Assembly (NCBI GenBank): GCA_965227295.1
Contig: OZ245742.1
Span: 160,001-224,000 of the forward strand
DNA: 64,000 nucleotides
From: Leptonemataceae bacterium
Lineage (GTDB): Bacteria > Spirochaetota > Leptospiria > Leptospirales > Leptonemataceae
Direction of reading: 5' to 3'
In this document: piece after piece, positions 1-64,000 of the stretch
How positions within the stretch are numbered: position 1 is the first letter of the stretch
Layout of the letters: each line of letters starts with the position of its first letter
Made by a program: the position numbers and the translations under genes
The notes under the pieces: model-generated
Told to the model about the DNA's origin: nothing
The model's input: only the letters and a program-made list of their open reading frames with translations
Databases searched by the model: none

Positions 1-158
1 CGCGGGATACCTTCGCCGCCCTCGGACACTGGGGCCAGAAGATCTTCGTCATTCCCTCGCTGGACCTGGTGATCGTCCGCACCGGCGACGATCGCGAATC
101 CGGCGTCTTCGATAACAACAAATTCCTGCGGCTGCTCAAAGAGAGCGTCGTCGAGTAA
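1..158 (+). CDS. 3' end of serine hydrolase / beta-lactamase-like protein (partial)
   Basis: Frame from position 3 reads RDTFAALGHWGQKIFVIPSLDLVIVRTG...VVE then TAA at 156-158; GxxGQxxxVIPxxDLVIVR is the typical C-terminal motif of class C beta-lactamase-like hydrolases. Confidence 0.75.
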   Translation, partial: RDTFAALGHWGQKIFVIPSLDLVIVRTGDDRESGVFDNNKFLRLLKESVVE

Positions 159-180
159 CGAACAGGAGGCCGCAGCTATT

Positions 181-498
181 ATGAAGAAAATCATCATCAC
201 CGTTCTCGCCATCGTCGCAATCCTGGGCACCATGTGGGCCGCCGCCAACTCGCATCACCTGGCCGCGTTCCCGTCGATCCTGCCGTCTTACTACGCGAAA
301 GAGTTTTGCTCGTGTCACTTCGTCCTCGGCCGGGACGAGGAGTTCTGTCACCGACTCGCGCGGCAATGGTTGCCGGAGAAAGAGTTTCAGCTCGACAAAG
401 AGAAAGGCCTGGTCGTCGTAAGCGCGGTCTTTTTAGGATTCGAGCGACAGCACCAGGCGAAGTACATCGGCAAGCGCTACGGCTGCGTCCTGGAGTGA
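181..498 (+). CDS. small exported/membrane-anchored protein with AKxxCSCxFV motif
   Basis: AGGAGG upstream, N-terminal hydrophobic signal, YYAKEFCSCHFVLGR motif; directly follows the serine hydrolase. Confidence 0.7.
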   Translation: MKKIIITVLAIVAILGTMWAAANSHHLAAFPSILPSYYAKEFCSCHFVLGRDEEFCHRLARQWLPEKEFQLDKEKGLVVVSAVFLGFERQHQAKYIGKRYGCVLE

Positions 499-501
499 AT
501 C

Positions 502-1194
502 ATGTGCGGAAGATTCGCCCTCGCCGCCTCCCCCGACAGCATCGCCGCACAGTTTGAACTGCCCCTCGACCTGCCGCTGTTCCGGCACTACGCGCCCCGT
601 TACAACATCGCGCCGACGCAACCGGTGGCGGCGGTGCGCATCAGTACGGCCGGGGAGCGCGAGATCGTGCCGCTTAAGTGGGGATTGATCCCGCACTGGG
701 CCAAAGACCCGTCCATCGGCAATCGCATGATCAACGCGCGCGGCGAGACCGTAGCGGAGAAGCCGTCGTTTCGCAACTCGTTCAAGCGGCGCCGCTGCAT
801 CATTCCCGCGAGCGGCTTCTTTGAATGGAAGAAGTCCGCGGACGATCCGAAGGTCAAGCAACCGTTCTTCATTCACGCCGAGGACGGCGCGCTCTTCGGT
901 TTCGCGGGGTTGTGGGAACACTGGATGTCCAAAGAAGACGGCAGCGAACTGGAAAGCTGTGCCATCATCACCACCGCGGCCAACGCCTTCATGGCGCCGG
1001 TGCACGATCGGATGCCGGTCATCCTGCATCCGCGAGACTACGCGGACTGGCTGAATCCACGCCTGGAAACGGAGCCGAAACGTTTGCACAAACTCATTGC
1101 GCAGTACCCCGGCGACCGCATGGCCAAACACGCCGTGGATCGCCTTGTCAACTCGCCGAAGAACGACCGCCCCGAATGCGTGCAGGCGGTGTAG
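502..1194 (+). CDS. SOS response-associated peptidase (SRAP/YedK/HMCES family)
   Basis: N-terminal MCGRF, RYNIAPTQ, WGLIP, INARGET, GFFEW and VHDRMPVIL motifs. Confidence 0.95.
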   Translation: MCGRFALAASPDSIAAQFELPLDLPLFRHYAPRYNIAPTQPVAAVRISTAGEREIVPLKWGLIPHWAKDPSIGNRMINARGETVAEKPSFRNSFKRRRCIIPASGFFEWKKSADDPKVKQPFFIHAEDGALFGFAGLWEHWMSKEDGSELESCAIITTAANAFMAPVHDRMPVILHPRDYADWLNPRLETEPKRLHKLIAQYPGDRMAKHAVDRLVNSPKNDRPECVQAV

Positions 1195-1878
1195 ATGGAT
1201 TACGCCCGGCCACCGAAACACCTGCGCCAGGGAAAGAAAGGCGAACCGGAACCGCAGCGCAGGTTCCCGGGGAAAGATACGGCACCGTCCGGGCGCAAAC
1301 CGGGCTGGCTCGCGGCCATCGGCGAAAACCTTGCCCCGGACGGGCCGCCGCGTTTGCGTCTGCGACACGTCGGCATCATCCTGCTAACTGCGATTGTCCT
1401 GTACTTAGCCGGCGACTACTACTGGCGCGAAATGCGCTGGCGCTACATCGTCATTCATCACACGGCCTCGGACATCGGCGACATGGAGTTCTACAAGCGC
1501 TTCCACGTCGAAGAGCGGGGCTGGTCGAACATCGCGTATCACTTCATCATCAACAACGGCTGGAAGGACACAACGGTGGGCCAGGTCGAAGAGAGCGAGC
1601 TGTGGAAGGAACGCCGCGCGAATCTCTCGACGCGCCAGTGGTATGCCAACTACTTCGGCATCGCCGTGGTGATGGTGGGGAATATCGAAGCACACCCGCC
1701 GCCGCCGTTGCAGAAAGAAGCGCTCGTGACGTTGCTCACGAACCTATCGCGGGACTACGGCATCCCGCCGGAGCGCATCATCGGTCATCGCGAGATTCAG
1801 AACACGGCGTGCCCGGGGAAACATCTGAACATGGTGGAGATTCGCAAGCTGGTGGCGGAGAACTTGAAGGAGCGGTGA
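1195..1878 (+). CDS. membrane-anchored N-acetylmuramoyl-L-alanine amidase (Amidase_2 / PGRP-like)
   Basis: TM segment followed by IVIHHTAS, GWSNIAYHFII and IIGHRE...TACPG zinc-amidase motifs. Confidence 0.9.
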   Translation: MDYARPPKHLRQGKKGEPEPQRRFPGKDTAPSGRKPGWLAAIGENLAPDGPPRLRLRHVGIILLTAIVLYLAGDYYWREMRWRYIVIHHTASDIGDMEFYKRFHVEERGWSNIAYHFIINNGWKDTTVGQVEESELWKERRANLSTRQWYANYFGIAVVMVGNIEAHPPPPLQKEALVTLLTNLSRDYGIPPERIIGHREIQNTACPGKHLNMVEIRKLVAENLKER

Positions 1879-2038
1879 ATCGCGGCTGAGGCGGATCGTG
1901 GTGTAAGTGACGGTCAACGTATGCCAGGAAGAATATGGTCACGGCTGGTTCCAGCAGATGAACGGAGGTCATGCCGGGGGACGTGGTAAGGCGCACCGGA
2001 ACGGCGTCTTCGTTGCGAAATACGTTACGGTAACTGCA

Positions 2039-2902
2039 TCACAAACCGACGCCCGGGTCGAGGCGTTTGCGGACCATCGCACGAATGCGATCCCACAACG
2101 GATGCAACGTCACCGGTTGCGCTTCAGCCAGTTCAAAGAACGTACTCAACATCGCCGAAGCCCGCGCCATGTGCGTACCGCGCAGCTTGCCGGAGTCGCG
2201 CGCTTCCAGCAGGCGCTGTTCATTTTCCTGAAACTTCTCCGGAACCATGACCTGCTCTCGCCGCAACATCGCCGCCGATAACAACGCCATGCTGGTAAGT
2301 TCCCGCCGCATGAGTTGCGCGCCGTACTTCGAATAAACCGCGCGATCCAGCACGACCACGTCGTCCGCCGGCACCGAAAGTTCCTTCGCCTCGACAATGA
2401 AGTGCGACATGTCCGACTCCGCCGTACGTTCCAGGGTGAGCCCGTCTTCCGTACGCGGCGTCCAGGTCTGCGCATCGTCACCGTCCTTGCGCCGCACGAA
2501 CGCCAGGGCCACGGAACCATCCAGCGCGCGGCCGTCTTCCCCATGCGGCATGCCCAGCACAATCAGGGCGTCGCAATCCATGACGTAGGTTTTACGGAAC
2601 GTAAGTTTGTACGATTCCCCGCCGCGCACGCAGCGGGCCCGCAGGTTTTCCAGACGCCCCTTCCAGTTCTCCTCGGCGGCGCCGAACATCAAACGCTCCG
2701 GTTGTTTCAGCAAAGCCGCATAACGATCCGGCCACAGGTTTCGCAGCAAGAACACCGGCACGTTGAACATCACCATGGCCGGAAAGACGTCGCCGACCAG
2801 GCCGGTCTGTTCCAGGCGACGCTGCAACGCACGCTGGTAATCGCCCTCGTTGGCTTCCAGCCATTCGCGGGACGGGGGATAGCTGATACTGTGGAAGATC
2901 AT
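2039..2902 (-). CDS. hypothetical protein
   Basis: 287-aa ORF starting 1 nt after the dapF stop, with normal protein-like composition; no family recognised. Confidence 0.65.
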   Translation of the reverse strand: MIFHSISYPPSREWLEANEGDYQRALQRRLEQTGLVGDVFPAMVMFNVPVFLLRNLWPDRYAALLKQPERLMFGAAEENWKGRLENLRARCVRGGESYKLTFRKTYVMDCDALIVLGMPHGEDGRALDGSVALAFVRRKDGDDAQTWTPRTEDGLTLERTAESDMSHFIVEAKELSVPADDVVVLDRAVYSKYGAQLMRRELTSMALLSAAMLRREQVMVPEKFQENEQRLLEARDSGKLRGTHMARASAMLSTFFELAEAQPVTLHPLWDRIRAMVRKRLDPGVGL

Positions 2903-2903
2903 A

Positions 2904-3842
2904 TTAAAGCGTGCCCGTAAACGCCACGCGCGCAGGCCCGCGCATCTTCACGCCGCCGGGATTCGCGACGTCGCCGTTCCACTCCAGCTCCAGTACGCCG
3001 CCGCGCACGCGAATCTTGCCGCGACGTTCGGCACGGCCGGTCAACACCGCGGCGACGTGTACCGCGCACGCCCCGCTGCCGCACGACAGCGTCTCGCCGC
3101 TGCCGCGTTCGAACGTGCGCTGATAGAGTCCGGGCAATTCCGGATCCGGCGAAACGAACTCCACGTTCGTACGCTCCGGAAACGCCGGATGATGTTCCAG
3201 CAACGGACCCAACAGCTCCACCGGCTCCCGGTCCGCGTCATCCACGAACAGGACCAGGTGCGGATTGCCCATCGAGACCACGACGCCGCGAACTTCGAGG
3301 TCGTTGCTGCCGTGATCGCGCAGCGCCGTCGGTACTTCGAGCTGTAGCGGCACGTCGATGAGCGGGCCGTCGGCGGAATGACCGTTGCCTTTGAAAGGAA
3401 TGCGTTCGGCCGCGAAGATGGGCGGGCCCACGTCGATCTCGAAGACACCGGAACGCGACGACTCGTCGAACTCCAACACGCGCGCGCGATGCGAACCGGC
3501 CCCGCTTTCCAGAACAAACTCGGTTTCGCCGCTGCGCCGGTGAACGTGCAGGGCAATGCAGCGCAGGGCGTTCCCGCACATCGCCGAGCTGCTACCGTCG
3601 GCGTTCCACATGAGCATGCGAGCCCGGGCCTCGGGGGATTGCGGCGGCGCGATAAGCACGACACCGTCCCCGCCCACGCCGGTTCGCCGGTCCGAGATGC
3701 GGCGGATCGTTTCCGTGTTCGGCACGGGCACCGCGTCGGCCGGAAAATCCAGGGCGTCGAAGAAGACGTAATCGTTGGCCGTGCCCTCCATCTTCACGAA
3801 GCCCGGCAACGCGCGCAGGAAGTCTGTATCGGAAAATTTCAT
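2904..3842 (-). CDS. dapF: diaminopimelate epimerase
   Basis: FVKMEGTANDY, RRTGVGGDG, NADGS-MCGNALRC, SMGNPH, NVEFV and ERGSGETLSCGSGAC (both catalytic Cys). Confidence 0.97.
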   Translation of the reverse strand: MKFSDTDFLRALPGFVKMEGTANDYVFFDALDFPADAVPVPNTETIRRISDRRTGVGGDGVVLIAPPQSPEARARMLMWNADGSSSAMCGNALRCIALHVHRRSGETEFVLESGAGSHRARVLEFDESSRSGVFEIDVGPPIFAAERIPFKGNGHSADGPLIDVPLQLEVPTALRDHGSNDLEVRGVVVSMGNPHLVLFVDDADREPVELLGPLLEHHPAFPERTNVEFVSPDPELPGLYQRTFERGSGETLSCGSGACAVHVAAVLTGRAERRGKIRVRGGVLELEWNGDVANPGGVKMRGPARVAFTGTL

Positions 3843-3979
3843 ATGATGTTACGATTATGAACCCGGCATATGCCCCGGCCGGATTATGTTCCCCAACGGC
3901 GCAAAAAAACGGAAAGATCTTACAAAATCATCAAAAAAGAGCGGAACGATTTTACGATTCTTCTCCCTGTATCCTGCCA

Positions 3980-4804
3980 ATGTCGCTCCCTGGAAAGAAT
4001 CAGACGCCGCAGCAACGGGACGAGTTACGCCACCTTCCCGAGCAGTACTGGCGCGACGGCGATCTGGGACGCTTTATGGAAGAAGCCTCCCCGCTGATTC
4101 TCTCTTATTGTCGTCGCCGGTTGAGCCGGGACCCGGACCTCATCGGCGACTTCTACGTGCATTTCTACGAGCGAGCCCCCACGTGCCTGGAAAAATTCCG
4201 CGCCCGGGTCGATCGCCAGACCTTCACCGGATATCTCTGCACCTACGTGCGCCACGAATTTTTTAACTATCTCCGGGCCCGGCGCCAGCACAGCGTCGAC
4301 GAGTTTTCGGCACCGGAGATCTTCGGCCTGGCCGGGGCGGCCAAACCGCAGGCCTCCCATTCCTCGCTCAGCGCCCGCCTCTATGACAGCATCGATGAAC
4401 TGCCCCTGGAGTCCAGGCTCCCGCTGAAGCTGTACTATGGCGTCGAACCGAGCCTGGAAGAACTGCGCGCCCTCGTGGAGACATCCGGCTCCGCGTCCCG
4501 GGCGGCGGAGTTGCTGGATCGCATGCGCCGTCGTCGCCGGCACATCGGACACCAACTGCAGCGCTGCCGGGATCGCATCGCCTACCTCAGCCGCATGATC
4601 CACCGCAGCCCGGCCGATCATCCGCGTCAGCACAACTGGAAGCGCTGGAAGGATCGCCTCCACGAAAGCCTGGAACGGGAACGACCGGTACTGAGCCTGG
4701 CGGAGATCGGCGATCTGATGCAGATCAGCAAGTCCACGGCCCTGCGACGCATTCGACGCTGCGGTCGCTCGCTGCGCAATCGGCCGGACCTTGCCGGAAT
4801 TTGA
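3980..4804 (+). CDS. sigma-70 family RNA polymerase sigma factor-like protein
   Basis: Region-2-like segment (FYVHFYE...FTGYLCTYVRHEFFNYLR) and C-terminal HTH (LSLAEIGDLMQISKSTALRRI); ATG at 3980 chosen over upstream starts. Confidence 0.7.
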   Translation: MSLPGKNQTPQQRDELRHLPEQYWRDGDLGRFMEEASPLILSYCRRRLSRDPDLIGDFYVHFYERAPTCLEKFRARVDRQTFTGYLCTYVRHEFFNYLRARRQHSVDEFSAPEIFGLAGAAKPQASHSSLSARLYDSIDELPLESRLPLKLYYGVEPSLEELRALVETSGSASRAAELLDRMRRRRRHIGHQLQRCRDRIAYLSRMIHRSPADHPRQHNWKRWKDRLHESLERERPVLSLAEIGDLMQISKSTALRRIRRCGRSLRNRPDLAGI

Positions 4805-5229
4805 AGACCCTTCTAACGATTCTTGAACAAAGGAAACGCACTATGTCACTTACTGTAGAAGATCCCGTCGCATTTGTATACTCCCGCTCCCGGGGACGTC
4901 TGACGCTGCCCCCGGGCCGATTCGAACGGTGTTTCCGGCCGGCCTTTCGATCGTCCGGTACCGGAGTCATACACTCGGACATCGTTCCGCTGGGAACGGC
5001 CTATGCCTTGCTTGAACTGCGCGGTGATGACACGTCCATGCGGCTGCAAGTCGAGGGCGGGGGCAAAAACGCCGAGCGGATTAGTATTTCGCTTTACACA
5101 AACGGGGATCTGTTAGAAAAATCGTTTCTCGGTGCCCGACGCAGTTGGGACCTCGGTTCCTTCCAGCCAGGCTCCTACCGCCTCGAATGCAATAACGTCA
5201 CCGCATTATCTTTTCAGATTCAGGAATGA
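4801..5229 (+). CDS. hypothetical protein (beta-rich)
   Basis: Overlaps both the sigma stop and the STAS start (coupled operon); alternative ATG at 4843. Confidence 0.6.
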   Translation: MKTLLTILEQRKRTMSLTVEDPVAFVYSRSRGRLTLPPGRFERCFRPAFRSSGTGVIHSDIVPLGTAYALLELRGDDTSMRLQVEGGGKNAERISISLYTNGDLLEKSFLGARRSWDLGSFQPGSYRLECNNVTALSFQIQE

Positions 5230-5567
5230 AAGTGAAAGTCGTAACGAAAGGCGAAGTCAACATAGTAAGGATTGAAGGCGCCATCAAGTCCGGCGACGAA
5301 TACAATCTCGCCGAAAAAATGGAGAAGTACATCAAGCCCGGCCAGGCTCCCAAGTTCATCATCGACATGAAGAAAGTCCCCTTCGTCAACTCGGCGGCTC
5401 TCGGGGTCTTTCTGAACATCTACAAACACGTCGACAATCTCAAAGGCCGCATGGTCTTCGCCGGCCTCAATGCCGACGTCGAGAACCTCATGGAAATTAC
5501 GAAGCTCTCCTCGATCTTCGAAATCTTCCGCACGGTGGACGAAGCTCTGGAAAGCTACGATTTCTAA
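5226..5567 (+). CDS. STAS domain anti-sigma factor antagonist
   Basis: IIDMKKVPFVNSAALGVFL motif; 113 aa. Confidence 0.92.
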   Translation: MKVKVVTKGEVNIVRIEGAIKSGDEYNLAEKMEKYIKPGQAPKFIIDMKKVPFVNSAALGVFLNIYKHVDNLKGRMVFAGLNADVENLMEITKLSSIFEIFRTVDEALESYDF

Positions 5568-5591
5568 GCAGATCGAGTACTTCTTACGGCT

Positions 5592-5626
5592 AAAAACCGG
5601 CGTTCCGAATGGGCGCCGGTTTTTTT
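5592..5626. terminator. bidirectional rho-independent terminator
   Basis: AAAAACCGGCG-loop-CGCCGGTTTTTTT hairpin between convergent genes. Confidence 0.85.
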
Positions 5627-5636
5627 ATTGCTCTCG

Positions 5637-7598
5637 TTAATAATGTAAACTCCCTTTGTAGTACAACGACCGGCTGAGCCGGGTGGCCCGCGGGTTGTCC
5701 GGGGCGATTTCCAGAACCTCTTCCAGAACAGCGCGGGCCTCGTAGTAGTCGCTGTTGAGCCGGTAGAGTTCGGCGAGGTTTAACAGATTCATAATGTGAC
5801 CGCGGTCCCGCAGGCGGCAACGCTCCCCGAAGTCGATGCCGCGCGACAACGGAACGTCGCCGTCGAGCAGATACGTGGCGCGCACGCCGAAGGCCGCGAT
5901 GTACAAATACTCCGTCTCCGACGGCACCAGCCAGGCCAGGGTTTCGTAGACCCGCGAAGAGTCTTTGATGCGCCGGTTCGCGCGATAGATGGTCGCCAGG
6001 TACGGATAGATTTCCGGATCGTCGTCCTTGAAGGCCAGGGCCTTTTCGAAGGCCTCGCAGGCGTCCGCGTATTTGCCGGCCTGGAAGTACTTCTTGCCCT
6101 TTTGTTTCAGATGAATGTATCCCGGCGGCGGCATGTGATAGTCGTCGGCCTCCTCCTGGCGATACGCCGCCCGCAGGATGCTGACGTCGTCGGCCAGCGT
6201 GCCCGTTTCCAGCGTTCGATCCAATATGCCGTTCAGATCGCCGCGCGCATCTTCCACCAGGCGCAGAAACAGCGCCTCGTCCTCGTTCATGGTGTCTTCT
6301 TCGCCGCTCTCACCGGGAGCGATGAGGATGTCCTGGCGCCCGTCGGAACCGATCAACAACACGTCCCGGGCCGCAAGTTGCAGGACATTGATTTGAAAGG
6401 GTTTGTTTAATCCGGCCATGCCCTGCATGCCGAGCTTCGGCATGATGTACTCATCGTCGCGGGCAAAGCGCGCCCGGCCGTCGCGATACAACACGACGCG
6501 CGGATGCTCGGCGTTCACATAGTAGGCCACCCCGCGCTGTTCTTCGATGAGCCCGCAGACGACGGTGGCCGTCATGCTGCCGTCGAAGGATCGAAAGACG
6601 TCGTGCAATTGTTGAAAGCAATCCTGCAACCAGCGTTCCGGCGAACGAGCGGCGGCGGCGGCGCTGTGCTCCGAACGACTGAGAATGGACTTGAAAACCG
6701 TGCCGAGGACCAGAGCTCCGCCGGCCCCCTGCATGGACTTGCCCATGGCGTCACCGTTGATGAAGGCCGTGTAGTCACGGTTCTGCAAACGAATGCGCTG
6801 GGCCGCGGAGAGATCGCCGCCGAGTTCCACATCCCAGCGTCGAAAGCGGAAGGCCTTCATCTGTCGGGTAACAACCTCGATCTTTAAGTGCGGGCTCGCC
6901 ACGTCGCTACCGGTCAGCGGTTCAATGAGGCGGCTCGTGAGAAAGTAGTCCCCGTCCTGTCGACTCTTCAGGATGTTCAACTGGCGCACGGTGGCGGCGA
7001 GTATGCGCGTCTTGCGATTGCTTTCGATGGTTTGCCGCAGCAGACGATCCCGATAGAAGACCGCCGCCACACTGAATACGATCACACCGATCAACGACGG
7101 CACGATAGCCTGGGATTCGTACTCGCCGGCAATGAACAGGGCGCACGACAGTGCAAAGATGACCGCCAGATTCAACAGGGCGACGCGCGGCTGCATGTGA
7201 ACGAGCATCGCAAACGAGAAGATCAACAGCACCAGGACGTACGGTGTGCCGGTGGCGGGGTTCAGAAACAGCAGGACGAGCTGACAGACGATGAGGGAGT
7301 ATCCCGCCACGAGAAAGGCCGGGAGAACCCAGCGACGCAGGCCGCGCCGGGAAAGACCGACGGCAACAAACAGTACGAAACAAACGGCGAAGACGGTCAG
7401 ATCGCCGAGGACGAAGTAGTTCCGAATCTGCGCGCCGGCGCTCGCCCCGACCAAAAAGTAATCCAGCACGGCAAAGGCCGGCATGATCAAGCAGAGCATG
7501 GTCACCACGAAGGGCATGAGTCGCAGGTTCTGGCGCCGGTACTCCACCGCCAGTTCCCGTTGCGCCCGCGAGCGTCGGCCTGCGAACAAACTTTTCAT
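5637..7598 (-). CDS. membrane SpoIIE/PP2C serine phosphatase with C-terminal TPRs
   Basis: N-terminal TM helices; QDGDYFLTSRL, LGGDL, GDAMGKSMQGAGGAL, GSDG and DDVSIL motifs; TPR-like tail. Confidence 0.92.
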   Translation of the reverse strand: MKSLFAGRRSRAQRELAVEYRRQNLRLMPFVVTMLCLIMPAFAVLDYFLVGASAGAQIRNYFVLGDLTVFAVCFVLFVAVGLSRRGLRRWVLPAFLVAGYSLIVCQLVLLFLNPATGTPYVLVLLIFSFAMLVHMQPRVALLNLAVIFALSCALFIAGEYESQAIVPSLIGVIVFSVAAVFYRDRLLRQTIESNRKTRILAATVRQLNILKSRQDGDYFLTSRLIEPLTGSDVASPHLKIEVVTRQMKAFRFRRWDVELGGDLSAAQRIRLQNRDYTAFINGDAMGKSMQGAGGALVLGTVFKSILSRSEHSAAAAARSPERWLQDCFQQLHDVFRSFDGSMTATVVCGLIEEQRGVAYYVNAEHPRVVLYRDGRARFARDDEYIMPKLGMQGMAGLNKPFQINVLQLAARDVLLIGSDGRQDILIAPGESGEEDTMNEDEALFLRLVEDARGDLNGILDRTLETGTLADDVSILRAAYRQEEADDYHMPPPGYIHLKQKGKKYFQAGKYADACEAFEKALAFKDDDPEIYPYLATIYRANRRIKDSSRVYETLAWLVPSETEYLYIAAFGVRATYLLDGDVPLSRGIDFGERCRLRDRGHIMNLLNLAELYRLNSDYYEARAVLEEVLEIAPDNPRATRLSRSLYYKGSLHY

Positions 7599-7613
7599 GG
7601 ATGGAAACTCACC

Positions 7614-8054
7614 TCAAAACTCTTGATGCAGAATGTTACGGCCCCGGGCATGCACGGTTCTCGCGATCAGGTACATCAGCAGGCCGGAAGGTCCTAAGAA
7701 AAGCGTAAATACCAGACACGGCGCGCTGATCCAACGAGAAATCCCCCGGCTGCGTGCGTTTTCGCTGATCCAGGTTCCGACCACAAGATCAAAGCAAAGA
7801 TAATGGACCCAGCCGGCCAACAGCACATACGGATGCTGGAACAGGAGGGCTACGTCCGCAAGGGAGCCGAAGCCGCCCTCGGCCTGGCCGAAATAGCGGA
7901 TTACCAACCACACGTAGAGCACGGCCAGGAGCGCCGGGAGCAACATGGCGTGAACCACGATGCGCGTACCGCGCCAGTCGGGGAGAATCAGCAGGAGGAG
8001 CCAGCCGGGAAGCACTCCGTAGGTGGCGAGGGTGAACAGGGTTTCATAGTGCAT
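7614..8054 (-). CDS. ABA4-like / DUF4281 membrane protein
   Basis: LPGWLLL, GGFGSLADV, LAGWVHYLCFDL and LFLGPSGLL motifs; ATG at 8054. Confidence 0.85.
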   Translation of the reverse strand: MHYETLFTLATYGVLPGWLLLLILPDWRGTRIVVHAMLLPALLAVLYVWLVIRYFGQAEGGFGSLADVALLFQHPYVLLAGWVHYLCFDLVVGTWISENARSRGISRWISAPCLVFTLFLGPSGLLMYLIARTVHARGRNILHQEF

Positions 8055-8201
8055 CCGTTCCTTATGAGACGAATCATCCGGTGTTGAAAGAGTTTTTTTT
8101 GCCGCGCAAGGCCGTGCTAACTTTTTCTGAACAAAAGCTACGGCGAGTCTACGCCAGGAAATAGCCCTTGCATGGAAGGGCCGTTCTGTACGGATGTGCG
8201 C

Positions 8202-9026
8202 ATGAGCGGACGGAATCGTAGCATTGTCCTCCTGACGGACTTCGGCCTCGTGGACTGGTTCGTCGGAGTCATGCACGGCGTCATTGCCGGCATCGCTCCC
8301 GGCGTCGGCGTCGTCGATTTGTCCCACGAGGTGCGTCGCGGCGACGTGCGCGACGGCGCCTTTTTTCTCGAAGCCGCGGTGCCGTACTTTCCGGAGGGCA
8401 CCATCTTCTGCTGCGTCGTGGACCCGGGCGTCGGTACACACCGGCGCGCCGTGATCGTCGAAGCCGACGGGCGTTTCTTTGTCGCTCCGGACAACGGTCT
8501 GCTTTCGTACGTCCTGCCGGTCGCGGAGGCCGGAGCGTTAACCGCGTTCGCCGTCGAACATCCGGACTGGATGCTTGCAAGTCCGAGCAGTACCTTTCAC
8601 GGCCGGGACGTCTTCGCGCCGGCCGCGGCACATCTTGCCGCAGGGAGCGACATCCGCACGGCCGGGCCCGAACTCAAGCCGGCCGATCTGGTACGTCTGG
8701 AACGATTGCAACCAACCTTCGCGGACGAGCACGTGCACGGCAACGTGTTGCACGTGGATCGTTTCGGGAATCTCATCAGCAACATTCGCGGGGACATCCT
8801 GCGAGATCGCTATCCCGATCGCCCGTCGGCGCACTGGCATCTGCGGATTCGGAACCTGCTGCTGAACGGCCTCGCCACGACCTACGGTGACCGCGCCCCC
8901 GGCGAATTTTTGTTCTATGACGGATCGGCGGGGTACATCGAGGTTGCCGAGAATTTGGGAAACGCGGCGGAACGACTGGGCGCGGATGCCGGCTCGAAGG
9001 TGGAGTTGTTTTTTACACAGGCCTGA
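8202..9026 (+). CDS. SAM hydroxide adenosyltransferase (DUF62; SAM-dependent chlorinase/fluorinase family)
   Basis: LLTDFG, VVDPGVGTHRR, APDNGLL, STFHGRDVFAP and HVDRFGNLISN motifs. Confidence 0.93.
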   Translation: MSGRNRSIVLLTDFGLVDWFVGVMHGVIAGIAPGVGVVDLSHEVRRGDVRDGAFFLEAAVPYFPEGTIFCCVVDPGVGTHRRAVIVEADGRFFVAPDNGLLSYVLPVAEAGALTAFAVEHPDWMLASPSSTFHGRDVFAPAAAHLAAGSDIRTAGPELKPADLVRLERLQPTFADEHVHGNVLHVDRFGNLISNIRGDILRDRYPDRPSAHWHLRIRNLLLNGLATTYGDRAPGEFLFYDGSAGYIEVAENLGNAAERLGADAGSKVELFFTQA

Positions 9027-9029
9027 AAC

Positions 9030-10418
9030 ATGACCGACACACCGACATACGAAGAATACATTGAACAAACGAAGCTGGCCCTGCAAAGCGGCGACATACA
9101 GGAAGCACTAAGATCACTTCAGTGGACCTTACGATTTCCCGCCGCCGATCTCGACTCGCCGGAGCGCTGGGCCGGGGCATTTCAGTTGCTGGCGGACGCC
9201 GGCGCCCGGGTGGCCGGCGAAGACTTCAAAGCAAGCATCGCGGCGATTGTCGAAAGCCCGGACGACGTGAACGCCCTCTACAAAGCCGGCTACGATCTCA
9301 TTGAGTACAATCTGCCGGCCATCGCGGCGACGGTGCTGGCCCGGGCCAACGCGACGGCCCCCGGCCAGGAAGGCATCGTCGCCGAACTGGTGGCCGCCTT
9401 CGAACGCGAGGGTTGGAACCACGCCGCGTGCGAGGTACTGCGCAAAGAAACGGAACTGCTGGAACGCAGCTTCATCTGCCGGTACCTGCTCGTGTTCAAC
9501 TCGATTCTCTCAGGCGATCTGAAGACAGCCCGGGAAAACCAGGCGCATCTTCGGCCGGCCGACGACGAGCAGCAGCGTTTCATGGTAAGTACCACCCAGG
9601 CAATGTTAGAACGCGCCGACTTCATTACACAGAACGATCTCGGCAAACTCGATACGATTCCTGGCGAGTTCGCCACGGACCTGCGGGCGTGGCAGTTCGT
9701 AATTTCGGCGACCGTGATGCTGCACATTTCCCGCGAAGGCTTCGATGAAGGCATGCACGGGCGCTACGCCTTCGTTCAGGATTCCTTCGAGCTCTGCCAC
9801 GCCGGTTTGCAAAAGCTGCGCATGCTGCTGGGCGTGAGCGGTCGTCTGCCGAAATCGGTCGCGTATCTTCCCGAGCGCAACAGCGAAATCCTGGGTCACG
9901 CCGCGGCGCAACTCTTCGGAGTCGAAGCGCGGCCCTTCCTGCCGGAAAACGCCGACGACGACTTTGTGGATGCAAGCAACATAGAACTCATCGTCGCGTA
10001 CGATCTGAACGCCCTCTCCGATGAACGCCTCGCGCAAACAATCTATCCGCTGCTCCGCAACGCCGATCCCGGACGACTGCTCTTCACCCACGCCATGAAC
10101 TGGACCGCCGACTTTCCGGTCGCCCCGGACGTCTGCACGTTTCTGTACCAGGCGTGCACATCTCCCTGGGGCGAACGTTTGACCTTCGGCGCATCCAACG
10201 AGGTCACGCAAACCTCGGCCATGACCGAAGACCCGGGCGTGATTGCGCAGTTGATTCTCGATGCAAAGATCGACGACGCCGAATTGGAAGATCGCGACGC
10301 CCTGGAAAACTACGGGCGGGTGCTACGCGGTTCGGCGTTCGACTTTGTGGATCGGGAAATGCAGTCCCGCGCGCGGTTCTTCGTGGGTTCGCCGGTGACC
10401 AGCAATCGCTTTGTGTAA
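9030..10418 (+). CDS. hypothetical protein with helical/TPR-like N-terminus
   Basis: 462-aa ORF 3 nt after the preceding stop; typical codon bias. Confidence 0.75.
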   Translation: MTDTPTYEEYIEQTKLALQSGDIQEALRSLQWTLRFPAADLDSPERWAGAFQLLADAGARVAGEDFKASIAAIVESPDDVNALYKAGYDLIEYNLPAIAATVLARANATAPGQEGIVAELVAAFEREGWNHAACEVLRKETELLERSFICRYLLVFNSILSGDLKTARENQAHLRPADDEQQRFMVSTTQAMLERADFITQNDLGKLDTIPGEFATDLRAWQFVISATVMLHISREGFDEGMHGRYAFVQDSFELCHAGLQKLRMLLGVSGRLPKSVAYLPERNSEILGHAAAQLFGVEARPFLPENADDDFVDASNIELIVAYDLNALSDERLAQTIYPLLRNADPGRLLFTHAMNWTADFPVAPDVCTFLYQACTSPWGERLTFGASNEVTQTSAMTEDPGVIAQLILDAKIDDAELEDRDALENYGRVLRGSAFDFVDREMQSRARFFVGSPVTSNRFV

Positions 10419-10457
10419 TCGCGCACGCCCCGATTCTAAGTACAGGCGGATACGAAC

Positions 10458-11570
10458 TTACTGCTGTTTTTTCTTCTCCGCTTCGAGCAGCATCCGCTTC
10501 GTCCGCCAGCGCACTCGCCGGCGCGCCTTATCCAGAATCTCCGCTTCGAGACGCATGACCGCGTCGTCGACGTCGGCGACGTTCTCCCGCGATTCGCGCG
10601 CCTCCAGGTTTTTGTGACGACGGCCGTGTTCTTGCAGGAACCGAAACAGGCGGTTCGGATGGTTCGTGAACATGCCGTCCACGTTCATGTCCAGGAACTT
10701 TTCCATGTCGCGGTAGCTGTTGATCGTGAACGGCAGAACTTTGACGTCGACGTCGTGGCAGAGGTTCACGAACTTCTGCGTAAGATCCACCGAGTGCGGG
10801 TTAAAGGCGACCATGCCGTACTTTTCTTTGAGATGTTTCGGACTCAGGCGCCCCACGTCCTTGTAGTGCAGCAGCGCCGTTTTGATTTCCGGCGCAATGC
10901 TCCGAATCCGCTCCAGGAAGGCCCAGCGAAACGAAGAGACGATTACACGATCGGTAACGCCGTAGCGTCGCACGGCCTGGACCACCTGGTGCTCCACACC
11001 GTCTTTTTGAAACTCTTCTTCCCAGCACTCTTTCTTGATTTCGATGTTCACCATGATCCCGGCGCCGCGGGAAATCAAGAGTACCTCGTCCAACGACGGC
11101 AGGTGCGCCCCGGTGTACTTCGGGTGAAACCAGCTCCCGGCGTCCAGTTTGCGCAGATCGCGATAGTCCCACTCGTGGACGTACCCGGCGCCGTCCGTCG
11201 TGCGACTGAGCGTGTTGTCGTGCAGAATGATCAGCCGGCGATCCCGGGTCATGGTAACGTCGAACTCGATCATGTGGCAGCCCAGCTTGATCGCCTCGCG
11301 CAATCCGATGAGCGTGTTCTCCGGATACGAACCGCTCCAACCGCGATGGGCAATGACCATGAAATCCTCCGGACCCTTAAGTTCCGCAAGGTCAATCTTA
11401 GCGTCCTCCGCGGCGCGCTCCAGATCCCGGCGCTCCTGTTCCAGGGCGTGCCCGGCCTTCTGGTACTCCGCCTGCAACTCCGTGTTGATCAGTTGATCGA
11501 AGGCTTCCAGGCGAATGCGGATTTCTTCTTCGGTGTAGTTATAGAATTCAGGGTACGTTTTCGATGACAT
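10458..11570 (-). CDS. glycerophosphodiester phosphodiesterase family protein
   Basis: IAHRGWSGSYPENT, IEFDV, LHD, NIEIK, SSF and DGMFTNHP motifs; charged helical extensions at both ends. Confidence 0.93.
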   Translation of the reverse strand: MSSKTYPEFYNYTEEEIRIRLEAFDQLINTELQAEYQKAGHALEQERRDLERAAEDAKIDLAELKGPEDFMVIAHRGWSGSYPENTLIGLREAIKLGCHMIEFDVTMTRDRRLIILHDNTLSRTTDGAGYVHEWDYRDLRKLDAGSWFHPKYTGAHLPSLDEVLLISRGAGIMVNIEIKKECWEEEFQKDGVEHQVVQAVRRYGVTDRVIVSSFRWAFLERIRSIAPEIKTALLHYKDVGRLSPKHLKEKYGMVAFNPHSVDLTQKFVNLCHDVDVKVLPFTINSYRDMEKFLDMNVDGMFTNHPNRLFRFLQEHGRRHKNLEARESRENVADVDDAVMRLEAEILDKARRRVRWRTKRMLLEAEKKKQQ

Positions 11571-11599
11571 ACTTTAGAACTTAAGCGACAGGGAGGAAT

Positions 11600-13819
11600 T
11601 TACTCAGCCCCCGGATGATACTCCCGCTCGGTGCGCGCACGCAGGTCCGCCTCGTGAAACAAGGACGGCCGCAGCAGTCGCCGGCTCATGAGGAACGCCT
11701 GGTCGTCGTAATGCTCCGACTCCGGCCGCGAGACGTTGCCGAACTGATGCAACGAAAACGAACGCGGGCCGTCCGGCGTGAACTCCACGATCTGCACGTA
11801 GGTGTCCCCGGCCCAACCGACGAGCTTGCCGTCCGGCGCGGGTTTGGTGTGCACGGCGTTGAGAATATCCGGCCCGCCGCCCATGGGCAGGTCCGTTTCG
11901 CCGCGACGAATGCGCTGGGCCTCGCCGAGGGGCACGTCGATGCGGCCAAAGTTCTTTAAAAGATAAGTTACGGCCTCGCGGAATCCGTCGCAGGGATCCG
12001 GGCGGTACAACGAGCGCTCCAGGACCGCGGTGATCGTGGGCTGGAACGTACGAATCGCCAGGGCGGCCGTGGTGTCCGTCATATGGGTGCTGCCGTCCCA
12101 GCGATGCAGCATTTCGAGGCCGCGCTGTTCGAAGCCGTTCCGCGCCTCGCAGCCGGCGAGCACCGGATAGATGACGTCCGTGTAAATGGGCGCGTCCTTC
12201 GAGTAGTATTGATCCCACTTGTAGCGCTGGAATTCCTCGGCCGTGATGGACTCGTCGCCGCCGAAGAGTTCGCGCGAGCGGATCGCGCGGTTGGTCATGC
12301 GTGTTTCGATGCCGTCCGCCGGAGAATAGTTGTCGCGCCGCGGGTTGCCGTTGCCGGTGGTCGTAAAGAACGGATCGCTGTTGCAGTTCTGTACGAAATC
12401 CGCCGGCGGGTTCAGCACCGACGGCAACCGGTCAAAAGGCAGCACTTCCGGATCCCACAGCGCCGCGAGTTCATTGCCGGGCAGCACGGTACGATAGTCG
12501 TAACGCTCGTCGCGATTCGGCAGGAGGGCGTTATAAACGTAAAAGATGTTGCGCGCATCGGCGTAGATCGTATGCATCATGGGAACGTTCTGGCGGCGCA
12601 TGGCGTCACGCCACTCATCGAAGTTGCGCGCCTTGTTCATACGATACCACTGCTCCACGGCCCCGACCTCGCGCCCGGCGGCGGTGTGGCGAATGGCATA
12701 ATAACCGGCCTTGCCCTTGATCACCGGGCCGTGCACGCTCCGGTAAAACGTCTGCTCCAGCACGAACTCCGGCAGCGGAATCTCGAACAAACCCACGTCC
12801 ACCATGATCCGCGAGCGATACGTTTCTAACTCACGCCACTCATCACCCAGGCGGTACGTCAACTCACGCTCCGGATGCATCTCCAGTTTATAGATGTCCC
12901 ACATGTCCGGCGCGTTTACCGTGTGCGCCCAGCCCAAATTCTCGTTGTGCCCCACGAAAATGACCGGGGCGCCGGGGAACGTGCCGCCGATCGTGTTCCA
13001 GCCTTCCTCCGAAACGACGTGGGCCTCGTACCAGGCCACGGCGCCGGTGTAAGGTTGATGTGAGTTTACATTAAGCCGCACGATGCCGTCCGCCGAGCGC
13101 CGCCGGCCCACGGCGTGAGCGTTCGAACCGATCATGCGCGGAAAAACGACAGCCGCCTCATCCTCCTGCTTCTCGTAGTAATCCCCGAAGCCCGCCTGCA
13201 CCGGATCGCCCACGTTCAACTCCTCGGCGTCCAGGATCGCCTTGATTCCGGCGTTCACGCGCTGAAACAGCGGCAGCTTATGTGCGAAACCGCGGGCGAC
13301 GTCGACGCCGGTGATGGGCAGAAAACGGCCGTCGGCCTCGTCGGGATGACGGGCGGCATAGAAGTTCAGGCCGGCGGCGTAAGCTTCGAGGACGGCTTTC
13401 ATCTCCGGTGAGAGCCGTGCGTACTGCTGTTCCGCCGCTGCCTGAACGCGAAACGAGCGCACAAAGAAGTCGTTGCCGACGGCGGTTTCGCTCAGGAGCG
13501 CGCGGGACAGTTCGCCCCGGGCCGCGGTGAGCGCGAGGAAGATGGTCCGCCAGTCGTCCTCGGCGTGGGCGTAGGCGAAACCGAAGGCCGCGTCGGCGTC
13601 GGTCTTACCGAAGATGTGCGGCACGCCGAATTCATCGCGGACGATGGTGACACGTTCGGCCCGGACGAGCTGCGCCTCGGTGACGCCGGGCACCGCCGGA
13701 AACGTGAGCGCCGGGCGCACGAGATACCAGAGCCAGCCCAGGAAAACCAGCGCAAGCACGGCGACAAACACCCGCATAATACGGGACGAAAAGGGAATAC
13801 GTTCGAGGAGCTTCATCAT
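11600..13819 (-). CDS. penicillin acylase family (Ntn hydrolase) protein, membrane-anchored
   Basis: IVRDEFGVPHI, FAYAHAED, GSNAHAV (nucleophile Ser), NSHQP, WAHTVN and NCN motifs; start taken at ATG 13819. Confidence 0.93.
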   Translation of the reverse strand: MMKLLERIPFSSRIMRVFVAVLALVFLGWLWYLVRPALTFPAVPGVTEAQLVRAERVTIVRDEFGVPHIFGKTDADAAFGFAYAHAEDDWRTIFLALTAARGELSRALLSETAVGNDFFVRSFRVQAAAEQQYARLSPEMKAVLEAYAAGLNFYAARHPDEADGRFLPITGVDVARGFAHKLPLFQRVNAGIKAILDAEELNVGDPVQAGFGDYYEKQEDEAAVVFPRMIGSNAHAVGRRRSADGIVRLNVNSHQPYTGAVAWYEAHVVSEEGWNTIGGTFPGAPVIFVGHNENLGWAHTVNAPDMWDIYKLEMHPERELTYRLGDEWRELETYRSRIMVDVGLFEIPLPEFVLEQTFYRSVHGPVIKGKAGYYAIRHTAAGREVGAVEQWYRMNKARNFDEWRDAMRRQNVPMMHTIYADARNIFYVYNALLPNRDERYDYRTVLPGNELAALWDPEVLPFDRLPSVLNPPADFVQNCNSDPFFTTTGNGNPRRDNYSPADGIETRMTNRAIRSRELFGGDESITAEEFQRYKWDQYYSKDAPIYTDVIYPVLAGCEARNGFEQRGLEMLHRWDGSTHMTDTTAALAIRTFQPTITAVLERSLYRPDPCDGFREAVTYLLKNFGRIDVPLGEAQRIRRGETDLPMGGGPDILNAVHTKPAPDGKLVGWAGDTYVQIVEFTPDGPRSFSLHQFGNVSRPESEHYDDQAFLMSRRLLRPSLFHEADLRARTEREYHPGAE

Positions 13820-13876
13820 TGACTGAATACCGGACCTCAGAAAGAACTGAACAAAACCGCTGTAAATCGGATTTTT

Positions 13877-14869
13877 ATGCCCGCACCCGCCCTTCGCCAG
13901 CGCACCGCCCCCGTGACGTCCTTCCTCATTCTCGTCAACACCGCGGTCTACATCTACGTCACCATCTTCGTCGGCCAGGCGGGCTCCTTCGCCTTCCTCG
14001 ATGACTACGGCCTGAACCCGCAGGAGTTCTGGGAGCATCAAAAAGTGTGGCAGCCGCTCACTTCGATGTTCATCCACGTCTTTCTCATTCATTATGCCTT
14101 CAATATGCTGGCGCTGTGGTCCGTGGGCACGCCCCTCGAAATGACCATCGGCTCGGTGGGTTTCGCCTGGCTCTACATGATTTCCGGTTTTGCGGGTTCG
14201 ATCTTCCTGTTGATCTTTAATCCGGACCTGCCCGGCGGCGCCCACGGCGCGTCCGGCGCGGTCTTCGGCCTGCTCGGCGCCCTCGCCATCTTTTATCCCA
14301 ACTCACGTCTGCTCGTCATGTTCATTCCCATGAAGGCCATTACCGCCGCCTTCGCCCTGGCCGGCCTGTCGTTGTTCATGTATCTGTTCGACGTGTTGAC
14401 GATCATCGCGCACATGGCGCACCTGGGCGGCCTCGTCGGCGGTTTTCTGTACTCGAAGTTCGCGCTGCAATTACAGATCGGCCGCAGCACGCTGAGGGCT
14501 TCTCCGGGTGTTGCCTGGTGGGACGAACGCAAACGCAAGGCCACGCCCGAAGAAGAGGTGCTGCGCATGATGCGCGGCCTCGCCGACGACGACGCGAAAC
14601 CGCAGCCCCGGTCCCCGTACTCCGACGCGCGAAGCGATGTGTTGAATCAAACGCAGCAGACACCGGATCTTAAGACGCCCGCGCCGGAAGTTAAGGACGA
14701 TGCGGCGCCGATGCCGTCAACGCCGCCGACGCGTGAGGGCCCGCCGGATAGTTCGCCGCCGGATCAGCCGGCGCCTCCCGATGGTTCGCAGAGTCCGGCC
14801 CCGGAGCCGGGCAGCGGAGAGAAGCGGCTGCACTTCAATCCGGAGACGGGCAAGTTCGAGTTACGGTGA
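13877..14869 (+). CDS. rhomboid family intramembrane serine protease with Pro-rich C-tail
   Basis: WQPLTSMFIH, HYAFNM, GASGAVFG (catalytic Ser) and AHMAHLGG (catalytic His). Confidence 0.95.
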   Translation: MPAPALRQRTAPVTSFLILVNTAVYIYVTIFVGQAGSFAFLDDYGLNPQEFWEHQKVWQPLTSMFIHVFLIHYAFNMLALWSVGTPLEMTIGSVGFAWLYMISGFAGSIFLLIFNPDLPGGAHGASGAVFGLLGALAIFYPNSRLLVMFIPMKAITAAFALAGLSLFMYLFDVLTIIAHMAHLGGLVGGFLYSKFALQLQIGRSTLRASPGVAWWDERKRKATPEEEVLRMMRGLADDDAKPQPRSPYSDARSDVLNQTQQTPDLKTPAPEVKDDAAPMPSTPPTREGPPDSSPPDQPAPPDGSQSPAPEPGSGEKRLHFNPETGKFELR

Positions 14870-15745
14870 GTCTCCTGGCCGCTCTCGAATGTGCACATCT
14901 CTCTGCGGAAACGGCACGCGCACGCCGTACTCGCGCATCTTCGCGTGAATCGCAAAGTTCAAATCGCTCACCAGGCGACCTTTGCGGTGCAGCCGTTCCT
15001 TCGTAAACACGCGCAGATCAAACTTTAAGCCGCTGTCACCGAACTCCAGGAAGCGCACCACCGGCTCCGGAAAGTCCAGGACGTCGTCGTGCTCCGCCGC
15101 GGCCTCGAGCAACGCGCGCTGTACATTGTCCAGATCGCTCTCGTAATCGACGAGCAGCGGAATGCGAAAGCGAATGCGTTGTTCGGTGTGGGACCAGTTG
15201 ATCACGTTCTCCGAAACGAAACGCGAGTTGGGAATGATGATGGCGATGTCGTCGTTCGTGAGGACCGTCGTACTGCGCAGGCCGATGTTCAAAACGGTGC
15301 CCTCGACGCCGCCGACTTCGACGCGGTCGCCGATCTTGATCGGCCGCTCGAACAGAATGATCACCCCGCTTACGAAGTTATCGGCGATGTTCTGCAATCC
15401 GAAGCCCAGGCCGACGCCCACGGCACCGGCGATAACGGTGAGCGTCGTCAGATCAATGCCGGTGCTCTGCACGATGACCAGCAGGCCGATCAGAATCACC
15501 ACGTAACGCACGATGCTGCCGATGGCCTGGCGCACGCCGATGTCGACTTTACTCTTCGCGAACAGGCGGTCCGTGATGAGCGCGGTCAGCCGTTTGGTAA
15601 TGACGAACAACAGGATCACGGCGACCAGGAAGTACGTTACTGTCCACACGGTGATGGTCTTACTTTCGAGTTCCACGAGGGGGATGGCCAGCCACTCCGG
15701 CACCGCGCCGAGCATATCCCACATCCATCGCATCATCTCACTCAA
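14861..15745 (-). CDS. small-conductance mechanosensitive channel MscS family
   Basis: GVGLGFGLQNIADNFVSG, ERPIKIGD, IGLRST, IIPNS and PFPQRDVH motifs. Confidence 0.95.
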   Translation of the reverse strand: MSEMMRWMWDMLGAVPEWLAIPLVELESKTITVWTVTYFLVAVILLFVITKRLTALITDRLFAKSKVDIGVRQAIGSIVRYVVILIGLLVIVQSTGIDLTTLTVIAGAVGVGLGFGLQNIADNFVSGVIILFERPIKIGDRVEVGGVEGTVLNIGLRSTTVLTNDDIAIIIPNSRFVSENVINWSHTEQRIRFRIPLLVDYESDLDNVQRALLEAAAEHDDVLDFPEPVVRFLEFGDSGLKFDLRVFTKERLHRKGRLVSDLNFAIHAKMREYGVRVPFPQRDVHIRERPGDSP

Positions 15746-15866
15746 ATCATTCTGCTCCCGTACAACGCGACCGAACGTTGCCCGCGGCCGCCGCCGTGTT
15801 TATACTGTTGCGTGTAAGTATAATAAAAGAAAACGTGGATTCCTTCAACGACTCCCGGACCAATCG

Positions 15867-17252
15867 ATGAACACCATCGCAGCAAAACCCTATCGATCCA
15901 TCAACCCCGCCACTGAAGAAGTGATCTCCGGGTACCCGCACATCGGCGCGGCCGAAGCCGCCGCGGCCGTAGAACGCGGTCACGCGGCCTTTGTGAAGTG
16001 GCGCGAAACAACTTTCGAACATCGTGCACAAATATTGCGCAAGGCGGCGGCCCTTCTAAAAGAAGACAAACGCAAGTTCGCCGAACTCATGGCCCGGGAG
16101 ATGGGCAAACCCCTGGCCGAGGGCGAAGGGGAAATCGAAAAATGCGCCTGGGCCTGCGAGCACTACGCCGAACACGCGGCACAGTATCTCTCCGAAGAAG
16201 ACGTGCAAACCGGGGCGGCGCATGCCTTCGTCAGTTATCAGCCCATCGGCCTCGTACTTGCGGTCATGCCCTGGAACTTTCCGTTCTGGCAGGTCTTTCG
16301 TTTCAGTGCGCCGGCGCTTATGGCGGGCAACGGCGCCATCCTCAAACACGCCGAAAACGTGCCCGGCTGCGCCCTGGCCGTAGAAGACGTGTTCATGCGG
16401 GCCGGTCTGCCGCAGCACTTATTTCAGAATCTCTTCGTCGACCATGCAGTCACGGCGAAGCTCATCGAACACAAACTTGTGCGCGCCGTAACCTTAACCG
16501 GCAGCGTTCGCGCCGGTCGCGCGGTGGCCGCGAAGGCGGGCGAACAGTTGAAGAAGAGCGTCCTGGAACTCGGCGGCAGCGACGCCTACGTCGTTCTGGG
16601 AGACGCGGACCTCGACCTGGCAGCACAGGTCTGCGCCGCCTCACGCATGATCAACGGCGGCCAGTCCTGCGTGGCGGCCAAGCGCTTCATCGTGGTCGAC
16701 GCCGTCTACGACGCATTTCTGAAAAAGTTTCTCGAAAGATTGCGCACTGTGAAGATGGGCGATCCGTTCACCGACGGTGTAACCCTGGGCCCCCAGGCCC
16801 GCGCGGATTTGCGCGACGATTTGCACGATCAGGTGCGACGCAGTGTGGACGCCGGAGCCGAAGTCGTACTCGGCGGCGAAATTCCGGACGGCCCCGGTTT
16901 TTATTATCCGCCGACGGTACTCACGAACGTCGCGCCCGGCAGCCCGGCGTACTCCGAGGAACTCTTCGGCCCGGTGGCGGCGGTGATTCGCGCGAAGGAC
17001 ACCGACGACGCCCTGCGCATCGCCAACGACAGCGACTACGGCCTCGGCGGCGCCATCTTCACGGCGGACGTCGAGCGCGGGGAACGCCTGGCCGCGGAAC
17101 GTTTCGACAGCGGCAACGTCGGCGTCAACGGCCAGGTACGCTCGGACCCGCGTCTGCCTTTCGGCGGCGTCAAGGACAGCGGCTACGGCCGGGAGCTCTC
17201 GCACTTCGGCATCCGCGAATTCGTCAACATCAAAACGGTGTTGCGCTCGTAA
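15867..17252 (+). CDS. NAD(P)-dependent succinate-semialdehyde dehydrogenase (Sad/GabD-type ALDH)
   Basis: SINPATE, MPWNFPFWQ, TLTGS, VLELGGSD, GQSCVAAKRF, EELFGPV and PFGGVKDSGYGRE motifs. Confidence 0.93.
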   Translation: MNTIAAKPYRSINPATEEVISGYPHIGAAEAAAAVERGHAAFVKWRETTFEHRAQILRKAAALLKEDKRKFAELMAREMGKPLAEGEGEIEKCAWACEHYAEHAAQYLSEEDVQTGAAHAFVSYQPIGLVLAVMPWNFPFWQVFRFSAPALMAGNGAILKHAENVPGCALAVEDVFMRAGLPQHLFQNLFVDHAVTAKLIEHKLVRAVTLTGSVRAGRAVAAKAGEQLKKSVLELGGSDAYVVLGDADLDLAAQVCAASRMINGGQSCVAAKRFIVVDAVYDAFLKKFLERLRTVKMGDPFTDGVTLGPQARADLRDDLHDQVRRSVDAGAEVVLGGEIPDGPGFYYPPTVLTNVAPGSPAYSEELFGPVAAVIRAKDTDDALRIANDSDYGLGGAIFTADVERGERLAAERFDSGNVGVNGQVRSDPRLPFGGVKDSGYGRELSHFGIREFVNIKTVLRS

Positions 17253-17282
17253 CATTTCGTAAAAAGCACTTAACGGGAGATC

Positions 17283-19070
17283 ATTATTCTCGAAATCGCA
17301 TTCGTTCTCGTACTGATCGTCGCCTTCTTGCTGGTGCTGGCCTTCGAAAAGCTCCGGCCGGACACGGCCGCGCTCTGCGTCATGGCGGCGCTCATGCTCG
17401 GCGGCGTCGTCGACCCCGGCGAAGCCGTGCAGGGATTCGCCAACAAGGCCACGCTCACCGTGGGCGCCATGTTCGTTTTGAGCGCCGGTCTCTTAAAGTC
17501 AGGTGCGCTGAACTTTGTGGCGGACAGCCTCGGCCACGTCTTTGATCGCAATTTCTGGGCCGGCCTCATTGCCATGATGTTTCTCATCGGCGCCGTGTCG
17601 GGTTTCATCAACAATACCGCTGCCGTGGCCATCTTCCTGCCGTTGATCCTGCGTGCCGCCCGCCGTGCGGAGGTCTCCGCTTCGAAGGTGCTTATGCCGC
17701 TATCGTTCGCCTCGATGTTCGGCGGGGTCTGCACGTTGATCGGCACGTCCACGAACATCCTGGTGAGTTCCATCGCCGCGGAGCGCGGCCTGGAACCCTT
17801 CGGCATGTTCGAGTTCGCGCCCCTGGGCGTGTTGATCTTCGCCGCCGGCCTGCCGTACATGCTGTTCGCGGCCGCGCGCCTGATTCCCGAACGCGAAGCA
17901 GGCCGGGAAAACTTAACCGGTGATTTTCAGATGGCGAACTATCTCACCGACGTCCGCGTTCTCCAGGATGCGGGCTGGGCCGGCAAGGCCATGCGGGAGT
18001 CACCCTTCTGCGACGGCACCGACGACGACATCGAGATCCTGGCCGTTTATCGCGAAGACGAAGTACTGAAGAATCTCAGCGGAGATACGATCCTCAAGGT
18101 CGGCGACGTGCTCCGCATTCGCAGCGACGTCGAGCGCATCCGCGACCTACAACGTTCCCGCGGCGTGCTGGTTCTCGCTTCCGGCGGATTCCAGGACAAG
18201 GACCTGAACACCGATGAGGCCGTCCTGCTGGAAGCCGTGATCGCGCCGAACTCGCCGATCTCCGGCAAGACACTAAAAAAAACACGGCTGCTCAAAAATT
18301 ATGGCGCTTCGATTCTCGCCATCGGCCGACGCGGTCGCATCTTACACGAGCGCCTGGACGAGGTGGAACTCGGCCCCGGGAACACCCTGCTCCTTCAGAT
18401 ACCGCCGGAGCAACGCGAAGATCTCACGAACGATCCGGCATTCGTGATGGCCTCCGAGGTACCGGAGCCCGAGGAACGTCCGGCAAAGATCTGGCCGTCG
18501 GTGTTGATCGTCGCGTCCGTGGTGACCCTGGCTGCGGCGGGTGTCTTTTCGATTCTAACAGCCAGCATCGCCGGCGCCGTGCTGATGATTCTTACCGGCT
18601 GCCTGCGCGCCGAGGAGGCCTACGAGGCCATCGACTGGCAGGTCATCTTTTTGCTCGCAGGTGTGCTCAGTCTCGGCGTCGCCCTGGAAACCACCGGCGG
18701 TGCGGAACTGCTCGCCGACGGCATTGCGAAGTACCTGGGACCGCTCGGTCCCGCGTTTATTGTATCGGCGATCTTTCTCGTAACGTTCCTGTTGACGAAC
18801 GTCATTTCCAACAACGCCTCGGCCGCGCTCTTTGCCCCCGTCGCGATTACCCTGGCCGAATCCCTGAACGTCGACCCGCGCCCGCTGCTCATGGCAGTGA
18901 CCTTCGCCGCGTCGCTGTCGTTCATGACGCCCATCGGCTACCAGACGAACACCTTCATTTACGGGCCGGGTCGTTATAAATTCGGCGACTTCTTTCGCGT
19001 GGGTACCCCGCTGAACTTTATTCTGTGGGTCATCGCATCGGTGATGATTCCGGTGATCTGGCCGTTTTAA
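17283..19070 (+). CDS. SLC13/CitMHS-type permease with TrkA-C domains
   Basis: SGFINNTAAV, GGVCTLIGTSTNI, ISNNASA and TPIGYQTN motifs with two central TrkA-C-like domains. Start uncertain: ATT at 17283/17286 after GGGAG, or TTG at 17328. Confidence 0.9.
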   Translation: MILEIAFVLVLIVAFLLVLAFEKLRPDTAALCVMAALMLGGVVDPGEAVQGFANKATLTVGAMFVLSAGLLKSGALNFVADSLGHVFDRNFWAGLIAMMFLIGAVSGFINNTAAVAIFLPLILRAARRAEVSASKVLMPLSFASMFGGVCTLIGTSTNILVSSIAAERGLEPFGMFEFAPLGVLIFAAGLPYMLFAAARLIPEREAGRENLTGDFQMANYLTDVRVLQDAGWAGKAMRESPFCDGTDDDIEILAVYREDEVLKNLSGDTILKVGDVLRIRSDVERIRDLQRSRGVLVLASGGFQDKDLNTDEAVLLEAVIAPNSPISGKTLKKTRLLKNYGASILAIGRRGRILHERLDEVELGPGNTLLLQIPPEQREDLTNDPAFVMASEVPEPEERPAKIWPSVLIVASVVTLAAAGVFSILTASIAGAVLMILTGCLRAEEAYEAIDWQVIFLLAGVLSLGVALETTGGAELLADGIAKYLGPLGPAFIVSAIFLVTFLLTNVISNNASAALFAPVAITLAESLNVDPRPLLMAVTFAASLSFMTPIGYQTNTFIYGPGRYKFGDFFRVGTPLNFILWVIASVMIPVIWPF

Positions 19071-19187
19071 GGATCTTGTCGAGCCTTCGAAAAAAAGCAC
19101 CGCTGTCCCTTGCAACCTGCTGTGGACCAAAAAAAATCTCTAGACACGCCCCCCTTCAAATCGTCCCATATCCATCCGAGGTCTCTT

Positions 19188-19346
19188 ATGAATCCGAATC
19201 ATGCCGAAGAACTGACCAACCTTGCACCGAACGCGGACATTGCTCCGGACGCTCTGGCGCGCGTGGTCGACGAAGTGCGCGCTGAAGCGCAAATCAGCCC
19301 CGACCGCTACCTGAACGAAACGATCGTTCCGGAAGGCGGCGAGTAA
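19188..19346 (+). CDS. Pup-like small protein modifier (52 aa, C-terminal GGE)
   Basis: GAGGT RBS then ATG 19188; MNPNHAEELTNLAPNADIAPDALARVVDEVRAEAQISPDRYLNETIVPEGGE*; acidic, ends in GGE, and lies 11 nt upstream of a PafA-family gene. Confidence 0.8.
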   Translation: MNPNHAEELTNLAPNADIAPDALARVVDEVRAEAQISPDRYLNETIVPEGGE

Positions 19347-19357
19347 GTCGCTTCTCC

Positions 19358-21235
19358 GTGGTCGCATCCCGGCTGTTCGGCCAGGAGACGGAGTATGCCA
19401 TCCGTTTCTCGGCTCCGGCCGGGTCTGAGTCCGCGGAGCGCCCCGATCATTCCCTCATCTTCCACGCCTTTCGTGCGGCCGTAAAAAAGTTCGTCCGCAT
19501 CCGCCCCGGCGAGTGGTCGTTCTTCAAAGAATCCTTCTTCGTCGAGAACGGCGGCGCCTTTAACTACGAATCCCAGCCCTATGCCCCCGAGGCCGGCCTC
19601 ATCGAGGGGGCCACACCGGAATGCCGTTCGCCCCTGGAGTGCCTCGTCTACCAGCGCGCCCAGGAGCAACTGCTCCTCCGGGCCATCCCCGAGGCCGAGG
19701 CCTATTTACGACGCAAGGGTTTTCCGGGTTCCCTCGGCCTCCTGAAAAATTGCCGCGACGCCGAAGGCCACATCTACGGCGCCCAGGAAAACTACGGAAC
19801 GGACATTGCCTCGGGCCTGCGTCTCTGGCTGTATCGGATGGGGCTCGTGTTGTGCCTGCCGCTGCTGTTGTTCTGGTGGGTCCTGTATATGGGCTGCCTT
19901 ACGCTCGTCGTTACGCTGTCGCTGTTGGTACAGTTCTGTCTCTGGCTCGGCTATAGTTTGCTGCACGGCTTCTTAAGTTTTCCCGCCTGGATGTTACGCA
20001 GCGCATTCTTGCAAAAACGCGTAGACGATCTTACGGCCTTCAAGGATCGGCTGGCCGCGCGCTGGTCCATGTTCTCCGAGAGTACCGAGTTTCATCGGCT
20101 CATCGCCCGCCTGGAGTATACGATCTTCTTTCCGCCGACGCTGATTATCCTCTGGCCGTACACGCTGCTGCTGCGTCTGTGCGCCTTCGTACCCCAGCGC
20201 CGCCAGTTGACGGCGTTTTTCGCGTCCCGGGTAATCTTCACCGGCGCCGGCACGTTGCTGGAAGCCGGAGCAGATGCCGGTGGCGGCGTATTTGCCCTTT
20301 CGGAAAAGGGCACCGCCGTAAAACGCATGAATCGAATCACCATCGGTCCCGAGGACCGGCCGCTCTTCGACAACGGCAATCTGCACAAGGCCTTCATGCT
20401 GGCCGGACTGAGCACGCTGGTGTTGCGACCGGCTTCGTTCCTGGGACTCTTCACGCGCCGGTCACGTTTTCAAATCGGTATGGCCGACTCCAACCGCGCC
20501 CAGTTTGCCGAGTATTTGAAGTTCGGGACGAGCCTGTTGGTCCTGGACGCCTTCGAGGCCGGCTACTTAAAAGATGCGCCGCGCCTGCGCCGGCCGGTAC
20601 GCTCCCTGCGTGAGCTCGTCCACGATTGCAGCCTGAGCACGAGCGTGCCCGTACATCGCCTTACAACGACGGACGGCGAACGCAAACGCAACGCAAACGC
20701 CCTGGAGCTCCAGCGCTGGTACCTGGAACGCGTGCGGCAGTATCTACACGACCGCGACGCCGACGAGGGCGCGGCGTCCATTACACCGGAGCGAGTGGAG
20801 GAACGCGAGATTTTCCGGCTATGGTCGGAATGCCTGGATCTCTTAACTGACGATCCGGGAAAGTTAATCGGCCGACTGGATTGGGTTACGAAACGTTATC
20901 TCATCGAAGCCGCCGGACGCGACCTGGCCTTCTCCGCGCAGAAGAAGATCGACCTGGGCTACCACGAACTCGGCGGCGCCTATTTCGATCGCCTGGAAGC
21001 CGAGGGCATTGCACCGAAGCTCGCCCCGGACGATGCCGTGAGCACGGCCGTATTCCAGCCCTCGTCGCCGGAGCGGGTCCAGCTCCGCTCGCGTCTGATT
21101 CGGGACAGCAGTTACGGCGGGCGACGCATTACCGTATCCTGGAACCGTGTACGCATCGGCGACTGGTGGGACCGTAAGATCATCTCTCTTGATGTTTACC
21201 GCAATCAAAAGAACAAGGGCGACGGGCATCCATGA
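19358..21235 (+). CDS. PafA/PafA2-family Pup ligase with transmembrane insertion
   Basis: PafA motifs in the expected order: RLFGQETEY, NGG, IEGATPEC, KNCRDAEGHIYGAQENY, FFASRVIFTGAG, IGMADSN...LKFGT, ALELQ, LDWVTK, IDLGYHEL, RSRLI, VSWNRV. Confidence 0.88.
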   Translation: MVASRLFGQETEYAIRFSAPAGSESAERPDHSLIFHAFRAAVKKFVRIRPGEWSFFKESFFVENGGAFNYESQPYAPEAGLIEGATPECRSPLECLVYQRAQEQLLLRAIPEAEAYLRRKGFPGSLGLLKNCRDAEGHIYGAQENYGTDIASGLRLWLYRMGLVLCLPLLLFWWVLYMGCLTLVVTLSLLVQFCLWLGYSLLHGFLSFPAWMLRSAFLQKRVDDLTAFKDRLAARWSMFSESTEFHRLIARLEYTIFFPPTLIILWPYTLLLRLCAFVPQRRQLTAFFASRVIFTGAGTLLEAGADAGGGVFALSEKGTAVKRMNRITIGPEDRPLFDNGNLHKAFMLAGLSTLVLRPASFLGLFTRRSRFQIGMADSNRAQFAEYLKFGTSLLVLDAFEAGYLKDAPRLRRPVRSLRELVHDCSLSTSVPVHRLTTTDGERKRNANALELQRWYLERVRQYLHDRDADEGAASITPERVEEREIFRLWSECLDLLTDDPGKLIGRLDWVTKRYLIEAAGRDLAFSAQKKIDLGYHELGGAYFDRLEAEGIAPKLAPDDAVSTAVFQPSSPERVQLRSRLIRDSSYGGRRITVSWNRVRIGDWWDRKIISLDVYRNQKNKGDGHP

Positions 21236-21609
21236 GATTGAGCCGAACGGCGTTTGTAATCTTTCTGGGCCTGTGTTGCGGCGGCTGTTACTCCGCATCC
21301 TTCCGTCCGGCGGACGATTATCCGAACCTGCGACGGATAGACGTGCAACCAGGCGACGTCGTGCTCGTCTACGAGCGCCCGGAACGATCTTTCGTAATTC
21401 TCGGTGGTATGGAAGTTCGTGACGTCGACAGTTTGCGCGATCCGGATTTTCAGGAGTTCGTCCGGGCGGAAGCGGCCCGCCGCGGCAGTACGGGTGCCTG
21501 GGTTCTCAGCAACAGCGCGCGCACCGCGGCCCATGCGACGTTCGGTGAGTGGTTCAACCCGGGCGGCGGCATCGGCATCGTACGCGTGTTGTTGTTTCAC
21601 TTTGAGTAG
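21232..21609 (+). CDS. putative lipoprotein
   Basis: ATGA overlap with the ligase stop; MRLSRTAFVIFLGLCCGGC signal peptide with Cys candidates for lipidation. Confidence 0.7.
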   Translation: MRLSRTAFVIFLGLCCGGCYSASFRPADDYPNLRRIDVQPGDVVLVYERPERSFVILGGMEVRDVDSLRDPDFQEFVRAEAARRGSTGAWVLSNSARTAAHATFGEWFNPGGGIGIVRVLLFHFE

Positions 21610-21628
21610 CGTGAGCGTAGTTTTTTAC

Positions 21629-21960
21629 ATGTTGCTGCGCAAAGAAGACCAGGACGGCATTGCGCGTTTTTGCGATCAGATCGCCGGCGCGGTTTGCACT
21701 GCTTTGTTACTCCGACAGATGGAGGAGGAACGTCGCACGGCGGACCGCCTGCTGCTGAACGTGCTGCCGGAGGCGGTGGCCGCGGAACTTAAAGAACACG
21801 GCCGGGTCGAACCGCAAACCTACGGAACCGCGTCGGTTCTGTTCACGGACTTCAAGGGTTTCACCGCGGCTACGACGTCCGGGGCTACGACGTCCGGGGC
21901 GACGCCGTTAACGTCGCCACGCGCATGGAATCCAACAGCGATCCGCAGCGAGGTGCAGGA
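21629..21960 (+). pseudogene. internally deleted adenylate/guanylate cyclase remnant
   Basis: ADRLLLNVLPEAVAAELK...VLFTDFKGFT is joined, in another frame, directly to YDVRG-YDVRG-DAVNVATRMES; the central catalytic region is missing. Confidence 0.75.
21871..21900 (+). repeat. 15-bp tandem duplication TACGACGTCCGGGGC x2
   Basis: Exact direct repeat at 21871-21885 and 21886-21900, at the deletion junction. Confidence 0.95.
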
Positions 21961-21961
21961 A

Positions 21962-23482
21962 TCACGCCAGCTCTCCCTTCTTGACCTTGCCGTTCGGTGT
22001 TCGCGGCAAGGCATCGAGGAACGTCAGTACTCGCGGACACTTATAATCCGCTAAGTTGTTTCGCGCAAACTCTAAGACTTCCACCTCGAAGCGCGCTCGA
22101 TCCGTCGCATCCAACTGCCCGGTCGTTCGCCCGCTTCGCGCCGCATCACTCAACACCACGAACGCGCCGATCATCCGCAAATCCCGCACCTGAACCTCGC
22201 GCACGGCAACCTCGGCAATCAAATCGCAGCCCGCCAGCGCGCGCTCGACTTCCAGCGGCGACACGCGATAGCCGAAGGCGTTCATAACATCGTCGGCGCG
22301 GCCGTCATAATGAACGTAGCCGTCGGCGTCGATGCTCGCGCGATCGCCGCCGCAAAACCATTCGCCGTTTCGCAGCGGCAATTCCGGCGCCTGGTCCGGG
22401 CCGCGCCAGTAGCCGAGCATGAGCCCGGGATCGTCCCGGTGCACGGCGAGCAGGCCCGCCCCGGATTCGTCCGCCGCCTGAATCGTTACACGTCGGCCGG
22501 GCTGCGGCCGCCCCGGAAGCCCCGGCCGTACCGGCACCGCGGGGCCGCTGGAAATGTACGTGGAGATCTCGCTCATACCCAGGGCCTCGTAGAGTTCGCG
22601 CCCGGTAGCCTCTTTCCAGGCCGCATACAATTCCGGCGACAACGCCTCGCCGGCCGTAAGGCCGTGGCGCAGCTGCGAGTCACGCACTAACGTTAAGTCA
22701 CCGTACTTTAGTATGCGTCGATACAACGACGGCACCGCGGCGAAGAGGCTCGCCCCCTGTTCCTGGATCAATCGCGGCCAGACGCCCGGTTCGATCCAAC
22801 CGCGCACGAGCACGGCCGCAGCCCCCGCGGCCCAGGGATCCATCAACCCGACGCCGAGGCTGTAGGTCCAGTTGAGTTGCCCCGCATGGAGCAGGCGATC
22901 CTCCGGCCGCAGATCAATCCAACCGGGACCCGCGATCGGGCGGCGCCCGAGGATACTGCGATGCGCGTGCAGGACGCCCTTTGGTTCGCCGGTGGTCCCG
23001 CTGGTGTAAATCAAGAACGCCGGATCGTCCGCATGCGTTTCCGCGAACGATGCGCCCGGCCTCGATTCTTTAAGTTCTGAAAATGTTACATTAACATCCG
23101 AAGCACGCTTCGGCAACGGCAATCCGGGATCGCCGCACACGAGCGCCGGCCGGGCATGCTCGATCAAGAAGCGTACTTCCGGCGCGCTCAGTTGCGGCGA
23201 AACGGGAACCGGCACCAACCCCGCGGCGACGGCTCCGAAGAACGCGAAGGCGAATTCCGGCCCGTGTTCCAGGCGCACCAGCAATCGTTCCCCGCGCCCC
23301 AGCCTGCGCAGGCCCGCGGCGACCGCCAGTACCTCCGCGCGCACTTCGGCAAAACTCCACTCCCGCACCGACAACGTTCCGCTCGCCGCGACGTCGACAA
23401 ACACGAGCGCCGTATCGTCGTCCCGACGCAGGCCGTCTCGTTCCGCAAGGCAATGGGCCGCAAGATTCAACAGGCCGGACAT
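21962..23482 (-). CDS. acyl-CoA synthetase (AMP-binding enzyme)
   Basis: YTSGTTGEPKG, TAGEAL, GMSE, GRADD, VSPLEVE and LPRTPNGKV motifs. Confidence 0.93.
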   Translation of the reverse strand: MSGLLNLAAHCLAERDGLRRDDDTALVFVDVAASGTLSVREWSFAEVRAEVLAVAAGLRRLGRGERLLVRLEHGPEFAFAFFGAVAAGLVPVPVSPQLSAPEVRFLIEHARPALVCGDPGLPLPKRASDVNVTFSELKESRPGASFAETHADDPAFLIYTSGTTGEPKGVLHAHRSILGRRPIAGPGWIDLRPEDRLLHAGQLNWTYSLGVGLMDPWAAGAAAVLVRGWIEPGVWPRLIQEQGASLFAAVPSLYRRILKYGDLTLVRDSQLRHGLTAGEALSPELYAAWKEATGRELYEALGMSEISTYISSGPAVPVRPGLPGRPQPGRRVTIQAADESGAGLLAVHRDDPGLMLGYWRGPDQAPELPLRNGEWFCGGDRASIDADGYVHYDGRADDVMNAFGYRVSPLEVERALAGCDLIAEVAVREVQVRDLRMIGAFVVLSDAARSGRTTGQLDATDRARFEVEVLEFARNNLADYKCPRVLTFLDALPRTPNGKVKKGELA

Positions 23483-23580
23483 ATTTTTAGAAACGCAGCC
23501 CGCATTCCGACGTCCAGAGAAAACATCCGACCGCGCGGGAATACGTTGCTGAATTCCCCGCCGGTTGCGATACTAGCGCC

Positions 23581-25596
23581 ATGACGGTCCCCCGCGATGC
23601 GCTGAACGATCATCGCCTGTTCTTTACGGCGCAACCGTTGTTCGAGAACATCGCGCCGCGCAGTGCGGCCTTCCGCAAGTTTCTCGATCAGGTGGAGCTC
23701 GTGCTCTACGCCCGCTCCGAGGAAATCTACGAACCAGGCACGCAATCGGATTATCTCTACCTGGTCCGGGACGGCGAGGTGCACATCGTTTATGGCCAGG
23801 GAAACGGACCGGCACGCACCATCGGCATTCATGGTCGGGGCAGCATCTTCGGCGAGGTCAGCTTTCTCACGCGCGAACCGCATTCATCCTTCGCCGTCGC
23901 CACCCTGGACTCCCACATCTATCGCATCCCCGGGGAAGCCTTCGTCGAACTCATGACCGCCGAGGCCGGCGTCGGACGGGTTATGACTTCCATGTTGTCG
24001 CGCCGATTGCGGCGTTCGCTGTACGAAGAGAGCCACGCGCATCCGGCTTCGATTCATGCGTTGTTTTACCCGGAAGATCCGGAGCGCGGCAGTGAGGTCT
24101 GCGCGGCGCTGGGCGAAGCGTTGGTCCTGGAAAACCCCGGGCCGGTGTTGATCCTTACGTTGAACCCGGCCTCAATGTTCGCCCATCATGAAAACGTAAA
24201 CGGTCTTTCACGCATCTTAGAAAAGTGGCCGGCCGTTCGCATCGAAGAGATGCTCGGTTACATGGATCATCCGGCCGGCTTCGATCTGCTCGTCGCCAAC
24301 GAGGTCTACGGCATGGAGCTGAACCTCGATCGTGTGGTGCAGCTCATGCCGGATTTCCTCGGACGCCTGCGCAAGTACTACGCCACCATCCTGGTGGACG
24401 CCGGCGGTCTCGTCGAGAACCCGGTGCTCTCCCGCGTGCTCTCACAGAGCGACTACGTAATGTTCGTGCGAAACCCCCACGGGGAAAACGATTCCCGCGC
24501 GGGCCGACGCTTTCGTGAAGTCATCGCCTACTGCACGGAGCTAATGGATGATTTTTTCGAACGCGCCATCATTATCTCCGACGAATGCGAGGAGCGCCAC
24601 GGCGGCGCACCGGCGGACTGGCGCGGCTGGAATCCGAACTCGGCCCTGTACAAACGGCACATGCGATTGTCGTGCGTGAGCGGGGGGCCGGCCCATCGCA
24701 TCGAAGAACGCGCATTTCAGATCGGCATCAATCGAATCGCGCGCAAGCTCTCGGGAACCTCGCGCGGCCTCGTCCTCGGCGGCGGCGGGGCGCGGGCCTT
24801 CGCTCACATCGGCGTTATGGAAGTTCTCGACCGCGAAGGCATCGACTTCGACGCGGTGACCGGAACTTCCATGGGTGCGGTCATCGGCTGCGGCTACGCG
24901 ATGGGCCGGGACGCCTCGGAGCTGGCGTACCTCGTGAAACAGATCATCCCGGACTCCGACGCGATCCTCGATAAACGTTTGCCGCTCGTAAGTTTCTTTC
25001 GCGGCAAGAAACTGAACAAGGCGATTCTTTCCGCCTTCGGCAACACGCGCTTCGAAGACCTGGAGATTCCGTTCTACTGCAACGCCGCCGATCTCAACAC
25101 GGCCCAGAGCGTCATCTTCGAACAGGGCTTCGTCTCCACGGCCATTCGCGCTTCGGTCAGTCTGCCCGGCATCTTTCCACCGATGAAACTCGGGCCCTAC
25201 GACCTGGTGGACGGCGGCGTCCTGAATAATCTGCCGGGGGACATCTTACGCGATAAGGGCTTCAACCGCATCATCGGTGTGAACGTTACCCCGCTCGAGG
25301 ACCACCGTTCCTCGGACACCCAGGTGGAAGATCGCCCCGGCGGTCTGTTTCAAAAGATCAAAGACTATTTCAGCCTGCCCCCGATACTGAAAATCATTTA
25401 CCGTTCCACCACGATCCAGGGCATCGAGTTACTCAAGCTGCGTCTGGACGACTTCGATTACCTGTTTCACCCGGACATTGCGCCGTGGGACATCTTCGAT
25501 TTTCACCGGCGCGACGAGATCATCGAAGCCGGTCGCCGCGCGGCTTTGGATAGCCTTCAGGAAATCAAGGACACGTTGTACCGACCGCGGATGTAG
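23581..25596 (+). CDS. cNMP-binding domain / patatin-like phospholipase (NTE-like)
   Basis: N-terminal cNMP domain (FGEVSFL...PHS); [17 protein letters not shown] and DGG patatin motifs. Confidence 0.92.
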
Positions 25597-25703
25597 GCGC
25601 AACCGCGCTTCAAGAATTGAGCTTCGCGGCCGTGGCCGTTAGAATCACATGCCCGATCAGGAAACGGTTTACAGGACGCCCCCGATCCTTACGCTGGATT
25701 TGT

Positions 25704-26477
25704 ATGAAGGTGGTAATCCTCGCCGGCGGTCGCGGCACGCGGATCAGCGAAGAGAGCGTCCTGAAACCCAAGCCCATGATCGAAATCGGCGGCAAGCCGA
25801 TTCTCTGGCACATCATGAAACTCTACAGCGCTCACGGGCTGCACGACTTCATCATCTGCTGCGGTTACAGGGGCTACATCATCAAAGAATACTTCTCGAA
25901 CTACTTCCTGCACAACGCCGACGTTACGTTCGACATGGCCCGCAACGAAGTCGAAGTGCATCACAAAAAGGCCGAGCCCTGGCGCGTCACCCTCGTGGAT
26001 ACGGGCGAAGACACCATGACCGGCGGGCGCTTGGGCCGCGTGCGCGAGTACATCGGCGGCGAGACTTTTTGTTTCACTTACGGCGACGGCCTGGCCGACG
26101 TGGACATTCGTGGGTCGGTGGACTTCCATCGCAAACACGAGCGCAAGGCCACCGTAACGGCCGTGGTTCCCCCGGGACGCTTCGGCGCTCTGATCATGGG
26201 AGCCGACAACGACGTTACCGCCTTTCAGGAGAAGCCGCCCGGCGACGGCGGCTACATCAACGGTGGTTTCTTCGTGCTGGAGCCGTCAGTCATCGACTAC
26301 ATTCGCGGCGACGACGAAATCTTCGAAAAACATCCCATGGAGAGCCTGGCCCGGGACGGTGAGATGACGGCCTTTCGCCACGACGGTTTCTGGCATCCCA
26401 TGGATACCCTGCGCGACAAGAATCATCTCGAAAACCTCTGGTCGAACGGCAAGGCTCCCTGGAAACTCTGGGACTGA
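25704..26477 (+). CDS. rfbF: glucose-1-phosphate cytidylyltransferase
   Basis: [40 protein letters not shown] and [11 protein letters not shown] motifs. Confidence 0.97.
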
Positions 26478-26488
26478 GGTACAAGTAC

Positions 26489-27553
26489 ATGCCGGATCAC
26501 AGCTTCTGGAAAGACCGCCGCGTCCTCGTTACCGGTCACACCGGTTTCAAAGGCAGCTGGCTGTGCTTTTGGCTTAATATAATGGGAGCGAAAGTTAGTG
26601 GCTACGCCCTGGAGCCGCCGACGAAGCCGTCCCTGTTCGAACAACTGCAACTCGAACATGACATGGCCTCAATCATCGGCGATGTCCGCGACCTGGAAAA
26701 GGTCAGCCGCGTCTTCGAAGAAAGCCGCCCGGAAGTCGTCATTCACATGGCGGCGCAGTCCCTGGTGCGTCCTTCCTACGAGGATCCGGTACTCACCTAC
26801 GGCGTAAACCTCATGGGCACGGTGCATATTCTCGAAGCCGCCAGGGGCCGCAAAGATCTGAAAGCCGTATTGATCGTCACCACCGATAAATGCTACGAAA
26901 ACCGCGAATGGAACTGGGCCTATCGCGAGAACGAACCCATGGGCGGTTTCGATCCCTACTCCAGTTCCAAGGCCTGCGCGGAGCTGGCCACGGCCGCCTA
27001 CCGGAACTCGTTTTTCGAAAACCGTCCTGGCCCGGCGGTCGCCTCGGCCCGCGCCGGCAACGTCATCGGCGGCGGCGACCGGGCCCGGGACCGTCTCGTT
27101 CCGGACTGCCTTCACGCGCTGCTAACTGACACTCCTCTAATCTTAAGGAATCCCGCAGCCGTTCGCCCGTGGCAACACGTGCTCGAACCCCTGAGCGGTT
27201 ATCTGCGCCTGGTTGAGGCTCTCTGGGCTCGTCCCGAAGAACATGCCCGCGCTTACAACTTCGGCCCCGGCGTGGAAAGCGAGCGATCCGTGGAATGGGT
27301 GTCACGCCGGCTCTACGAAACCTACGGGAGTGAGTTTCGCTACGAGATGCCCGAGGGCGCGCAGCCCCACGAAGCGCATTCGCTGAAACTGGACTCCGCC
27401 GAAGCCCGGGTACGCCTGGGCTGGAATCCGCGCTGGGATCTGCGTACGGCGCTGGAGAAAATCGTGGACTGGACAAAGGTGGAACGCGACGAAGGAGACC
27501 TGCGCGCCGTCACCCGGGAACATATCGAGGCCTACCAACTTGCAGGCGACTGA
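26489..27553 (+). CDS. rfbG: CDP-glucose 4,6-dehydratase
   Basis: VTGHTGFKGSWL, HMAAQSLV, TTDKCYEN, DPYSSSK, ARAGNVIGGGD and RPWQHVLEPL motifs. Confidence 0.97.
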   Translation: MPDHSFWKDRRVLVTGHTGFKGSWLCFWLNIMGAKVSGYALEPPTKPSLFEQLQLEHDMASIIGDVRDLEKVSRVFEESRPEVVIHMAAQSLVRPSYEDPVLTYGVNLMGTVHILEAARGRKDLKAVLIVTTDKCYENREWNWAYRENEPMGGFDPYSSSKACAELATAAYRNSFFENRPGPAVASARAGNVIGGGDRARDRLVPDCLHALLTDTPLILRNPAAVRPWQHVLEPLSGYLRLVEALWARPEEHARAYNFGPGVESERSVEWVSRRLYETYGSEFRYEMPEGAQPHEAHSLKLDSAEARVRLGWNPRWDLRTALEKIVDWTKVERDEGDLRAVTREHIEAYQLAGD

Positions 27554-27599
27554 ACGCTAAGATGCTGGACGCCACGGCCAGGCGCTGAAATGCTCACGT

Positions 27600-29198
27600 A
27601 TGCAGAATGCCGGGAACAATCTCGCCGTCCGTAAGGGTGGACTGTATCGCATCCAGATTCCTTTCGCCGTCGACGGCAAAACCGAACACACAGCCCTGGC
27701 TCTCTGCGAGGCCACTGCCGGTGGGCTCGCAGACTTCGGCCTCCTGGCGAGCGACGGCAGCGTGGACCCGGAACAATGTTTGCGCCTCCCGGCCTCGGTA
27801 GCGATCGAAGCGATCGGGGACGCAGAAACGGCACAATTGGAGTCCGCTTTACGCGAACGCACTGTAGCCGCCGCCCGTCGACACTACGAAGTCAAACATC
27901 GCAAACATGCGGCGAGCGCAAGTCAGTCCGACGATGGACACACGGGGCCGATTCCGTACGCCGGGCGGGTCTTCGACGATGAAGACGTGGCCAACCTGGT
28001 GCACGCGTCTCTGGATTTCTGGCTTACCGCCGGCCGATTTACGGCACAGTTCGAAAAGGATATGGCAAAGTATCTGGGCCTGCGCTCGGTGCTCTTAACG
28101 AACTCGGGCTCCTCGGCCAATCTGCTCGCGTTTTCCGCGCTCACTTCACCGCTCCTGAAAGAGCGCCGCTTGCAAAAGGGAGACGAGGTCATCTCGGTGG
28201 CAGCCGGCTTTCCTTCGACCATCACACCCATCATTCAGAACGGTTGTGTCCCGGTGTTTGTGGACGTCGAGTTGCCGTACTATAACATCGATTGCTCCCA
28301 ACTGGAAGCCGCCCTTTCCCCCCGTACGCGAGCCGTCATGCTCGCGCATACTTTAGGCAATCCCTTCGATCTCGAAAAAATCCGGGCCTTTTGCGATCAG
28401 CACAACCTCTGGCTCATCGAAGACAATTGCGACGCCCTGGGTTCCGAGTACGATCTGAACGGCGAAACGAAACTTACGGGCACCATCGGCCACCTGGGCA
28501 CTTCGAGTTTTTATCCGCCGCATCACATGACCATGGGCGAGGGTGGCGCGGTCTACACCCACGATCCGCTACTCAAGCGCATCGTGGCGTCGTTCCGGGA
28601 CTGGGGACGGGACTGCTGGTGCGATCCGGGCATGGACAATACCTGCGGCAAACGATTTGACTGGTCCCTCGGCGAACTACCCGCGGGCTACGATCACAAG
28701 TACATCTACTCGCACTTCGGCTACAATCTCAAAGTTACCGACATGCAGGCGGCGGTCGGCTGTAGTCAGTTACAAAAGTTGCCCTCGTTCGTAGCCGCCC
28801 GCCGCAAGAACTGGGAGTACCTGCGCGCAAACCTGAACGAGCTGCAAGACGTCATGGTTCTGCCCGAGCCCGCACCGAACTCGCGTCCGAGCTGGTTCGG
28901 TTTTCTGCTTACGATTCGCCCGGAAAGCGGCCTGCGCCGGGAGGCGATCGTCCGCCACCTGGAGTCGAAGGGCATCCAGACCCGCATGTTGTTCGCGGGT
29001 AACTTTCTGCGGCATCCGGCCTTCGACGATCTGCGTGGGAACAAGCAGGCCTACCGCGTTATCGGCGATCTACCGGTGACCGACACGATCATGAACCATA
29101 CGTTCTGGGTGGGCGTGTACCCGGGGATGACCGAAGCCATGCTGGAAGTGATGGTTAAAGAACTGAAATCGGCGACTCAGAGCGGTGTTACACACTAA
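27600..29198 (+). CDS. rfbH: CDP-4-keto-6-deoxy-D-glucose 3-dehydrase (E1) with N-terminal extension
   Basis: [47 protein letters not shown] (His in place of Lys), RDWGRDCWC...NTC and YDHKY motifs. Confidence 0.93.
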
Positions 29199-29204
29199 TC
29201 GTAT

Positions 29205-29777
29205 ATGTTCGAATCCTTAGAACGCACGGCCATACCCGGATGTTTCTTGCTGCGGCCCGTGGTTCGCGGCGACTCACGGGGTACCTTCGTTAAGACGTTC
29301 CACAACGAAACCTTCTCACAACACAGCCTGGCCGATCGCTTCACCGAAGAGTACTTCTCGATTTCGAAGCAGGGCGTGCTCCGCGGCCTGCACTTCCAGC
29401 TTCCGCCCCACGATCATGCGAAGCTCGTGTGCGTGCTGCGCGGCCGCATCCATGACGTCGTCGTAGATTTACGGCGGGGCTCACCGACATACGGAAAACA
29501 TGCGAGCTTCGAAATCTCCGCCGACCTCGACGGCTACTGTATGCTTTACATTCCCCGCGGCCTGGCCCACGGTTTTTTCGCGCGGGAAGATCAGACGATC
29601 ATGCTCTATCATTGCACTACGGTCTACGCGCCCGACAGCGACACCGGTATACGCTGGGATTCGGCGGGTATCGACTGGCCCCTGGCCGGCATGACACCAA
29701 TTCTTTCGGAGCGGGACCGGACTTTCCCGGGCCTGGCGGAGTTTGATTCGCCGTTCCTGTACGAGGAACAAACATGA
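29205..29777 (+). CDS. NDP-4-keto-6-deoxyhexose epimerase (RmlC/RfbC family)
   Basis: DSRGTFVK, VLRGLHFQ, KLV...DVVVDLRRGSPTYG, GLAHGF and LSERD motifs. Confidence 0.92.
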   Translation: MFESLERTAIPGCFLLRPVVRGDSRGTFVKTFHNETFSQHSLADRFTEEYFSISKQGVLRGLHFQLPPHDHAKLVCVLRGRIHDVVVDLRRGSPTYGKHASFEISADLDGYCMLYIPRGLAHGFFAREDQTIMLYHCTTVYAPDSDTGIRWDSAGIDWPLAGMTPILSERDRTFPGLAEFDSPFLYEEQT

Positions 29778-30673
29778 AACTCCTCGTAACCGGATGCACG
29801 GGTTTCATCGGCTCGAACCTGGTCCGCGGTCTGGTGGATACCGGCCACACAGTACACGCCGTGGTGCGACCGTCTTCGGATCTGGCCATCCTCGGCGAAG
29901 CACGATCACGAATCACCACGCATGTTTTCGACGAAGGCAGCGGCGATCTCAGGCCCATCGTATCCGCGGCACAGCCGGACGTGGTGTTACATCTGGCCTC
30001 GCTCTATCTTACGCATCACAAACCTGAACAAACCGCCGACCTCGTTCGCTCCAACGTACTTTTTGGCACGTTGCTCCTGGAGGCCATGCACGAGTGCGAT
30101 GTACGCCGTCTGATAAATACCGGCACCACCTGGCAGCACTTCGAGGACGGAACGTATGATCCCGTGAATCTGTACGCCGCGACGAAGCAGGCCTTTCAGG
30201 ATGTTGTCGAGTATTATGTGCGCGCGCGAAACTTTCAGGTCCTCACATTGAAACTCTCGGATACCTACGGGCCCGGCGATCCACGTCCGAAGATCTTTAA
30301 GCTTCTGCGTCGAACCGCGGAAAGCGGCGACATCCTGCGCATGTCCCCGGGCGAACAAAAGCTGGACCCTCTATACATCGACGACGCCGTCGCCGCTTTC
30401 CTGCGGGCCGTGGAACTTGTGAGTTCGGTACCGGAAGGCAATACCGGCCGGCACCAGATCTATGCGGCATTAACCGGAGACGCGCGTACCTTAAGAGAAA
30501 TCGTGGAATTGTTCAGCCGGGCCCTGGGCCGGGACATCTCCGTGGAATGGGGCGGATTGCCCTACCGTCCGCGGGAGGTATTCGCGCCGTACACCCGCGG
30601 CGAGAATATTCCTGGCTGGATGCCCGAGGTCGGCATCGAAGAGGGTTTACGACGTCTCGCAGAAGAAGGATGA
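29774..30673 (+). CDS. NAD-dependent epimerase/reductase (CDP-abequose/paratose synthase-like)
   Basis: TGCTGFIGS, HLAS, INTGT, YAATK and DTYGPGDPRPK motifs; ATGA overlap with the epimerase. Confidence 0.85.
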   Translation: MKLLVTGCTGFIGSNLVRGLVDTGHTVHAVVRPSSDLAILGEARSRITTHVFDEGSGDLRPIVSAAQPDVVLHLASLYLTHHKPEQTADLVRSNVLFGTLLLEAMHECDVRRLINTGTTWQHFEDGTYDPVNLYAATKQAFQDVVEYYVRARNFQVLTLKLSDTYGPGDPRPKIFKLLRRTAESGDILRMSPGEQKLDPLYIDDAVAAFLRAVELVSSVPEGNTGRHQIYAALTGDARTLREIVELFSRALGRDISVEWGGLPYRPREVFAPYTRGENIPGWMPEVGIEEGLRRLAEEG

Positions 30674-30686
30674 CCGGGCACCGTAC

Positions 30687-32027
30687 TCAGGTTCGGCCTT
30701 CTTGGTTCACTTCGTACGCAAACGCCTGGCCGTCGTCCCACAGTACGTTCATACCCGGCTCAATGTTCGCCTGCACGTGCAGGCGAAGGTGCAGGCAATC
30801 CTCAAGCACCGTGCCTTCCGGAAGGTGCTTTTTTCGGAAAACGCGACCCTCGCGATGATGAAAAAGCGGATAGTAGATGGAGCCGTAGGCCACAACCAGG
30901 CGCCCCGCAGGCTGTCCGTCGATCCATTCCAGCAGTTCGCGGACTGTACGCGTACCCGCATTGTTCCGACGCAGGAACAACTTCACAATCAACAAGAGAA
31001 CTTCCAGGCCGGCGACTATCGCTGCGAAAAGCCGCCAGTTCGGGTCCGCCAGGGCAAAACCGAAGACCACGGCCAGGGGAAACTTTGCGAAATGAAAGAA
31101 CTTGAACGGCCAGCCGATGGCCGAAAACCAGGAAATGGAATTGAGGACACCCCAGGCGGCCAAATACACCGCCGCGCCGGCGATCATGAACGGCATCGTG
31201 AACTGCACTGCGTCTTCGGGCGCGCCGATCGTGTTGCCGAACCAGGCAAGGAGTACGGGCAGCAGAATCAACAGGAGCGGTTCCGCCAGTTGATTGAAGT
31301 GATTGCGTCGAATACTCGTAAAGTAGGTCTTGATAATGTAAGCTTGAGTTTCGAAGAAACGAAAAACCCGCCCGCGAGAAATCAAAATAGAAAACAAAAA
31401 ACCCAGCACCACAACGATCAGAATCTCCGGTTGCAGGAATGCCTGGAAAATCATCCAGAGGATGAGCATTTGATACCCGAATTTCGAGGACAGAAAAATC
31501 GCCGTGACCAACGGAATACCGGCACCGTAGTAAAGATACGCGTAGGTCCCGAAAGCTTCCGAATCTGCATACAGCACTGCCAGGACGAAAAGTGCGTTCT
31601 GACACCAGGCGGCAAAGGCCCGGTGACCGAATGTTAGATTGCTGAGCGTACTGCCGCCGAACAGGAACACGGCCGCCGCGGCCAGGGATGCCTCCTCTTT
31701 CCAGGGAGTCGGCACGTAGTGATACGTGAGCGCAAGGACGAGAACGGCGCTCGCCGCTTCCAGCAGCGCCGGCATGTACGCTCGAATGCCCCGCGGGGGA
31801 AAGAACGCCGCCAGACGGTGAAAGAGGTACGGATAGTTATGCTGCATGGTCCCGGTCCAGCCCTCGGGATACGGCAGGCCGGTTTCACGAAACGCACGCA
31901 CGTGATTCAAGTGAAAGTACTCGTCGCTGTCCCAGAACACCGACCGATACCAAACCTGAAGCAGCAGGGCGGCCGCGATCAGAGACGCGGCACAGAGATA
32001 AAAGGCGGAGACGGATTCAATGAGCAT
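30687..32027 (-). CDS. polytopic membrane protein, possible GT-C-fold glycosyltransferase
   Basis: About 10 hydrophobic segments; acidic DSDEYFH loop after TM1 and a YPYLFH motif. Confidence 0.6.
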   Translation of the reverse strand: MLIESVSAFYLCAASLIAAALLLQVWYRSVFWDSDEYFHLNHVRAFRETGLPYPEGWTGTMQHNYPYLFHRLAAFFPPRGIRAYMPALLEAASAVLVLALTYHYVPTPWKEEASLAAAAVFLFGGSTLSNLTFGHRAFAAWCQNALFVLAVLYADSEAFGTYAYLYYGAGIPLVTAIFLSSKFGYQMLILWMIFQAFLQPEILIVVVLGFLFSILISRGRVFRFFETQAYIIKTYFTSIRRNHFNQLAEPLLLILLPVLLAWFGNTIGAPEDAVQFTMPFMIAGAAVYLAAWGVLNSISWFSAIGWPFKFFHFAKFPLAVVFGFALADPNWRLFAAIVAGLEVLLLIVKLFLRRNNAGTRTVRELLEWIDGQPAGRLVVAYGSIYYPLFHHREGRVFRKKHLPEGTVLEDCLHLRLHVQANIEPGMNVLWDDGQAFAYEVNQEGRT

Positions 32028-32033
32028 AAAATA

Positions 32034-32945
32034 TCAAACTCCGATCCAGGCCGCGCCGAACACGCCGGCGGAGTCCCCCAGCTCGTTCTTAAGAATCGGT
32101 GTACGTAAGTTACGGTGAAACGCGGCCTCGCGCACGTAGTCGGCGCCGCGCGAGTAAAGCTCTTCAATGTTCGAAAGACCGCCGCCGAGCACCACCGCGT
32201 CCGGATCCAGGGCACTGATGAGTCCGCCGAGGGCGCGACCGAAGTTTCTTAAGAATCGTTCAAACGATTCTACGGCCCGCTCGTCTTTGCCTTCCCGCGC
32301 CGCCGCGACGATGTCGGCCATGCGCCGCTTTTCTCCGTAGCGTTGTTCATAGTCTCGCGCCACGCCGGAGCCGCTGATCATCGTTTCCACACAGCCTCGA
32401 TTCCCGCACCAGCACTGCGCGCCCTCGGGATCCAGGGACATGTGTCCCCACTCGCCGGAGATGCCGTGGGGGCCGTGGCGCACGCCGCCGTTTTCGGAAC
32501 CGCCGATGTACAGACCGCCGCCGCAGCCGGTGCCCATAATCACACCCCACACGAAGTTATGGCCGCGGCCGGCGCCCATGCGGCACTCGGCCATGGTAAA
32601 ACAATTGGCGTCGTTTTGCACGGCAATGGGATGATTCAACTCGCGTTCCAGATCGGCCTGGAGCGGAAAGCCGATGAGGCACGTGGTGTTCGCGTTGTGC
32701 ACGAGCCCACTTTCGCCGTCGATGATGCCGGGAATGCCCATACCCAGGGTGAATTCACCGGCATTCGGAATCTTCGCGGCGGTGGCGCGCACGAGTTCGG
32801 CGATCGTCCGGATGATGGCCTGGTAACGTTCGGGGGTTCCGTCCGGCGGCGTGGGAACCCGCTCACGCGAGATCGTAACGCCCTCGGGGTCGAGGAGGAT
32901 GCTTTCGGTCTTGGTCCCGCCGAGATCTATGCCGATCCGGTACAC
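32034..32945 (-). CDS. ROK family sugar kinase (fructokinase/Mak-like)
   Basis: GIDLGGTK, NDANCF, GTGCGGG, GEWGH...CWCGNRGCVE and LGGGLSN motifs. Confidence 0.93.
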   Translation of the reverse strand: MYRIGIDLGGTKTESILLDPEGVTISRERVPTPPDGTPERYQAIIRTIAELVRATAAKIPNAGEFTLGMGIPGIIDGESGLVHNANTTCLIGFPLQADLERELNHPIAVQNDANCFTMAECRMGAGRGHNFVWGVIMGTGCGGGLYIGGSENGGVRHGPHGISGEWGHMSLDPEGAQCWCGNRGCVETMISGSGVARDYEQRYGEKRRMADIVAAAREGKDERAVESFERFLRNFGRALGGLISALDPDAVVLGGGLSNIEELYSRGADYVREAAFHRNLRTPILKNELGDSAGVFGAAWIGV

Positions 32946-32974
32946 GGTTGCGTTGAAAATTGCGCCCGGCCTCT

Positions 32975-33592
32975 TTAGACCTTCGCGGACTTGAAGATTT
33001 CCTCGATCTGCTTCTTGAGATCCGCGGTGGAGAACGGCTTAAACAGCACGGCCGCCGCGCCCTTTTCTCGCAACGTCGCCTCGGTCACGTGATCCTTGTG
33101 AGCCGTGATGATGACTACTTTCGTGTGCTTGAATTCGGGAGTTTCGAAGATTTTTTCGAGGATTTGGATCCCGGACAAACCGGGCATGAAGACGTCCAGA
33201 ATTGCCAGGTCGGGGCGGGACAGCCCCATCTGGATGAGGGCTTCGGCACCGGTGGAGCACAGCGTGATGTTGGCGTCCGGCGCGCTCTCCATAACGATGT
33301 CCTTGATGGAATCCAGCAGGTCCGGTTCGTCGTCGGCGATGAGGATGCGCTGCTTCGAAGACTGGCTGCGCGCGGCCGCGGGAAACTGGAACTTTTCCAG
33401 GAACTCCAGGAAGTCCTCGCGCTTCACCCGGCGATGGCCACCCGGGGTGCGGAAGGCCTTCAACACCCCGCGATCGATCCAGCTCTGCACCGTCTGCGTC
33501 GTTACGCCGCAAATTTTGCTGATGTCAGTGGTGCCGAGGATTTCGGCGAGTTCGGCGACGTTGGGTGGATTCTTTTTACCTGTAGATTTCAT
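32975..33592 (-). CDS. response regulator with N-terminal excisionase/MerR-like HTH
   Basis: TVQSWIDRGVLKAFRTPGGHRRV then a REC domain (IADDE, ILDVFMP, T, KP). Confidence 0.9.
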   Translation of the reverse strand: MKSTGKKNPPNVAELAEILGTTDISKICGVTTQTVQSWIDRGVLKAFRTPGGHRRVKREDFLEFLEKFQFPAAARSQSSKQRILIADDEPDLLDSIKDIVMESAPDANITLCSTGAEALIQMGLSRPDLAILDVFMPGLSGIQILEKIFETPEFKHTKVVIITAHKDHVTEATLREKGAAAVLFKPFSTADLKKQIEEIFKSAKV

Positions 33593-33760
33593 TTCCTGAA
33601 CTTATCCCGCGTTCATTTACAAATTACAGGGCCTCGAATATTTTTGCAGCAGAAAATTGAAAAAAGTGGCAATTTTGAGGAGGACCACTTTCGAATATGT
33701 CCCACAAAGCGCGGAGGCAATACCTGATTTGAACCTGTATTATTACTGTCGTGAAATTGT

Positions 33761-34426
33761 ATGGGGCGGTGCATCATGAACGAATCGCATGCAACCGTCG
33801 GCCGCAATCGCCTCTCGGTCCTCGGAGCACTGACCGGCGCCGTTACCCATGAACTCAATAACATCTTCGGCATCCTCGGCCTGCGGCTGGAGAAACTCAG
33901 TCTCGAACTGGAAGGCAACCAGGCGACGGAGCGTGACCTGGAAGTCATCCAGCGCAACGTTGACCGCGCGGGAAGCCTGATCGGCCGGCTCCAGGACTTT
34001 CGCGCCGCGGCGGAGCGGCCCGTCTCTCCGGTTGCGGGAAAGATTAACCTGGCGAAGACCCTGCAACCCGCGGTGGACGCTCTCACGGCGCTCTACGATC
34101 GTAAACTTCCCCTCGATGTACATTTCGAAGACGGCCTGCATGCGGCCTGTGTTTCCGAGGATCTGGCGTTGTTTTTCATGACCGCCGTGCAATGGTTGCG
34201 CCGGCACATTGCCCCGGGCAGTGGAGTGAGCGTGCGACTGACGCAAGACCGGGGCGTGAGGCTGGAACTCAGCGGCCAGGCGGCCGAAACGGAGACCGCC
34301 GAAACTCCGGCCGAGGTCCTCCGTACGCTCCTCGATGCGCTGGCCGCGCATCCGGACAACGGACTCGGCGCATGCGAGCTTGCGCGCTCCGGGGATCGGG
34401 TTACGATAAACCTGCGATTGGAATAA
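33761..34426 (+). CDS. HisKA (DHp) domain protein with degenerate ATPase domain
   Basis: H-box AVTHELNNIFG; no sensor domain and no recognisable N/G1/G2 boxes. Confidence 0.65.
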   Translation: MGRCIMNESHATVGRNRLSVLGALTGAVTHELNNIFGILGLRLEKLSLELEGNQATERDLEVIQRNVDRAGSLIGRLQDFRAAAERPVSPVAGKINLAKTLQPAVDALTALYDRKLPLDVHFEDGLHAACVSEDLALFFMTAVQWLRRHIAPGSGVSVRLTQDRGVRLELSGQAAETETAETPAEVLRTLLDALAAHPDNGLGACELARSGDRVTINLRLE

Positions 34427-34427
34427 C

Positions 34428-34718
34428 TCAACCGCGCTCGCGTTCTTCGCGCAGCTTTTCGTTCGCGGCTTCCAGTTCCTGAATGCGCTTAAAGGCCTGC
34501 ATCAGTTCATCGCGGCTCATTTCCTCGACCTCGTCCTTCGCCTCCATGGTTTCGTGGGCTGCAATCATCTCCTGCCGGGTGTACGACGACAGGCGCTCGT
34601 ACATCTGGATGATTTCCGATTGGTTGGCCAGTTCCTGCTCGTTGAGCTTCAGGATGCGTTCGAGACTGGCAATGACCTCTTTCTGCGCCGCCACTTTTTG
34701 TTCCAGGTTCTCCGCCAT
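34428..34718 (-). CDS. small coiled-coil protein
   Basis: MAENLEQKVAAQKEVIASLERILKLNEQEL...; start codon overlaps the FNR stop by 1 nt (TGATG). Confidence 0.7.
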   Translation of the reverse strand: MAENLEQKVAAQKEVIASLERILKLNEQELANQSEIIQMYERLSSYTRQEMIAAHETMEAKDEVEEMSRDELMQAFKRIQELEAANEKLREERERG

Positions 34719-35629
34719 CAATAGACCTCTACGTTCCATTTCCCCGTGAGTTTGAGCTCGTTCTTCCACTCGGCCCAGTCCCGACCGTGCTCCCGACACA
34801 GCGATTCCATAACCTCTTCGATACCGCTTTCCATGCCTTTGAGTCCGCAGATATACATGGCGAAGTTCCCGTCTTTCATGAGCTCCCAGACGTCGGCAGC
34901 ATGTTCGGCCAGGCGATGTTGCACATAGACCTTACCGCCGTCGGGGCGTTTGTCCTCCCGGGAGCGGGCGACAAAGGCCTTGTAGTTCGGCTGATCGTCG
35001 AAGGCGCGCATGTCGTCGTTCGCTCCGTTCATGTACATGAGTTCTTTTTGCGTTTTTACACCGTAGAACAAACGAATCTCGCCCTTCCAACCGGCGTGTT
35101 CATCGTAGATGTGCTTCAGGAACGAACGAAACGGAGCGACGCCGGTGCCCGCGGCCATGAGGAGGAGATGCATGCTCTCGTCCAGGGGCAGCGCGAAGTG
35201 TTTGCCCACCGGCCCGGTGACCTGCACGACATCACCGGGCTTGAGATCGCATATATAATTAGAACAAACCCCGTTGTAGGTAACATCCGGATTGTCCCAA
35301 TGAGGTTCGCGGAGCCGCTTGGTGCACAACGAGACGGTCTCGCCCTGACCGTCATCCCCGCGACGGGCCGACGCAATAGAGTACAGGCGGAGCTTATGCG
35401 GCTTACCGTCTTCGCGGGTTCCGGGGGCGAGGACCCCCAGGGACTGGCCCTCAACGTATTGAAGATTCGCGCCGCGAATGTCCAGGACGGTATGCTTGAG
35501 GTCGTCGGTGCTTTCCGGCAGATGCAGAGGATCGTTCCGTAGAACCGTGGCTTCCAGCGGACCGCTGAGTTTGTAGGTCGAGCTTCCCGGCGGTAGCTCG
35601 TACTTCGCGATCTTCCGCATGGTTTCCAT
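34718..35629 (-). CDS. ferredoxin--NADP+ reductase, plant/plastidic type
   Basis: EGQSLGV, RLYSIAS, GVCSNYICDL, GTGVAPFR, YICGLKGM and C-terminal NVEVY. Confidence 0.95.
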   Translation of the reverse strand: METMRKIAKYELPPGSSTYKLSGPLEATVLRNDPLHLPESTDDLKHTVLDIRGANLQYVEGQSLGVLAPGTREDGKPHKLRLYSIASARRGDDGQGETVSLCTKRLREPHWDNPDVTYNGVCSNYICDLKPGDVVQVTGPVGKHFALPLDESMHLLLMAAGTGVAPFRSFLKHIYDEHAGWKGEIRLFYGVKTQKELMYMNGANDDMRAFDDQPNYKAFVARSREDKRPDGGKVYVQHRLAEHAADVWELMKDGNFAMYICGLKGMESGIEEVMESLCREHGRDWAEWKNELKLTGKWNVEVY

Positions 35630-35751
35630 GCCCGCACGCCGCCCTCAGGAATTAAAGAGTTTTTTCATCTCCTTCGAAGACGCCAGGCTCGGTTCACTGT
35701 CGGCAGGCATGGATTCTGGTTGCCGCACGATCCCCGGGTTCATTATGCTGC

Positions 35752-36705
35752 ATGGCGATGATCGAAGTTCAGGGCTTGAGCAAGAGTTACGGCGACTTCC
35801 CGGCTCTGCAGGACGTCAGCTTCAGCATTCAGAGGGACCACGGCATCACCGCCCTCCTCGGTCCGAACGGCGCCGGCAAGACCACCACCATGCGTCTGTT
35901 GACAGGATATCTGGAACCCACGGCCGGCTCCATCCGCATCGACGGTCGGGACCTGGCGGATGAACAGCAACGCCTGGAGATGAAGCGCAACGTCGGCTAC
36001 CTTCCGGAAACGACGCCGCTGTATCCGGAGATGCTCGTCTCCGAATTCCTGGAGTTTGCCGGCCGCGTCCGCGGGCTCAGCGACGACGCCCTGGAGCCCC
36101 GCGCCCGGGACATGATCGAAAAACTGGAACTCGGCTCGCATCTCTACTCGCCCATTGGCATTCTTTCGAAGGGCTTCCGGCAACGCGTGGCCCTCGCCGG
36201 CACGCTCATCCACGAACCCGGCGTCATCATCCTGGACGAACCGACGTCCGGCCTGGACCCGAACCAGATCTCGCACATTCGCACGCTCATCAAATCGCTC
36301 AGTCGCGCCGCAACGCTAATCCTCAGCACGCACATCTTACAGGAAGTCGAAGACATCTGCGATCGGGTCATCATCGTAAGCCGCGGACGCATTGTCGCCG
36401 ACGCGCCCACCACGGAACTGCGCAGTCTGCCGTCCGTGCGCATCGTCGCGCGCAGTACGGCGAACGCGGGCAACACCGAAGAGATTGCATCGAAACTCAA
36501 GGATTCCAGCCTGGTGCGCTCGTGCCGCCCGGACGCGGGAACAGCCACCGTGCCGGACGGTTTCGCGGCGGTGATCTGTGAACTGGAAGGCGATCGACCG
36601 GAGCAACTGTTCGCCCACGTCGCTTCTCAGGGCTGGGAGGTCCGGGAGTTCGCGCCGCTCAAACGTTCGCTCCAGGAAATCTTCGGCGAACTGACCGCCA
36701 ACTAA
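35752..36705 (+). CDS. ABC transporter ATP-binding protein (GldA-like)
   Basis: GPNGAGKTT, LSKGFRQRV, ILDEPTSGLDP and STH motifs. Confidence 0.95.
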   Translation: MAMIEVQGLSKSYGDFPALQDVSFSIQRDHGITALLGPNGAGKTTTMRLLTGYLEPTAGSIRIDGRDLADEQQRLEMKRNVGYLPETTPLYPEMLVSEFLEFAGRVRGLSDDALEPRARDMIEKLELGSHLYSPIGILSKGFRQRVALAGTLIHEPGVIILDEPTSGLDPNQISHIRTLIKSLSRAATLILSTHILQEVEDICDRVIIVSRGRIVADAPTTELRSLPSVRIVARSTANAGNTEEIASKLKDSSLVRSCRPDAGTATVPDGFAAVICELEGDRPEQLFAHVASQGWEVREFAPLKRSLQEIFGELTAN

Positions 36706-36737
36706 ACGCGGCTCGCACCGCAAATCATCAAAGCATC

Positions 36738-37484
36738 ATGTTACAGAGTGAATGGAAGATTCTTTACGGCCGCGAATTGCGGAACTACTTCAATACGCCC
36801 ATCGGCTATGTGTTCGCCACGGCGTGTTTGTTCTTTAACTTTCTGTTTTTCTTTCTGGGGCTGATTCCGCCCATCGTCCCGGCCTTCTTCGAAACCGGCA
36901 CCGCGGACCTGCGCGGCTACTTTAACCTGCTGCCGATTACGTTCATTTTGCTCGTGCCGGCCATCACCATGCGCACCTGGGCCGAAGAACACAAGGCGGG
37001 CACCATCGAACTGTTGAGCACGCTACCGCTCCGGGAAGTGGACCTGGTCGTCGCCAAGTTTGCGGCCGCCTGGACCTACGTCAGCGCGTTGATCATCGCG
37101 TCGTTACCGCTGGCGATTTCGGTCTGGTTCATCGGCGACGGCTTCGACTGGGGCAACCTGTTCACCATGTACGTCGGTTCCATCCTCATGGCCGGCGCCT
37201 ACGTGAGCACGGGACTCGTTATCTCGGCGCTCACCCGGGAACAGATCGTCGCGTTTATTCTGATCTTCTTCGTATCGCTGTTCATGTTTCTCACGAACTA
37301 TTATTTAATCATCCGGCAGCACGTGTCGTCCGGCATCGGTTCGGTGCTGGGCTTTTTCTCGCACAGCTATCACTACGCCTCGTTCTCCCGGGGCGTTCTG
37401 GACCTCGGCGACGTTTTTTATTACTTAAGTTTCATGGCCCTGATGTTAGCGATCAACGTCTGGGTCCTCCGGAGTGAGCGCTGA
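36738..37484 (+). CDS. ABC-2 permease (GldF-like)
   Basis: ELRNYFNTPIGY, PAITMRTWAEE, GTIELL and SALTREQIVAF motifs. Confidence 0.92.
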   Translation: MLQSEWKILYGRELRNYFNTPIGYVFATACLFFNFLFFFLGLIPPIVPAFFETGTADLRGYFNLLPITFILLVPAITMRTWAEEHKAGTIELLSTLPLREVDLVVAKFAAAWTYVSALIIASLPLAISVWFIGDGFDWGNLFTMYVGSILMAGAYVSTGLVISALTREQIVAFILIFFVSLFMFLTNYYLIIRQHVSSGIGSVLGFFSHSYHYASFSRGVLDLGDVFYYLSFMALMLAINVWVLRSER

Positions 37485-39256
37485 TGATGAAACAACTGCT
37501 CGTACTCCTCAATCGACGCTCCGTCGTCTACGTTAACGTCGTGCTGGCGTTCTTTTTGCTCAACGGCGTCTTCGCGCGCTCCGGTTGTCGTCTGGACTTT
37601 ACGAAGGACGGCCTTAACTCGCTGACGGCCAGCACGGAACAGGTCCTCTCGAAACTCGACGACCCCCTCATCGTCGAGGCGTATGTCTCTCTGGGCGTTC
37701 CCGGTGAGTTCCAGAGCGACCTGTTGCCCCTGGTGAGCCTGCTGCGGGAGATCGGTCGCACCGGCGGCGATAACGTGCGCATGACGATCGTCGATCCCGC
37801 GGACGAAGACGAACGCCGCCGCGCCGAAGAACGAGGCGTGCGTCCCATCGAACTCACCCAGCAGAAGGATGCCGAGGCCAAAGCCCAGATTGCTTTCTTC
37901 GGCGTCTATATTCAATACGGCGAAAAGAGCACCGTGCTGAACTTAGTGCAGAACGGTTGGTTCATTCCGGATCTGGAGTACCAATTCTTACGCGAGGTGC
38001 GCAAACTCATGCGCGACGACGATGTCTCCGGCCTCGCCTTCGTGAGCGCGCCGGGCACGGGCACCATGCGCTCCTGGCAGAGCGCCGCCGATCAAAACAA
38101 GGACAACTACTTCGCCTTCAAGACCTTGCTGGAGCGCGAACAGGGCCGGGTCGAAGAGATCGACCTGGCTTCCCGAATCCCCGCCGCCATTCACACGCTG
38201 ATCCTCACGGGCCTGCCGCGCTTCGAAGACGCGGAGGTCTATCATCTCGATCAGTTTCTCATGCGCGGCGGCAACCTGGTCTTTCTCGCGAAGGGCTTCG
38301 ATTTTTCGATGCAACAGCCGGACCCGCGCATGGCGCAGTTCGGCATGTCCGGCGGCGGCGGTCTCGGCTTCGCCACCGTTCCGCAGGAGGACCTGCGTCG
38401 GGTGAACGACTGGCTCGGCCGCTACGGCGTACTGATCAACGGCGAGATCCTCTTCGAGCCGCGCCAGGCTATGCCGATTCTTGATATTTTTGGACAATAT
38501 TTACGACAGTTCAACTATTCGGCCTGGGCCGTCTACGACCGCCGCCAGGGGGACCTGCCCTCGGATCATCCGGCGGTGAAGGACATTGAACAGGTGGTCT
38601 TCCCCTGGTTTTCTTCGCTGGATTTGCGCGAGGCGCAGCAACCGAACGCGAAGTTCGATGTGCTGGTGCAGAGCAGCCCGGGGGTCGTGCGTAGGGAGAC
38701 GTCTTCCATGGACTATGCCGCCGTGGAAGGCGCGGGCACCGAGGCCGCCGACGAGGTCGTGGGCCGCGCGCAGCCCCTGGCGGTGCTGATCCACGGCAAA
38801 CTACGGAGCGCTTTCGCCCGGAACAATCTGCCCGAGGGCGTGGACACCACGCGTTTCCGTGAGGGCCAGGTTGGTGATAGCCGGGCGAACATCGTGGTCG
38901 CGGGTTCGCCGTACCTCGTCTCGGACGTGTTGCTGCGGGAACAGGCCAACGGCGCGCAGATCTTTCAGTTGAATCGTGCTTTTCTGCTGAACCTGCTCGA
39001 AGCCGTGGAAGGCGACACGGCCTTGCTCGCCGCGCGCTCCCGGGTGCGCACCATCTCGCGCATCACACCGATCTCCAGCGACGAGGAAGTACAATCGGCC
39101 TTCGAGACGTTCTTTACCTGGTTCCACGTCCTGGCCCTGCCGATTCTGCTCGCCATCTACGGAACGGTACGCCTGGCGGGCCGCAACCAGCGCCGCGGCC
39201 TGAGCGACGGCGACAGTCGGGACGAACCGGAAGTACAGGCCACGGTAAAATCGTAA
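37484..39256 (+). CDS. GldG-family ABC auxiliary component
   Basis: RLDFTKDGLNSL, LEYQF, LDQFLMRGGNL; N- and C-terminal TM anchors. Confidence 0.88.
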   Translation: MMKQLLVLLNRRSVVYVNVVLAFFLLNGVFARSGCRLDFTKDGLNSLTASTEQVLSKLDDPLIVEAYVSLGVPGEFQSDLLPLVSLLREIGRTGGDNVRMTIVDPADEDERRRAEERGVRPIELTQQKDAEAKAQIAFFGVYIQYGEKSTVLNLVQNGWFIPDLEYQFLREVRKLMRDDDVSGLAFVSAPGTGTMRSWQSAADQNKDNYFAFKTLLEREQGRVEEIDLASRIPAAIHTLILTGLPRFEDAEVYHLDQFLMRGGNLVFLAKGFDFSMQQPDPRMAQFGMSGGGGLGFATVPQEDLRRVNDWLGRYGVLINGEILFEPRQAMPILDIFGQYLRQFNYSAWAVYDRRQGDLPSDHPAVKDIEQVVFPWFSSLDLREAQQPNAKFDVLVQSSPGVVRRETSSMDYAAVEGAGTEAADEVVGRAQPLAVLIHGKLRSAFARNNLPEGVDTTRFREGQVGDSRANIVVAGSPYLVSDVLLREQANGAQIFQLNRAFLLNLLEAVEGDTALLAARSRVRTISRITPISSDEEVQSAFETFFTWFHVLALPILLAIYGTVRLAGRNQRRGLSDGDSRDEPEVQATVKS

Positions 39257-39262
39257 GTTATT

Positions 39263-40387
39263 ATGAAGGATCTATTCCAGACGATCAAAGCGAACGCCGG
39301 CGTCACACTAACCGCTGCGAACCTGTTGTTAGTGCTGATCCTGGTGCTCCAGTACAATCCCCTGGGCATCTACGCCACGGGTTACGCCGGGGCCGCTCCG
39401 GTCCTGCCGGAGACGGAGCAAGGGTCCATCGCCAGACTCGAGATCATCGATCCCGACTTTTCGGACGTACGCAGCATCACCCTGCTCCGCGGCGACCTGC
39501 TGCCCCGCGAACAATGGAAACAACCGCCGGAAGATGCCTGGATCGGCACACCGACGCCGCGCTTCGCCTGGAAGTTACAGATCGGCCGCGGCGAAAACGC
39601 CCCGGTCTACGACGCCGACCGCGATCGCGTGAACGATCTTTTCGAAGACGGCCTGCAGGAGTTGCGGCGCTACAACGATCTACCGCGCACCGCGGAAAAA
39701 GACCGCGACCTGGAGATGGGCCGGGACGATCAGGGCCGGCCGGAGGGCCTGCACATCAAACTTACGATGGACGGCGGCGAGGAACATATGCTCTACATCG
39801 GCCGGGCGACCCTCCGCGGCGATGAAGGCTACGTGCGCCTGGACGACGAAGATCGCATCTTTCGCGTGGAAGCGAATCTGCGCAGTGTCCTCGGCCCCGG
39901 CGAGGTGGATTATTTTCGCAGCCGCTCGCTCTTTGCCGCGGGCGCCGCGCCCGGCGAGAACGACGTGCTGCGCCTCGACGCCGATTTCCGGGACGAACGC
40001 CGCCAGGACGTGAGCCTGGCCCGTGAGGGCGGTACCTGGAGCCTGCTGAATCCGCCGTTCCCCGGCAAGGTCCAGGAGGAGGCGGTGGATGCCCTGGTGA
40101 ATGACATTATTAACTGGAAAGCGTCGTCGTTTATTAAAGATGATGAGAAAATTTCCGATCTAAACAAAGGTCCGGCGATGACTCTTCGTCTAACGTATAA
40201 GACGGCCGGCAATCTAACCGATCGAAAAAGCATTCACTTCGAAATTCTCGGGCGGCGCGACTTCAGCACTTACGTCGTACGCACGGAGGCCGGTACGCTT
40301 TTGGAGATCAGTTCGATCTACCTGGAGGACTTAGAATCTCCCCGGGAGAAGTTTGTCGGCGAACGCGGGGCCGGGCCTCAGCTCTGA
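39263..40387 (+). CDS. DUF4340-like membrane-anchored protein
   Basis: N-terminal TM and LYIGR...YVR...FRSRSL pattern; usual fourth gene of Gld-like ABC operons. Confidence 0.7.
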   Translation: MKDLFQTIKANAGVTLTAANLLLVLILVLQYNPLGIYATGYAGAAPVLPETEQGSIARLEIIDPDFSDVRSITLLRGDLLPREQWKQPPEDAWIGTPTPRFAWKLQIGRGENAPVYDADRDRVNDLFEDGLQELRRYNDLPRTAEKDRDLEMGRDDQGRPEGLHIKLTMDGGEEHMLYIGRATLRGDEGYVRLDDEDRIFRVEANLRSVLGPGEVDYFRSRSLFAAGAAPGENDVLRLDADFRDERRQDVSLAREGGTWSLLNPPFPGKVQEEAVDALVNDIINWKASSFIKDDEKISDLNKGPAMTLRLTYKTAGNLTDRKSIHFEILGRRDFSTYVVRTEAGTLLEISSIYLEDLESPREKFVGERGAGPQL

Positions 40388-40412
40388 GCACGCCGCGCAC
40401 ATAAGGAAGCAC

Positions 40413-41336
40413 GTGCAGAAGACTGCGAAAAAGACCATCCTGGATTTCTTAACGCAGTCGCTCACGTCGGATCAGATCAGCCGCCTGGCCCAGGACATAG
40501 ATCCCGGTTTCGATCTTTCCAGACTCTCGGGCTTCGACGCCACCATTCGCATTCCAGCTTCGGTCGCCGCACGTTGCGTCCTGGATTTTTTCCCCACCGA
40601 TAAAGAACGCCTGCACTTCATCGCTCAGACCCTGCGCCTGGAAGGCCAGGGTGTCGGCGGCGGCATCATCAGCCTGAAAGGCACGGACCGCCTGCTGAAC
40701 GTCCTGGAAAAAGAGTCCTGGATCCTGGACCGCAACTCCCGACGTTTCGTGCGCGACCAGTCCGGCGGCGCCACGGACGACTGGGGTTACATGCTGGCCG
40801 GTGAGGAGTATCGCCTGAGCTTTGCGTCCATCGACATCGTCGACAGCACGACCCTGGCCGAACAGGAGCGCCGCGAAAACATTGAGTATACGTTGCGCGA
40901 ATTTCAAAACTACGTGCGGCGCTACACCGAGCTGTGGAACGGCCGGCTCTGGCACTGGCAGGGCGACGGCGGCACGGCGGTTTTCGTCGACGCGTCCGGC
41001 GTGCGCCAGGCTGTCATCGCCGTCACGGCAATCTTGCTGAATCTGCCGGTCTTTAACATTCGGCGCAGCACGATGAACGGAGAAATCCGCGTGCGCATCG
41101 GCATGCACTACGGTACGGCCGTCTTTCAGGAGGACGTCCGGGAAATCTTTTCTAACGACATGCGCCAGGCCCAACGCATCGAAAAAGAAGCCGCGCTTAC
41201 GAACGGCATCGCCGTCTCCGGCTCGATCATGGCGCTGCTGGACCGTGAGATCTCGGTGTTCTTTGAGCTGACCGACGACCATCCCATCTCGGGCATTCAG
41301 GTGTATCGCTATCGTCGTGCACCGGGGGCGTCTTAG
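40413..41336 (+). CDS. class III adenylate/guanylate cyclase domain protein
   Basis: SIDIVDST, WQGDGG and VRIGMHYG motifs; GTG at 40413 after AAGGAAG. Confidence 0.8.
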   Translation: MQKTAKKTILDFLTQSLTSDQISRLAQDIDPGFDLSRLSGFDATIRIPASVAARCVLDFFPTDKERLHFIAQTLRLEGQGVGGGIISLKGTDRLLNVLEKESWILDRNSRRFVRDQSGGATDDWGYMLAGEEYRLSFASIDIVDSTTLAEQERRENIEYTLREFQNYVRRYTELWNGRLWHWQGDGGTAVFVDASGVRQAVIAVTAILLNLPVFNIRRSTMNGEIRVRIGMHYGTAVFQEDVREIFSNDMRQAQRIEKEAALTNGIAVSGSIMALLDREISVFFELTDDHPISGIQVYRYRRAPGAS

Positions 41337-41346
41337 GTTAATTCGT

Positions 41347-42354
41347 ATGGAAGTCAGTGCAGACATCGACGAAGAGTCGCCGGATCGCCGCCAGGTCATC
41401 CTCCTGGTGGAAGATGATCCGGACCAGCGCGTGCTCTTCGAACGTCAACTGGCGGACGAGGGTTACGACTGCCTGGCCGCGGAAGACGGGGCGCGGGCCC
41501 TGGAACTATTCGCCGAACATGAACCGGTATTAGTTTTACTTGATATGATGTTACCGGACACCCACGGCATTCGGGTGCTCCGGGACATCCGGGAAAAATC
41601 CGGCGACGTGCCGGTGATTATGGTCTCCTCCGTGGACGATACGCCGCGCATTCTCGAAGCTTTCGACACCGGCGCCGACGATTACATCACCAAACCGGTG
41701 AACGTACCGCTGCTCTTCGCGCGCATTCGCAATCAACTGCGTCGCACCGGTCGCCGCGGCGCCGTGCGTGTAAACCGGGAGGCCCCGGCGAAACCGAGCG
41801 CCGGGGTGAGCGAACTCCAGGACGGTGAATCCTACATGGTCACGTTCTTGTACGTGTACTTGAAGTTAAGCCGCTCGCTCACGGCCTCGCGCGAAGACAG
41901 CCGCATTGCCGCGCTCATTGAACGCATTTTTGATTTGTTCACCGAAACCGCGGCGCGGAACGGCGGTCGCAACTGGTCTCGCCAGGACGACGCGTGTCTC
42001 TACGCCTTTCCCGCTTCGCCCGAAGATAACGCCGCCGCGATCCTCGCCGCCATCGAAGTACTCACGCTCACGAACATGTACTACATGCTGGAAGGCCTCG
42101 CCCCGGACTTTCTGTCCGTGCACACCGCCCTCGACGCCGGCCAGGTCGTATACCGCGACGACACCTCTTCGATTTACAACGAGGCGTTGAATCGCTGCGC
42201 CCACGTCGCCCGGCACACCACGAATCGCAAAGGCGGCGGCGCGTTGTGGATTTCAGAGAAGGTGTTCGATGAATCGCACGTAAAAGTACGGCGGTACTTC
42301 CGGCCGATCTTTACCGAGGACGGGCACTCGGTGTACGAGTATCGGTTTCCCTGA
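41347..42354 (+). CDS. response regulator fused to degenerate cyclase-like domain
   Basis: REC domain (LVEDD, LLDMMLP, DYITKP), then a cyclase-fold pattern (WSRQDDA, VHTALDAG, LNRCAHV) lacking the first metal-binding Asp. Confidence 0.75.
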   Translation: MEVSADIDEESPDRRQVILLVEDDPDQRVLFERQLADEGYDCLAAEDGARALELFAEHEPVLVLLDMMLPDTHGIRVLRDIREKSGDVPVIMVSSVDDTPRILEAFDTGADDYITKPVNVPLLFARIRNQLRRTGRRGAVRVNREAPAKPSAGVSELQDGESYMVTFLYVYLKLSRSLTASREDSRIAALIERIFDLFTETAARNGGRNWSRQDDACLYAFPASPEDNAAAILAAIEVLTLTNMYYMLEGLAPDFLSVHTALDAGQVVYRDDTSSIYNEALNRCAHVARHTTNRKGGGALWISEKVFDESHVKVRRYFRPIFTEDGHSVYEYRFP

Positions 42355-42369
42355 GGGGGCTATGAGCGC

Positions 42370-43242
42370 ATGAACTCAACACCTTCTGTAAAAGATACGA
42401 CACGCTCCACGGCATCCATTATTGGCGAAGTATTGGCCCGCGTATTCCGTCAGGCCCCAACCCTAGTCCTATTCGTAGTCGGAACGATTGCAGCCGCGAT
42501 CTATGCTGCTGCAACGTCGCCTTATACCACGACGATTATTCTTTCCCTTATCGTAGGATTCCTATCGTTTCAGATATACAGAAAGACGGATAATTACGCG
42601 GAGTCATTTCTAACATTCGTTTTAGGAATATTAGCGATCTATTCAATTTCTTGGACCCAGGTTCTCGCAATCATATTTGCGACGACATTTGCACTATTCA
42701 CTGTGCTTTTCTTCCTCAGATCTTCGGTAAAAGTCGCCGCCACGATTGAATGGAATCTCAGCCAGGCTCACAACTTTGTGACCGTTCAGGAGCCAGCTGT
42801 GACGCAGAAGGATTTGCAGAAAATTGTGACCCAATCAACGGGTTTCGGACAATTGTCCCCGGCAGAAAGATCATACTCGATTCGATATTTTGCGTTTCTC
42901 GGAGTCTCAATCAAAGACATGCCCCTGGCGTTGCACGCTGTAGAAGGGTTCAAGTCCTTGCTCAATCTTACACTCGAGGAGTCCTTACGCCTCTTTCGAG
43001 TAATGCGCAATATTCTAATTTACAGTGAACAGAGAAGTTTGGAGAATAGGGATCTTGATGCACTCTTTCAATGTGCATGCAGGGCAAATCTACTTCCCGA
43101 TGAAATTCTCGTAATCCTTGATGAGTGGCAAGGCACACTTATCGAAAACAAGATCGGCCTTTCCAAAGCTTTGGAACGGATAGCTATGCTAACCCAGAGA
43201 GGCTATGTCTTACGTTCCCTAAAAGATTACGATTTGCATTAA
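42370..43242 (+). CDS. hypothetical membrane protein, AT-rich
   Basis: 290-aa ORF with about 4 N-terminal TM segments; A/T-ending codons unlike its neighbours. Confidence 0.7.
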   Translation: MNSTPSVKDTTRSTASIIGEVLARVFRQAPTLVLFVVGTIAAAIYAAATSPYTTTIILSLIVGFLSFQIYRKTDNYAESFLTFVLGILAIYSISWTQVLAIIFATTFALFTVLFFLRSSVKVAATIEWNLSQAHNFVTVQEPAVTQKDLQKIVTQSTGFGQLSPAERSYSIRYFAFLGVSIKDMPLALHAVEGFKSLLNLTLEESLRLFRVMRNILIYSEQRSLENRDLDALFQCACRANLLPDEILVILDEWQGTLIENKIGLSKALERIAMLTQRGYVLRSLKDYDLH

Positions 43243-43462
43243 GGTCTTAAAGGAACCTGATCACGGCGACACAGCAGCGCTGGCACAAACCCCACGGCGC
43301 CTCTCACCCCGGGTAGAGCTTTACCTGTCCGGTAAGGCACGCGCCAGGGAAGTACAGCCCGACCACGGGCATCATCACGAAATCGGCAACAAGTCCCACG
43401 GGCGTGAGAAGGCCCTGAAGAGCCAGGGCTCCCGGCTTAATATCGCGCACCGGCTCGCGACA

Positions 43463-43834
43463 TCACTCAATGTTATAAGCCAGCAGCGTGATACCCGCGG
43501 CGATCATCACAATGCCGACGATCTGTAACGACGACAGGTGTTCGCGCAGATAGTACACCGAGAACAGCGAGATAATGAGAAAGCCGCCGCTGGTCATGAT
43601 GGGATAGGCGATGGAAAGATTGATGCGACGCAGCGCGACGATGTAAAACAACACGTTCGACGCAAACAGGATGAGGCCGATCATCAGATACGGATTCAGC
43701 GCGACGGTAAGGAGCTTGTCCACCGTGCTGAGTTCGGCCATGGGCGTCTCTTCGAGCTTAGTGGCGCCGAGTTTCATTAAGATGTTGGCGGAAGCATTGA
43801 AGAGCAGCGCCACAACAAGAAAGACGTATCCCAT
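43463..43834 (-). CDS. SMR/DMT family small transporter
   Basis: Four TMs; NASANILMKLG, LSIAYPIM and E..S.LQIVGI motifs. Confidence 0.85.
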   Translation of the reverse strand: MGYVFLVVALLFNASANILMKLGATKLEETPMAELSTVDKLLTVALNPYLMIGLILFASNVLFYIVALRRINLSIAYPIMTSGGFLIISLFSVYYLREHLSSLQIVGIVMIAAGITLLAYNIE

Positions 43835-43887
43835 GAATGCGATTTTCCCGGGCGCGGATTATCCGTCCACCAAAATGGAAGCGTCGT

Positions 43888-44604
43888 TCAGAGGACGCCC
43901 GCCGTGGGCCCTTCAATCAACAGATAAAAGAACGCCAGCGCCCCGGTGTAGATGAACATCACGGCAAAGGCCGAGACGATCTTCCGCAGGCCGCCGTAGG
44001 GTTCCACCAGGCGATAGGCCGTCCACAGCGCCGCGCCCAGTACGAGTTCGGCGCACATTACATAGACGGCAATGTGCAGGATCACCCACACGTCCTCGGT
44101 GGCGTACCAGATCGGCAGCATCCACAGCGTGGCCTCGGACGTGCCGAAAATCACGACGGTGAGCAGCAGCACCACGACATAGACCGATGCCGGCGTAAGA
44201 CGTTTACGCAAACGCCAGGCGGTGAAGACGATGAGATTGAACGGGATCACCCACATCAACGCCATGAAAGCCGGCACGGTACCGATGAACGGAAAGCCGG
44301 TATCCGGAAAGACAAGGACGCCCAGCACCTGCGAAAGAAACCAGTCCGGAAAGATCTGCAGCAACGAGATGGGGAACGTAAAGGTCCAGATGTCCGTCCA
44401 GCGCCGGTGATCGAGGCGCCGGCCCAGCAGCGGCAACGCCACGTTATAAATGACGAGCAATGCAAAGATGCGCGGGCCCAGCTCCAGGCCCAGGGGAAAA
44501 ATGAGCGCCAGGGCGACAAGAACGCCGAAACCCAGGTGCACGAGAATAAAATCCCGCTCCGTGGGTTTGAGGATGGGAGACTGCTTAGTTTTTCCTTTCG
44601 ACAT
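43888..44604 (-). CDS. hypothetical integral membrane protein
   Basis: Multiple TMs with FPDWFLS and MWVIP motifs; GGAG RBS before ATG 44604. Confidence 0.7.
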   Translation of the reverse strand: MSKGKTKQSPILKPTERDFILVHLGFGVLVALALIFPLGLELGPRIFALLVIYNVALPLLGRRLDHRRWTDIWTFTFPISLLQIFPDWFLSQVLGVLVFPDTGFPFIGTVPAFMALMWVIPFNLIVFTAWRLRKRLTPASVYVVVLLLTVVIFGTSEATLWMLPIWYATEDVWVILHIAVYVMCAELVLGAALWTAYRLVEPYGGLRKIVSAFAVMFIYTGALAFFYLLIEGPTAGVL

Positions 44605-44729
44605 ATTTCTACTCCGAGGACCGAGACTCCGAGATGTATTGGCGAAGGCGATCATACGCCGAACGCGCTGAAGCGACTCGCGCTCTCCGAAAAAACCTCG
44701 GTACCTCGGTCCTCGGAGTCAAGCTTACC

Positions 44730-45896
44730 TCAAGTCACCGCAAATTGCGGCACCGATCCCGCCGCGAAGTTGCGCAGTTTCATCAGAGACTCCTCACTCG
44801 AACCGCGACCGATACGCAGGCCCACCGCAGTGTAACTCTCTTTTTTCGCAACGTTACGTACAGTGCAAGAAAACGTGTGCCGCTCGCCTGGTTCTATATC
44901 AAACGAAAACGTCAGCTTCGAACCGCGGCGCAGCACTTCCTCGGGCAAAGCGCCGTGCAGGGTAATCCGACAGCCCCGGCCGTCCTGGGAAATGTCCAGC
45001 ATCACCTCTTTCGCCGAGACCTTCACCCACTGCGGCGTCAGGCCCATCTCCATATCAAAGACCAGGTCCTCCGCGCGGTTACGCAGATAGTTCATCATCA
45101 ACCGCAACGGTCCCGGATTATCCCACGGCGAAGCCAGCTCAGGCACGCCGAAACCGGCCATGGTCGATCGAAGCTTCATGTACCCCATGATGTTACCGGC
45201 CTGATCCGGAAAGGGGTAGAGCACTTCGGCGCGCACACTTTCGCGGGTTTGCTTCATGAAGAAAGCGTCCAGCTTTCCGGCCTCCAGCTCACTGAGCGGG
45301 TTCGCAAAACCTTCTAACGTACACACAGTTTTCTTTAAGGCGTCGATGACATACAGCGGCTGCCCGGCGCTCTCCACGGCCAGGAATACAGGATGGTCCT
45401 GATTATAGAAAAACGCGATCTCAATGTCGGAGACCATGCAACCGTAGGAGTTCATTTCTTTCATGAGGAACATGCGCATGGCCTGGCAGGCCTGAGCGAT
45501 GCCCGAGGTCTTCCCGTACAGCGCAATGCTCGACGCAATGTCCACCGGCGGCGCCACCGAAACGTCGCGCACAATGCGGCGCTCCGTGCTGATTTCCACC
45601 ACGCGGTCCGCCGTGCGTTCCGTGGCTTCCAGCACCACGTCCTTCGCGGAGTACAGCGCGGTTCCCGCATCCAGGCTGCTCAGCCGCAACCGCAGACGAT
45701 TCTCTTTGAACTCAAAGCTGACGTCCTCACCGTCTACGGCTCGCGACATGCGCACCAGTACGGCGTCGCCCATGTTGTTCTGTCCGTCCACGGAAAGGAT
45801 GGAGATGTCCCCGCCCGCATCCCGGCCGGGGCGACCCATGGCCTTCGTAAGGCTGCGCACCACGGTTTGTCGATCCGTCAGACGATAGGCTTTCAT
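44730..45896 (-). CDS. protein with C-terminal PilZ-like domain (DUF1577-like)
   Basis: C-terminal LDISQDGRG...CTVRNV...VGLRI resembles the PilZ D/NxSxxG motif. Confidence 0.55.
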   Translation of the reverse strand: MKAYRLTDRQTVVRSLTKAMGRPGRDAGGDISILSVDGQNNMGDAVLVRMSRAVDGEDVSFEFKENRLRLRLSSLDAGTALYSAKDVVLEATERTADRVVEISTERRIVRDVSVAPPVDIASSIALYGKTSGIAQACQAMRMFLMKEMNSYGCMVSDIEIAFFYNQDHPVFLAVESAGQPLYVIDALKKTVCTLEGFANPLSELEAGKLDAFFMKQTRESVRAEVLYPFPDQAGNIMGYMKLRSTMAGFGVPELASPWDNPGPLRLMMNYLRNRAEDLVFDMEMGLTPQWVKVSAKEVMLDISQDGRGCRITLHGALPEEVLRRGSKLTFSFDIEPGERHTFSCTVRNVAKKESYTAVGLRIGRGSSEESLMKLRNFAAGSVPQFAVT

Positions 45897-45927
45897 AACA
45901 TTCCCCAGGCACAAATTAGCGAACCGG

Positions 45928-47550
45928 TTATTCGCCGTAGTCGCCGATTAAAAAATCCGTCGCGTCCACAATCTCGTAGCGCTTCTCCCGCAACCGGCGG
46001 ACCTCGCTGCCTCGAACCAATTCCGCGAAGAAGTCGCCGATCCAGTACAGGGCATTCTTCAGTTGCTGGCCGTAAAACACCGAAAAACGCCAGAGCCGCG
46101 GCATGAGCACCGCTGCCGCCGCACCGGCGACGGCGGCGATGGCGTTCCAGTGCCCGGCCACGAGATCGGCCGGCTGCGGAAACGTGAACAGCGCGCGCAG
46201 TGCCGAACTCACGGCCTCCCCGGCGAACAGTGCAAGACCCAGGGCGACGCCCACACCGACCAGGGGATAGACAAACAAAGCCGTCACCGTCGCGGCGATC
46301 ATGGCCTGCTCGTCGCCGTCGACCTTCGGTCGTTTCTGAATATCGATCACCGAGTAGCGCATGAACCGCCCGGCCATACGCGGCAAAAAGTTCGTAACGT
46401 AACCGGCAAGCAGGACCGGAGACAGCAGCAGTCCCTGAAACAACACGCGCGTGAAGTACCCCAGTTCGGCCCAGGTATGTTCCCGACGAATCAGGGCGTC
46501 GCGCAAACCTGAACTGCGCAAATCTTTACGATACTGCACGATGGTACGCCGCAGTTTTTCCAGGCGCTCGCGACCGCGGTCCGTGCGCGACGCGCCCACG
46601 ACGGTGTCGGCGAGGATCTTACTCAGCCGGTACTTCTCGCGAATGTTACCGAACGGTCCCATGTACTTCGCCGGCGTGAGCGCGTACACCGCCGTGGTAT
46701 CGTCGATGAGATCCACCAGGTGTTTGTCCGGAATGGAGATGATGATGTCTTCGATATCCCGGGTAATGCGTTCCTTGCCGGCCACCATAAGTTTCTTTTC
46801 GATCTGGGAACGCTCGGACTCCGACAGCGCGAGAAAGTCGTCGGGCACGTCGGCAATGAGGTTCTTGAGTTTGACCGGCTTGCCGAAGATCACGCAAACC
46901 GAGGACTGAAACTTGTTAATGCGCGAGTAGTAAAATCCGTACGGCACCAACTGCAGGTTCAGGTTGAAGTTGAATTCCTTCTCGGCCTGCAGGGCGATGT
47001 ACATAAAGCCCAGCTTGAGTTTGTTCAACTTGCGCGAGTCCGTGGAGCGGCCTTCCACGAAGATGTTGAACAATCGCCCGCGCACCAACAGCTCCACGGA
47101 TTCTCGCAGCGAGTCCTCGTTTTGTTTGCGGCGGTCTTCCTCGGAAATGTCGCCGTCGTTGTGGTCCATGCGCCGGCTGATCGGCACCATCAACATGTGA
47201 TGGCGCAGGATCGGTCCCAGCAGCGGCCAGTTGGTAATGGTGTCCTTGGCCGCGGTGGCCATGGGATGGCGGATGACGTTCAGTAAATTAAAGTAATCCA
47301 GAAACGAGTTCGGATGATTGCCCACGAGCAGTACGGAGCCGTCCGGCGGAATGTTCTCGAGGCCGATGGCCCGAATCTCCCGGTGCTGGGTGCGGATGGC
47401 CGCGCGGAAGAACGCGCGAATGAGAAAGAACAACGGCTTCGCCTTGCGGCGCAGAGAATCGATGCCGTAGTACGTGCGGGACCGCGGGCGTTCCTCAGCA
47501 GGACGTCGGAAGAAGCGACCGATGAGCGGGAGCTGGCTGACAGGATTCAA
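45928..47550 (-). CDS. glycerol/lysophospholipid acyltransferase
   Basis: LLVGNHPNSFLD (HX4D) and IFVEGRS motifs; C-terminal TMs. Confidence 0.88.
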   Translation of the reverse strand: MNPVSQLPLIGRFFRRPAEERPRSRTYYGIDSLRRKAKPLFFLIRAFFRAAIRTQHREIRAIGLENIPPDGSVLLVGNHPNSFLDYFNLLNVIRHPMATAAKDTITNWPLLGPILRHHMLMVPISRRMDHNDGDISEEDRRKQNEDSLRESVELLVRGRLFNIFVEGRSTDSRKLNKLKLGFMYIALQAEKEFNFNLNLQLVPYGFYYSRINKFQSSVCVIFGKPVKLKNLIADVPDDFLALSESERSQIEKKLMVAGKERITRDIEDIIISIPDKHLVDLIDDTTAVYALTPAKYMGPFGNIREKYRLSKILADTVVGASRTDRGRERLEKLRRTIVQYRKDLRSSGLRDALIRREHTWAELGYFTRVLFQGLLLSPVLLAGYVTNFLPRMAGRFMRYSVIDIQKRPKVDGDEQAMIAATVTALFVYPLVGVGVALGLALFAGEAVSSALRALFTFPQPADLVAGHWNAIAAVAGAAAAVLMPRLWRFSVFYGQQLKNALYWIGDFFAELVRGSEVRRLREKRYEIVDATDFLIGDYGE

Positions 47551-48005
47551 GTGATTGTTTCGACGCTCTCCCCCAGTTCGGCGAGCAGCGTGTGTATGTA
47601 TGCTCGATCGAAGAGGCCCGGGTGCGGGAGCGTCAGTTTCTCCGTGTTCAAGGTTAACGCGCCATAGGTCAGGATGTCCAGATCGATTTCCCTCGGACCC
47701 TTGCGAAAACGACGCTGCCGGCCGAGCCGCTGCTCCGTTTCGAGCAGGAAATCGAGGAGTTCCAGGGGCGAAAGATCGCTCTCCACCTCGACGATCTGGT
47801 TCAAAAAATCATCCTGCTCCTCGTAGAGAATCGCCGGGTTCTCGTAAACCGACGAACAACGCACGACGTGCATCCGTGGATGCCGTTCCAGGGCCTGACG
47901 GGCCCGGTGTAGGAACTCCTCGCGATTCCCGACGTTGGAGCCCAGGGACAAAAAGGCCGGCAACCGTTCGCCGGCCGGGTTCCGGCCGCTCGCGTCCCCG
48001 CTCAC
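47547..48005 (-). CDS. folK: 2-amino-4-hydroxy-6-hydroxymethyldihydropteridine diphosphokinase
   Basis: LSLGSNVG, SSVYE, FLNQIV, GPREIDLDIL and LPHP motifs; GTGA overlap with the upstream gene. Confidence 0.93.
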   Translation of the reverse strand: MSGDASGRNPAGERLPAFLSLGSNVGNREEFLHRARQALERHPRMHVVRCSSVYENPAILYEEQDDFLNQIVEVESDLSPLELLDFLLETEQRLGRQRRFRKGPREIDLDILTYGALTLNTEKLTLPHPGLFDRAYIHTLLAELGESVETIT

Positions 48006-48952
48006 GGTCGTCCCGGCAGGCTCTCGCCGGCCTGGAGCCGAAAGTCCGGGGCGTCGATATGGTGCTCCTCGCACATCTCCCGCAGGCGCGAGTAGATCCG
48101 ACCGCCGGAGATCTCTTTCCAGGACTCCATGCGTTCGTTCGAGGTGATGATCGTCAGCAGGTTGTTCTCGTAGCGCGCGTCAATGAGGTCGTAGAGGACC
48201 TGGTTGACCCAGTCGGTCTCCCGGTGGACGCCGAAGTCGTCGATGACCAGGGCCGGCACCGTGGCCAGTTCTTGCTCAATGCGCCGCCCCTCCCCGTAGG
48301 ATTCGCCGTTGGGATTGAAAGAGGCCCGCAGCTTGCCCAGGATGTCCCGGCTGATCTTCGCGTAGCGCACGGGCAGTTGGTAAAAGCGCATGAGTTCGTT
48401 GAGGAGCGCACAGGACAGCAGGGTCTTCCCGGAACCGGTCCCGCCATGCAGGTACAACCCGCGCGAGAAGGCCCCGGCGGCGTAGGCGACAATGATCTGG
48501 TGGGCGCTGGACGCCGCCACGGTCAGCGAAAGATGCTCTTCTTCGTAGCGAATGTCGTCCAGGAACCGCCCGTTGTAGCGCCCGGGAATGCCCGACCGCC
48601 GCTCTATTATTGGAAGTTTTTCGAGGGCAATGTGCGCCCGCCGGGCCGGACACGGGTGCAGCGCCCGGCTCGCCTGATCGTAAAATTCGTACGGCGGCTT
48701 TGCCGTGGCTTGCTCCGGATCCGGCAGGTGTTCGGTGCACCGGCAGATCTTCCGCTGGCAGCGGCAGAGCACATAGCCCCCCGGATCCCCGCGGCGCGAC
48801 GAATGATCGTAGACCACGCCGAGATCCTCGCAGATCGGGCAGGTAGCCTTCGGTCCCAGGCTGCCCGGCGTCGATTCGCCGGACTGATTCCGGGCCGCCC
48901 GGATCTCCTGGGCCATGGCCGTAAAAAAGCTGGTTTGCTGGATGGTTTGCAT
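48002..48952 (-). CDS. DnaC/IstB-like AAA+ ATPase with Cys-rich N-terminus
   Basis: CPIC...CRC...CRC, GLYLHGGTGSGKT, LVIDDFG, YDLIDARY, IITSN and RIYSRLREM motifs. Confidence 0.88.
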   Translation of the reverse strand: MQTIQQTSFFTAMAQEIRAARNQSGESTPGSLGPKATCPICEDLGVVYDHSSRRGDPGGYVLCRCQRKICRCTEHLPDPEQATAKPPYEFYDQASRALHPCPARRAHIALEKLPIIERRSGIPGRYNGRFLDDIRYEEEHLSLTVAASSAHQIIVAYAAGAFSRGLYLHGGTGSGKTLLSCALLNELMRFYQLPVRYAKISRDILGKLRASFNPNGESYGEGRRIEQELATVPALVIDDFGVHRETDWVNQVLYDLIDARYENNLLTIITSNERMESWKEISGGRIYSRLREMCEEHHIDAPDFRLQAGESLPGRP

Positions 48953-48968
48953 ACGTATTTCAGCTCTT

Positions 48969-49219
48969 GCGCCAGGGATGCGGAGGGGGCCGCGCAGCGG
49001 CCGACTCGCCGAAGGCGAGGCCGAGCGGAGCGAGCCCGGAGCAGCCCGACCGCCACGCAGTGGCGGGGGCGCCCAAAAAGATTATCTTCCGTACAATTCA
49101 GGACTTATTTTTTGGGCGTTCCCCTCGCTTCGCTCGGGTCGGGCTGCTACGGGCTCCGCCTTCGGCTTCGGTCTTCGCTGCGCGAAGACTCGCTTCGCGA
49201 CCCTTCGCATCCCTAACGC
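48969..49219. repeat. inverted pair of ~110-bp hairpin-rich REP/MITE-like elements
   Basis: The left copy (48969-49079) and the reverse complement of 49109-49219 share GCG..AGGGATGCG.AGGG, AGCCCG.AGCAGCCCGACC and CGCCCAAAAA blocks. Confidence 0.8.
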
Positions 49220-49482
49220 GAAGAGTTTATGTCCCTTTCCCGCGCACGGATGCAACAAAAATACGTCAAAACGCGTCAAATTCACCGTAGACCCCGTTTG
49301 GCGGGGATATCCACGAAATAATCCTTGCTTTTCCTCTGGTTTTTCGCGGAAAATTCCCGGAGAGCCGCAGAAATTTGACACGTTGTGTTGATTCCGTCGC
49401 TTATATCACCGATACAAATTCTGAAGCGGCGAAAATACGCCGTTCGTGAGCGAAACCTCGTCTGAATAAGAAGGTGCAGATA

Positions 49483-50400
49483 ATGAAACAACTGACGTTC
49501 CTGATTTTAAGTCTGATCGTGACCGCCCCCCTGATGGCCCAGGGCGGCCAGGGACCGCAGGGAACCGGCCAGCAGAACTATACGAACCCGGCCAACCCGA
49601 CTCCGTACGAAGCGACCCCCGGTGAACTGGTCTCTGAAGAAGTAGACCTGAACCAGCTGACCCCCGAGCAAAAAGTCATCCGCGACCGTAACTTACGCGC
49701 GGAAGAACTCTGGAAAAACGCGGACTACCGCGATTACAACAAGGCGTTCGCCGAACTGCATCAGCTTTCGCGTGCGTTCGCCAACAACAAGTATCGCCTG
49801 GCCCTGTCGGCCTACCAGTCCGGCGTAAACACGATCATCAAAATGCGCGACGAAGTGGAACTGTTCCGCAAGCAGTCGTCCGAAGCGAAGTACCTCAACG
49901 AAAAGTGGTACTGGCAGATCGTAGACCGGAAAGCGCGTGAAGAGCGGCAAATCAACCGCAAGAAGCGCACGGCGAAACTCGAAGCGGTGACCTACTTTAC
50001 CCGGGCCATCAACCACCTCGACGAAATCCGGAACCCGGACCTTCGCGAAAAGCCGGCCTTCAAGCGCCTGCTCTCCGCGGTCTACCGGAACTGGGTGATG
50101 TATCAGTTCGACCTGGGCAACCTGCCGCAGTGCATCCCGATCCTCGAACTCTACATCGAGATCGACGAGAACGAGAAGGAGTATCCGGCGCACAAGTATC
50201 TGGCGCAGTGCTACGCCTTCCAGGAAATGATGATCAAGAAGTACGGCGTGGGCACCGAAGACCAGATGTTCCGCTTCCGTTACAAGAAGAACGTGCATTT
50301 ACTCCGTGCGGCCGAACTGAAATACGGTAAGGAATCCGCCGAATACAAGCACGTTGTGAACCTGGTGAACCGCGACGAGATCATCTCGGTCCAACCGTAA
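49483..50400 (+). CDS. fcpA: flagellar coiling protein A
   Basis: Signal peptide then motifs recalled from Leptospira Fcp[80 protein letters not shown]. Confidence 0.92.
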
Positions 50401-50438
50401 CAACTACCAAACACCACTTATTCAGAGGGTGACAAACG

Positions 50439-50471
50439 AACCCGGCGCCGGAAAACGGCGCCGGGTTTTTT
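50439..50471 (+). terminator. rho-independent terminator of fcpA
   Basis: AACCCGGCGCCG-GAAAA-CGGCGCCGGGTT followed by a T tract. Confidence 0.9.
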
Positions 50472-50535
50472 GGTATATGTTTAGTTGTGCACTGTGCCCG
50501 GCGGGCGGGAGGTTCACTGGAATGCACGACGAATC

Positions 50536-53500
50536 TTACAGGGAAGAAACCCGGTCCGAGGTCTCACCGCTCAAGTACCGTTTTCCGGTAAGGACCCCCG
50601 TATTGATGAGAACATCCGGGGCGTAGGTGAACAGCGATTGCACGAACCGCTGCTGCAAACTCGGGCGCAGTATCACGGCCTCGACGAACTCATTTCCGTG
50701 CACGGCGACGGTGCGCGCCACGTCCCTGGCAGCCGGCACGAACGCATGCGCCTGGACTGCGTCGTCAGCGATACGAACACCGCCCACCCCCGAAGCTCCT
50801 GCCGTCGCCGGCCCTTTTTGAAACTTACGCAGGGTAACGAGACCCAACGCCGCACCGATCCCGGCATCGATGCCCACCAGCCCCCAGTCCACGCTTCCGT
50901 TCTCCACCTGTTGGGTGATGGCGGAACGAGAGAAAGATTCCACCGCGGCGCCGGCTACGCTGGTAATTTGATGCAGAGTCGCCTGGCTTAACTTTACGCC
51001 GGCCTGCGCGGCCCGACTGGAGAGCAGCGCGGCCTTCGTTGCGCCGGCCACAAAACCGCCGAAGACTCCGGACGCCGCCCCGATCCCGATGGAAATTCCG
51101 AACTGCGCCCAATCCCAGGCCGCTCCGGTAAGGACGACCTCGATTCCGTAAGCCAGACCGCTGATGACGACGCCGGTCGTCACACCGACGGCCACCGCGG
51201 AGGCGATGCTACTGGCCGCGACCGCCGCCGCAGCAGCGGAAGCCGCCGCGGCCGCCGAACTCGCGGCGGAAGCAATCACGCCCGCCAGGAACGGCAGAAA
51301 GAACAGGTTTCCGCCCGGGTCGGAGTACGACACGGGATTGTTGCCGGCAAAGGCATAACGATTGATCGACGCGGCGTGAACCGTGTTCGTGCCGAACGTC
51401 AGGGTGTCGGCCTGAAGAAAGCTGCCGATCGCAGGATCGTAGTAGCGCGCATGAAAGAAGTACATGTCCGCGTCGCGATCGTACTCGTTGTTGTTGAATT
51501 TCCCGCGGAAGATGTCGCGGCCGTCGCTCGATTCCTGATAGACTTCGCCGTACGGTTTATAAACGGTATGCGCGACCTCCTTGCCGTCGGCATCCGTAAC
51601 CAGGCTCGTGGAACCGACCTGGTTGTACTGGAAATAGAAGGTCCCTTCTTCCGGGTAACCGTAGCCGTTCCCCCCGGGCCCCAGGAGAAAGTTAAATTCA
51701 AAGAGCTCACTGCCCGGCGGCGCCAGCGGGAACAGGGGAACGTTCCCGGAACCGCTCGTGCCGCACTGAATGCTGAGCGACAGCACCGCCGTCGCGAGAA
51801 TCGGAGCCGGCCAGAGAATTCGGCGACGGCGCCGCTGGTACGACGACACGCGACGACCGGCGTAAAGGATTGCGGCGGTCAGGGAAGCGGCCACCGCCAG
51901 CGCCAGCAGGACCAGCAATCCGACGCGCGCCGTCGCGGGATCCCGAACATAGGCCATCGTCGTATGACTCAGAAAACCGCTCAGGCCACTGATGCTGCCC
52001 ATGTTGTACATCTGCGCCTGGAGAGCGTGGCCGGCACTCGTTCCGTGAATCAAGGCGACGGCGCTTGAATCCGTGGAAATGGCCGCAATGCGACCGCCGG
52101 GTCCCTGCACGTACTCCGTGCTGAGAATGTCGCCGCCCGCGAAGCGCGTCACTTCGAGTTCCCGGTTCACATAGATGGTTTCGTTGCCGTTGCCGTCGAG
52201 TTTTCGAACGCGATCACCGCCGGCATCATACTCGTAGCGTCCGGCCAGCATCCCGTTCCGGGCGACCTGCCGGATCTTGTAGCGACCATCGTAGTCGAGC
52301 TGATAGACGTTCCCGTCGCCGGTCCGGCGTTCGATCACGTTGCCGTGCCCGTCGTACTCCAGGGCAAGGCCGTTGCTGCCGCTCACCGGCCGGCTGCCCT
52401 CGTAAGTTAAGGTGAGATCACCCTTACGGTTAAGGTTCCCCTCACTCGTGTACTCGTAAGTGATTTCTCCGTACGGACCGACCGCCCGCGTCAGATAACC
52501 GAAACCGTTGTAGGAGTACGAGGTATCGTTGTCACCGATGAGGTCTTCCACACCGGTCACCTGATGCATGGCGGTCCAGGTGTAGCGCTGGTCCAGCAGA
52601 TCGGCGGAATCGGAGTCCGTCGTATGGATGGACTGTACCCGGCCGACGACATCGTACGTGAAGTCCGTCGTTACGCCGTTGCCGTAAACGATCTGCCCCG
52701 GCTGAGCGCGCGCCGTATAGTTTGCATAGCGGGCGAAGACCGGCGCGTTGGAATCAGCGCAATCGTTCACGGCGACTTTGATTTCCGCGAGATCGCCGTT
52801 GTCGGCGTAGTCGTAGCAGGCGATCCGCCCGGAGGGGTACCGAACTTCCTGCGGCCGATCCAGGGGATCGTTGCGGTACTCCATGACATGCGTTCCACCG
52901 CTCCCGCCGTCGAGAATCAAACGCGTTACCGCCGGATTGCCGTTGGCATCGTAGGAATATTCGCGGCGGGATGTTTCGGAGCCGGAGGCGTTGCTCATGA
53001 CGGCGGCGGTCATCCGAAATTGCGCGTTCGTGAAGGCATCGTTGTCGTACTCGAATCGCGCGGAGCTGCCGTCGTGGTACGTGACGAGAGTCTTGCGGCC
53101 GAGGTCGTCGTGGGTGAAGCGTTTGTCTTCGCCGTTGTGTCGCTCAAGCTCAAGTAATCCGCGATGATCGTAATAGTAGTCCGTCGTCCCACGCTCGCTG
53201 TTCTGTACCCGGGTGCGGCGCCCCAGAGAGTCCCAGGTAATGTGGGTGTAATTCGAAGCGGCGTCGCTGACCGTCGTTAACCGGTCCAGCTCGTCCCGGA
53301 AGAATCGCTGGGCGATGCTCGTGTTCGTATCCAGGTCGGTCATGTAGATGACCTGGTCGACGCCTTTGAAGTTTCGACAGCGGGTAATCTGCAAACGCGA
53401 CGCGGCCACATTGTGATCTTCACGCAGTTCCGTGAACCGTTCGAGGCCGGGTTCACAGTAGCCCTGGTATCCCGGGCCGGCACCGTGGACGGTGCTGATC

Positions 53501-56500
53501 ACGGCTCCGCCCGGCACAATCACCCGGGCGGCGCGATGATAGGCGTCGTAATAGTAGTGCGTCCAATCCGGAGTCTCACCGCTCCGATGAACGGTGGACT
53601 CCTGCAAGACCTCGCCCCGTAAACCGTAGTACTTCAAACGAACGCGCAGGTCGCTGCCGGCACCGGTCTCACTGCGCACAACCCGCCCCAGGCCGTCAGC
53701 CACTTCCCGCCCCGAAGTCATCCCGGCATCGTCCCAGCTCTGCCGTACCTGCGAGACGGTCACATAGAAACTTCCGTCCCGGCCGTAGCTGCGCCCTTCG
53801 ACCTGCACGATACCATCCGGCCCGGTCCGATAGACGGCGACCGGGCGACCGAATCCGTCGTACTCAATGCGCCGGACATTGCCGTCAGCGTCCGTTTCTT
53901 CAGCGGGCCCGCCGTAGCGCGCGTCAAACTCCTGTCGCTGCGTGAAAGTCTTACCGGCGGCGAAGACCCGCTTGACCCACGGATACGTATGATACGTCGA
54001 CTCGTAGTTGATCAGTTCAACGGCGCCGGACGGCCGCTGGATCTGCGTACGGTTGCCGTAGGTATCGTAGTCATAGTGGCTGGTCAGCCAGTCGTTGCGG
54101 CTGCTGTCGAAGTCGTGCCGCCGAATGACGTTCCCCGCACTATCGTGATCCACGGTGAACTCGGTCATTCGATTCGAGCAGGCACATGCATCACCGGAAA
54201 GAGCGCAACCGGTTCCGACGACGGTTCCTGCCAGGGGTCCCGACCGCTGGTTGATGCTGTCGTTGGCGTAGTTCGAACATGTTTGCAGAGTCCGATTACC
54301 GTCGTTCTCGGTCAGCAGGGCGAGATTGCCGAGGCTGTCGTACTCAAAGTCCGTGGTGTTCGCAATGGAGCCGTCGTACATGTACTTGCGGACGACCTGT
54401 TGCACAAGCCTCGGTGCATAGGATCGAGCGGCAACTCCCGGAACCCAACCCCACTGGTGGTCCACGGAAGAGATCAACGCGCCTGCCGTATGTCGCGTGG
54501 TCTCACTCAGCGACCGACCCACCAGGGGAAAGACGACACTGTAGTCCGTCGTCGTCACGTTACGTTCACTCGGGGCAGTAGTCGTCAAACGCAGGAAGCC
54601 CTGAAAACCGCGGCCCCCCGTATGGAGCGTGGCACCACGATAATCATACGTGCGTTGGATCGTGTGCACCTCGGTGCCGTCCGGGCCGGCTGTCGGCACG
54701 CTCCGCGTATACGTATGCAGCACCGGCAGGGGCGAACTCAGGGCGCGGTGACCGGCCGGAAAATTCATGCCGCTGTTCGCATCGTACTCCGTCAGGCGGC
54801 GATAGCTGAACTCGTGCGTAAGGCTGCCCTGTAAAATCGTTGCGACGGTGTCGTTGGGTTTCGCCTGAGCAACCGGGGAGCTGAAATATATGCGAAAGCT
54901 GGATGAGGTGTCGTTGTCCCAGCTGCTGTGCTCCTGGCGAATAAAGTCCGAACGCCCGTCGCCGTCGAAGTCCCCGGGAATCAGAAAGGCCCCCGGGTCC
55001 GCCCGGAGGTCCCACTGATAGATCCGCCCCTGCGGCTCCAGATAATCGAAGGTCCCGTCCCCGTGCGAAACATAGACCGCAAAGTTTTCGGTCCCTCCGT
55101 CGTCCCAGGCGCCTTTGGTCTGCCGCATAAAGTCCGTGCGGCCGTCGCCGTTGTAGTCCAGGGGAATGATGTTGGCTCCGTTGTCGAAGCGCAGTTTGTC
55201 CTGGTAGATGCTCCCCGGGGGCGAAACGATGTGAAAGTAACCGTTCCCGATGGAAAAGTATACGTTGAACGTATCGAGGTTATCGTCGTCGAGGCGGCCC
55301 TTTTCCTGGCGAATGAAGTCCGTCTTGCCGTCGCCGTTAAAGTCACCCGGAATGATGTTAGCGCCCTCGTCAAAGCGCAGCCAGGCCTGGTACTGAAGAC
55401 CCTCGGGACGGACTTTCTCGAAGGTTCCGTCCCCCTTCGAGAAATACACCTCGAAGGTTCCCACGTTATCATTGCCCCAGACGTTGTGCTCCTGGCGGAT
55501 GAAGTCGGTCATCCCGTCGCCGTTGTAATCGCCGGGGATAATGATCGCGCCGTGGTCCGCCCGCAGGTTGTCCTGATACATTACGCCGGAAGGTGTCCGA
55601 ATGTCGAAGTAGCCGTTCCCCAGCGAGAAGTAGACGTTGAAGGTGTTCGAGTTATCGTTATCCCAGCTGCCTTTTTCCTGGCGGATAAAATCGGTCATGC
55701 CGTCGCCGTTATAATCGCCGGTAATGATATTCGCGCCGGGATTGAAGCGCAGCCATTTCTGATACCGGGTGCCGGCCGGTTCGACGACCGTAAAGTACCC
55801 GTCGCCGTTTGAGAAATAAACCTGAAAGGTACCGCTGTCGTTGCTGCCCCAACTGCCTTTTTCCTGGCGAAGAAAGTCCGTCTTGCCGTCGCCGTTGAAG
55901 TCGCCCGTGATGATGTTCGCACCCGGATCCAGCCGCAGAAGATGTTGGTACGGATCGTTCTTAGCCCCCTGCACGCCCGGGACGACGATGTCGAAATAAC
56001 CGTCTCCCCGGGAGAAATACACCATGAACGTGTCCGTACGGTCCCCGCCCCAACTGCCTTTTTCCTGACGAATGAAGTCCGTCTTGCCGTCGCCGTTGAA
56101 GTCACCCGGGATAAGCTTCGCGCCCGGATCGTAACGAAGGCTCCCCTGATAGGCGGTGCCCCCGGGCATAACCATTCGAAAGCCGCCGTCTAACGATTGC
56201 TGATCGTTCCAGGTGATTTCAATCGGATCGAGGCAGCGCGTCCCATCGCACTCCTCCACGGTTGCTAACTGTGAACGGCCGGAAGTTACTCCGACCCCGT
56301 AATAAAGAAAGTACTGCTTGTATACGCCGTCTGCTGTCGCGCTACGCACGGACTTCAATCGAAAACGCATGCGCGCTTCCCCGGTACCGTCAAAAAAGAT
56401 CACGTGATCCTTCGGCGAACTTACGGCGTCGTACTCGAGGGCCACGTGGCGATTCGGATAAACGATACGCAGTAGCCGGGCCATGCCGCCGGCCTGGTCG

Positions 56501-57198
56501 TAGACGTAAGTCAGCGCGTTGCCGTTGCGATCTCGAATGTTGCTCAGCATCCATTCGCGAATCGGACGCGTCCCCTGACTCGTGCTATCCACGGTGTAGA
56601 CCCGCGAGTCGGACGTGCCGCCGTACACGCGGACGTGTCCGTCGCTCGTATGCACCTCGAACTGACACGGGCCGCCGCCGCAATTTCCCGACGGCACAAC
56701 GTGGCTGTAGTCTTCGACTTCTTTGCTGTAGGTATTGCCGGACCAGTAGCCGGCGTCGTCGCTGTAGGCCTGCCGTGCGACCAGGCGCGCGCCGTCGAGG
56801 CAGAGCCGATCGCGGTTCGTGTAGCTGACTCCGGAGGGCCGGCCGTCCACGGCAAGGCTCTGCCCGCAACGTTGCATCGCGGATAGACCGCTCAGACGCC
56901 AGCCGACGCCGGTACTGCTTGTGCCGGTACTCTGGCTATTGTAGACGAGGGCGAGTGACGGCTGCAGGCCCTGGATGCCCGGGGACGCCTGGATGGGAAT
57001 GCGAAAGGTCGCCGCCCCGGCCGGGCTCGCCGCGAACTGCCCGGAGATGTTGCCGCCCGCCGTGTACGGCAGCCCCGAGCTGCCCGTCGCCCCCTGCGGG
57101 GCAAATAGAAGCAGGGCGGCAGCAATGAATGCCGCGGCAACGAAACGGCGCGGTAGACTGTGAGTAAGATTATGGAGCTGTTTGTGGGAGCGAAACAT
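50536..57198 (-). CDS. large SpvB/FG-GAP/RHS-repeat protein (TcB-TcC-like fusion)
   Basis: Signal peptide, SpvB-like N-terminus (LALVYNS, GVGWRLSGLS, DRNGN), 7 FG-GAP repeats, YD repeats, RHS core (ARYYDP...YAFAGNNPVSYSDPGG) and a hydrophobic C-terminal extension; start ATG 57198 (alternative 57216). Confidence 0.9.
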   Translation of the reverse strand: MFRSHKQLHNLTHSLPRRFVAAAFIAAALLLFAPQGATGSSGLPYTAGGNISGQFAASPAGAATFRIPIQASPGIQGLQPSLALVYNSQSTGTSSTGVGWRLSGLSAMQRCGQSLAVDGRPSGVSYTNRDRLCLDGARLVARQAYSDDAGYWSGNTYSKEVEDYSHVVPSGNCGGGPCQFEVHTSDGHVRVYGGTSDSRVYTVDSTSQGTRPIREWMLSNIRDRNGNALTYVYDQAGGMARLLRIVYPNRHVALEYDAVSSPKDHVIFFDGTGEARMRFRLKSVRSATADGVYKQYFLYYGVGVTSGRSQLATVEECDGTRCLDPIEITWNDQQSLDGGFRMVMPGGTAYQGSLRYDPGAKLIPGDFNGDGKTDFIRQEKGSWGGDRTDTFMVYFSRGDGYFDIVVPGVQGAKNDPYQHLLRLDPGANIITGDFNGDGKTDFLRQEKGSWGSNDSGTFQVYFSNGDGYFTVVEPAGTRYQKWLRFNPGANIITGDYNGDGMTDFIRQEKGSWDNDNSNTFNVYFSLGNGYFDIRTPSGVMYQDNLRADHGAIIIPGDYNGDGMTDFIRQEHNVWGNDNVGTFEVYFSKGDGTFEKVRPEGLQYQAWLRFDEGANIIPGDFNGDGKTDFIRQEKGRLDDDNLDTFNVYFSIGNGYFHIVSPPGSIYQDKLRFDNGANIIPLDYNGDGRTDFMRQTKGAWDDGGTENFAVYVSHGDGTFDYLEPQGRIYQWDLRADPGAFLIPGDFDGDGRSDFIRQEHSSWDNDTSSSFRIYFSSPVAQAKPNDTVATILQGSLTHEFSYRRLTEYDANSGMNFPAGHRALSSPLPVLHTYTRSVPTAGPDGTEVHTIQRTYDYRGATLHTGGRGFQGFLRLTTTAPSERNVTTTDYSVVFPLVGRSLSETTRHTAGALISSVDHQWGWVPGVAARSYAPRLVQQVVRKYMYDGSIANTTDFEYDSLGNLALLTENDGNRTLQTCSNYANDSINQRSGPLAGTVVGTGCALSGDACACSNRMTEFTVDHDSAGNVIRRHDFDSSRNDWLTSHYDYDTYGNRTQIQRPSGAVELINYESTYHTYPWVKRVFAAGKTFTQRQEFDARYGGPAEETDADGNVRRIEYDGFGRPVAVYRTGPDGIVQVEGRSYGRDGSFYVTVSQVRQSWDDAGMTSGREVADGLGRVVRSETGAGSDLRVRLKYYGLRGEVLQESTVHRSGETPDWTHYYYDAYHRAARVIVPGGAVISTVHGAGPGYQGYCEPGLERFTELREDHNVAASRLQITRCRNFKGVDQVIYMTDLDTNTSIAQRFFRDELDRLTTVSDAASNYTHITWDSLGRRTRVQNSERGTTDYYYDHRGLLELERHNGEDKRFTHDDLGRKTLVTYHDGSSARFEYDNDAFTNAQFRMTAAVMSNASGSETSRREYSYDANGNPAVTRLILDGGSGGTHVMEYRNDPLDRPQEVRYPSGRIACYDYADNGDLAEIKVAVNDCADSNAPVFARYANYTARAQPGQIVYGNGVTTDFTYDVVGRVQSIHTTDSDSADLLDQRYTWTAMHQVTGVEDLIGDNDTSYSYNGFGYLTRAVGPYGEITYEYTSEGNLNRKGDLTLTYEGSRPVSGSNGLALEYDGHGNVIERRTGDGNVYQLDYDGRYKIRQVARNGMLAGRYEYDAGGDRVRKLDGNGNETIYVNRELEVTRFAGGDILSTEYVQGPGGRIAAISTDSSAVALIHGTSAGHALQAQMYNMGSISGLSGFLSHTTMAYVRDPATARVGLLVLLALAVAASLTAAILYAGRRVSSYQRRRRRILWPAPILATAVLSLSIQCGTSGSGNVPLFPLAPPGSELFEFNFLLGPGGNGYGYPEEGTFYFQYNQVGSTSLVTDADGKEVAHTVYKPYGEVYQESSDGRDIFRGKFNNNEYDRDADMYFFHARYYDPAIGSFLQADTLTFGTNTVHAASINRYAFAGNNPVSYSDPGGNLFFLPFLAGVIASAASSAAAAASAAAAAVAASSIASAVAVGVTTGVVISGLAYGIEVVLTGAAWDWAQFGISIGIGAASGVFGGFVAGATKAALLSSRAAQAGVKLSQATLHQITSVAGAAVESFSRSAITQQVENGSVDWGLVGIDAGIGAALGLVTLRKFQKGPATAGASGVGGVRIADDAVQAHAFVPAARDVARTVAVHGNEFVEAVILRPSLQQRFVQSLFTYAPDVLINTGVLTGKRYLSGETSDRVSSL
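54880..56185 (-). repeat. seven ~62-aa FG-GAP/VCBS-like intragenic repeats
   Basis: Consensus GANIIPGDFNGDGKTDFIRQEKG.W....TF.VYFS.GDG.F....P.G..YQ..LR.D occurs 7 times with a ~186-bp period. Confidence 0.9.
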
Positions 57199-57298
57199 GG
57201 ATGCAGGACCTCGCATAGTGTGGCGAGACCCTCGGTCCAGGAACGGGAAACTCAAACGGAATCGGGAAGGGAATACGGAGATTTCGACAAAGACTCTC

Positions 57299-59473
57299 CT
57301 ATAGAGAGACTTTGGAATCCCCGCGATAATCCCCCGGAAAGCGCCGGTACTCCACACGCAGCAGCGACAGATCATCCACCAGTTCGCCGCGCCGCTCCAG
57401 CTCTTCCTGAATGGCCGCAAGATTGCCACCCGTGCGTTCGACGATTTCGAGAAAGCGACCGGGGGCGGCGGCAACCACGGACTTACCCGATGGCTGCAGT
57501 ACGCGCAGATCGTCCCGGCCGTCGGAGCCGGCGATGAGTACGTCGCCGGGTTCCAGCTGAATCTCCGCAACGACGGACTCCGGCACGTAGACCACGTTCG
57601 CACTCCCCCGAACAGTCTCGGCGCGGTCCACATCCAGCGAACCGATGGGATCCAGCGTCGCTTCGAGCACGCGGCGCGCCCGACCCGCGCGAAGTAACAC
57701 CGAAGCCGGATGGCCGGCATTCACGACGTAGGTCCGACCGGTGCGCTCTTCGGTAAGTCCGGCGACGAACGAGATCATCATGCGACCCTGAAACGAACGA
57801 AAGACGCGGTGCAGTTCCTCCACCAATCGCAGGAGCCAGTCCGAGGGCGCCCGGGTCCAGGGCGGCAATTGCCCGTCGGCGGTAATGTCCAGGAACGCGC
57901 GAAAGGCGGTGGCGAGAACCACGGCGCCGCTCGCCCCCTGCACGGACTTGCCCATGGCGTCGGCGTTCATCCAGGTGACGCAGGCCTCACCGTTAAAGTG
58001 CAGCTCCTCGGCCATGCAGAGGTCTCCGCCCAGTTCGCCTTCAAAGCCGCGAAACTCGAAACGTTTATGCTGACGAATGAACGAGTCGACGTAGATGCGC
58101 TCCGTATCCACCGTCCCCCGGGCCATGGGTTCCAGCACGCGGGAGATCAACAGATAGTCGCCGTCCTGTTGTTCTTTGAGGCGACTAACTTCTTCTAAAG
58201 ATCGCCTTAGCTCGGCGGTGCGTTGGTCCACCAGGTCCTCCAGGCTGTGGACATAGGTTTGCAAACGTTGATGTGCGAGCTGCAGTTCGTTCTGAATGCG
58301 ATCGTAGCGCCGCCAGACCGTAACGCCGGTGGCAATAAGTAACAACGAAAAACCGTACTGGGCCAGCGGTCCCGGCCACCACGGCCAGATGCCCAGGGCC
58401 CACAGCGCATCGCCCAGGCCCGGCAGGAAAAACAATCCGATGCCGGCCACCAGGATGCGCACCTCTCGCGGACCGCGACGCAGTACGTGGATCACGACGT
58501 AAATCGAAGCGAAACCGGGCACGAGCACCGCGTATAGATAGGCTCCGAACGTAGCCCGCGCCGGGACTAACGTTAGATTCACCAGCATAAAAGTTAGCGC
58601 CATCAACGTAAGCGTCCACGCCAGCAAACGCGCCGGTCGCGAACGCTCGGACACCCGTTCCAGAAACAGGGCCAGTGCCGCGGGCATCCAGTACAACGAA
58701 AAGTGCTCAATGTAAAACCACAGCAGCGGCACCGGTATGATGACGTGCTGCAGCCGCATGCTGCGATTGCCGATCATATACAATCCCACCGTCAGGCAAA
58801 AGAGCGCGAACGTCGCGTACACCGTCTCGTCCCGCGCCCGCAGGAACACCAGAAAGCCGCCGATGCCCGCGATGATCGCGAGCACACCGATCAGAAATCG
58901 CCCCACGTCCCGGCGCACGATGCGTTCCAGCAACTCCGCGCGACAGCCGAGGATCGGCGGGCCCCCGTCGATGCCGACGTTGCGAAAGTCCGACCAGATT
59001 TGCAGACTGAACATGCGTCGCCCGTCCGGGCCGGGGCCCGCCGAATTCGCGGCACCCGATGCACGCGACGCCGCCGGCAGCGGAATGAGATGATACGGCC
59101 GGCCGGCAAAACCCCGCGGACCGACCTCCGGATTGCCGAAGCGATAGATCTCGCGACCGTTCCAATGCGCGGTAAAGCTGAGATTGATGACGCCGAAGTA
59201 CACCGCGGGTTCGCTGCAGTTGTCCACCGGCGGCAGTTCCCGGCGCAGGTACAATCGCGTGGGTTCGTGAATGCGAAAAAAGAGTTGGTGCGGCCGGTCC
59301 GGGGATACGTCTTTCCAGTCGGCGTTGCGGGTGCAGGCACTTTCGTCCGGGCGGCAGACCTGCCAGCCGTCGGCGAGTGCGAACTGCGATGCGTTGTCCG
59401 GATTAGACGACGGCTGACACGAAAGTGCAAAAGCAAGCAGGAGCAAGACGCAGGCTGAGAACCGATGCAGCAG
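57299..59473 (-). CDS. 7TM-DISM-like sensor with SpoIIE/PP2C phosphatase
   Basis: Lipoprotein-like signal (LLLLAFALSC), extracellular beta domain, 7 TMs, then QQDGDYLL, LGGDL, DAMGKSVQG, GSDG and DDLSL; probable CTG start after GGAGG. Confidence 0.88.
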   Translation of the reverse strand: MLHRFSACVLLLLAFALSCQPSSNPDNASQFALADGWQVCRPDESACTRNADWKDVSPDRPHQLFFRIHEPTRLYLRRELPPVDNCSEPAVYFGVINLSFTAHWNGREIYRFGNPEVGPRGFAGRPYHLIPLPAASRASGAANSAGPGPDGRRMFSLQIWSDFRNVGIDGGPPILGCRAELLERIVRRDVGRFLIGVLAIIAGIGGFLVFLRARDETVYATFALFCLTVGLYMIGNRSMRLQHVIIPVPLLWFYIEHFSLYWMPAALALFLERVSERSRPARLLAWTLTLMALTFMLVNLTLVPARATFGAYLYAVLVPGFASIYVVIHVLRRGPREVRILVAGIGLFFLPGLGDALWALGIWPWWPGPLAQYGFSLLLIATGVTVWRRYDRIQNELQLAHQRLQTYVHSLEDLVDQRTAELRRSLEEVSRLKEQQDGDYLLISRVLEPMARGTVDTERIYVDSFIRQHKRFEFRGFEGELGGDLCMAEELHFNGEACVTWMNADAMGKSVQGASGAVVLATAFRAFLDITADGQLPPWTRAPSDWLLRLVEELHRVFRSFQGRMMISFVAGLTEERTGRTYVVNAGHPASVLLRAGRARRVLEATLDPIGSLDVDRAETVRGSANVVYVPESVVAEIQLEPGDVLIAGSDGRDDLRVLQPSGKSVVAAAPGRFLEIVERTGGNLAAIQEELERRGELVDDLSLLRVEYRRFPGDYRGDSKVSL

Positions 59474-59486
59474 AAAAACCTCCGGT

Positions 59487-59810
59487 TCAGCGCAAGTCCG
59501 CTTCCGAATCCAGGAAATCGATGCGGCCGCCCAGGCGCGCCAGTTCGAACAGGCCGCGCAGATTCTCGGGCACCGCCAGGAGGGCGAAGGCACCGCCGCC
59601 GTCGGCGATCTGCTTGCGCCAGTGAACGATGGCGGCGATGCCGCTGGAGTCGATGAAGTCCAGGTCTTCCAGGTCCAGGGCAAGGCGCATCTCATCTTGC
59701 TTTAGGAAGTTGTCCAGCAGACGCGATGCTTCCGGAACCGTGTAGAGATTCAGATCTCCCTTCAGGGCGACAATCTGGTAACCGCCGGCCGATCGAACTA
59801 AAAACTCCAT
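59487..59810 (-). CDS. STAS domain anti-sigma factor antagonist
   Basis: LKGDLNL and LDLEDLDFIDSSGIAAI motifs. Confidence 0.92.
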   Translation of the reverse strand: MEFLVRSAGGYQIVALKGDLNLYTVPEASRLLDNFLKQDEMRLALDLEDLDFIDSSGIAAIVHWRKQIADGGGAFALLAVPENLRGLFELARLGGRIDFLDSEADLR

Positions 59811-59908
59811 TCGGTGGATATGAGGTACGGGGAAAAACCGGCACAGTCAAGCCGATTTCCCTTGAAAATCCAGCCGAACACGACGGCACTAGACAGGACT
59901 GTTCTTCT

Positions 59909-60763
59909 ATGTATGCCATCGGTGAGTTCTCACGCAGGACGGGGTTGTCCATCCGGGCGCTGCGTTTTTATGATCGCGAAGGCATCCTGCGTCCCGCCCT
60001 GGTCGACGAAGACACGGGCTATCGTTATTACCAGCCCACCCAAATGCTCGACGCGGAGAAGATTGTCTTCTATCGCAACTGCGATCTACCCGTAAAGACC
60101 ATCGGGGAGCTCTTAAAGGCCCAGGCCGTGGGCGACGAACCGACGATCTTACGCATCCTGGAAGAGCACGAGGAAACTTTGCGCGAGCGCACGGCCAGCA
60201 TGCAACGCATGCAACGCTGGCTGCGAAACCTGCGACTGGAACACGCCGACGGAGTCGCTGACCGCCACGCCGGGGGCACCATTGAGATCGTCGACGCCCG
60301 GCCGCGGACCGTGGTGGTATCGAAGGGTTTCGGCGGCTACGATGACGTCTTTCCCCTCATCGAAGAGCTGATCGACTTCGCACTGTCGCAGGCGGATTTG
60401 AAGATCGACGGGCATCCGATGTTGCTCTGGGGCGAGGCCCTGGACGCGGATCGAACGCGCGGAGGGGCGACGGCCGTAGAAGTGGCCGTGCCGGTGACAG
60501 GGCGTTTCCGGCCCACGACGGAGCTGTTGCGTCGCAAGCTGACGGGCGGCCCCGTGGCCCGCCTCGTGTTTCGCGGTCCGCGCTCGGAATCCGGAGTGCA
60601 CTACGAGCGATTGTTCAGCTGGATCTTCGAGAACGACTGCCGGATTAGCGGTGGGTTTCGCGAGATCTTTTTGAATAGCCCCCGGGATGTAGGCGAGGCG
60701 CAGTATCTGACCGAACTCCAGGTCCCGGTGCTGGTGCCGGAGGCCAGGCGCGGCTCACAATAA
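59909..60763 (+). CDS. MerR family regulator with GyrI-like effector domain (BmrR/BltR-like)
   Basis: MYAIGEFSRRTGLSIRALRFYD...GYRYY; C-terminal REIFLNSP...TELQVPV. Confidence 0.92.
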   Translation: MYAIGEFSRRTGLSIRALRFYDREGILRPALVDEDTGYRYYQPTQMLDAEKIVFYRNCDLPVKTIGELLKAQAVGDEPTILRILEEHEETLRERTASMQRMQRWLRNLRLEHADGVADRHAGGTIEIVDARPRTVVVSKGFGGYDDVFPLIEELIDFALSQADLKIDGHPMLLWGEALDADRTRGGATAVEVAVPVTGRFRPTTELLRRKLTGGPVARLVFRGPRSESGVHYERLFSWIFENDCRISGGFREIFLNSPRDVGEAQYLTELQVPVLVPEARRGSQ

Positions 60764-60771
60764 GAAAACAC

Positions 60772-61077
60772 TCAGTTATCGCTGGTGTATCCGGCCAGAG
60801 CGACGGTAACGGGAATGGAGTCCGGATAAAAGGCGAGGCGCACGAATAGATACTCCTCTCCGTCGCCCGGTTCCGCGATCTCCGGATCCCCGCTCTTGCG
60901 AATGAATCCTTCCAGCAGAACTTCGCCGCCGTCGCCGGGAATCAAACGGCCGCGCAACAATGTGTACAGAACTTCGATGGAATCCTGCGCCGGCCGGTAG
61001 ACCGTAAACAGATCACCGTCGGACTCGACATATACCGAATTCTGCAACTCCCCGTTCAACAACATCCGCCCTTTCAT
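60772..61077 (-). CDS. hypothetical protein
   Basis: GAGGG RBS before ATG 61077; 101 aa (MKGRMLLNGELQNSVYV...). Confidence 0.5.
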   Translation of the reverse strand: MKGRMLLNGELQNSVYVESDGDLFTVYRPAQDSIEVLYTLLRGRLIPGDGGEVLLEGFIRKSGDPEIAEPGDGEEYLFVRLAFYPDSIPVTVALAGYTSDN

Positions 61078-61379
61078 ACGTACCCTCAACCTGATAGGGA
61101 ACAGCACTGCATCAAATGTCAAGTAGTTAATCATTACTAGCGGCATTTTATTATTATGAATACTACAGGAAGCATCAATTCTGCTGACGTTTCGCCGCCC
61201 CTGGGTAATTTTATTAAGTATTACATAACGATTCTTCCGGCGCCAGGCACCTGCACGCTTTTTCGGAAAAAGCCGGCTCGATGAAAGAGTCTGCAACTTC
61301 GAGGAAAAAAACGGCCCTGCCGCAGCGAGCCGGATCGTTTCGCGCTGGTGACCGCCCTGCACGGCGAATGCAGTAAGCC

Positions 61380-62588
61380 ATGCCTTCGCCACAAACTGTC
61401 GTTTTTTCGGTACTTCGCGGCTTTGCTCCGCCGGCCCTTTTGATTTGCATCGCCGCCTGCGGCCTCTTTGTTTCCCAGGAACATCCGCCTTCCCTCGAGG
61501 CCGGCGAAAACGTGGATGTACCCGCGGCCGTGCTCTACAGCTTCGGCAAACTCAGCGCCGACGGTACGACCCTGCGTACCGGAGATACGGCGCCGGGTGG
61601 TTCCCTCGTCAGCACCGGTCGACGCTCCCTGGGAAATCTGCAACTCCGGCGCACGGGAGCGCGCATCGTCTTTCTAATGCGTGAGAATGCAGAGTTAAGC
61701 CTGCGCGCCCGTCGCCGGGGTTCGGTGATGGACGTGCGCCCCATGCTGCGTCGCGGCGAAGCCCTGGTCAAAGTCGAAGGCCTCGAACCCGGCAGCGAAC
61801 GCCTGATCGTGCATACGCCGTCGGCGCGCATCGAAGTTCGCGGCACCCGCTTTCGCCTGAGCGCGGACCCGGACCAGGACTCGCGCACCGATCTCGCCGT
61901 ACACGAGGGCCGGGTCAGCGTCCGCCCGCGCATGGCGGCGCTGGAAGATCTTTCGCCGGAAATCCTGGAACGCAGTCGCGAGGCCGCGAAGCTGATCGGT
62001 TTCCTCGATCGCCACGAAACCACGGTCAACGCCGGAGAAGCCGTCGCCTTCGATTCCGGGGAAGCCGTAGCCGCGGCCCTGGAGCAGGCCCCGGAACTAA
62101 GACAAACTCTTGTGAAGTTAAGCAAACTGGACGTTTCGGGCGATCCGGCAGTCGCGGAGCAGGCCGCCCGGAAACTGGATGCAAGCCTGAGCGAAAACCG
62201 GAGCCGGGAACTGGAACAACTTGCAGCCGCCGTCGCACAAGAAGGGCCGGAGCGCCGGGAACTCTCCGCGGCGGAGCTGGACTCGGCGGCGAAAGAGTAT
62301 GCTTCCATGGTGACCGTGGAATCCGAAGTACTGAACGACCCGGCCCGCCTGAATACCAGGCTCAAGCAGATCGAAACGGAGCGCCGGGCAGAACAGGCCA
62401 CCGCCCGGGAACAGGCCCTCCAGAGGATCGCCCGGGAGACCGGCGGCTCCGTTCGGGTACTGCTGCTCATGAACGGCTCCAGCGTACGCGGTGTCGTACA
62501 GGAACAGGGCGAAGACTATCTTTTGATCACTCCGGAATCGCGGCGCGTCTACAAACGCGCCGAGGTCAAGCAGGTGCTGCTGCGGTGA
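61380..62588 (+). CDS. FecR domain-containing protein (LipL45-like)
   Basis: N-terminal signal with Cys and the FecR motif VHTPSARIEVRGTRF...VHEGRVSV. Confidence 0.8.
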   Translation: MPSPQTVVFSVLRGFAPPALLICIAACGLFVSQEHPPSLEAGENVDVPAAVLYSFGKLSADGTTLRTGDTAPGGSLVSTGRRSLGNLQLRRTGARIVFLMRENAELSLRARRRGSVMDVRPMLRRGEALVKVEGLEPGSERLIVHTPSARIEVRGTRFRLSADPDQDSRTDLAVHEGRVSVRPRMAALEDLSPEILERSREAAKLIGFLDRHETTVNAGEAVAFDSGEAVAAALEQAPELRQTLVKLSKLDVSGDPAVAEQAARKLDASLSENRSRELEQLAAAVAQEGPERRELSAAELDSAAKEYASMVTVESEVLNDPARLNTRLKQIETERRAEQATAREQALQRIARETGGSVRVLLLMNGSSVRGVVQEQGEDYLLITPESRRVYKRAEVKQVLLR

Positions 62589-62741
62589 GCATGCTCCCGA
62601 AACGTGGTGCATCCCGCGGCGATCCCGCCTGACGACGATTCACCCCGCCGCGCAGACCGTTCGCCCCGCTTTTTTTGCGTTTCGGCGCCGTCGCGGGTAT
62701 GGTATGCTTCTAAAATCTCACTCAACCATAAGGCTTCTGTA

Positions 62742-64000
62742 ATGTTTAAGAAAATTGCTATCGCCCTTGTCGTCGCCCTCGCGGCGTACGGCATCTATTT
62801 TGTGTTCGGCGCTCGCATTGAAGCGACGACGGACGTGGAGTTTTCCGCGGAATTCATACACGCGGACAAATACTGCGCGGACAAAGAAGTCACCACACTG
62901 AACTTCCAGCCCGGCCAGGAAACGGCCATTCAGGACGCGCTCAACTCGCTCAGCGAATGCACCACGGTCAACTTCGGAGCGGGTACGTATAAGTTCGGCA
63001 ACTCGGTGACCATCAACGGCATGAACGGCATCACCCTGAAGGGTGCCGGCAAGGAGCAGACGACGATCCAGTTCGTAAACGCCGGCAACGGCAACGGGGT
63101 GGACGTCGAATCCTCGCACTCCTTCACAATCCGCGATCTCACGATTCTCGACAGCCCGAAGAACGGCCTGGAGATTCGCCTCTCGGACAACATCATCATC
63201 GACAACATCAAGGTCACCTGGTCGAACACTTCCGGGCCGGCGAAAAGCAAAAACGGTGCCTACGGCGTGTATCCCGTAAACGTGAAGAACGTCCTGCTTC
63301 AGAACACGGACACCTACTTCGCCTCGGACGCCGGCCTCTACGTGGGCCAGTGCGTTAACGCCGTCGTACGGTACAATACGGCCGAACAAAACGTGATGGG
63401 CCTCGAGATCGAGAACACCGTCAACGCCGACGTCTACGAGAATACGGTCCAGAACAACACCGGCGGCCTGCTCGTGTACGATCTCAACAAGAACACCATC
63501 GTCACACGCAACATTCGCTTTCACAAGAATGTCGTGAAGAACAACAACAATCCGAACTTCGGGAACGCCGGCATCGTGAAAAGCGTGCCGTCCGGGGTGG
63601 GCTTCATCATCACGTCGGCACGCGAGGTCGAGGTCTTCGACAACGTCTTCGAAAACAACAACAGCGTGGACATCGCCGTCGTGAGCGGCCTGGTCGCGGT
63701 AACCTCGGACTTCGGTGAATGGGAACAGAATAACTTCCGTACGCATTCCATTTATATTCACGACAACACCTTCAACGGCGGCAGCGGCGACTCCATCGAC
63801 AACGGTGAGACGAATGCCCAGGACCGCCCCCTGGGCGTGCTGGTGGACATGGTCTACGAACAAATCAACAACGTGCGCAAAGAAAAAGGCCAGGCGCCGA
63901 CGGACGTTCACAACGTCCTCTACGACGGCGTGGACGACGGCAAGACGATCCTGGCGCTCACGAACACCTGGTTCGGCAACGTCCCCGGCAATCACAACAA
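62742..64000 (+). CDS. parallel beta-helix repeat protein (partial, runs off window; absent from ORF track)
   Basis: ATG 62742: MFKKIAIALVVALAAYG...IQDALN...NGAYGVYPV...ASDAGLYVGQ...NVMGLEIENT...NNTGGLLVYDL; open to the end of the window with strong codon bias. Confidence 0.88.
   Translation, partial: MFKKIAIALVVALAAYGIYFVFGARIEATTDVEFSAEFIHADKYCADKEVTTLNFQPGQETAIQDALNSLSECTTVNFGAGTYKFGNSVTINGMNGITLKGAGKEQTTIQFVNAGNGNGVDVESSHSFTIRDLTILDSPKNGLEIRLSDNIIIDNIKVTWSNTSGPAKSKNGAYGVYPVNVKNVLLQNTDTYFASDAGLYVGQCVNAVVRYNTAEQNVMGLEIENTVNADVYENTVQNNTGGLLVYDLNKNTIVTRNIRFHKNVVKNNNNPNFGNAGIVKSVPSGVGFIITSAREVEVFDNVFENNNSVDIAVVSGLVAVTSDFGEWEQNNFRTHSIYIHDNTFNGGSGDSIDNGETNAQDRPLGVLVDMVYEQINNVRKEKGQAPTDVHNVLYDGVDDGKTILALTNTWFGNVPGNHN

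Follow-up and report, generated by a model that had tools for sequence, protein, structure and literature searches.

The locus described here lies in the window, the 64,000-nucleotide stretch of Leptospirales DNA that was analysed, and consists of two closely spaced genes with associated features:

19178..19181, + strand: Shine-Dalgarno-like GAGG, 6 nt 5' of the ATG of the small gene, read from the sequence (consensus match only)
19188..19346, + strand: gene for a Pup-like small protein of 52 aa, with ATG at 19188 and TAA at 19344-19346
19358..21235, + strand: gene for a Pup_ligase-family enzyme of 625 aa, with a GTG start, 11 nt 3' of the small gene
19799..20188, + strand: helical hydrophobic insertion in the ligase (residues ~148-277), directly after the QENY strand-4 motif; predicted membrane anchor
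21232..21609, + strand: downstream gene of 125 aa, with a 4-nt overlap (ATGA) at the ligase stop and an N-terminus that looks lipoprotein-signal-like by eye

An earlier, sequence-only reading of this DNA had described a 52-aa acidic ORF with a ribosome-binding site and a GGE end, situated 11 nt before a 625-aa gene, and its coordinates and sequence were confirmed. The same reading had placed fcpA in the window, and this gene was recovered at 49474-50400 on the + strand (NCBIfam NF047448 flagella_FcpA, 507.8 bits, cut-off 400). The pair is flanked by a CitMHS/TrkA_C permease gene and a small lipoprotein-like gene. In one homologous locus (L002), the ORF that occupies the equivalent place shares 43% identity (E 3e-33) with the downstream 125-aa protein, and in another (L003) the ligase is followed by a similar N-terminus; the 125-aa protein matches no Pfam or NCBIfam family and does not recur as a conserved neighbor across the 80 homologous loci considered below. 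It is a clade-specific neighbor outside the conserved core. Scanning of positions 17000-22500 for promoters and terminators gave counts near those of shuffled controls and nothing that delimits a transcript.

The small GGE-ending protein and its pairing with the ligase gene

The small protein is 52 residues long, carries a net charge of -8, lacks lysine and terminates in ...ETIVPEGGE. Alignment of its family revealed an N-terminal portion of ~20 variable residues, followed by ~30 C-terminal residues that hold the conserved motif L..[VA][VL]..[IV][RA].D[AS]...[PA]..[YF]L.[ED][TS].VP.GGE, which is kept across phyla at the amino-acid level while the underlying DNA differs. Counted from the first ATG, the proteins at homologous loci are typically 45-66 aa long, and the host genome contains one copy of the gene. 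The protein has the properties by which Iyer et al. (2008; PMC2588565) recognized Pup candidates, namely a length of 50-90 residues, a conserved C-terminal motif ending in G[EQ] and an adjacent ligase gene. A profile of 46 family members (alignment A2), searched against 1.84 billion proteins, identified 826 cluster representatives at E <= 0.001. Among the best 150 of the 826 representatives, 147 ended in GGE, 3 in DGE and 0 in Gln, and the most conserved positions were the last three, G(-2) and E(-1) being present in 150/150 and G(-3) in 147/150; these representatives were chosen by the profile, and their C-terminal conservation is hence not independent of it.

Curated models do not recognize this family. 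The window protein had no match in Pfam or NCBIfam scans, Pup models included, and none of the 46 family members matched Pfam Pup (PF05639) at E <= 10 or an NCBIfam model bearing the name Pup or UBact. A genome scan with PF05639 at E <= 10 did not touch the small gene, a search of the PDB with the A2 profile found no Pup-bearing chain at E <= 10, and a Pfam Pup scan of 251 genomes from the phylum of a verrucomicrobial carrier gave one match only, within a 963-aa frame. At the level of sequence, no similarity of the small protein to canonical Pup is detectable. Its nearest protein-atlas clusters are unnamed, described as 'hypothetical protein' and without a Pfam family. The small gene had been thought easily missed by annotation, but gene callers do predict it, under that same uninformative name.

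Homologous loci were retrieved with an alignment of the ligase, a single-sequence query having retrieved no relative, and 80 such loci were compared. At 80/80, the ligase gene is closely preceded by a + strand frame whose last residue is Glu (78 GGE, 1 DGE, and 1 EGE). The background consisted of 10,197 stop-to-stop frames of >=35 aa, taken in six frames from the 80 loci, of which 80 end in GGE, 78 of them upstream of the ligase and 2 elsewhere. Of 156 genomes in the host order, 15 contain the ligase and the same 15 contain the small gene, each in one copy and side by side. An upstream GG[E] ORF such as the sequence-only reading had proposed as a check is present in 15/15 ligase-bearing genomes of the order as well as at every locus. 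The pairing of the two genes is far beyond chance. Clustering of all ORFs of >=70 aa from the 80 loci and the window found no conserved third gene, the largest neighbor cluster beyond the pair covering 8/81 loci (BLASTP E < 1e-6); neighbors with multiple transmembrane (TM) segments are present at some loci and absent at many.

The record titles of the 80 loci represent at least seven phylum-level groups and name Leptospirales, Planctomycetota, Myxococcota, Acidobacteriota, Verrucomicrobiota, Bdellovibrionota-type lineages and Uabimicrobium, among others. Among spirochaetes, the reach of the module is limited: the order has two families, and the 15 carriers among its 156 genomes all fall in the same one, as against 0/114 in the other, and a 401-genome sample of the phylum included, besides the window's own genome, one genome with a match over the cut-off. 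In a rough ligase tree (FastTree, midpoint root) of 79 loci and the window, from which L033 was excluded due to its cut ORF, three sequences from MAGs labeled Leptospiraceae fell apart from the window's group. This arrangement may point to patchy inheritance or transfer; no conclusion drawn here rests on the tree.

The ligase, its hydrophobic insertion and its genomic setting

The 625-aa protein matches Pfam Pup_ligase (PF03136) with E 9.7e-64 and 216.4 bits (cut-off 25) over residues 5-598, covering profile positions 1-440 of 441. A whole-genome scan with PF03136 found one Pup_ligase copy in 5.94 Mb, which is the window gene. Homologues numbered 586 at E <= 0.001, and those of Pirellulaceae MAGs and of the Plesiocystis relatives Enhygromyxa and Pseudenhygromyxa share ~35-43% identity with the window ligase, as well as the insertion and the upstream ORF. 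An AF2 model of the ligase (pLDDT 95.0, pTM 0.93) was compared with known structures using Foldseek, and its predicted fold was closest to Dop (5lrt, E 1.4e-26, target TM 0.81) and to the PafA-Pup structure (4bjr, E 8.1e-26, target TM 0.76); the next matches, the GCS2-type ligases 1tt4 and 1r8g, were far weaker (E 4e-4 to 3e-3). The enzyme is clearly a Pup_ligase-family protein with a glutamine synthetase (GS) fold, in agreement with the sequence-only reading, which had named both the Pfam family and the fold. Its assignment to the PafA family proper did not hold, because the score against the PafA equivalog TIGR03686 was 155.4 bits, under the cut-off of 551.3. The Dop equivalog TIGR03688 gave 131.8 bits, under its cut-off of 492.3, and by the NCBIfam cut-offs the enzyme is thus neither PafA nor Dop. 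It is slightly closer to Dop than to PafA, both as a single sequence (E 5e-27 vs. 1.3e-22) and as a family profile (E 3.9e-60 vs. 4.6e-52).

The motifs that define this family were described by Iyer et al. (2008; PMC2588565) as GhExE in strand 1, [HQ]x[NH] in strand 4, [QH]x4D in strand 6, acidic residues in strands 2/3 and two arginines. All are present in the window ligase, as G8-Q-E10-T-E12, Q143-E144-N145, Q372...D377, the acidic residues E71, E83, and E88, and the arginines R326, R334, and R370. Across 105 sequences, G8, E10, E12, E71, E83, E88, Q143, E144, and Q372 are invariant, and the motif residues in general are invariant or at least 90% conserved, with the exception of N145, which was taken from the window sequence together with the QENYE consensus. 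Some active-site positions nevertheless differ from those of the characterized enzymes. HMM alignment, as distinct from structural superposition, places the PafA segment LYLDVGSHP (4b0t) opposite the family segment lyYEalp..., so that the catalytic Asp faces Glu71, and places the PafA alpha-loop stretch HVWEGVSSATTRS opposite a clade-specific DRxxFDxGNLxK. The motif His of strands 4 and 6 in PafA and Dop is Gln in this enzyme. These two substitutions, Glu for the catalytic Asp and Gln for the motif His, leave room for differences in the details of the chemistry. The window ligase is without a long Dop-loop-like insert after strand 1, which some of its relatives have.

Directly after strand 4, the ligase contains an insertion in which residues 148-277 are aligned opposite just residues 159-166 of Dop (4b0r). 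Column-wise hydropathy and charge profiles revealed two hydrophobic stretches at ~161-200 and ~254-277, both conserved and free of charged residues, with conserved Arg/Lys on their flanks. The insertion spans ~130 aa in the window ligase and 100-177 aa (median 114) among 105 homologues, 98 of which have 2-3 hydrophobic 19-mers inside it and 91 of which have none outside it. The AF2 model predicts an all-helical block with helices at 153-213, 216-240, 243-275, and 278-290 and a pLDDT of >= 92. The insertion is predicted to be a membrane anchor. Both halves of the catalytic domain have to lie in the cytoplasm and the number of membrane passes has to be even; AF2 draws residues 153-213 as a single continuous helix, and hydropathy gives 2-3 segments as compared with the 4 reported in 2008.

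PafA proper operates together with Mpa/ARC and, in most lineages, with a 20S proteasome and Dop, and these partners of canonical pupylation were sought in the host genome, whose completeness is 93.55%. The sole PF00227 match is HslV, which TIGR03692 recognizes at the same place (276 bits, cut-off 158), and no 20S proteasome was found. The best score for Mpa in the genome was 144 bits, under the cut-off of 505, and the whole-genome PF03136 scan found no second PafA/Dop copy. At this completeness, the absence of the proteasome, Mpa and Dop is likely, although not certain. Of five other carrier genomes, three had no PF00227 match and two had a single one. The sequence-only reading had overlooked the ~130-aa insertion, the absence of the proteasome, Mpa and a second ligase copy, and the 2008 prediction.

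A proposed mechanism and its alternatives

The gene pair probably constitutes a two-gene, proteasome-independent, Pup-like conjugation module, which would bear out the sequence-only proposal of a protein-tagging system. This is the best reading because the enzyme belongs to the Pup_ligase family with its GS fold and because its homologues are consistently preceded by a GG[E] ORF. The 52-aa acidic protein would be the modifier, synthesized with its terminal Glu, and no deamidase would be needed since that residue is already encoded. Using ATP, the 625-aa enzyme would phosphorylate the gamma-carboxylate of the C-terminal Glu, and the activated carboxylate would then be coupled to an amine. The likeliest acceptor would be the epsilon-amino group of lysines in proteins that reside in or at the inner membrane. 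The ~130-aa helical insertion after core strand 4 may keep the enzyme at the membrane, and the insertion together with the absence of the proteasome and Mpa points to a membrane-linked, non-degradative variant of the known reaction. Given that no 20S proteasome, Mpa or second family member was found, the tag would serve as a regulatory or localizing mark rather than as a degradation signal, and its removal, if any, would fall to the same enzyme.

The acceptor might, with a low probability, not be a protein. The same activation chemistry could join the Glu of the peptide to an amine lipid head group (e.g., phosphatidylethanolamine) or another small amine, and a peptide-lipid bond would anchor the peptide to the membrane. 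The strand-4 motif, which lines the active site, is directly followed by the insertion, the superfamily relatives GCS2 and glutamine synthetase use small amines, and no conserved protein partner is encoded nearby. The region equivalent to the PafA alpha-loop is also unlike that of PafA and Dop and has the clade-conserved residues R334, D338, G340, and K344. Yet the nearest characterized relatives all modify protein lysines, and the membrane-protein target predicted in 2008 fits the same data equally well. If a lipid were the acceptor, the module would parallel Atg8/LC3 lipidation in bacteria, with a glutamine-synthetase fold in the role of the E1-E2-E3 cascade. In a milder version, also of low probability, the enzyme would resemble the ancestor in being undivided, placing the tag on membrane proteins as well as taking it off.

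A somewhat less probable reading is that the small protein is never ligated but binds non-covalently, as its regulator, a substrate mimic or an assembly factor, to a gamma-glutamyl ligase that is membrane-bound and acts on small molecules. The lack of a Pup-family sequence match in the small protein is compatible with such a role, as is the resemblance of the fold to GCS2/YbdK-type small-molecule ligases, but that resemblance (E 4e-4 to 3e-3) is far weaker than the one to Dop and PafA (E ~1e-26, target TM ~0.8). The last three residues of the small protein are moreover its most conserved ones, and a free C-terminal Gly-Gly-Glu, which the known reaction requires, has no easy explanation in other terms.

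By sequence as well as by profile, the enzyme scores slightly better against Dop than against PafA, and Hecht et al. (2020; PMC7947786) note that the planctomycete paralogues align partially with the Dop-loop. Both observations would fit an enzyme that works chiefly as a hydrolase of the Dop type (depupylase or deamidase) and not as a ligase. This is improbable. No family member ends in Gln (0/80 loci, 0/150 best representatives), and there would thus be nothing to deamidate; the genome lacks a second family member that could make conjugates, and its only member cannot be solely a remover. The missing Dop-loop-like insert after strand 1 of the window protein also speaks against a hydrolase, and Hecht et al. 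(2020) argue for a ligase ancestor with promiscuous hydrolase activity. Finally, the notion that the ligase alone is real and the small ORF a chance open frame, for which its lack of a match to any curated family might be cited, has a negligible probability and is refuted by the comparative data, i.e., synteny at 80/80 loci against 2 other GGE-ending frames in 10,197, 826 profile matches, perfect co-occurrence across 156 genomes, and an amino-acid motif kept across phyla on differing DNA.

Relationship to known Pup systems

To our knowledge, the only bacteria in which pupylation has been demonstrated experimentally are Actinobacteria, and there it serves largely to supply the proteasome. A Pup-like modifier of some Gram-negative phyla, UBact, has a terminal Glu or Gln and adjacent PafA/Dop homologues; UBact loci include genes for Mpa and the proteasome, and the UBact tail is not known to be GGE. 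The clade described here shares with UBact a small Pup-like protein located outside Actinobacteria beside a PafA/Dop homologue. Judged from its genes, it may represent a second, far more widely scattered form, with one enzyme, a ready-made GGE tag, a predicted membrane anchor and no proteasome. Should attachment of the tag proceed as predicted, the module would provide a membrane-localized, non-degradative protein modification in Gram-negative bacteria and a living example of the undivided state of the PafA/Dop ancestor. The ~50-aa partner is now annotated as 'hypothetical protein' and missed by Pup models, and the A2 profile would mend that.

With actinobacterial PafA-Pup (4B0T, 4BJR), the pair shares the GS-type fold, GhExE and the other active-site motifs, and a small acidic partner that has a C-terminal GG-Glu and is encoded next to the enzyme. 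Canonical Pup is characterized by a bihelical core and an extended tail of 6-7 residues that occupies the groove of the ligase. The enzyme differs from PafA in its low identity (~18% in structural alignment), in falling under the equivalog cut-off and, when set against the signature table of Hecht et al. (2020; PMC7947786), in having Glu71 for the Asp of L-D-V-G-S, QEN for HEN and Qx4D for Hx4D and in missing the alpha-loop signature. The ~130-aa hydrophobic insertion, the genome without Mpa, proteasome or Dop, and a modifier unseen by Pup models further distinguish it from PafA-Pup. Dop (4B0R, 5LRT) is the best match in both sequence (E 5e-27) and modeled structure (E 1.4e-26, target TM 0.81), yet the enzyme lies under the Dop equivalog cut-off, its family has no Gln-ending substrate and it is the only family member in its genome.

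Hecht et al. (2020; PMC7947786) used a single-copy planctomycete PafA/Dop paralogue, 29-31% identical to both, as an outgroup. The Leptospirales enzyme resembles this paralogue in being single-copy and about equally distant from PafA and Dop, and its signature is mixed, with A-T-P at positions 13-15 of their numbering as compared with A-T-A in PafA and S-T-P/S-A-P in Dop. The passages of that paper on the paralogue do not mention a membrane insertion, a partner peptide or lineages other than Planctomycetes.

The closest precedent is the system that Iyer, Burroughs and Aravind (2008; PMC2588565) predicted in Plesiocystis and Rhodopirellula, in which a Pup candidate adjoins a TM-inserted Pup ligase without linkage to the proteasome. 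In that prediction, the ligase of Plesiocystis pacifica and Rhodopirellula baltica has 4 TM segments inserted after strand 4, and the role inferred for the system was the tagging of membrane-associated proteins. The Leptospirales pair has in common with it a single Pup_ligase gene with hydrophobic segments right after core strand 4, a neighboring gene whose product of 50-90 aa ends in G[EQ], and the lack of linkage to proteasome genes. It differs in its host, in its 2-3 segments by hydropathy versus 4 TM segments there, and possibly in its surroundings: linkage to a membrane-protein gene was reported there (PMC2588565), and no neighbor family is conserved across the 80 loci here. No experimental work on any member of the clade was found in the openly accessible literature, and a literature search found no paper reporting a Pup-like or Pup-ligase system in Leptospirales. 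The sequence-only reading nevertheless rated the novelty too high, for the kind of system was predicted in 2008 (PMC2588565), touched on by the planctomycete outgroup of 2020 (PMC7947786) and anticipated in public records, where homologues in Leptospiraceae MAGs are already labeled 'PafA2 family protein'. The Leptospirales pair is a new case of a kind predicted earlier from genomes.

A ligase and its constant small-gene partner

Sequence-only reading of this DNA had proposed a Pup-like modifier and a PafA-family ligase at 19188-21235, and its description of the two genes proved correct in every detail (coordinates, a ribosome-binding site, an 11-nt gap and a GGE end). The features in question are as follows:

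Upstream of the pair: CitMHS/TrkA_C permease
Six bases 5' of the small-gene ATG (+): GAGG in ribosome-binding-site position, read in the sequence
19188-19346 (+): small gene, 52 aa by translation, C-terminus ...ETIVPEGGE
19358-21235 (+): ligase, 625 aa, open frame with a GTG start 11 bases past the small-gene TAA, matching PF03136
21232-21609 (+): 125-aa gene whose start overlaps the ligase stop codon, with an N-terminus that is lipoprotein-like by eye

A search with the ligase alignment gathered 80 homologous loci from named public genomes, whose record titles name Leptospirales, Planctomycetota, Myxococcota, Acidobacteriota, Verrucomicrobiota and others, and further include Oligoflexus, Pseudobacteriovorax and Uabimicrobium. 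A Glu-ending plus-strand frame stops just 5' of the ligase in every one of them (GGE in 78, DGE in one and EGE in one), as the suggested pairing had led one to expect. As a control, all stop-to-stop frames of 35 aa or longer in the same loci were counted; of these 10,197 frames, 80 end in GGE, comprising the 78 upstream of ligases and two elsewhere. Ligase and small protein occur in the identical 15 of 156 genomes of the host order, adjacent and in single copy, and the small ORF is present in all 11 order-level loci read, several of which are the same records as in the 80-locus set. The small gene is the ligase's constant partner, and the two-gene module is real.

Neighborhood clustering revealed no third conserved gene; the biggest cluster after the pair itself reached 8 of 81 loci. 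The 125-aa gene has no family match and is not conserved across the wider ligase family; a counterpart (43% identity, E 3e-33) occupies this position in the closest relative examined, and the gene may be a clade-specific third operon member. Between it and a convergent acyl-CoA synthetase gene lies a 216-aa open frame (21404-22054, +) that matched nothing in Pfam at E <= 0.001 and may be a gene remnant; to the eye, its later part looks like the beginning of a nucleotide cyclase domain and contains the short direct repeat TSGATTSGAT. The window further encodes a 671-aa protein with cyclic-nucleotide-binding and patatin-like phospholipase domains (23581-25596, +), and two SpoIIE/PP2C-type phosphatase proteins (5637-7598 and 57299-59695, both -), one with TPR repeats and the other with a 7TMR-DISM seven-helix sensor domain.

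Fold, active site and insertion of the ligase

The proposed comparison of the ligase with Pfam Pup_ligase (PF03136) yielded a full-profile match of 216 bits (cut-off 25). The NCBIfam equivalogs were not reached, either for PafA (155 bits vs a cut-off of 551) or for Dop (132 vs 492). Against solved structures, the single sequence matched Dop at E 5e-27 and PafA at E 1.3e-22, and a profile of 105 homologues matched them at 3.9e-60 and 4.6e-52, respectively; by sequence the enzyme is about equally distant from both. An AlphaFold2 model built from the 105-sequence alignment was confident (pLDDT 95.0, pTM 0.93); its top structural match was Dop (5lrt; E 1.4e-26, target TM 0.81), with the PafA-Pup complex 4bjr at E 8e-26 (target TM 0.76) and GCS2-type ligases far weaker than either.

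The motifs of the Pup_ligase family are defined in section 5 of Iyer et al. (2008; PMC2588565), and every one was found: GhExE (G8, E10, E12), strand 4 (Q143-E144-N145), strand 6 (Q372...D377), the acidic residues E71, E83 and E88, and conserved arginines. These residues are invariant or nearly so among the 105 homologues, except N145, which is based on the window sequence and a QENYE consensus. In the profile alignment, Glu71 aligns with the catalytic Asp of the actinobacterial enzymes, the motif His of strands 4 and 6 are both replaced by Gln, and the alpha-loop region of the clade has its own motif, DRxxFDxGNLxK. At diagnostic positions 13-15 (Table 1 of Hecht et al., 2020; PMC7947786), the ligase reads A-T-P, mixing A-T-A of PafA with S-T-P or S-A-P of Dop. 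In its closest homologues (loci L002 and L003, relatives P0004-P0008), the first strand (ETEYAIRFS...) is followed directly by an additional acidic insert, variable and up to ~80 aa in length, at the Dop-loop location in Dop; the window ligase has only a short version.

Residues ~148-277, opposite Dop residues 159-166 in the alignment, are lacking from both Dop and PafA. Among the 105 homologues this insertion ranges from 100 to 177 aa (median 114), and it contains two to three hydrophobic 19-mers in 98 of them; 91 of the 105 have none elsewhere. Two stretches, ~161-200 and ~254-277, are nearly charge-free in all sequences when the alignment is read by column; they are separated by a polar linker of variable length and bordered by conserved Arg/Lys at 160 and 278-282. 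We read the insertion as a predicted membrane anchor, with two to four predicted passes, necessarily an even number. The model places helices at 153-213, 216-240, 243-275 and 278-290, and the first of these, an unbroken 61-residue predicted helix, counsels caution here.

The candidate modifier and its genomic setting

The small protein is lysine-free with a net charge of -8. Its family is conserved over the C-terminal ~30 residues (L..[VA][VL]..[IV][RA].D[AS]...[PA]..[YF]L.[ED][TS].VP.GGE) and variable at the N-terminus, with lengths mostly of 45-66 aa across the 80 loci when the first ATG is taken (one is truncated by a contig end). A profile of 46 members matched 826 cluster representatives at E <= 0.001; the 150 best, which were chosen by the profile and hence depend on it, end in GGE (147) or DGE (3), and none in Gln. 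Public records label the homologues "hypothetical protein", and the protein atlas offers only unnamed clusters. The proposed comparison with Pup and UBact models gave no match for any of the 46 family members; the small protein matched no Pfam or NCBIfam model, and the family profile did not recover Pup-containing PDB chains.

The genome (5.94 Mb in one contig, 93.55% complete) carries the Pup_ligase gene and the small gene once each. The Mpa equivalog is absent from it (best AAA match 144 bits vs a cut-off of 505), and no 20S proteasome was found in it, HslV being its sole proteasome-family match. Among five other carrier genomes, PF00227 had no match in three and a single match in two.

Host distribution and relation to known systems

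The host clue taken from fcpA was borne out by an NCBIfam match:

49474-50400 (+): FcpA, NF047448, 507.8 bits (cut-off 400)

The window also contains a 2394-aa ORF (50536-57720, -) that combines an SpvB domain with FG-GAP and RHS repeats, a domain composition seen in Tc-toxin B/C-like or Rhs-type polymorphic toxin proteins. Records titled Leptospirales or Leptospiraceae MAGs supplied the nearest ligase homologues (48-53% identity). Only one of the order's two families has the module (14 of 41 further genomes vs 0 of 114 in the other), and in a phylum sample of 401 genomes above-cut-off matches occurred only in the window's genome and one other. Three Leptospiraceae-labelled MAGs (L052, L060 and L074) carry a divergent pair (30-32% identity, tail ...KVEAGGE) and group in a rough tree with a Uabimicrobium sequence, apart from the window's group, a split that hints, no more, at patchy inheritance or transfer.

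A Pup-like tagging module remains the best available reading of function, as first proposed; we infer its mechanism, including ligation, acceptor, topology and reversibility. Homology of the small protein to Pup is plausible because it fits the working definition used by Iyer et al. (50-90 aa, a conserved motif at the C-terminus ending in G[EQ], a gene adjoining a Pup ligase gene; PMC2588565), who in 2008 claimed such homology on the strength of PSI-BLAST and HMM searches. Searches of openly accessible literature found no experimental follow-up of that prediction, and among the papers listed for pupylation with Leptospira no title or abstract dealt with a spirochaete system; the available part of one of them, PMC7203096, mentions neither pupylation nor UBact. 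What the present analysis adds is how broad and strict the pairing is, that the terminus is invariably Glu, that the genome context is proteasome-free with a single enzyme, that the active site shows Asp-to-Glu and His-to-Gln changes, and that current models and annotations miss the modifier.

For such Pup-Pup ligase pairs in Plesiocystis and Rhodopirellula, in which the ligase has transmembrane segments inserted after strand 4, Iyer et al. report no proteasome linkage and suggest regulatory pupylation of membrane-associated proteins (PMC2588565). Hecht et al. describe single-copy planctomycete paralogues about equally distant from PafA and Dop and usable as an outgroup (PMC7947786), a description that the window ligase fits in its similar distance to both. 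The module is a new lineage-level case; the kind itself is not new, having been predicted 18 years ago.

Follow-up and report, generated by a model that had tools for sequence, protein, structure and literature searches.

Pupylation has, to our knowledge, been studied almost only in actinobacteria, where the modification feeds the proteasome. Pup ligases carrying a transmembrane insertion have been predicted in Plesiocystis and Rhodopirellula, and the accessible part of that report (Iyer, Burroughs and Aravind 2008, Biol Direct 3:45, PMC2588565) describes an insertion placed directly after core strand 4, four transmembrane segments, a linked membrane-protein gene, an adjacent small gene ending in G[EQ], and no linkage to proteasome genes. 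The sequence-only reading of our locus had mentioned such transmembrane-inserted PafA homologues, in agreement with this account. In the literature covered, which takes in a minority of subscription journals, we found no laboratory or functional study of Pup ligases with a transmembrane insert, and a search for "UBact" returned unrelated word matches only.

We found a pair of this kind in the window, that is, the whole 64,000-nucleotide stretch of DNA that was analysed. Like the Plesiocystis pacifica and Rhodopirellula baltica pairs, it combines an insertion after strand 4 with a gene of G[EQ]-type ending and no proteasome linkage, and the Plesiocystis locus (L073) was itself recovered as a relative with 41% identity and the tag end VPEGGE. 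Unlike the pairs in the accessible part of the 2008 report, the copy described here comes from a Leptospirales-type genome, a phylum unlisted there; we count two hydrophobic blocks, most likely two passes and a wedge, against four segments there, and no linked membrane-protein gene was found to be conserved across the 80 loci compared here. The locus is a Leptospirales-type addition to the kind predicted in 2008, adding a member and detail but no new kind.

Ligase fold and catalytic residues

The two genes of the pair and the catalytic halves of the ligase lie as follows, with the GTG start of the ligase 11 nt past the stop codon of the tag gene.

19188..19346, + strand: Pup-like tag gene, 52 aa, ending in YLNETIVPEGGE (open reading frame, Gly-Glu end, conservation of the locus)
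19358..21235, + strand: PafA/Dop-family ligase gene with a putative membrane insertion (625 aa, GTG start, PF03136)
19358..19795, + strand: N-terminal catalytic half, aa 1-146 (GhExE signature, conserved catalytic residues, PafA/Dop alignments)
20216..21232, + strand: C-terminal half of the catalytic fold with the helical tag-binding domain, aa 287-625 (aligned to Dop 166-456)

The Pfam Pup_ligase profile (PF03136) matched aa 5-598 of the larger open reading frame over profile positions 1-440 of 441 (E 9.7e-64), and the score of 216.4 bits, against a curated cut-off of 25, covers the whole domain. Because the match runs over the full length of the profile, the fold is complete and the extra residues are internal. 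An AlphaFold2 model of the ligase (pLDDT 95.6, pTM 0.93) aligned with Dop 5lrt over 426 residues (Z 40.8, rmsd 2.5 A, 27% identity) and with PafA 4bjr_B, which has the same fold, over 430 residues (Z 35.3, rmsd 3.1 A). A Foldseek search with the model likewise recovered the PafA/Dop fold including its C-terminal helical domain (E 2.2e-23).

The catalytic signature GhExE on strand 1 reads GQETEY, and its two glutamates, E10 and E12, are invariant in the family alignment A1; over 250 relatives, Glu occupies these positions in 235 and 236, with gaps in most of the others. Further A1-invariant residues in the N-terminal half are N64, E71 (found in 244 of 250 relatives), E83, E88, N131, D134 and Q143-E144-N145-Y146, the last four lying on the final strand ahead of the insertion. 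Two positions differ from characterised enzymes. Where PafA and Dop carry the His of the GxHENY motif, the ligase has Gln (Q143; Gln in 237 relatives, His in 13), and their catalytic Asp appears to be replaced by Glu (E71). With these two substitutions, activity is not guaranteed.

The tag gene and its genome context

The longest open reading frame of the tag gene starts at TTG 19110 and encodes 78 aa; we prefer the ATG at 19188 because a GAGG sequence lies 6 nt upstream of it. The product ends in VPEGGE. In 68 of 76 related loci an open reading frame with a Gly-Glu end closely precedes the ligase gene, and 63 of these 68 end in GGE; the remaining eight loci had no tag beside the ligase. Alignment of 66 tags (A2) showed G47 and E48 to be invariant and Y37, V43, P44 and G46 to be at least 90% conserved, within a core, Y-L-x-[ED]-[ST]-x-V-P-x-G-G-E, that is specific to the tag family. 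This adjoining small gene with its GGE-ended product is the strongest contextual evidence at the locus, and it was absent from the sequence-only reading. The tags resemble Pup in being small proteins encoded beside the ligase with a C-terminal Gly-Gly-Glu, and the same binding groove is predicted for them; unlike Pup, they lie outside the Pfam Pup model (PF05639), which matched none of the 66 at E up to 10. A search of the PDB with the tag profile did not recognise Pup chains and gave six weak, unrelated matches (E of at least 0.4).

Modelling of the ligase-tag complex placed the tag tail in the active site with scores of 0.82, 0.82 and 0.80 against 0.00 for the best of three controls. In calibration, 116 of 157 solved complexes attained the pass mark, as did 2 of 215 mismatched pairs, but the model may have passed here because it had learned the solved PafA-Pup structure 4bjr. 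The runs had at least 84% of contacts in common and a partner pLDDT of at least 72. The predicted interface comprises E12, E71-73, D134-136, Q143 and residues 502-551, the last being the groove in which the complex model seats the tag helix.

Searches of the organism's own genome found one PF03136 gene, as did searches of each of five relatives' genomes. The sole proteasome-fold match was HslV (278.6 bits); no 20S beta subunit exceeded the cut-off in this genome or in any of the five relatives, and in this genome neither Mpa (highest score 144 bits, cut-off 505), Dop nor the Pup profile gave a match over its cut-off. The actinobacterial Pup-proteasome set, searched for as Mpa/ARC ATPase, 20S beta subunit and Dop, is absent from the genome, so that the tag feeds no Pup-proteasome pathway. 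A deamidase would also be unnecessary, because all the tags found already carry a terminal Glu.

Beyond the tag and the ligase, no conserved neighbour was found by tblastn of 12 proteins of the window against the 80 loci or by all-against-all clustering of 3,166 open reading frames, the remaining clusters reflecting lineage-specific synteny. A 125-aa open reading frame downstream, with a hydrophobic N-terminus, was matched in two of the 80 loci (L005 and L006), which recur as the same-genus L094 and L097. A promoter scan was uninformative (sigma-70-like sites, 0 against 0.8 expected; terminator-like sites, 4 against 4.1 expected). A search of sequencing runs turned up two DNA-type runs of a single study and none of RNA. 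Among 1.84 billion representative proteins, the family comprised 275 clusters at 50% identity (E up to 1e-30), and by record titles the related loci belong to Myxococcota, Planctomycetota, Acidobacteriota, Spirochaetota and Verrucomicrobiota.

Conservation and probable topology of the insertion

The insertion and its segments are arranged as follows.

19796..20215, + strand: insertion between Y146 and F287, aa 147-286 (alignments to Dop and PafA; relatives)
19823..19996, + strand: hydrophobic block 1, aa 156-213 (no charged residue in aa 161-213; family landmarks)
19997..20116, + strand: linker, aa 214-253, charged and amphipathic (helices predicted at 216-240 and from 243 on)
20117..20191, + strand: hydrophobic block 2, aa 254-278, proline-kinked (basic motif R273...R281-R282 at its end)

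The sequence-only reading had placed about 130 extra residues at 19796..20195, which corresponds to aa 147-280 of the ligase, between GAQENY (aa 141-146) and LTAFFASRVIFTGAG (aa 284-298). The insertion is real, and all four sequence strings quoted in that reading are present in the translation. Alignment with Dop 4b0r pairs residues 83-147 of the ligase with Dop 99-159 and residues 277-598 with Dop 166-456, and this break leaves about 130 residues in place of some 6 in Dop. In Corynebacterium glutamicum PafA, residue 133 corresponds to residue 146 of the ligase and residue 142 to A1 profile position 270, just past the insertion; the spacing at this site is about 6-8 residues in Dop and PafA, in contrast to the roughly 130 additional residues here. 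Within the insertion, 53 residues free of charge are followed by a charged linker and then by a short hydrophobic segment kinked by proline; Kyte-Doolittle means over 19 residues peak at 2.28 in aa 154-202 and at 1.67 in aa 260-279. For the relatives, 253 homologues were fetched and aligned with MAFFT, 250 of which span both flanking motifs; 249 of these 250 carry an insertion of at least 80 aa containing a 19-mer of mean hydropathy of at least 1.6, and insert lengths range from 84 to 241 aa (median 119). Chance does not account for such a recurrence. A frameshift, an intein or an assembly artefact as the source of the insertion was rejected, since it is in frame and kept in 249 of 250 relatives.

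Sequence statistics across the family suggest that block 1 is most likely a two-helix transmembrane hairpin, with a first helix at about 161-177, an aromatic turn near 178 and a second helix at about 179-213. Its landmarks are Y159 (79% W/Y), R160 (92% K/R), P168 (87%), column 178 (70% W/Y) and, at the distal end, P214 (55%) and column 217 (61% K/R), and the charged and aromatic positions match a hairpin bounded by R160, W/Y178 and P214/[KR]217 with median segment lengths of 17 and 26 aa. The linker that follows is probably cytoplasmic; K+R make up a fraction of 0.159 of it (0.134 in the remaining protein) and D+E 0.137, and its length is variable, with an acidic stretch of about 150 aa in certain relatives. 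Block 2, found in 220 of 251 relatives, is probably an interfacial or re-entrant wedge and not a full membrane pass: its prolines and arginines are conserved (P259 94%, P267 56%, R273 71%, R281 94%), and its median uncharged core measures only 15 aa. Across relatives the median lengths of the two hydrophobic blocks are 51 and 23 aa. Together the blocks look like three hydrophobic segments, and the number of passes would be odd if block 2 crossed the membrane, which we suppose it does not.

The AlphaFold2 models, built from 32 and 148 sequences, show a strand at 143-149 followed by helices from residue 153. Both runs rendered aa 153-213 as one unbroken helix of 61 residues, in conflict with a two-helix hairpin because there is no turn near 178, and all five models of both runs return through helices 216-240 and 243-275 at pLDDT above 90. 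On the number of passes, sequence statistics favour the hairpin, whereas the models predict a single long helix. The membrane tethering proposed in the sequence-only reading is well supported by sequence and family conservation; the even number of passes that it expected may hold, being compatible with the data.

Candidate activity and alternative readings

We consider it probable, at roughly 78%, that the locus is a two-gene cassette encoding a Pup-like GGE tag and a proteasome-independent, membrane-tethered ligase whose two catalytic halves both face the cytoplasm. The hydrophobic insertion following the active-site strand GAQENY would serve as the enzyme's anchor in the cytoplasmic membrane. 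If the mechanism resembles that of PafA, the tag helix would lie in the C-terminal groove with the tag's tail in the ATP/Mg site, where the terminal glutamate would first be phosphorylated and afterwards coupled to an amine. As the insertion exits the active-site sheet within three residues, the acceptor is expected at the membrane surface, and most simply it would be lysines of membrane or membrane-associated proteins.

Such a ligase resembles PafA (4b0t, 4bjr) in fold, GhExE signature, C-terminal tag-binding domain and the tag gene beside it, and differs in being only about 24% identical, in its insertion of about 130 aa and in having no Dop, Mpa or 20S partner. Its top match is Dop (4b0r, 5lrt, 7oxy), both among solved structures by sequence (E 5e-27 against 1.3e-22 for PafA) and by the structural Z scores given above, and A85-T86-P87 mixes the PafA and Dop signatures tabulated in the accessible part of Hecht et al. 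2020 (PMC7947786), observations that would favour a mainly Dop-like hydrolase acting in de-tagging or as a deamidase. We regard such a hydrolase as highly improbable: the enzyme is the sole family member in the genome, so that nothing else would attach the tag, and with Glu at the end of the tag in 68 of 68 tagged loci there is nothing for a deamidase to act on. NCBIfam models also score PafA (TIGR03686, 155.4 bits) above Dop (TIGR03688, 131.8 bits), each under its equivalog cut-off (551.3 and 492.3), and the N-terminal half aligns contiguously with PafA (aa 4-146 with PafA 10-133, E 5e-5), while the Dop alignment begins only at residue 83, which points to a ligase-like rather than Dop-like N-terminus. 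As to the Dop-loop, about 40 residues in the N-terminal half, the AlphaFold2 model shows no extended loop from aa 19 to 60; according to the accessible part of Hecht et al. 2020, the homologues in planctomycetes can be aligned with the Dop-loop in part. The fold in common with YbdK (Z 18.8-18.9) and a tag without a Pfam family could instead suggest a small-molecule gamma-glutamyl ligase like GCS2/YbdK beside an unrelated open reading frame, to which we assign a next to negligible chance, given the conserved PafA/Dop-specific C-terminal domain, the retention of a small open reading frame with an invariant Gly-Glu end across at least five phyla, and a complex model that docks the tag in the groove.

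Other alternatives retain the family assignment and concern the membrane or the acceptor. The unbroken modelled helix and its confident return, together with the shortness of segment 161-177 and of the block 2 core for full passes, would suit a long two-helix stalk that is buried by self-association or dips into one leaflet and provides no membrane-spanning anchor. This seems improbable, as membrane segments typically show such runs as the 53 uncharged residues here, and the arginine, aromatic residue and proline with basic residues that are conserved stand at bilayer-like spacing; moreover, AlphaFold2 predicts structures without a bilayer, and its pLDDT speaks for local structure. It is likewise unlikely, though somewhat less so, that the ligase joins the tag to a membrane-surface amine other than a lysine of a protein headed for a proteasome, either a lipid head group (such as phosphatidylethanolamine) or juxtamembrane lysines that would serve as a non-proteasomal signal read by, for example, the membrane protease FtsH. 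The narrower proposal that the acceptor is the amine of phosphatidylethanolamine or another amino lipid, the tag being lipidated at the membrane in the way that eukaryotes couple Atg8 to phosphatidylethanolamine, is slightly less likely again. An insertion three residues past the active-site strand should place the active site near lipid head groups, neither a target gene nor a receptor gene is a conserved neighbour of the pair, and there is no proteasome to take tagged proteins; against this, all characterised PafA/Dop-family members known to us modify protein lysines, and literature on PafA with phosphatidylethanolamine and pupylation gave autophagy and proximity-labelling titles only.

The tethered, proteasome-independent ligase that we favour would make the transmembrane-insert family a one-enzyme system that works without a proteasome, uses a tag for which deamidation is unnecessary and probably holds its active site at the membrane. 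The carriers include several named strains (Plesiocystis pacifica SIR-1, Paraliomyxa miuraensis SMH-27-4 and Roseimaritima sediminicola JC651), so that tag targets and readers are experimentally approachable. If lipid head groups were tagged, the family would be a bacterial counterpart of Atg8 lipidation; and if the reading as a non-proteasomal tagging pathway is true, it would extend across five or more Gram-negative phyla.

The hydrophobic insertion in the Pup-ligase fold

The sequence-only reading placed a transmembrane insertion inside a Pup-ligase fold and proposed that it tethers the enzyme to the membrane. The gene in question lies as follows:

19358..21235, + strand: ligase ORF, 625 aa, with the stretch first noted as an insertion at 19796..20195 (aa 147-280)

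Residues 5-598 matched positions 1-440 of the 441-position Pfam Pup_ligase profile (PF03136, E 9.7e-64), indicating that the fold is complete. Alignment with the solved Dop structure 4b0r paired residues 83-147 with Dop 99-159 and residues 277-598 with Dop 166-456, while residues 4-146 aligned with C. glutamicum PafA 10-133 and position 270 of the 32-sequence family profile, just past the insertion, with PafA 142. These alignments leave about 130 residues in place of the 6-8 found in the solved enzymes. By Kyte-Doolittle hydropathy, 19-mer means peaked at 2.28 (aa 154-202) and 1.67 (aa 260-279), and no charged residue occurs across aa 161-213. The insertion is real and probably of transmembrane type.

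A homologue search returned 586 proteins at E ≤1e-3 among 7,999 scored candidates, the closest non-self homologue being 54% identical, and an exhaustive search of representative proteins gave 1,702 matches at E ≤1e-3, 718 at 1e-10 and 275 at 1e-30. All 253 fetched homologues were aligned, and 250 spanned both flanking motifs. Of these 250, 249 had an insertion 80 aa or longer in which a 19-mer reached a hydropathy of 1.6 or more (lengths among relatives 84-241 aa, median 119); the lone exception had an 84-aa insertion with a hydropathy maximum of 1.47. The proposed tethering, with the insertion as the probable membrane anchor, is well supported by the sequence and by its conservation in the family.

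AlphaFold2 predicted the ligase with pLDDT 92.9 and pTM 0.91 from 32 sequences, and 95.6 and 0.93 from 148 sequences; the latter model was used for structural comparison.

Structural neighbours of the predicted ligase
Dop 5lrt: Z 40.8, rmsd 2.5 A, 426 residues aligned, 27% identity
PafA 4bjr_B: Z 35.3, rmsd 3.1 A, 430 residues aligned, 24% identity
YbdK / GCS2 (1tt4, 1r8g): Z ~19, rmsd 3.7 A, 302-303 residues aligned, 10-11% identity

Scores against the NCBIfam models were far under the equivalog cut-offs (PafA, 155 bits against 551; Dop, 132 bits against 492), indicating that the ligase is an orthologue of neither. This fits the choice, in Hecht et al. 2020 (PMC7947786), of single-copy planctomycete homologues, 29-31% identical to PafA and Dop, as outgroup.

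Membrane passes of the insertion

We divided the insertion into block 1 (aa 156-213), a linker (214-253) and block 2 (254-278).

Family landmarks of the insertion
Before block 1 core: Y159, 79% W/Y; R160, 92% K/R
Within block 1: P168, 87%; column 178 aromatic, 70% W/Y
Block 1 end: P214, 55%; column 217, 61% K/R
Before block 2: E253, 58% D/E
Block 2 prolines: P259, 94%; P267, 56%
Basic residues: R273, 71%; column 278, 79% K/R; R281, 94%; R282, 79%

Of 251 relatives, 220 had two hydrophobic blocks and 31 a single one; median segment lengths were 17 aa (161-177), 26 aa (179-213) and 15 aa (254-272). The K+R fraction of the linker was 0.159, compared with 0.134 elsewhere in the protein. In our reading of these landmarks there would be two true passes: TM1 would extend outward between R160 and the aromatic position 178, and TM2 would lead back inward, ending at P214 and the basic position 217. 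The linker would stay cytoplasmic, and block 2 would form a short wedge, kinked by prolines, without spanning the membrane, so that both catalytic halves would be cytoplasmic. Against this TM1/TM2 hairpin counts the AlphaFold2 prediction, which in both runs drew 153-213 as one helix returning via helices 216-240 and 243-275. Two relatives (P0112 and P0056) carry highly acidic linkers expanded to ~150 and ~70 residues, so the linker tolerates large additions at the tip of the hairpin drawn by AlphaFold2.

The number of passes is even in both models, and the two halves of the ligase fold cannot lie on opposite sides of the membrane, since the strands flanking the insertion belong to one sheet. 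The data are consistent with the expected even number of helices with both halves on one side; the models conflict on how many passes there are.

The tag gene and the active site

The tag is encoded directly upstream of the ligase:

19188..19346, + strand: Pup-like tag ORF, 52 aa from ATG 19188, with GAGG 6 nt upstream (longest ORF, 78 aa from TTG 19110)

It ends ...YLNETIVPEGGE, and its stop lies 11 nt ahead of the ligase start. Scanning genome contigs matched 222 stretches, 200 encoding a relative, from which 80 loci were kept; without four partial matches (L021, L036, L045, L050), 76 remained for the tag count. An upstream ORF of at least 30 codons, within 500 nt of the ligase and ending Gly-Glu, was found in 68 of the 76. 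The final residue was Glu in all 68, within GGE in 63 and DGE, DGE, YGE, HGE and NGE in the rest. When the window's tag was aligned with 65 others (a stricter filter had removed three), G47 and E48 proved invariant, and conservation reached at least 90% at Y37, V43, P44 and G46. None of the 66 tags matched Pfam Pup at E up to 10, and a profile search with the tags matched no PDB Pup chain; Iyer et al. 2008 (PMC2588565) nevertheless call such tags Pup orthologues.

Of the eight loci lacking a Gly-Glu ORF within 500 nt (L068, L071, L075, L080, L081, L082, L084, L010), seven (all but L010) fall in one long-stemmed planctomycete subclade of Rubripirellula type, other members of which have the variant tag ends QYGE, QNGE and HHGE. 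In this subclade the gene for the tag may have diverged or changed place.

Complex models built from the ligase and tag alignments scored 0.82, 0.82 and 0.80 (best of three controls, 0.00). These scores pass the mark used, which in calibration was attained by 116 of 157 solved complexes, against 2 of 215 mismatched pairs. The runs shared at least 84% of contacts, with partner pLDDT at least 72, and placed tag residues 14-48 against ligase residues 502-551 and active-site residues 12, 14-18, 71-73 and 134-143. Since a solved PafA-Pup complex exists (4bjr), the pass may partly be the predictor's memory of it, and what the model shows is resemblance to that complex rather than binding.

E10, E12, N64, E71, E83, E88, N131, D134, Q143, E144 and several C-terminal Arg and Lys residues were invariant in the 32-sequence alignment. 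Where the PafA/Dop motif G-x-H-E-N-Y has His, the ligase has Gln (Q143), as do 237 of 250 relatives, the other 13 having His. The PafA catalytic Asp sits in ...NGSRLYLD..., and from its spacing (conserved Asn plus 7 residues) we infer that it corresponds to E71, kept in 244 of 250 relatives. HMMER instead placed a gap at E71 and aligned the Asp close to P77/E78, neither of which is conserved, so the assignment stays provisional; it draws support from the contact predicted between E71-73 and the tail of the tag.

Genome context, distribution and precedent

The window's genome (one contig, 5.94 Mb) has a single PF03136 gene. Its sole proteasome-fold match is HslV (NF003964, 278.6 bits, against 27.8 for the 20S beta model), and its best Mpa/ARC score was 144 bits, under the cut-off of 505. 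Five relatives' genomes likewise have one PF03136 gene apiece, and none has a 20S beta subunit over cut-off. Across related loci, no conserved neighbours besides tag and ligase were found. The surrounding genes are:

11600..19070, upstream: penicillin-amidase family protein, rhomboid protease, MscS channel, aldehyde dehydrogenase and CitMHS/DASS transporter with TrkA-C domains
21232..21609, + strand: 125-aa ORF, its ATG overlapping the stop codon of the ligase (ATGA)
21962..23482, - strand: AMP-binding (acyl-CoA-synthetase-like) enzyme, downstream
23581..25596, + strand: cyclic-nucleotide-binding and patatin phospholipase domain protein, downstream

None of the upstream genes is kept beside the ligase in other loci. 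The lipid-related downstream pair is syntenic in the closest loci, L005 and L006, and not conserved more widely. The 125-aa ORF has no Pfam family and was matched in only 2 of 80 loci, again L005 and L006 (these recur as the same-genus loci L094 and L097; L006 belongs to one same-genus genome). Its N-terminus is hydrophobic and cysteine-rich, like a signal peptide or membrane anchor. A very long ORF (2,394 aa) also lies at 50536..57720 (- strand).

The ligase gene occurs in 9 of 41 related genomes, its own counted. The other eight are among 24 further genomes of its family, and none of the 16 from the sister family has it, so its distribution is patchy. A FastTree of 73 ligases (midpoint root for drawing only) left out the four partial loci and also L041, L054, L060 and L061, which had shorter or cut reading frames. 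The 18 planctomycete rows formed one clade (support 100), and the window's ligase fell in a 14-row clade (support 99) of 6 Spirochaetota, 3 Verrucomicrobiota, 1 Myxococcota, 1 Acidobacteriota and 3 unassigned rows.

Ligases of this kind have been predicted in print since 2008, which bears out the sequence-only reading's statement that such homologues had been noted computationally. For Plesiocystis and Rhodopirellula, Iyer, Burroughs and Aravind 2008 (PMC2588565) describe Pup ligases unlinked to proteasome genes, linked to a membrane-protein gene and carrying a four-transmembrane-segment insertion immediately C-terminal to core strand 4, and suggest that they may pupylate membrane proteins. 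The 125-aa ORF could be their linked membrane protein, or lineage-specific. We found no laboratory study of transmembrane-insert Pup ligases in the literature searched, as the sequence-only reading had also known of none. New here are the disagreement about how many times the insertion crosses the membrane, the active-site substitutions (Gln for His and, as inferred, Glu for Asp), how constant the tag is (Gly-Glu in 68 of 68 tag-bearing loci, GGE in 63), and the Leptospirales-type host and breadth of the family.
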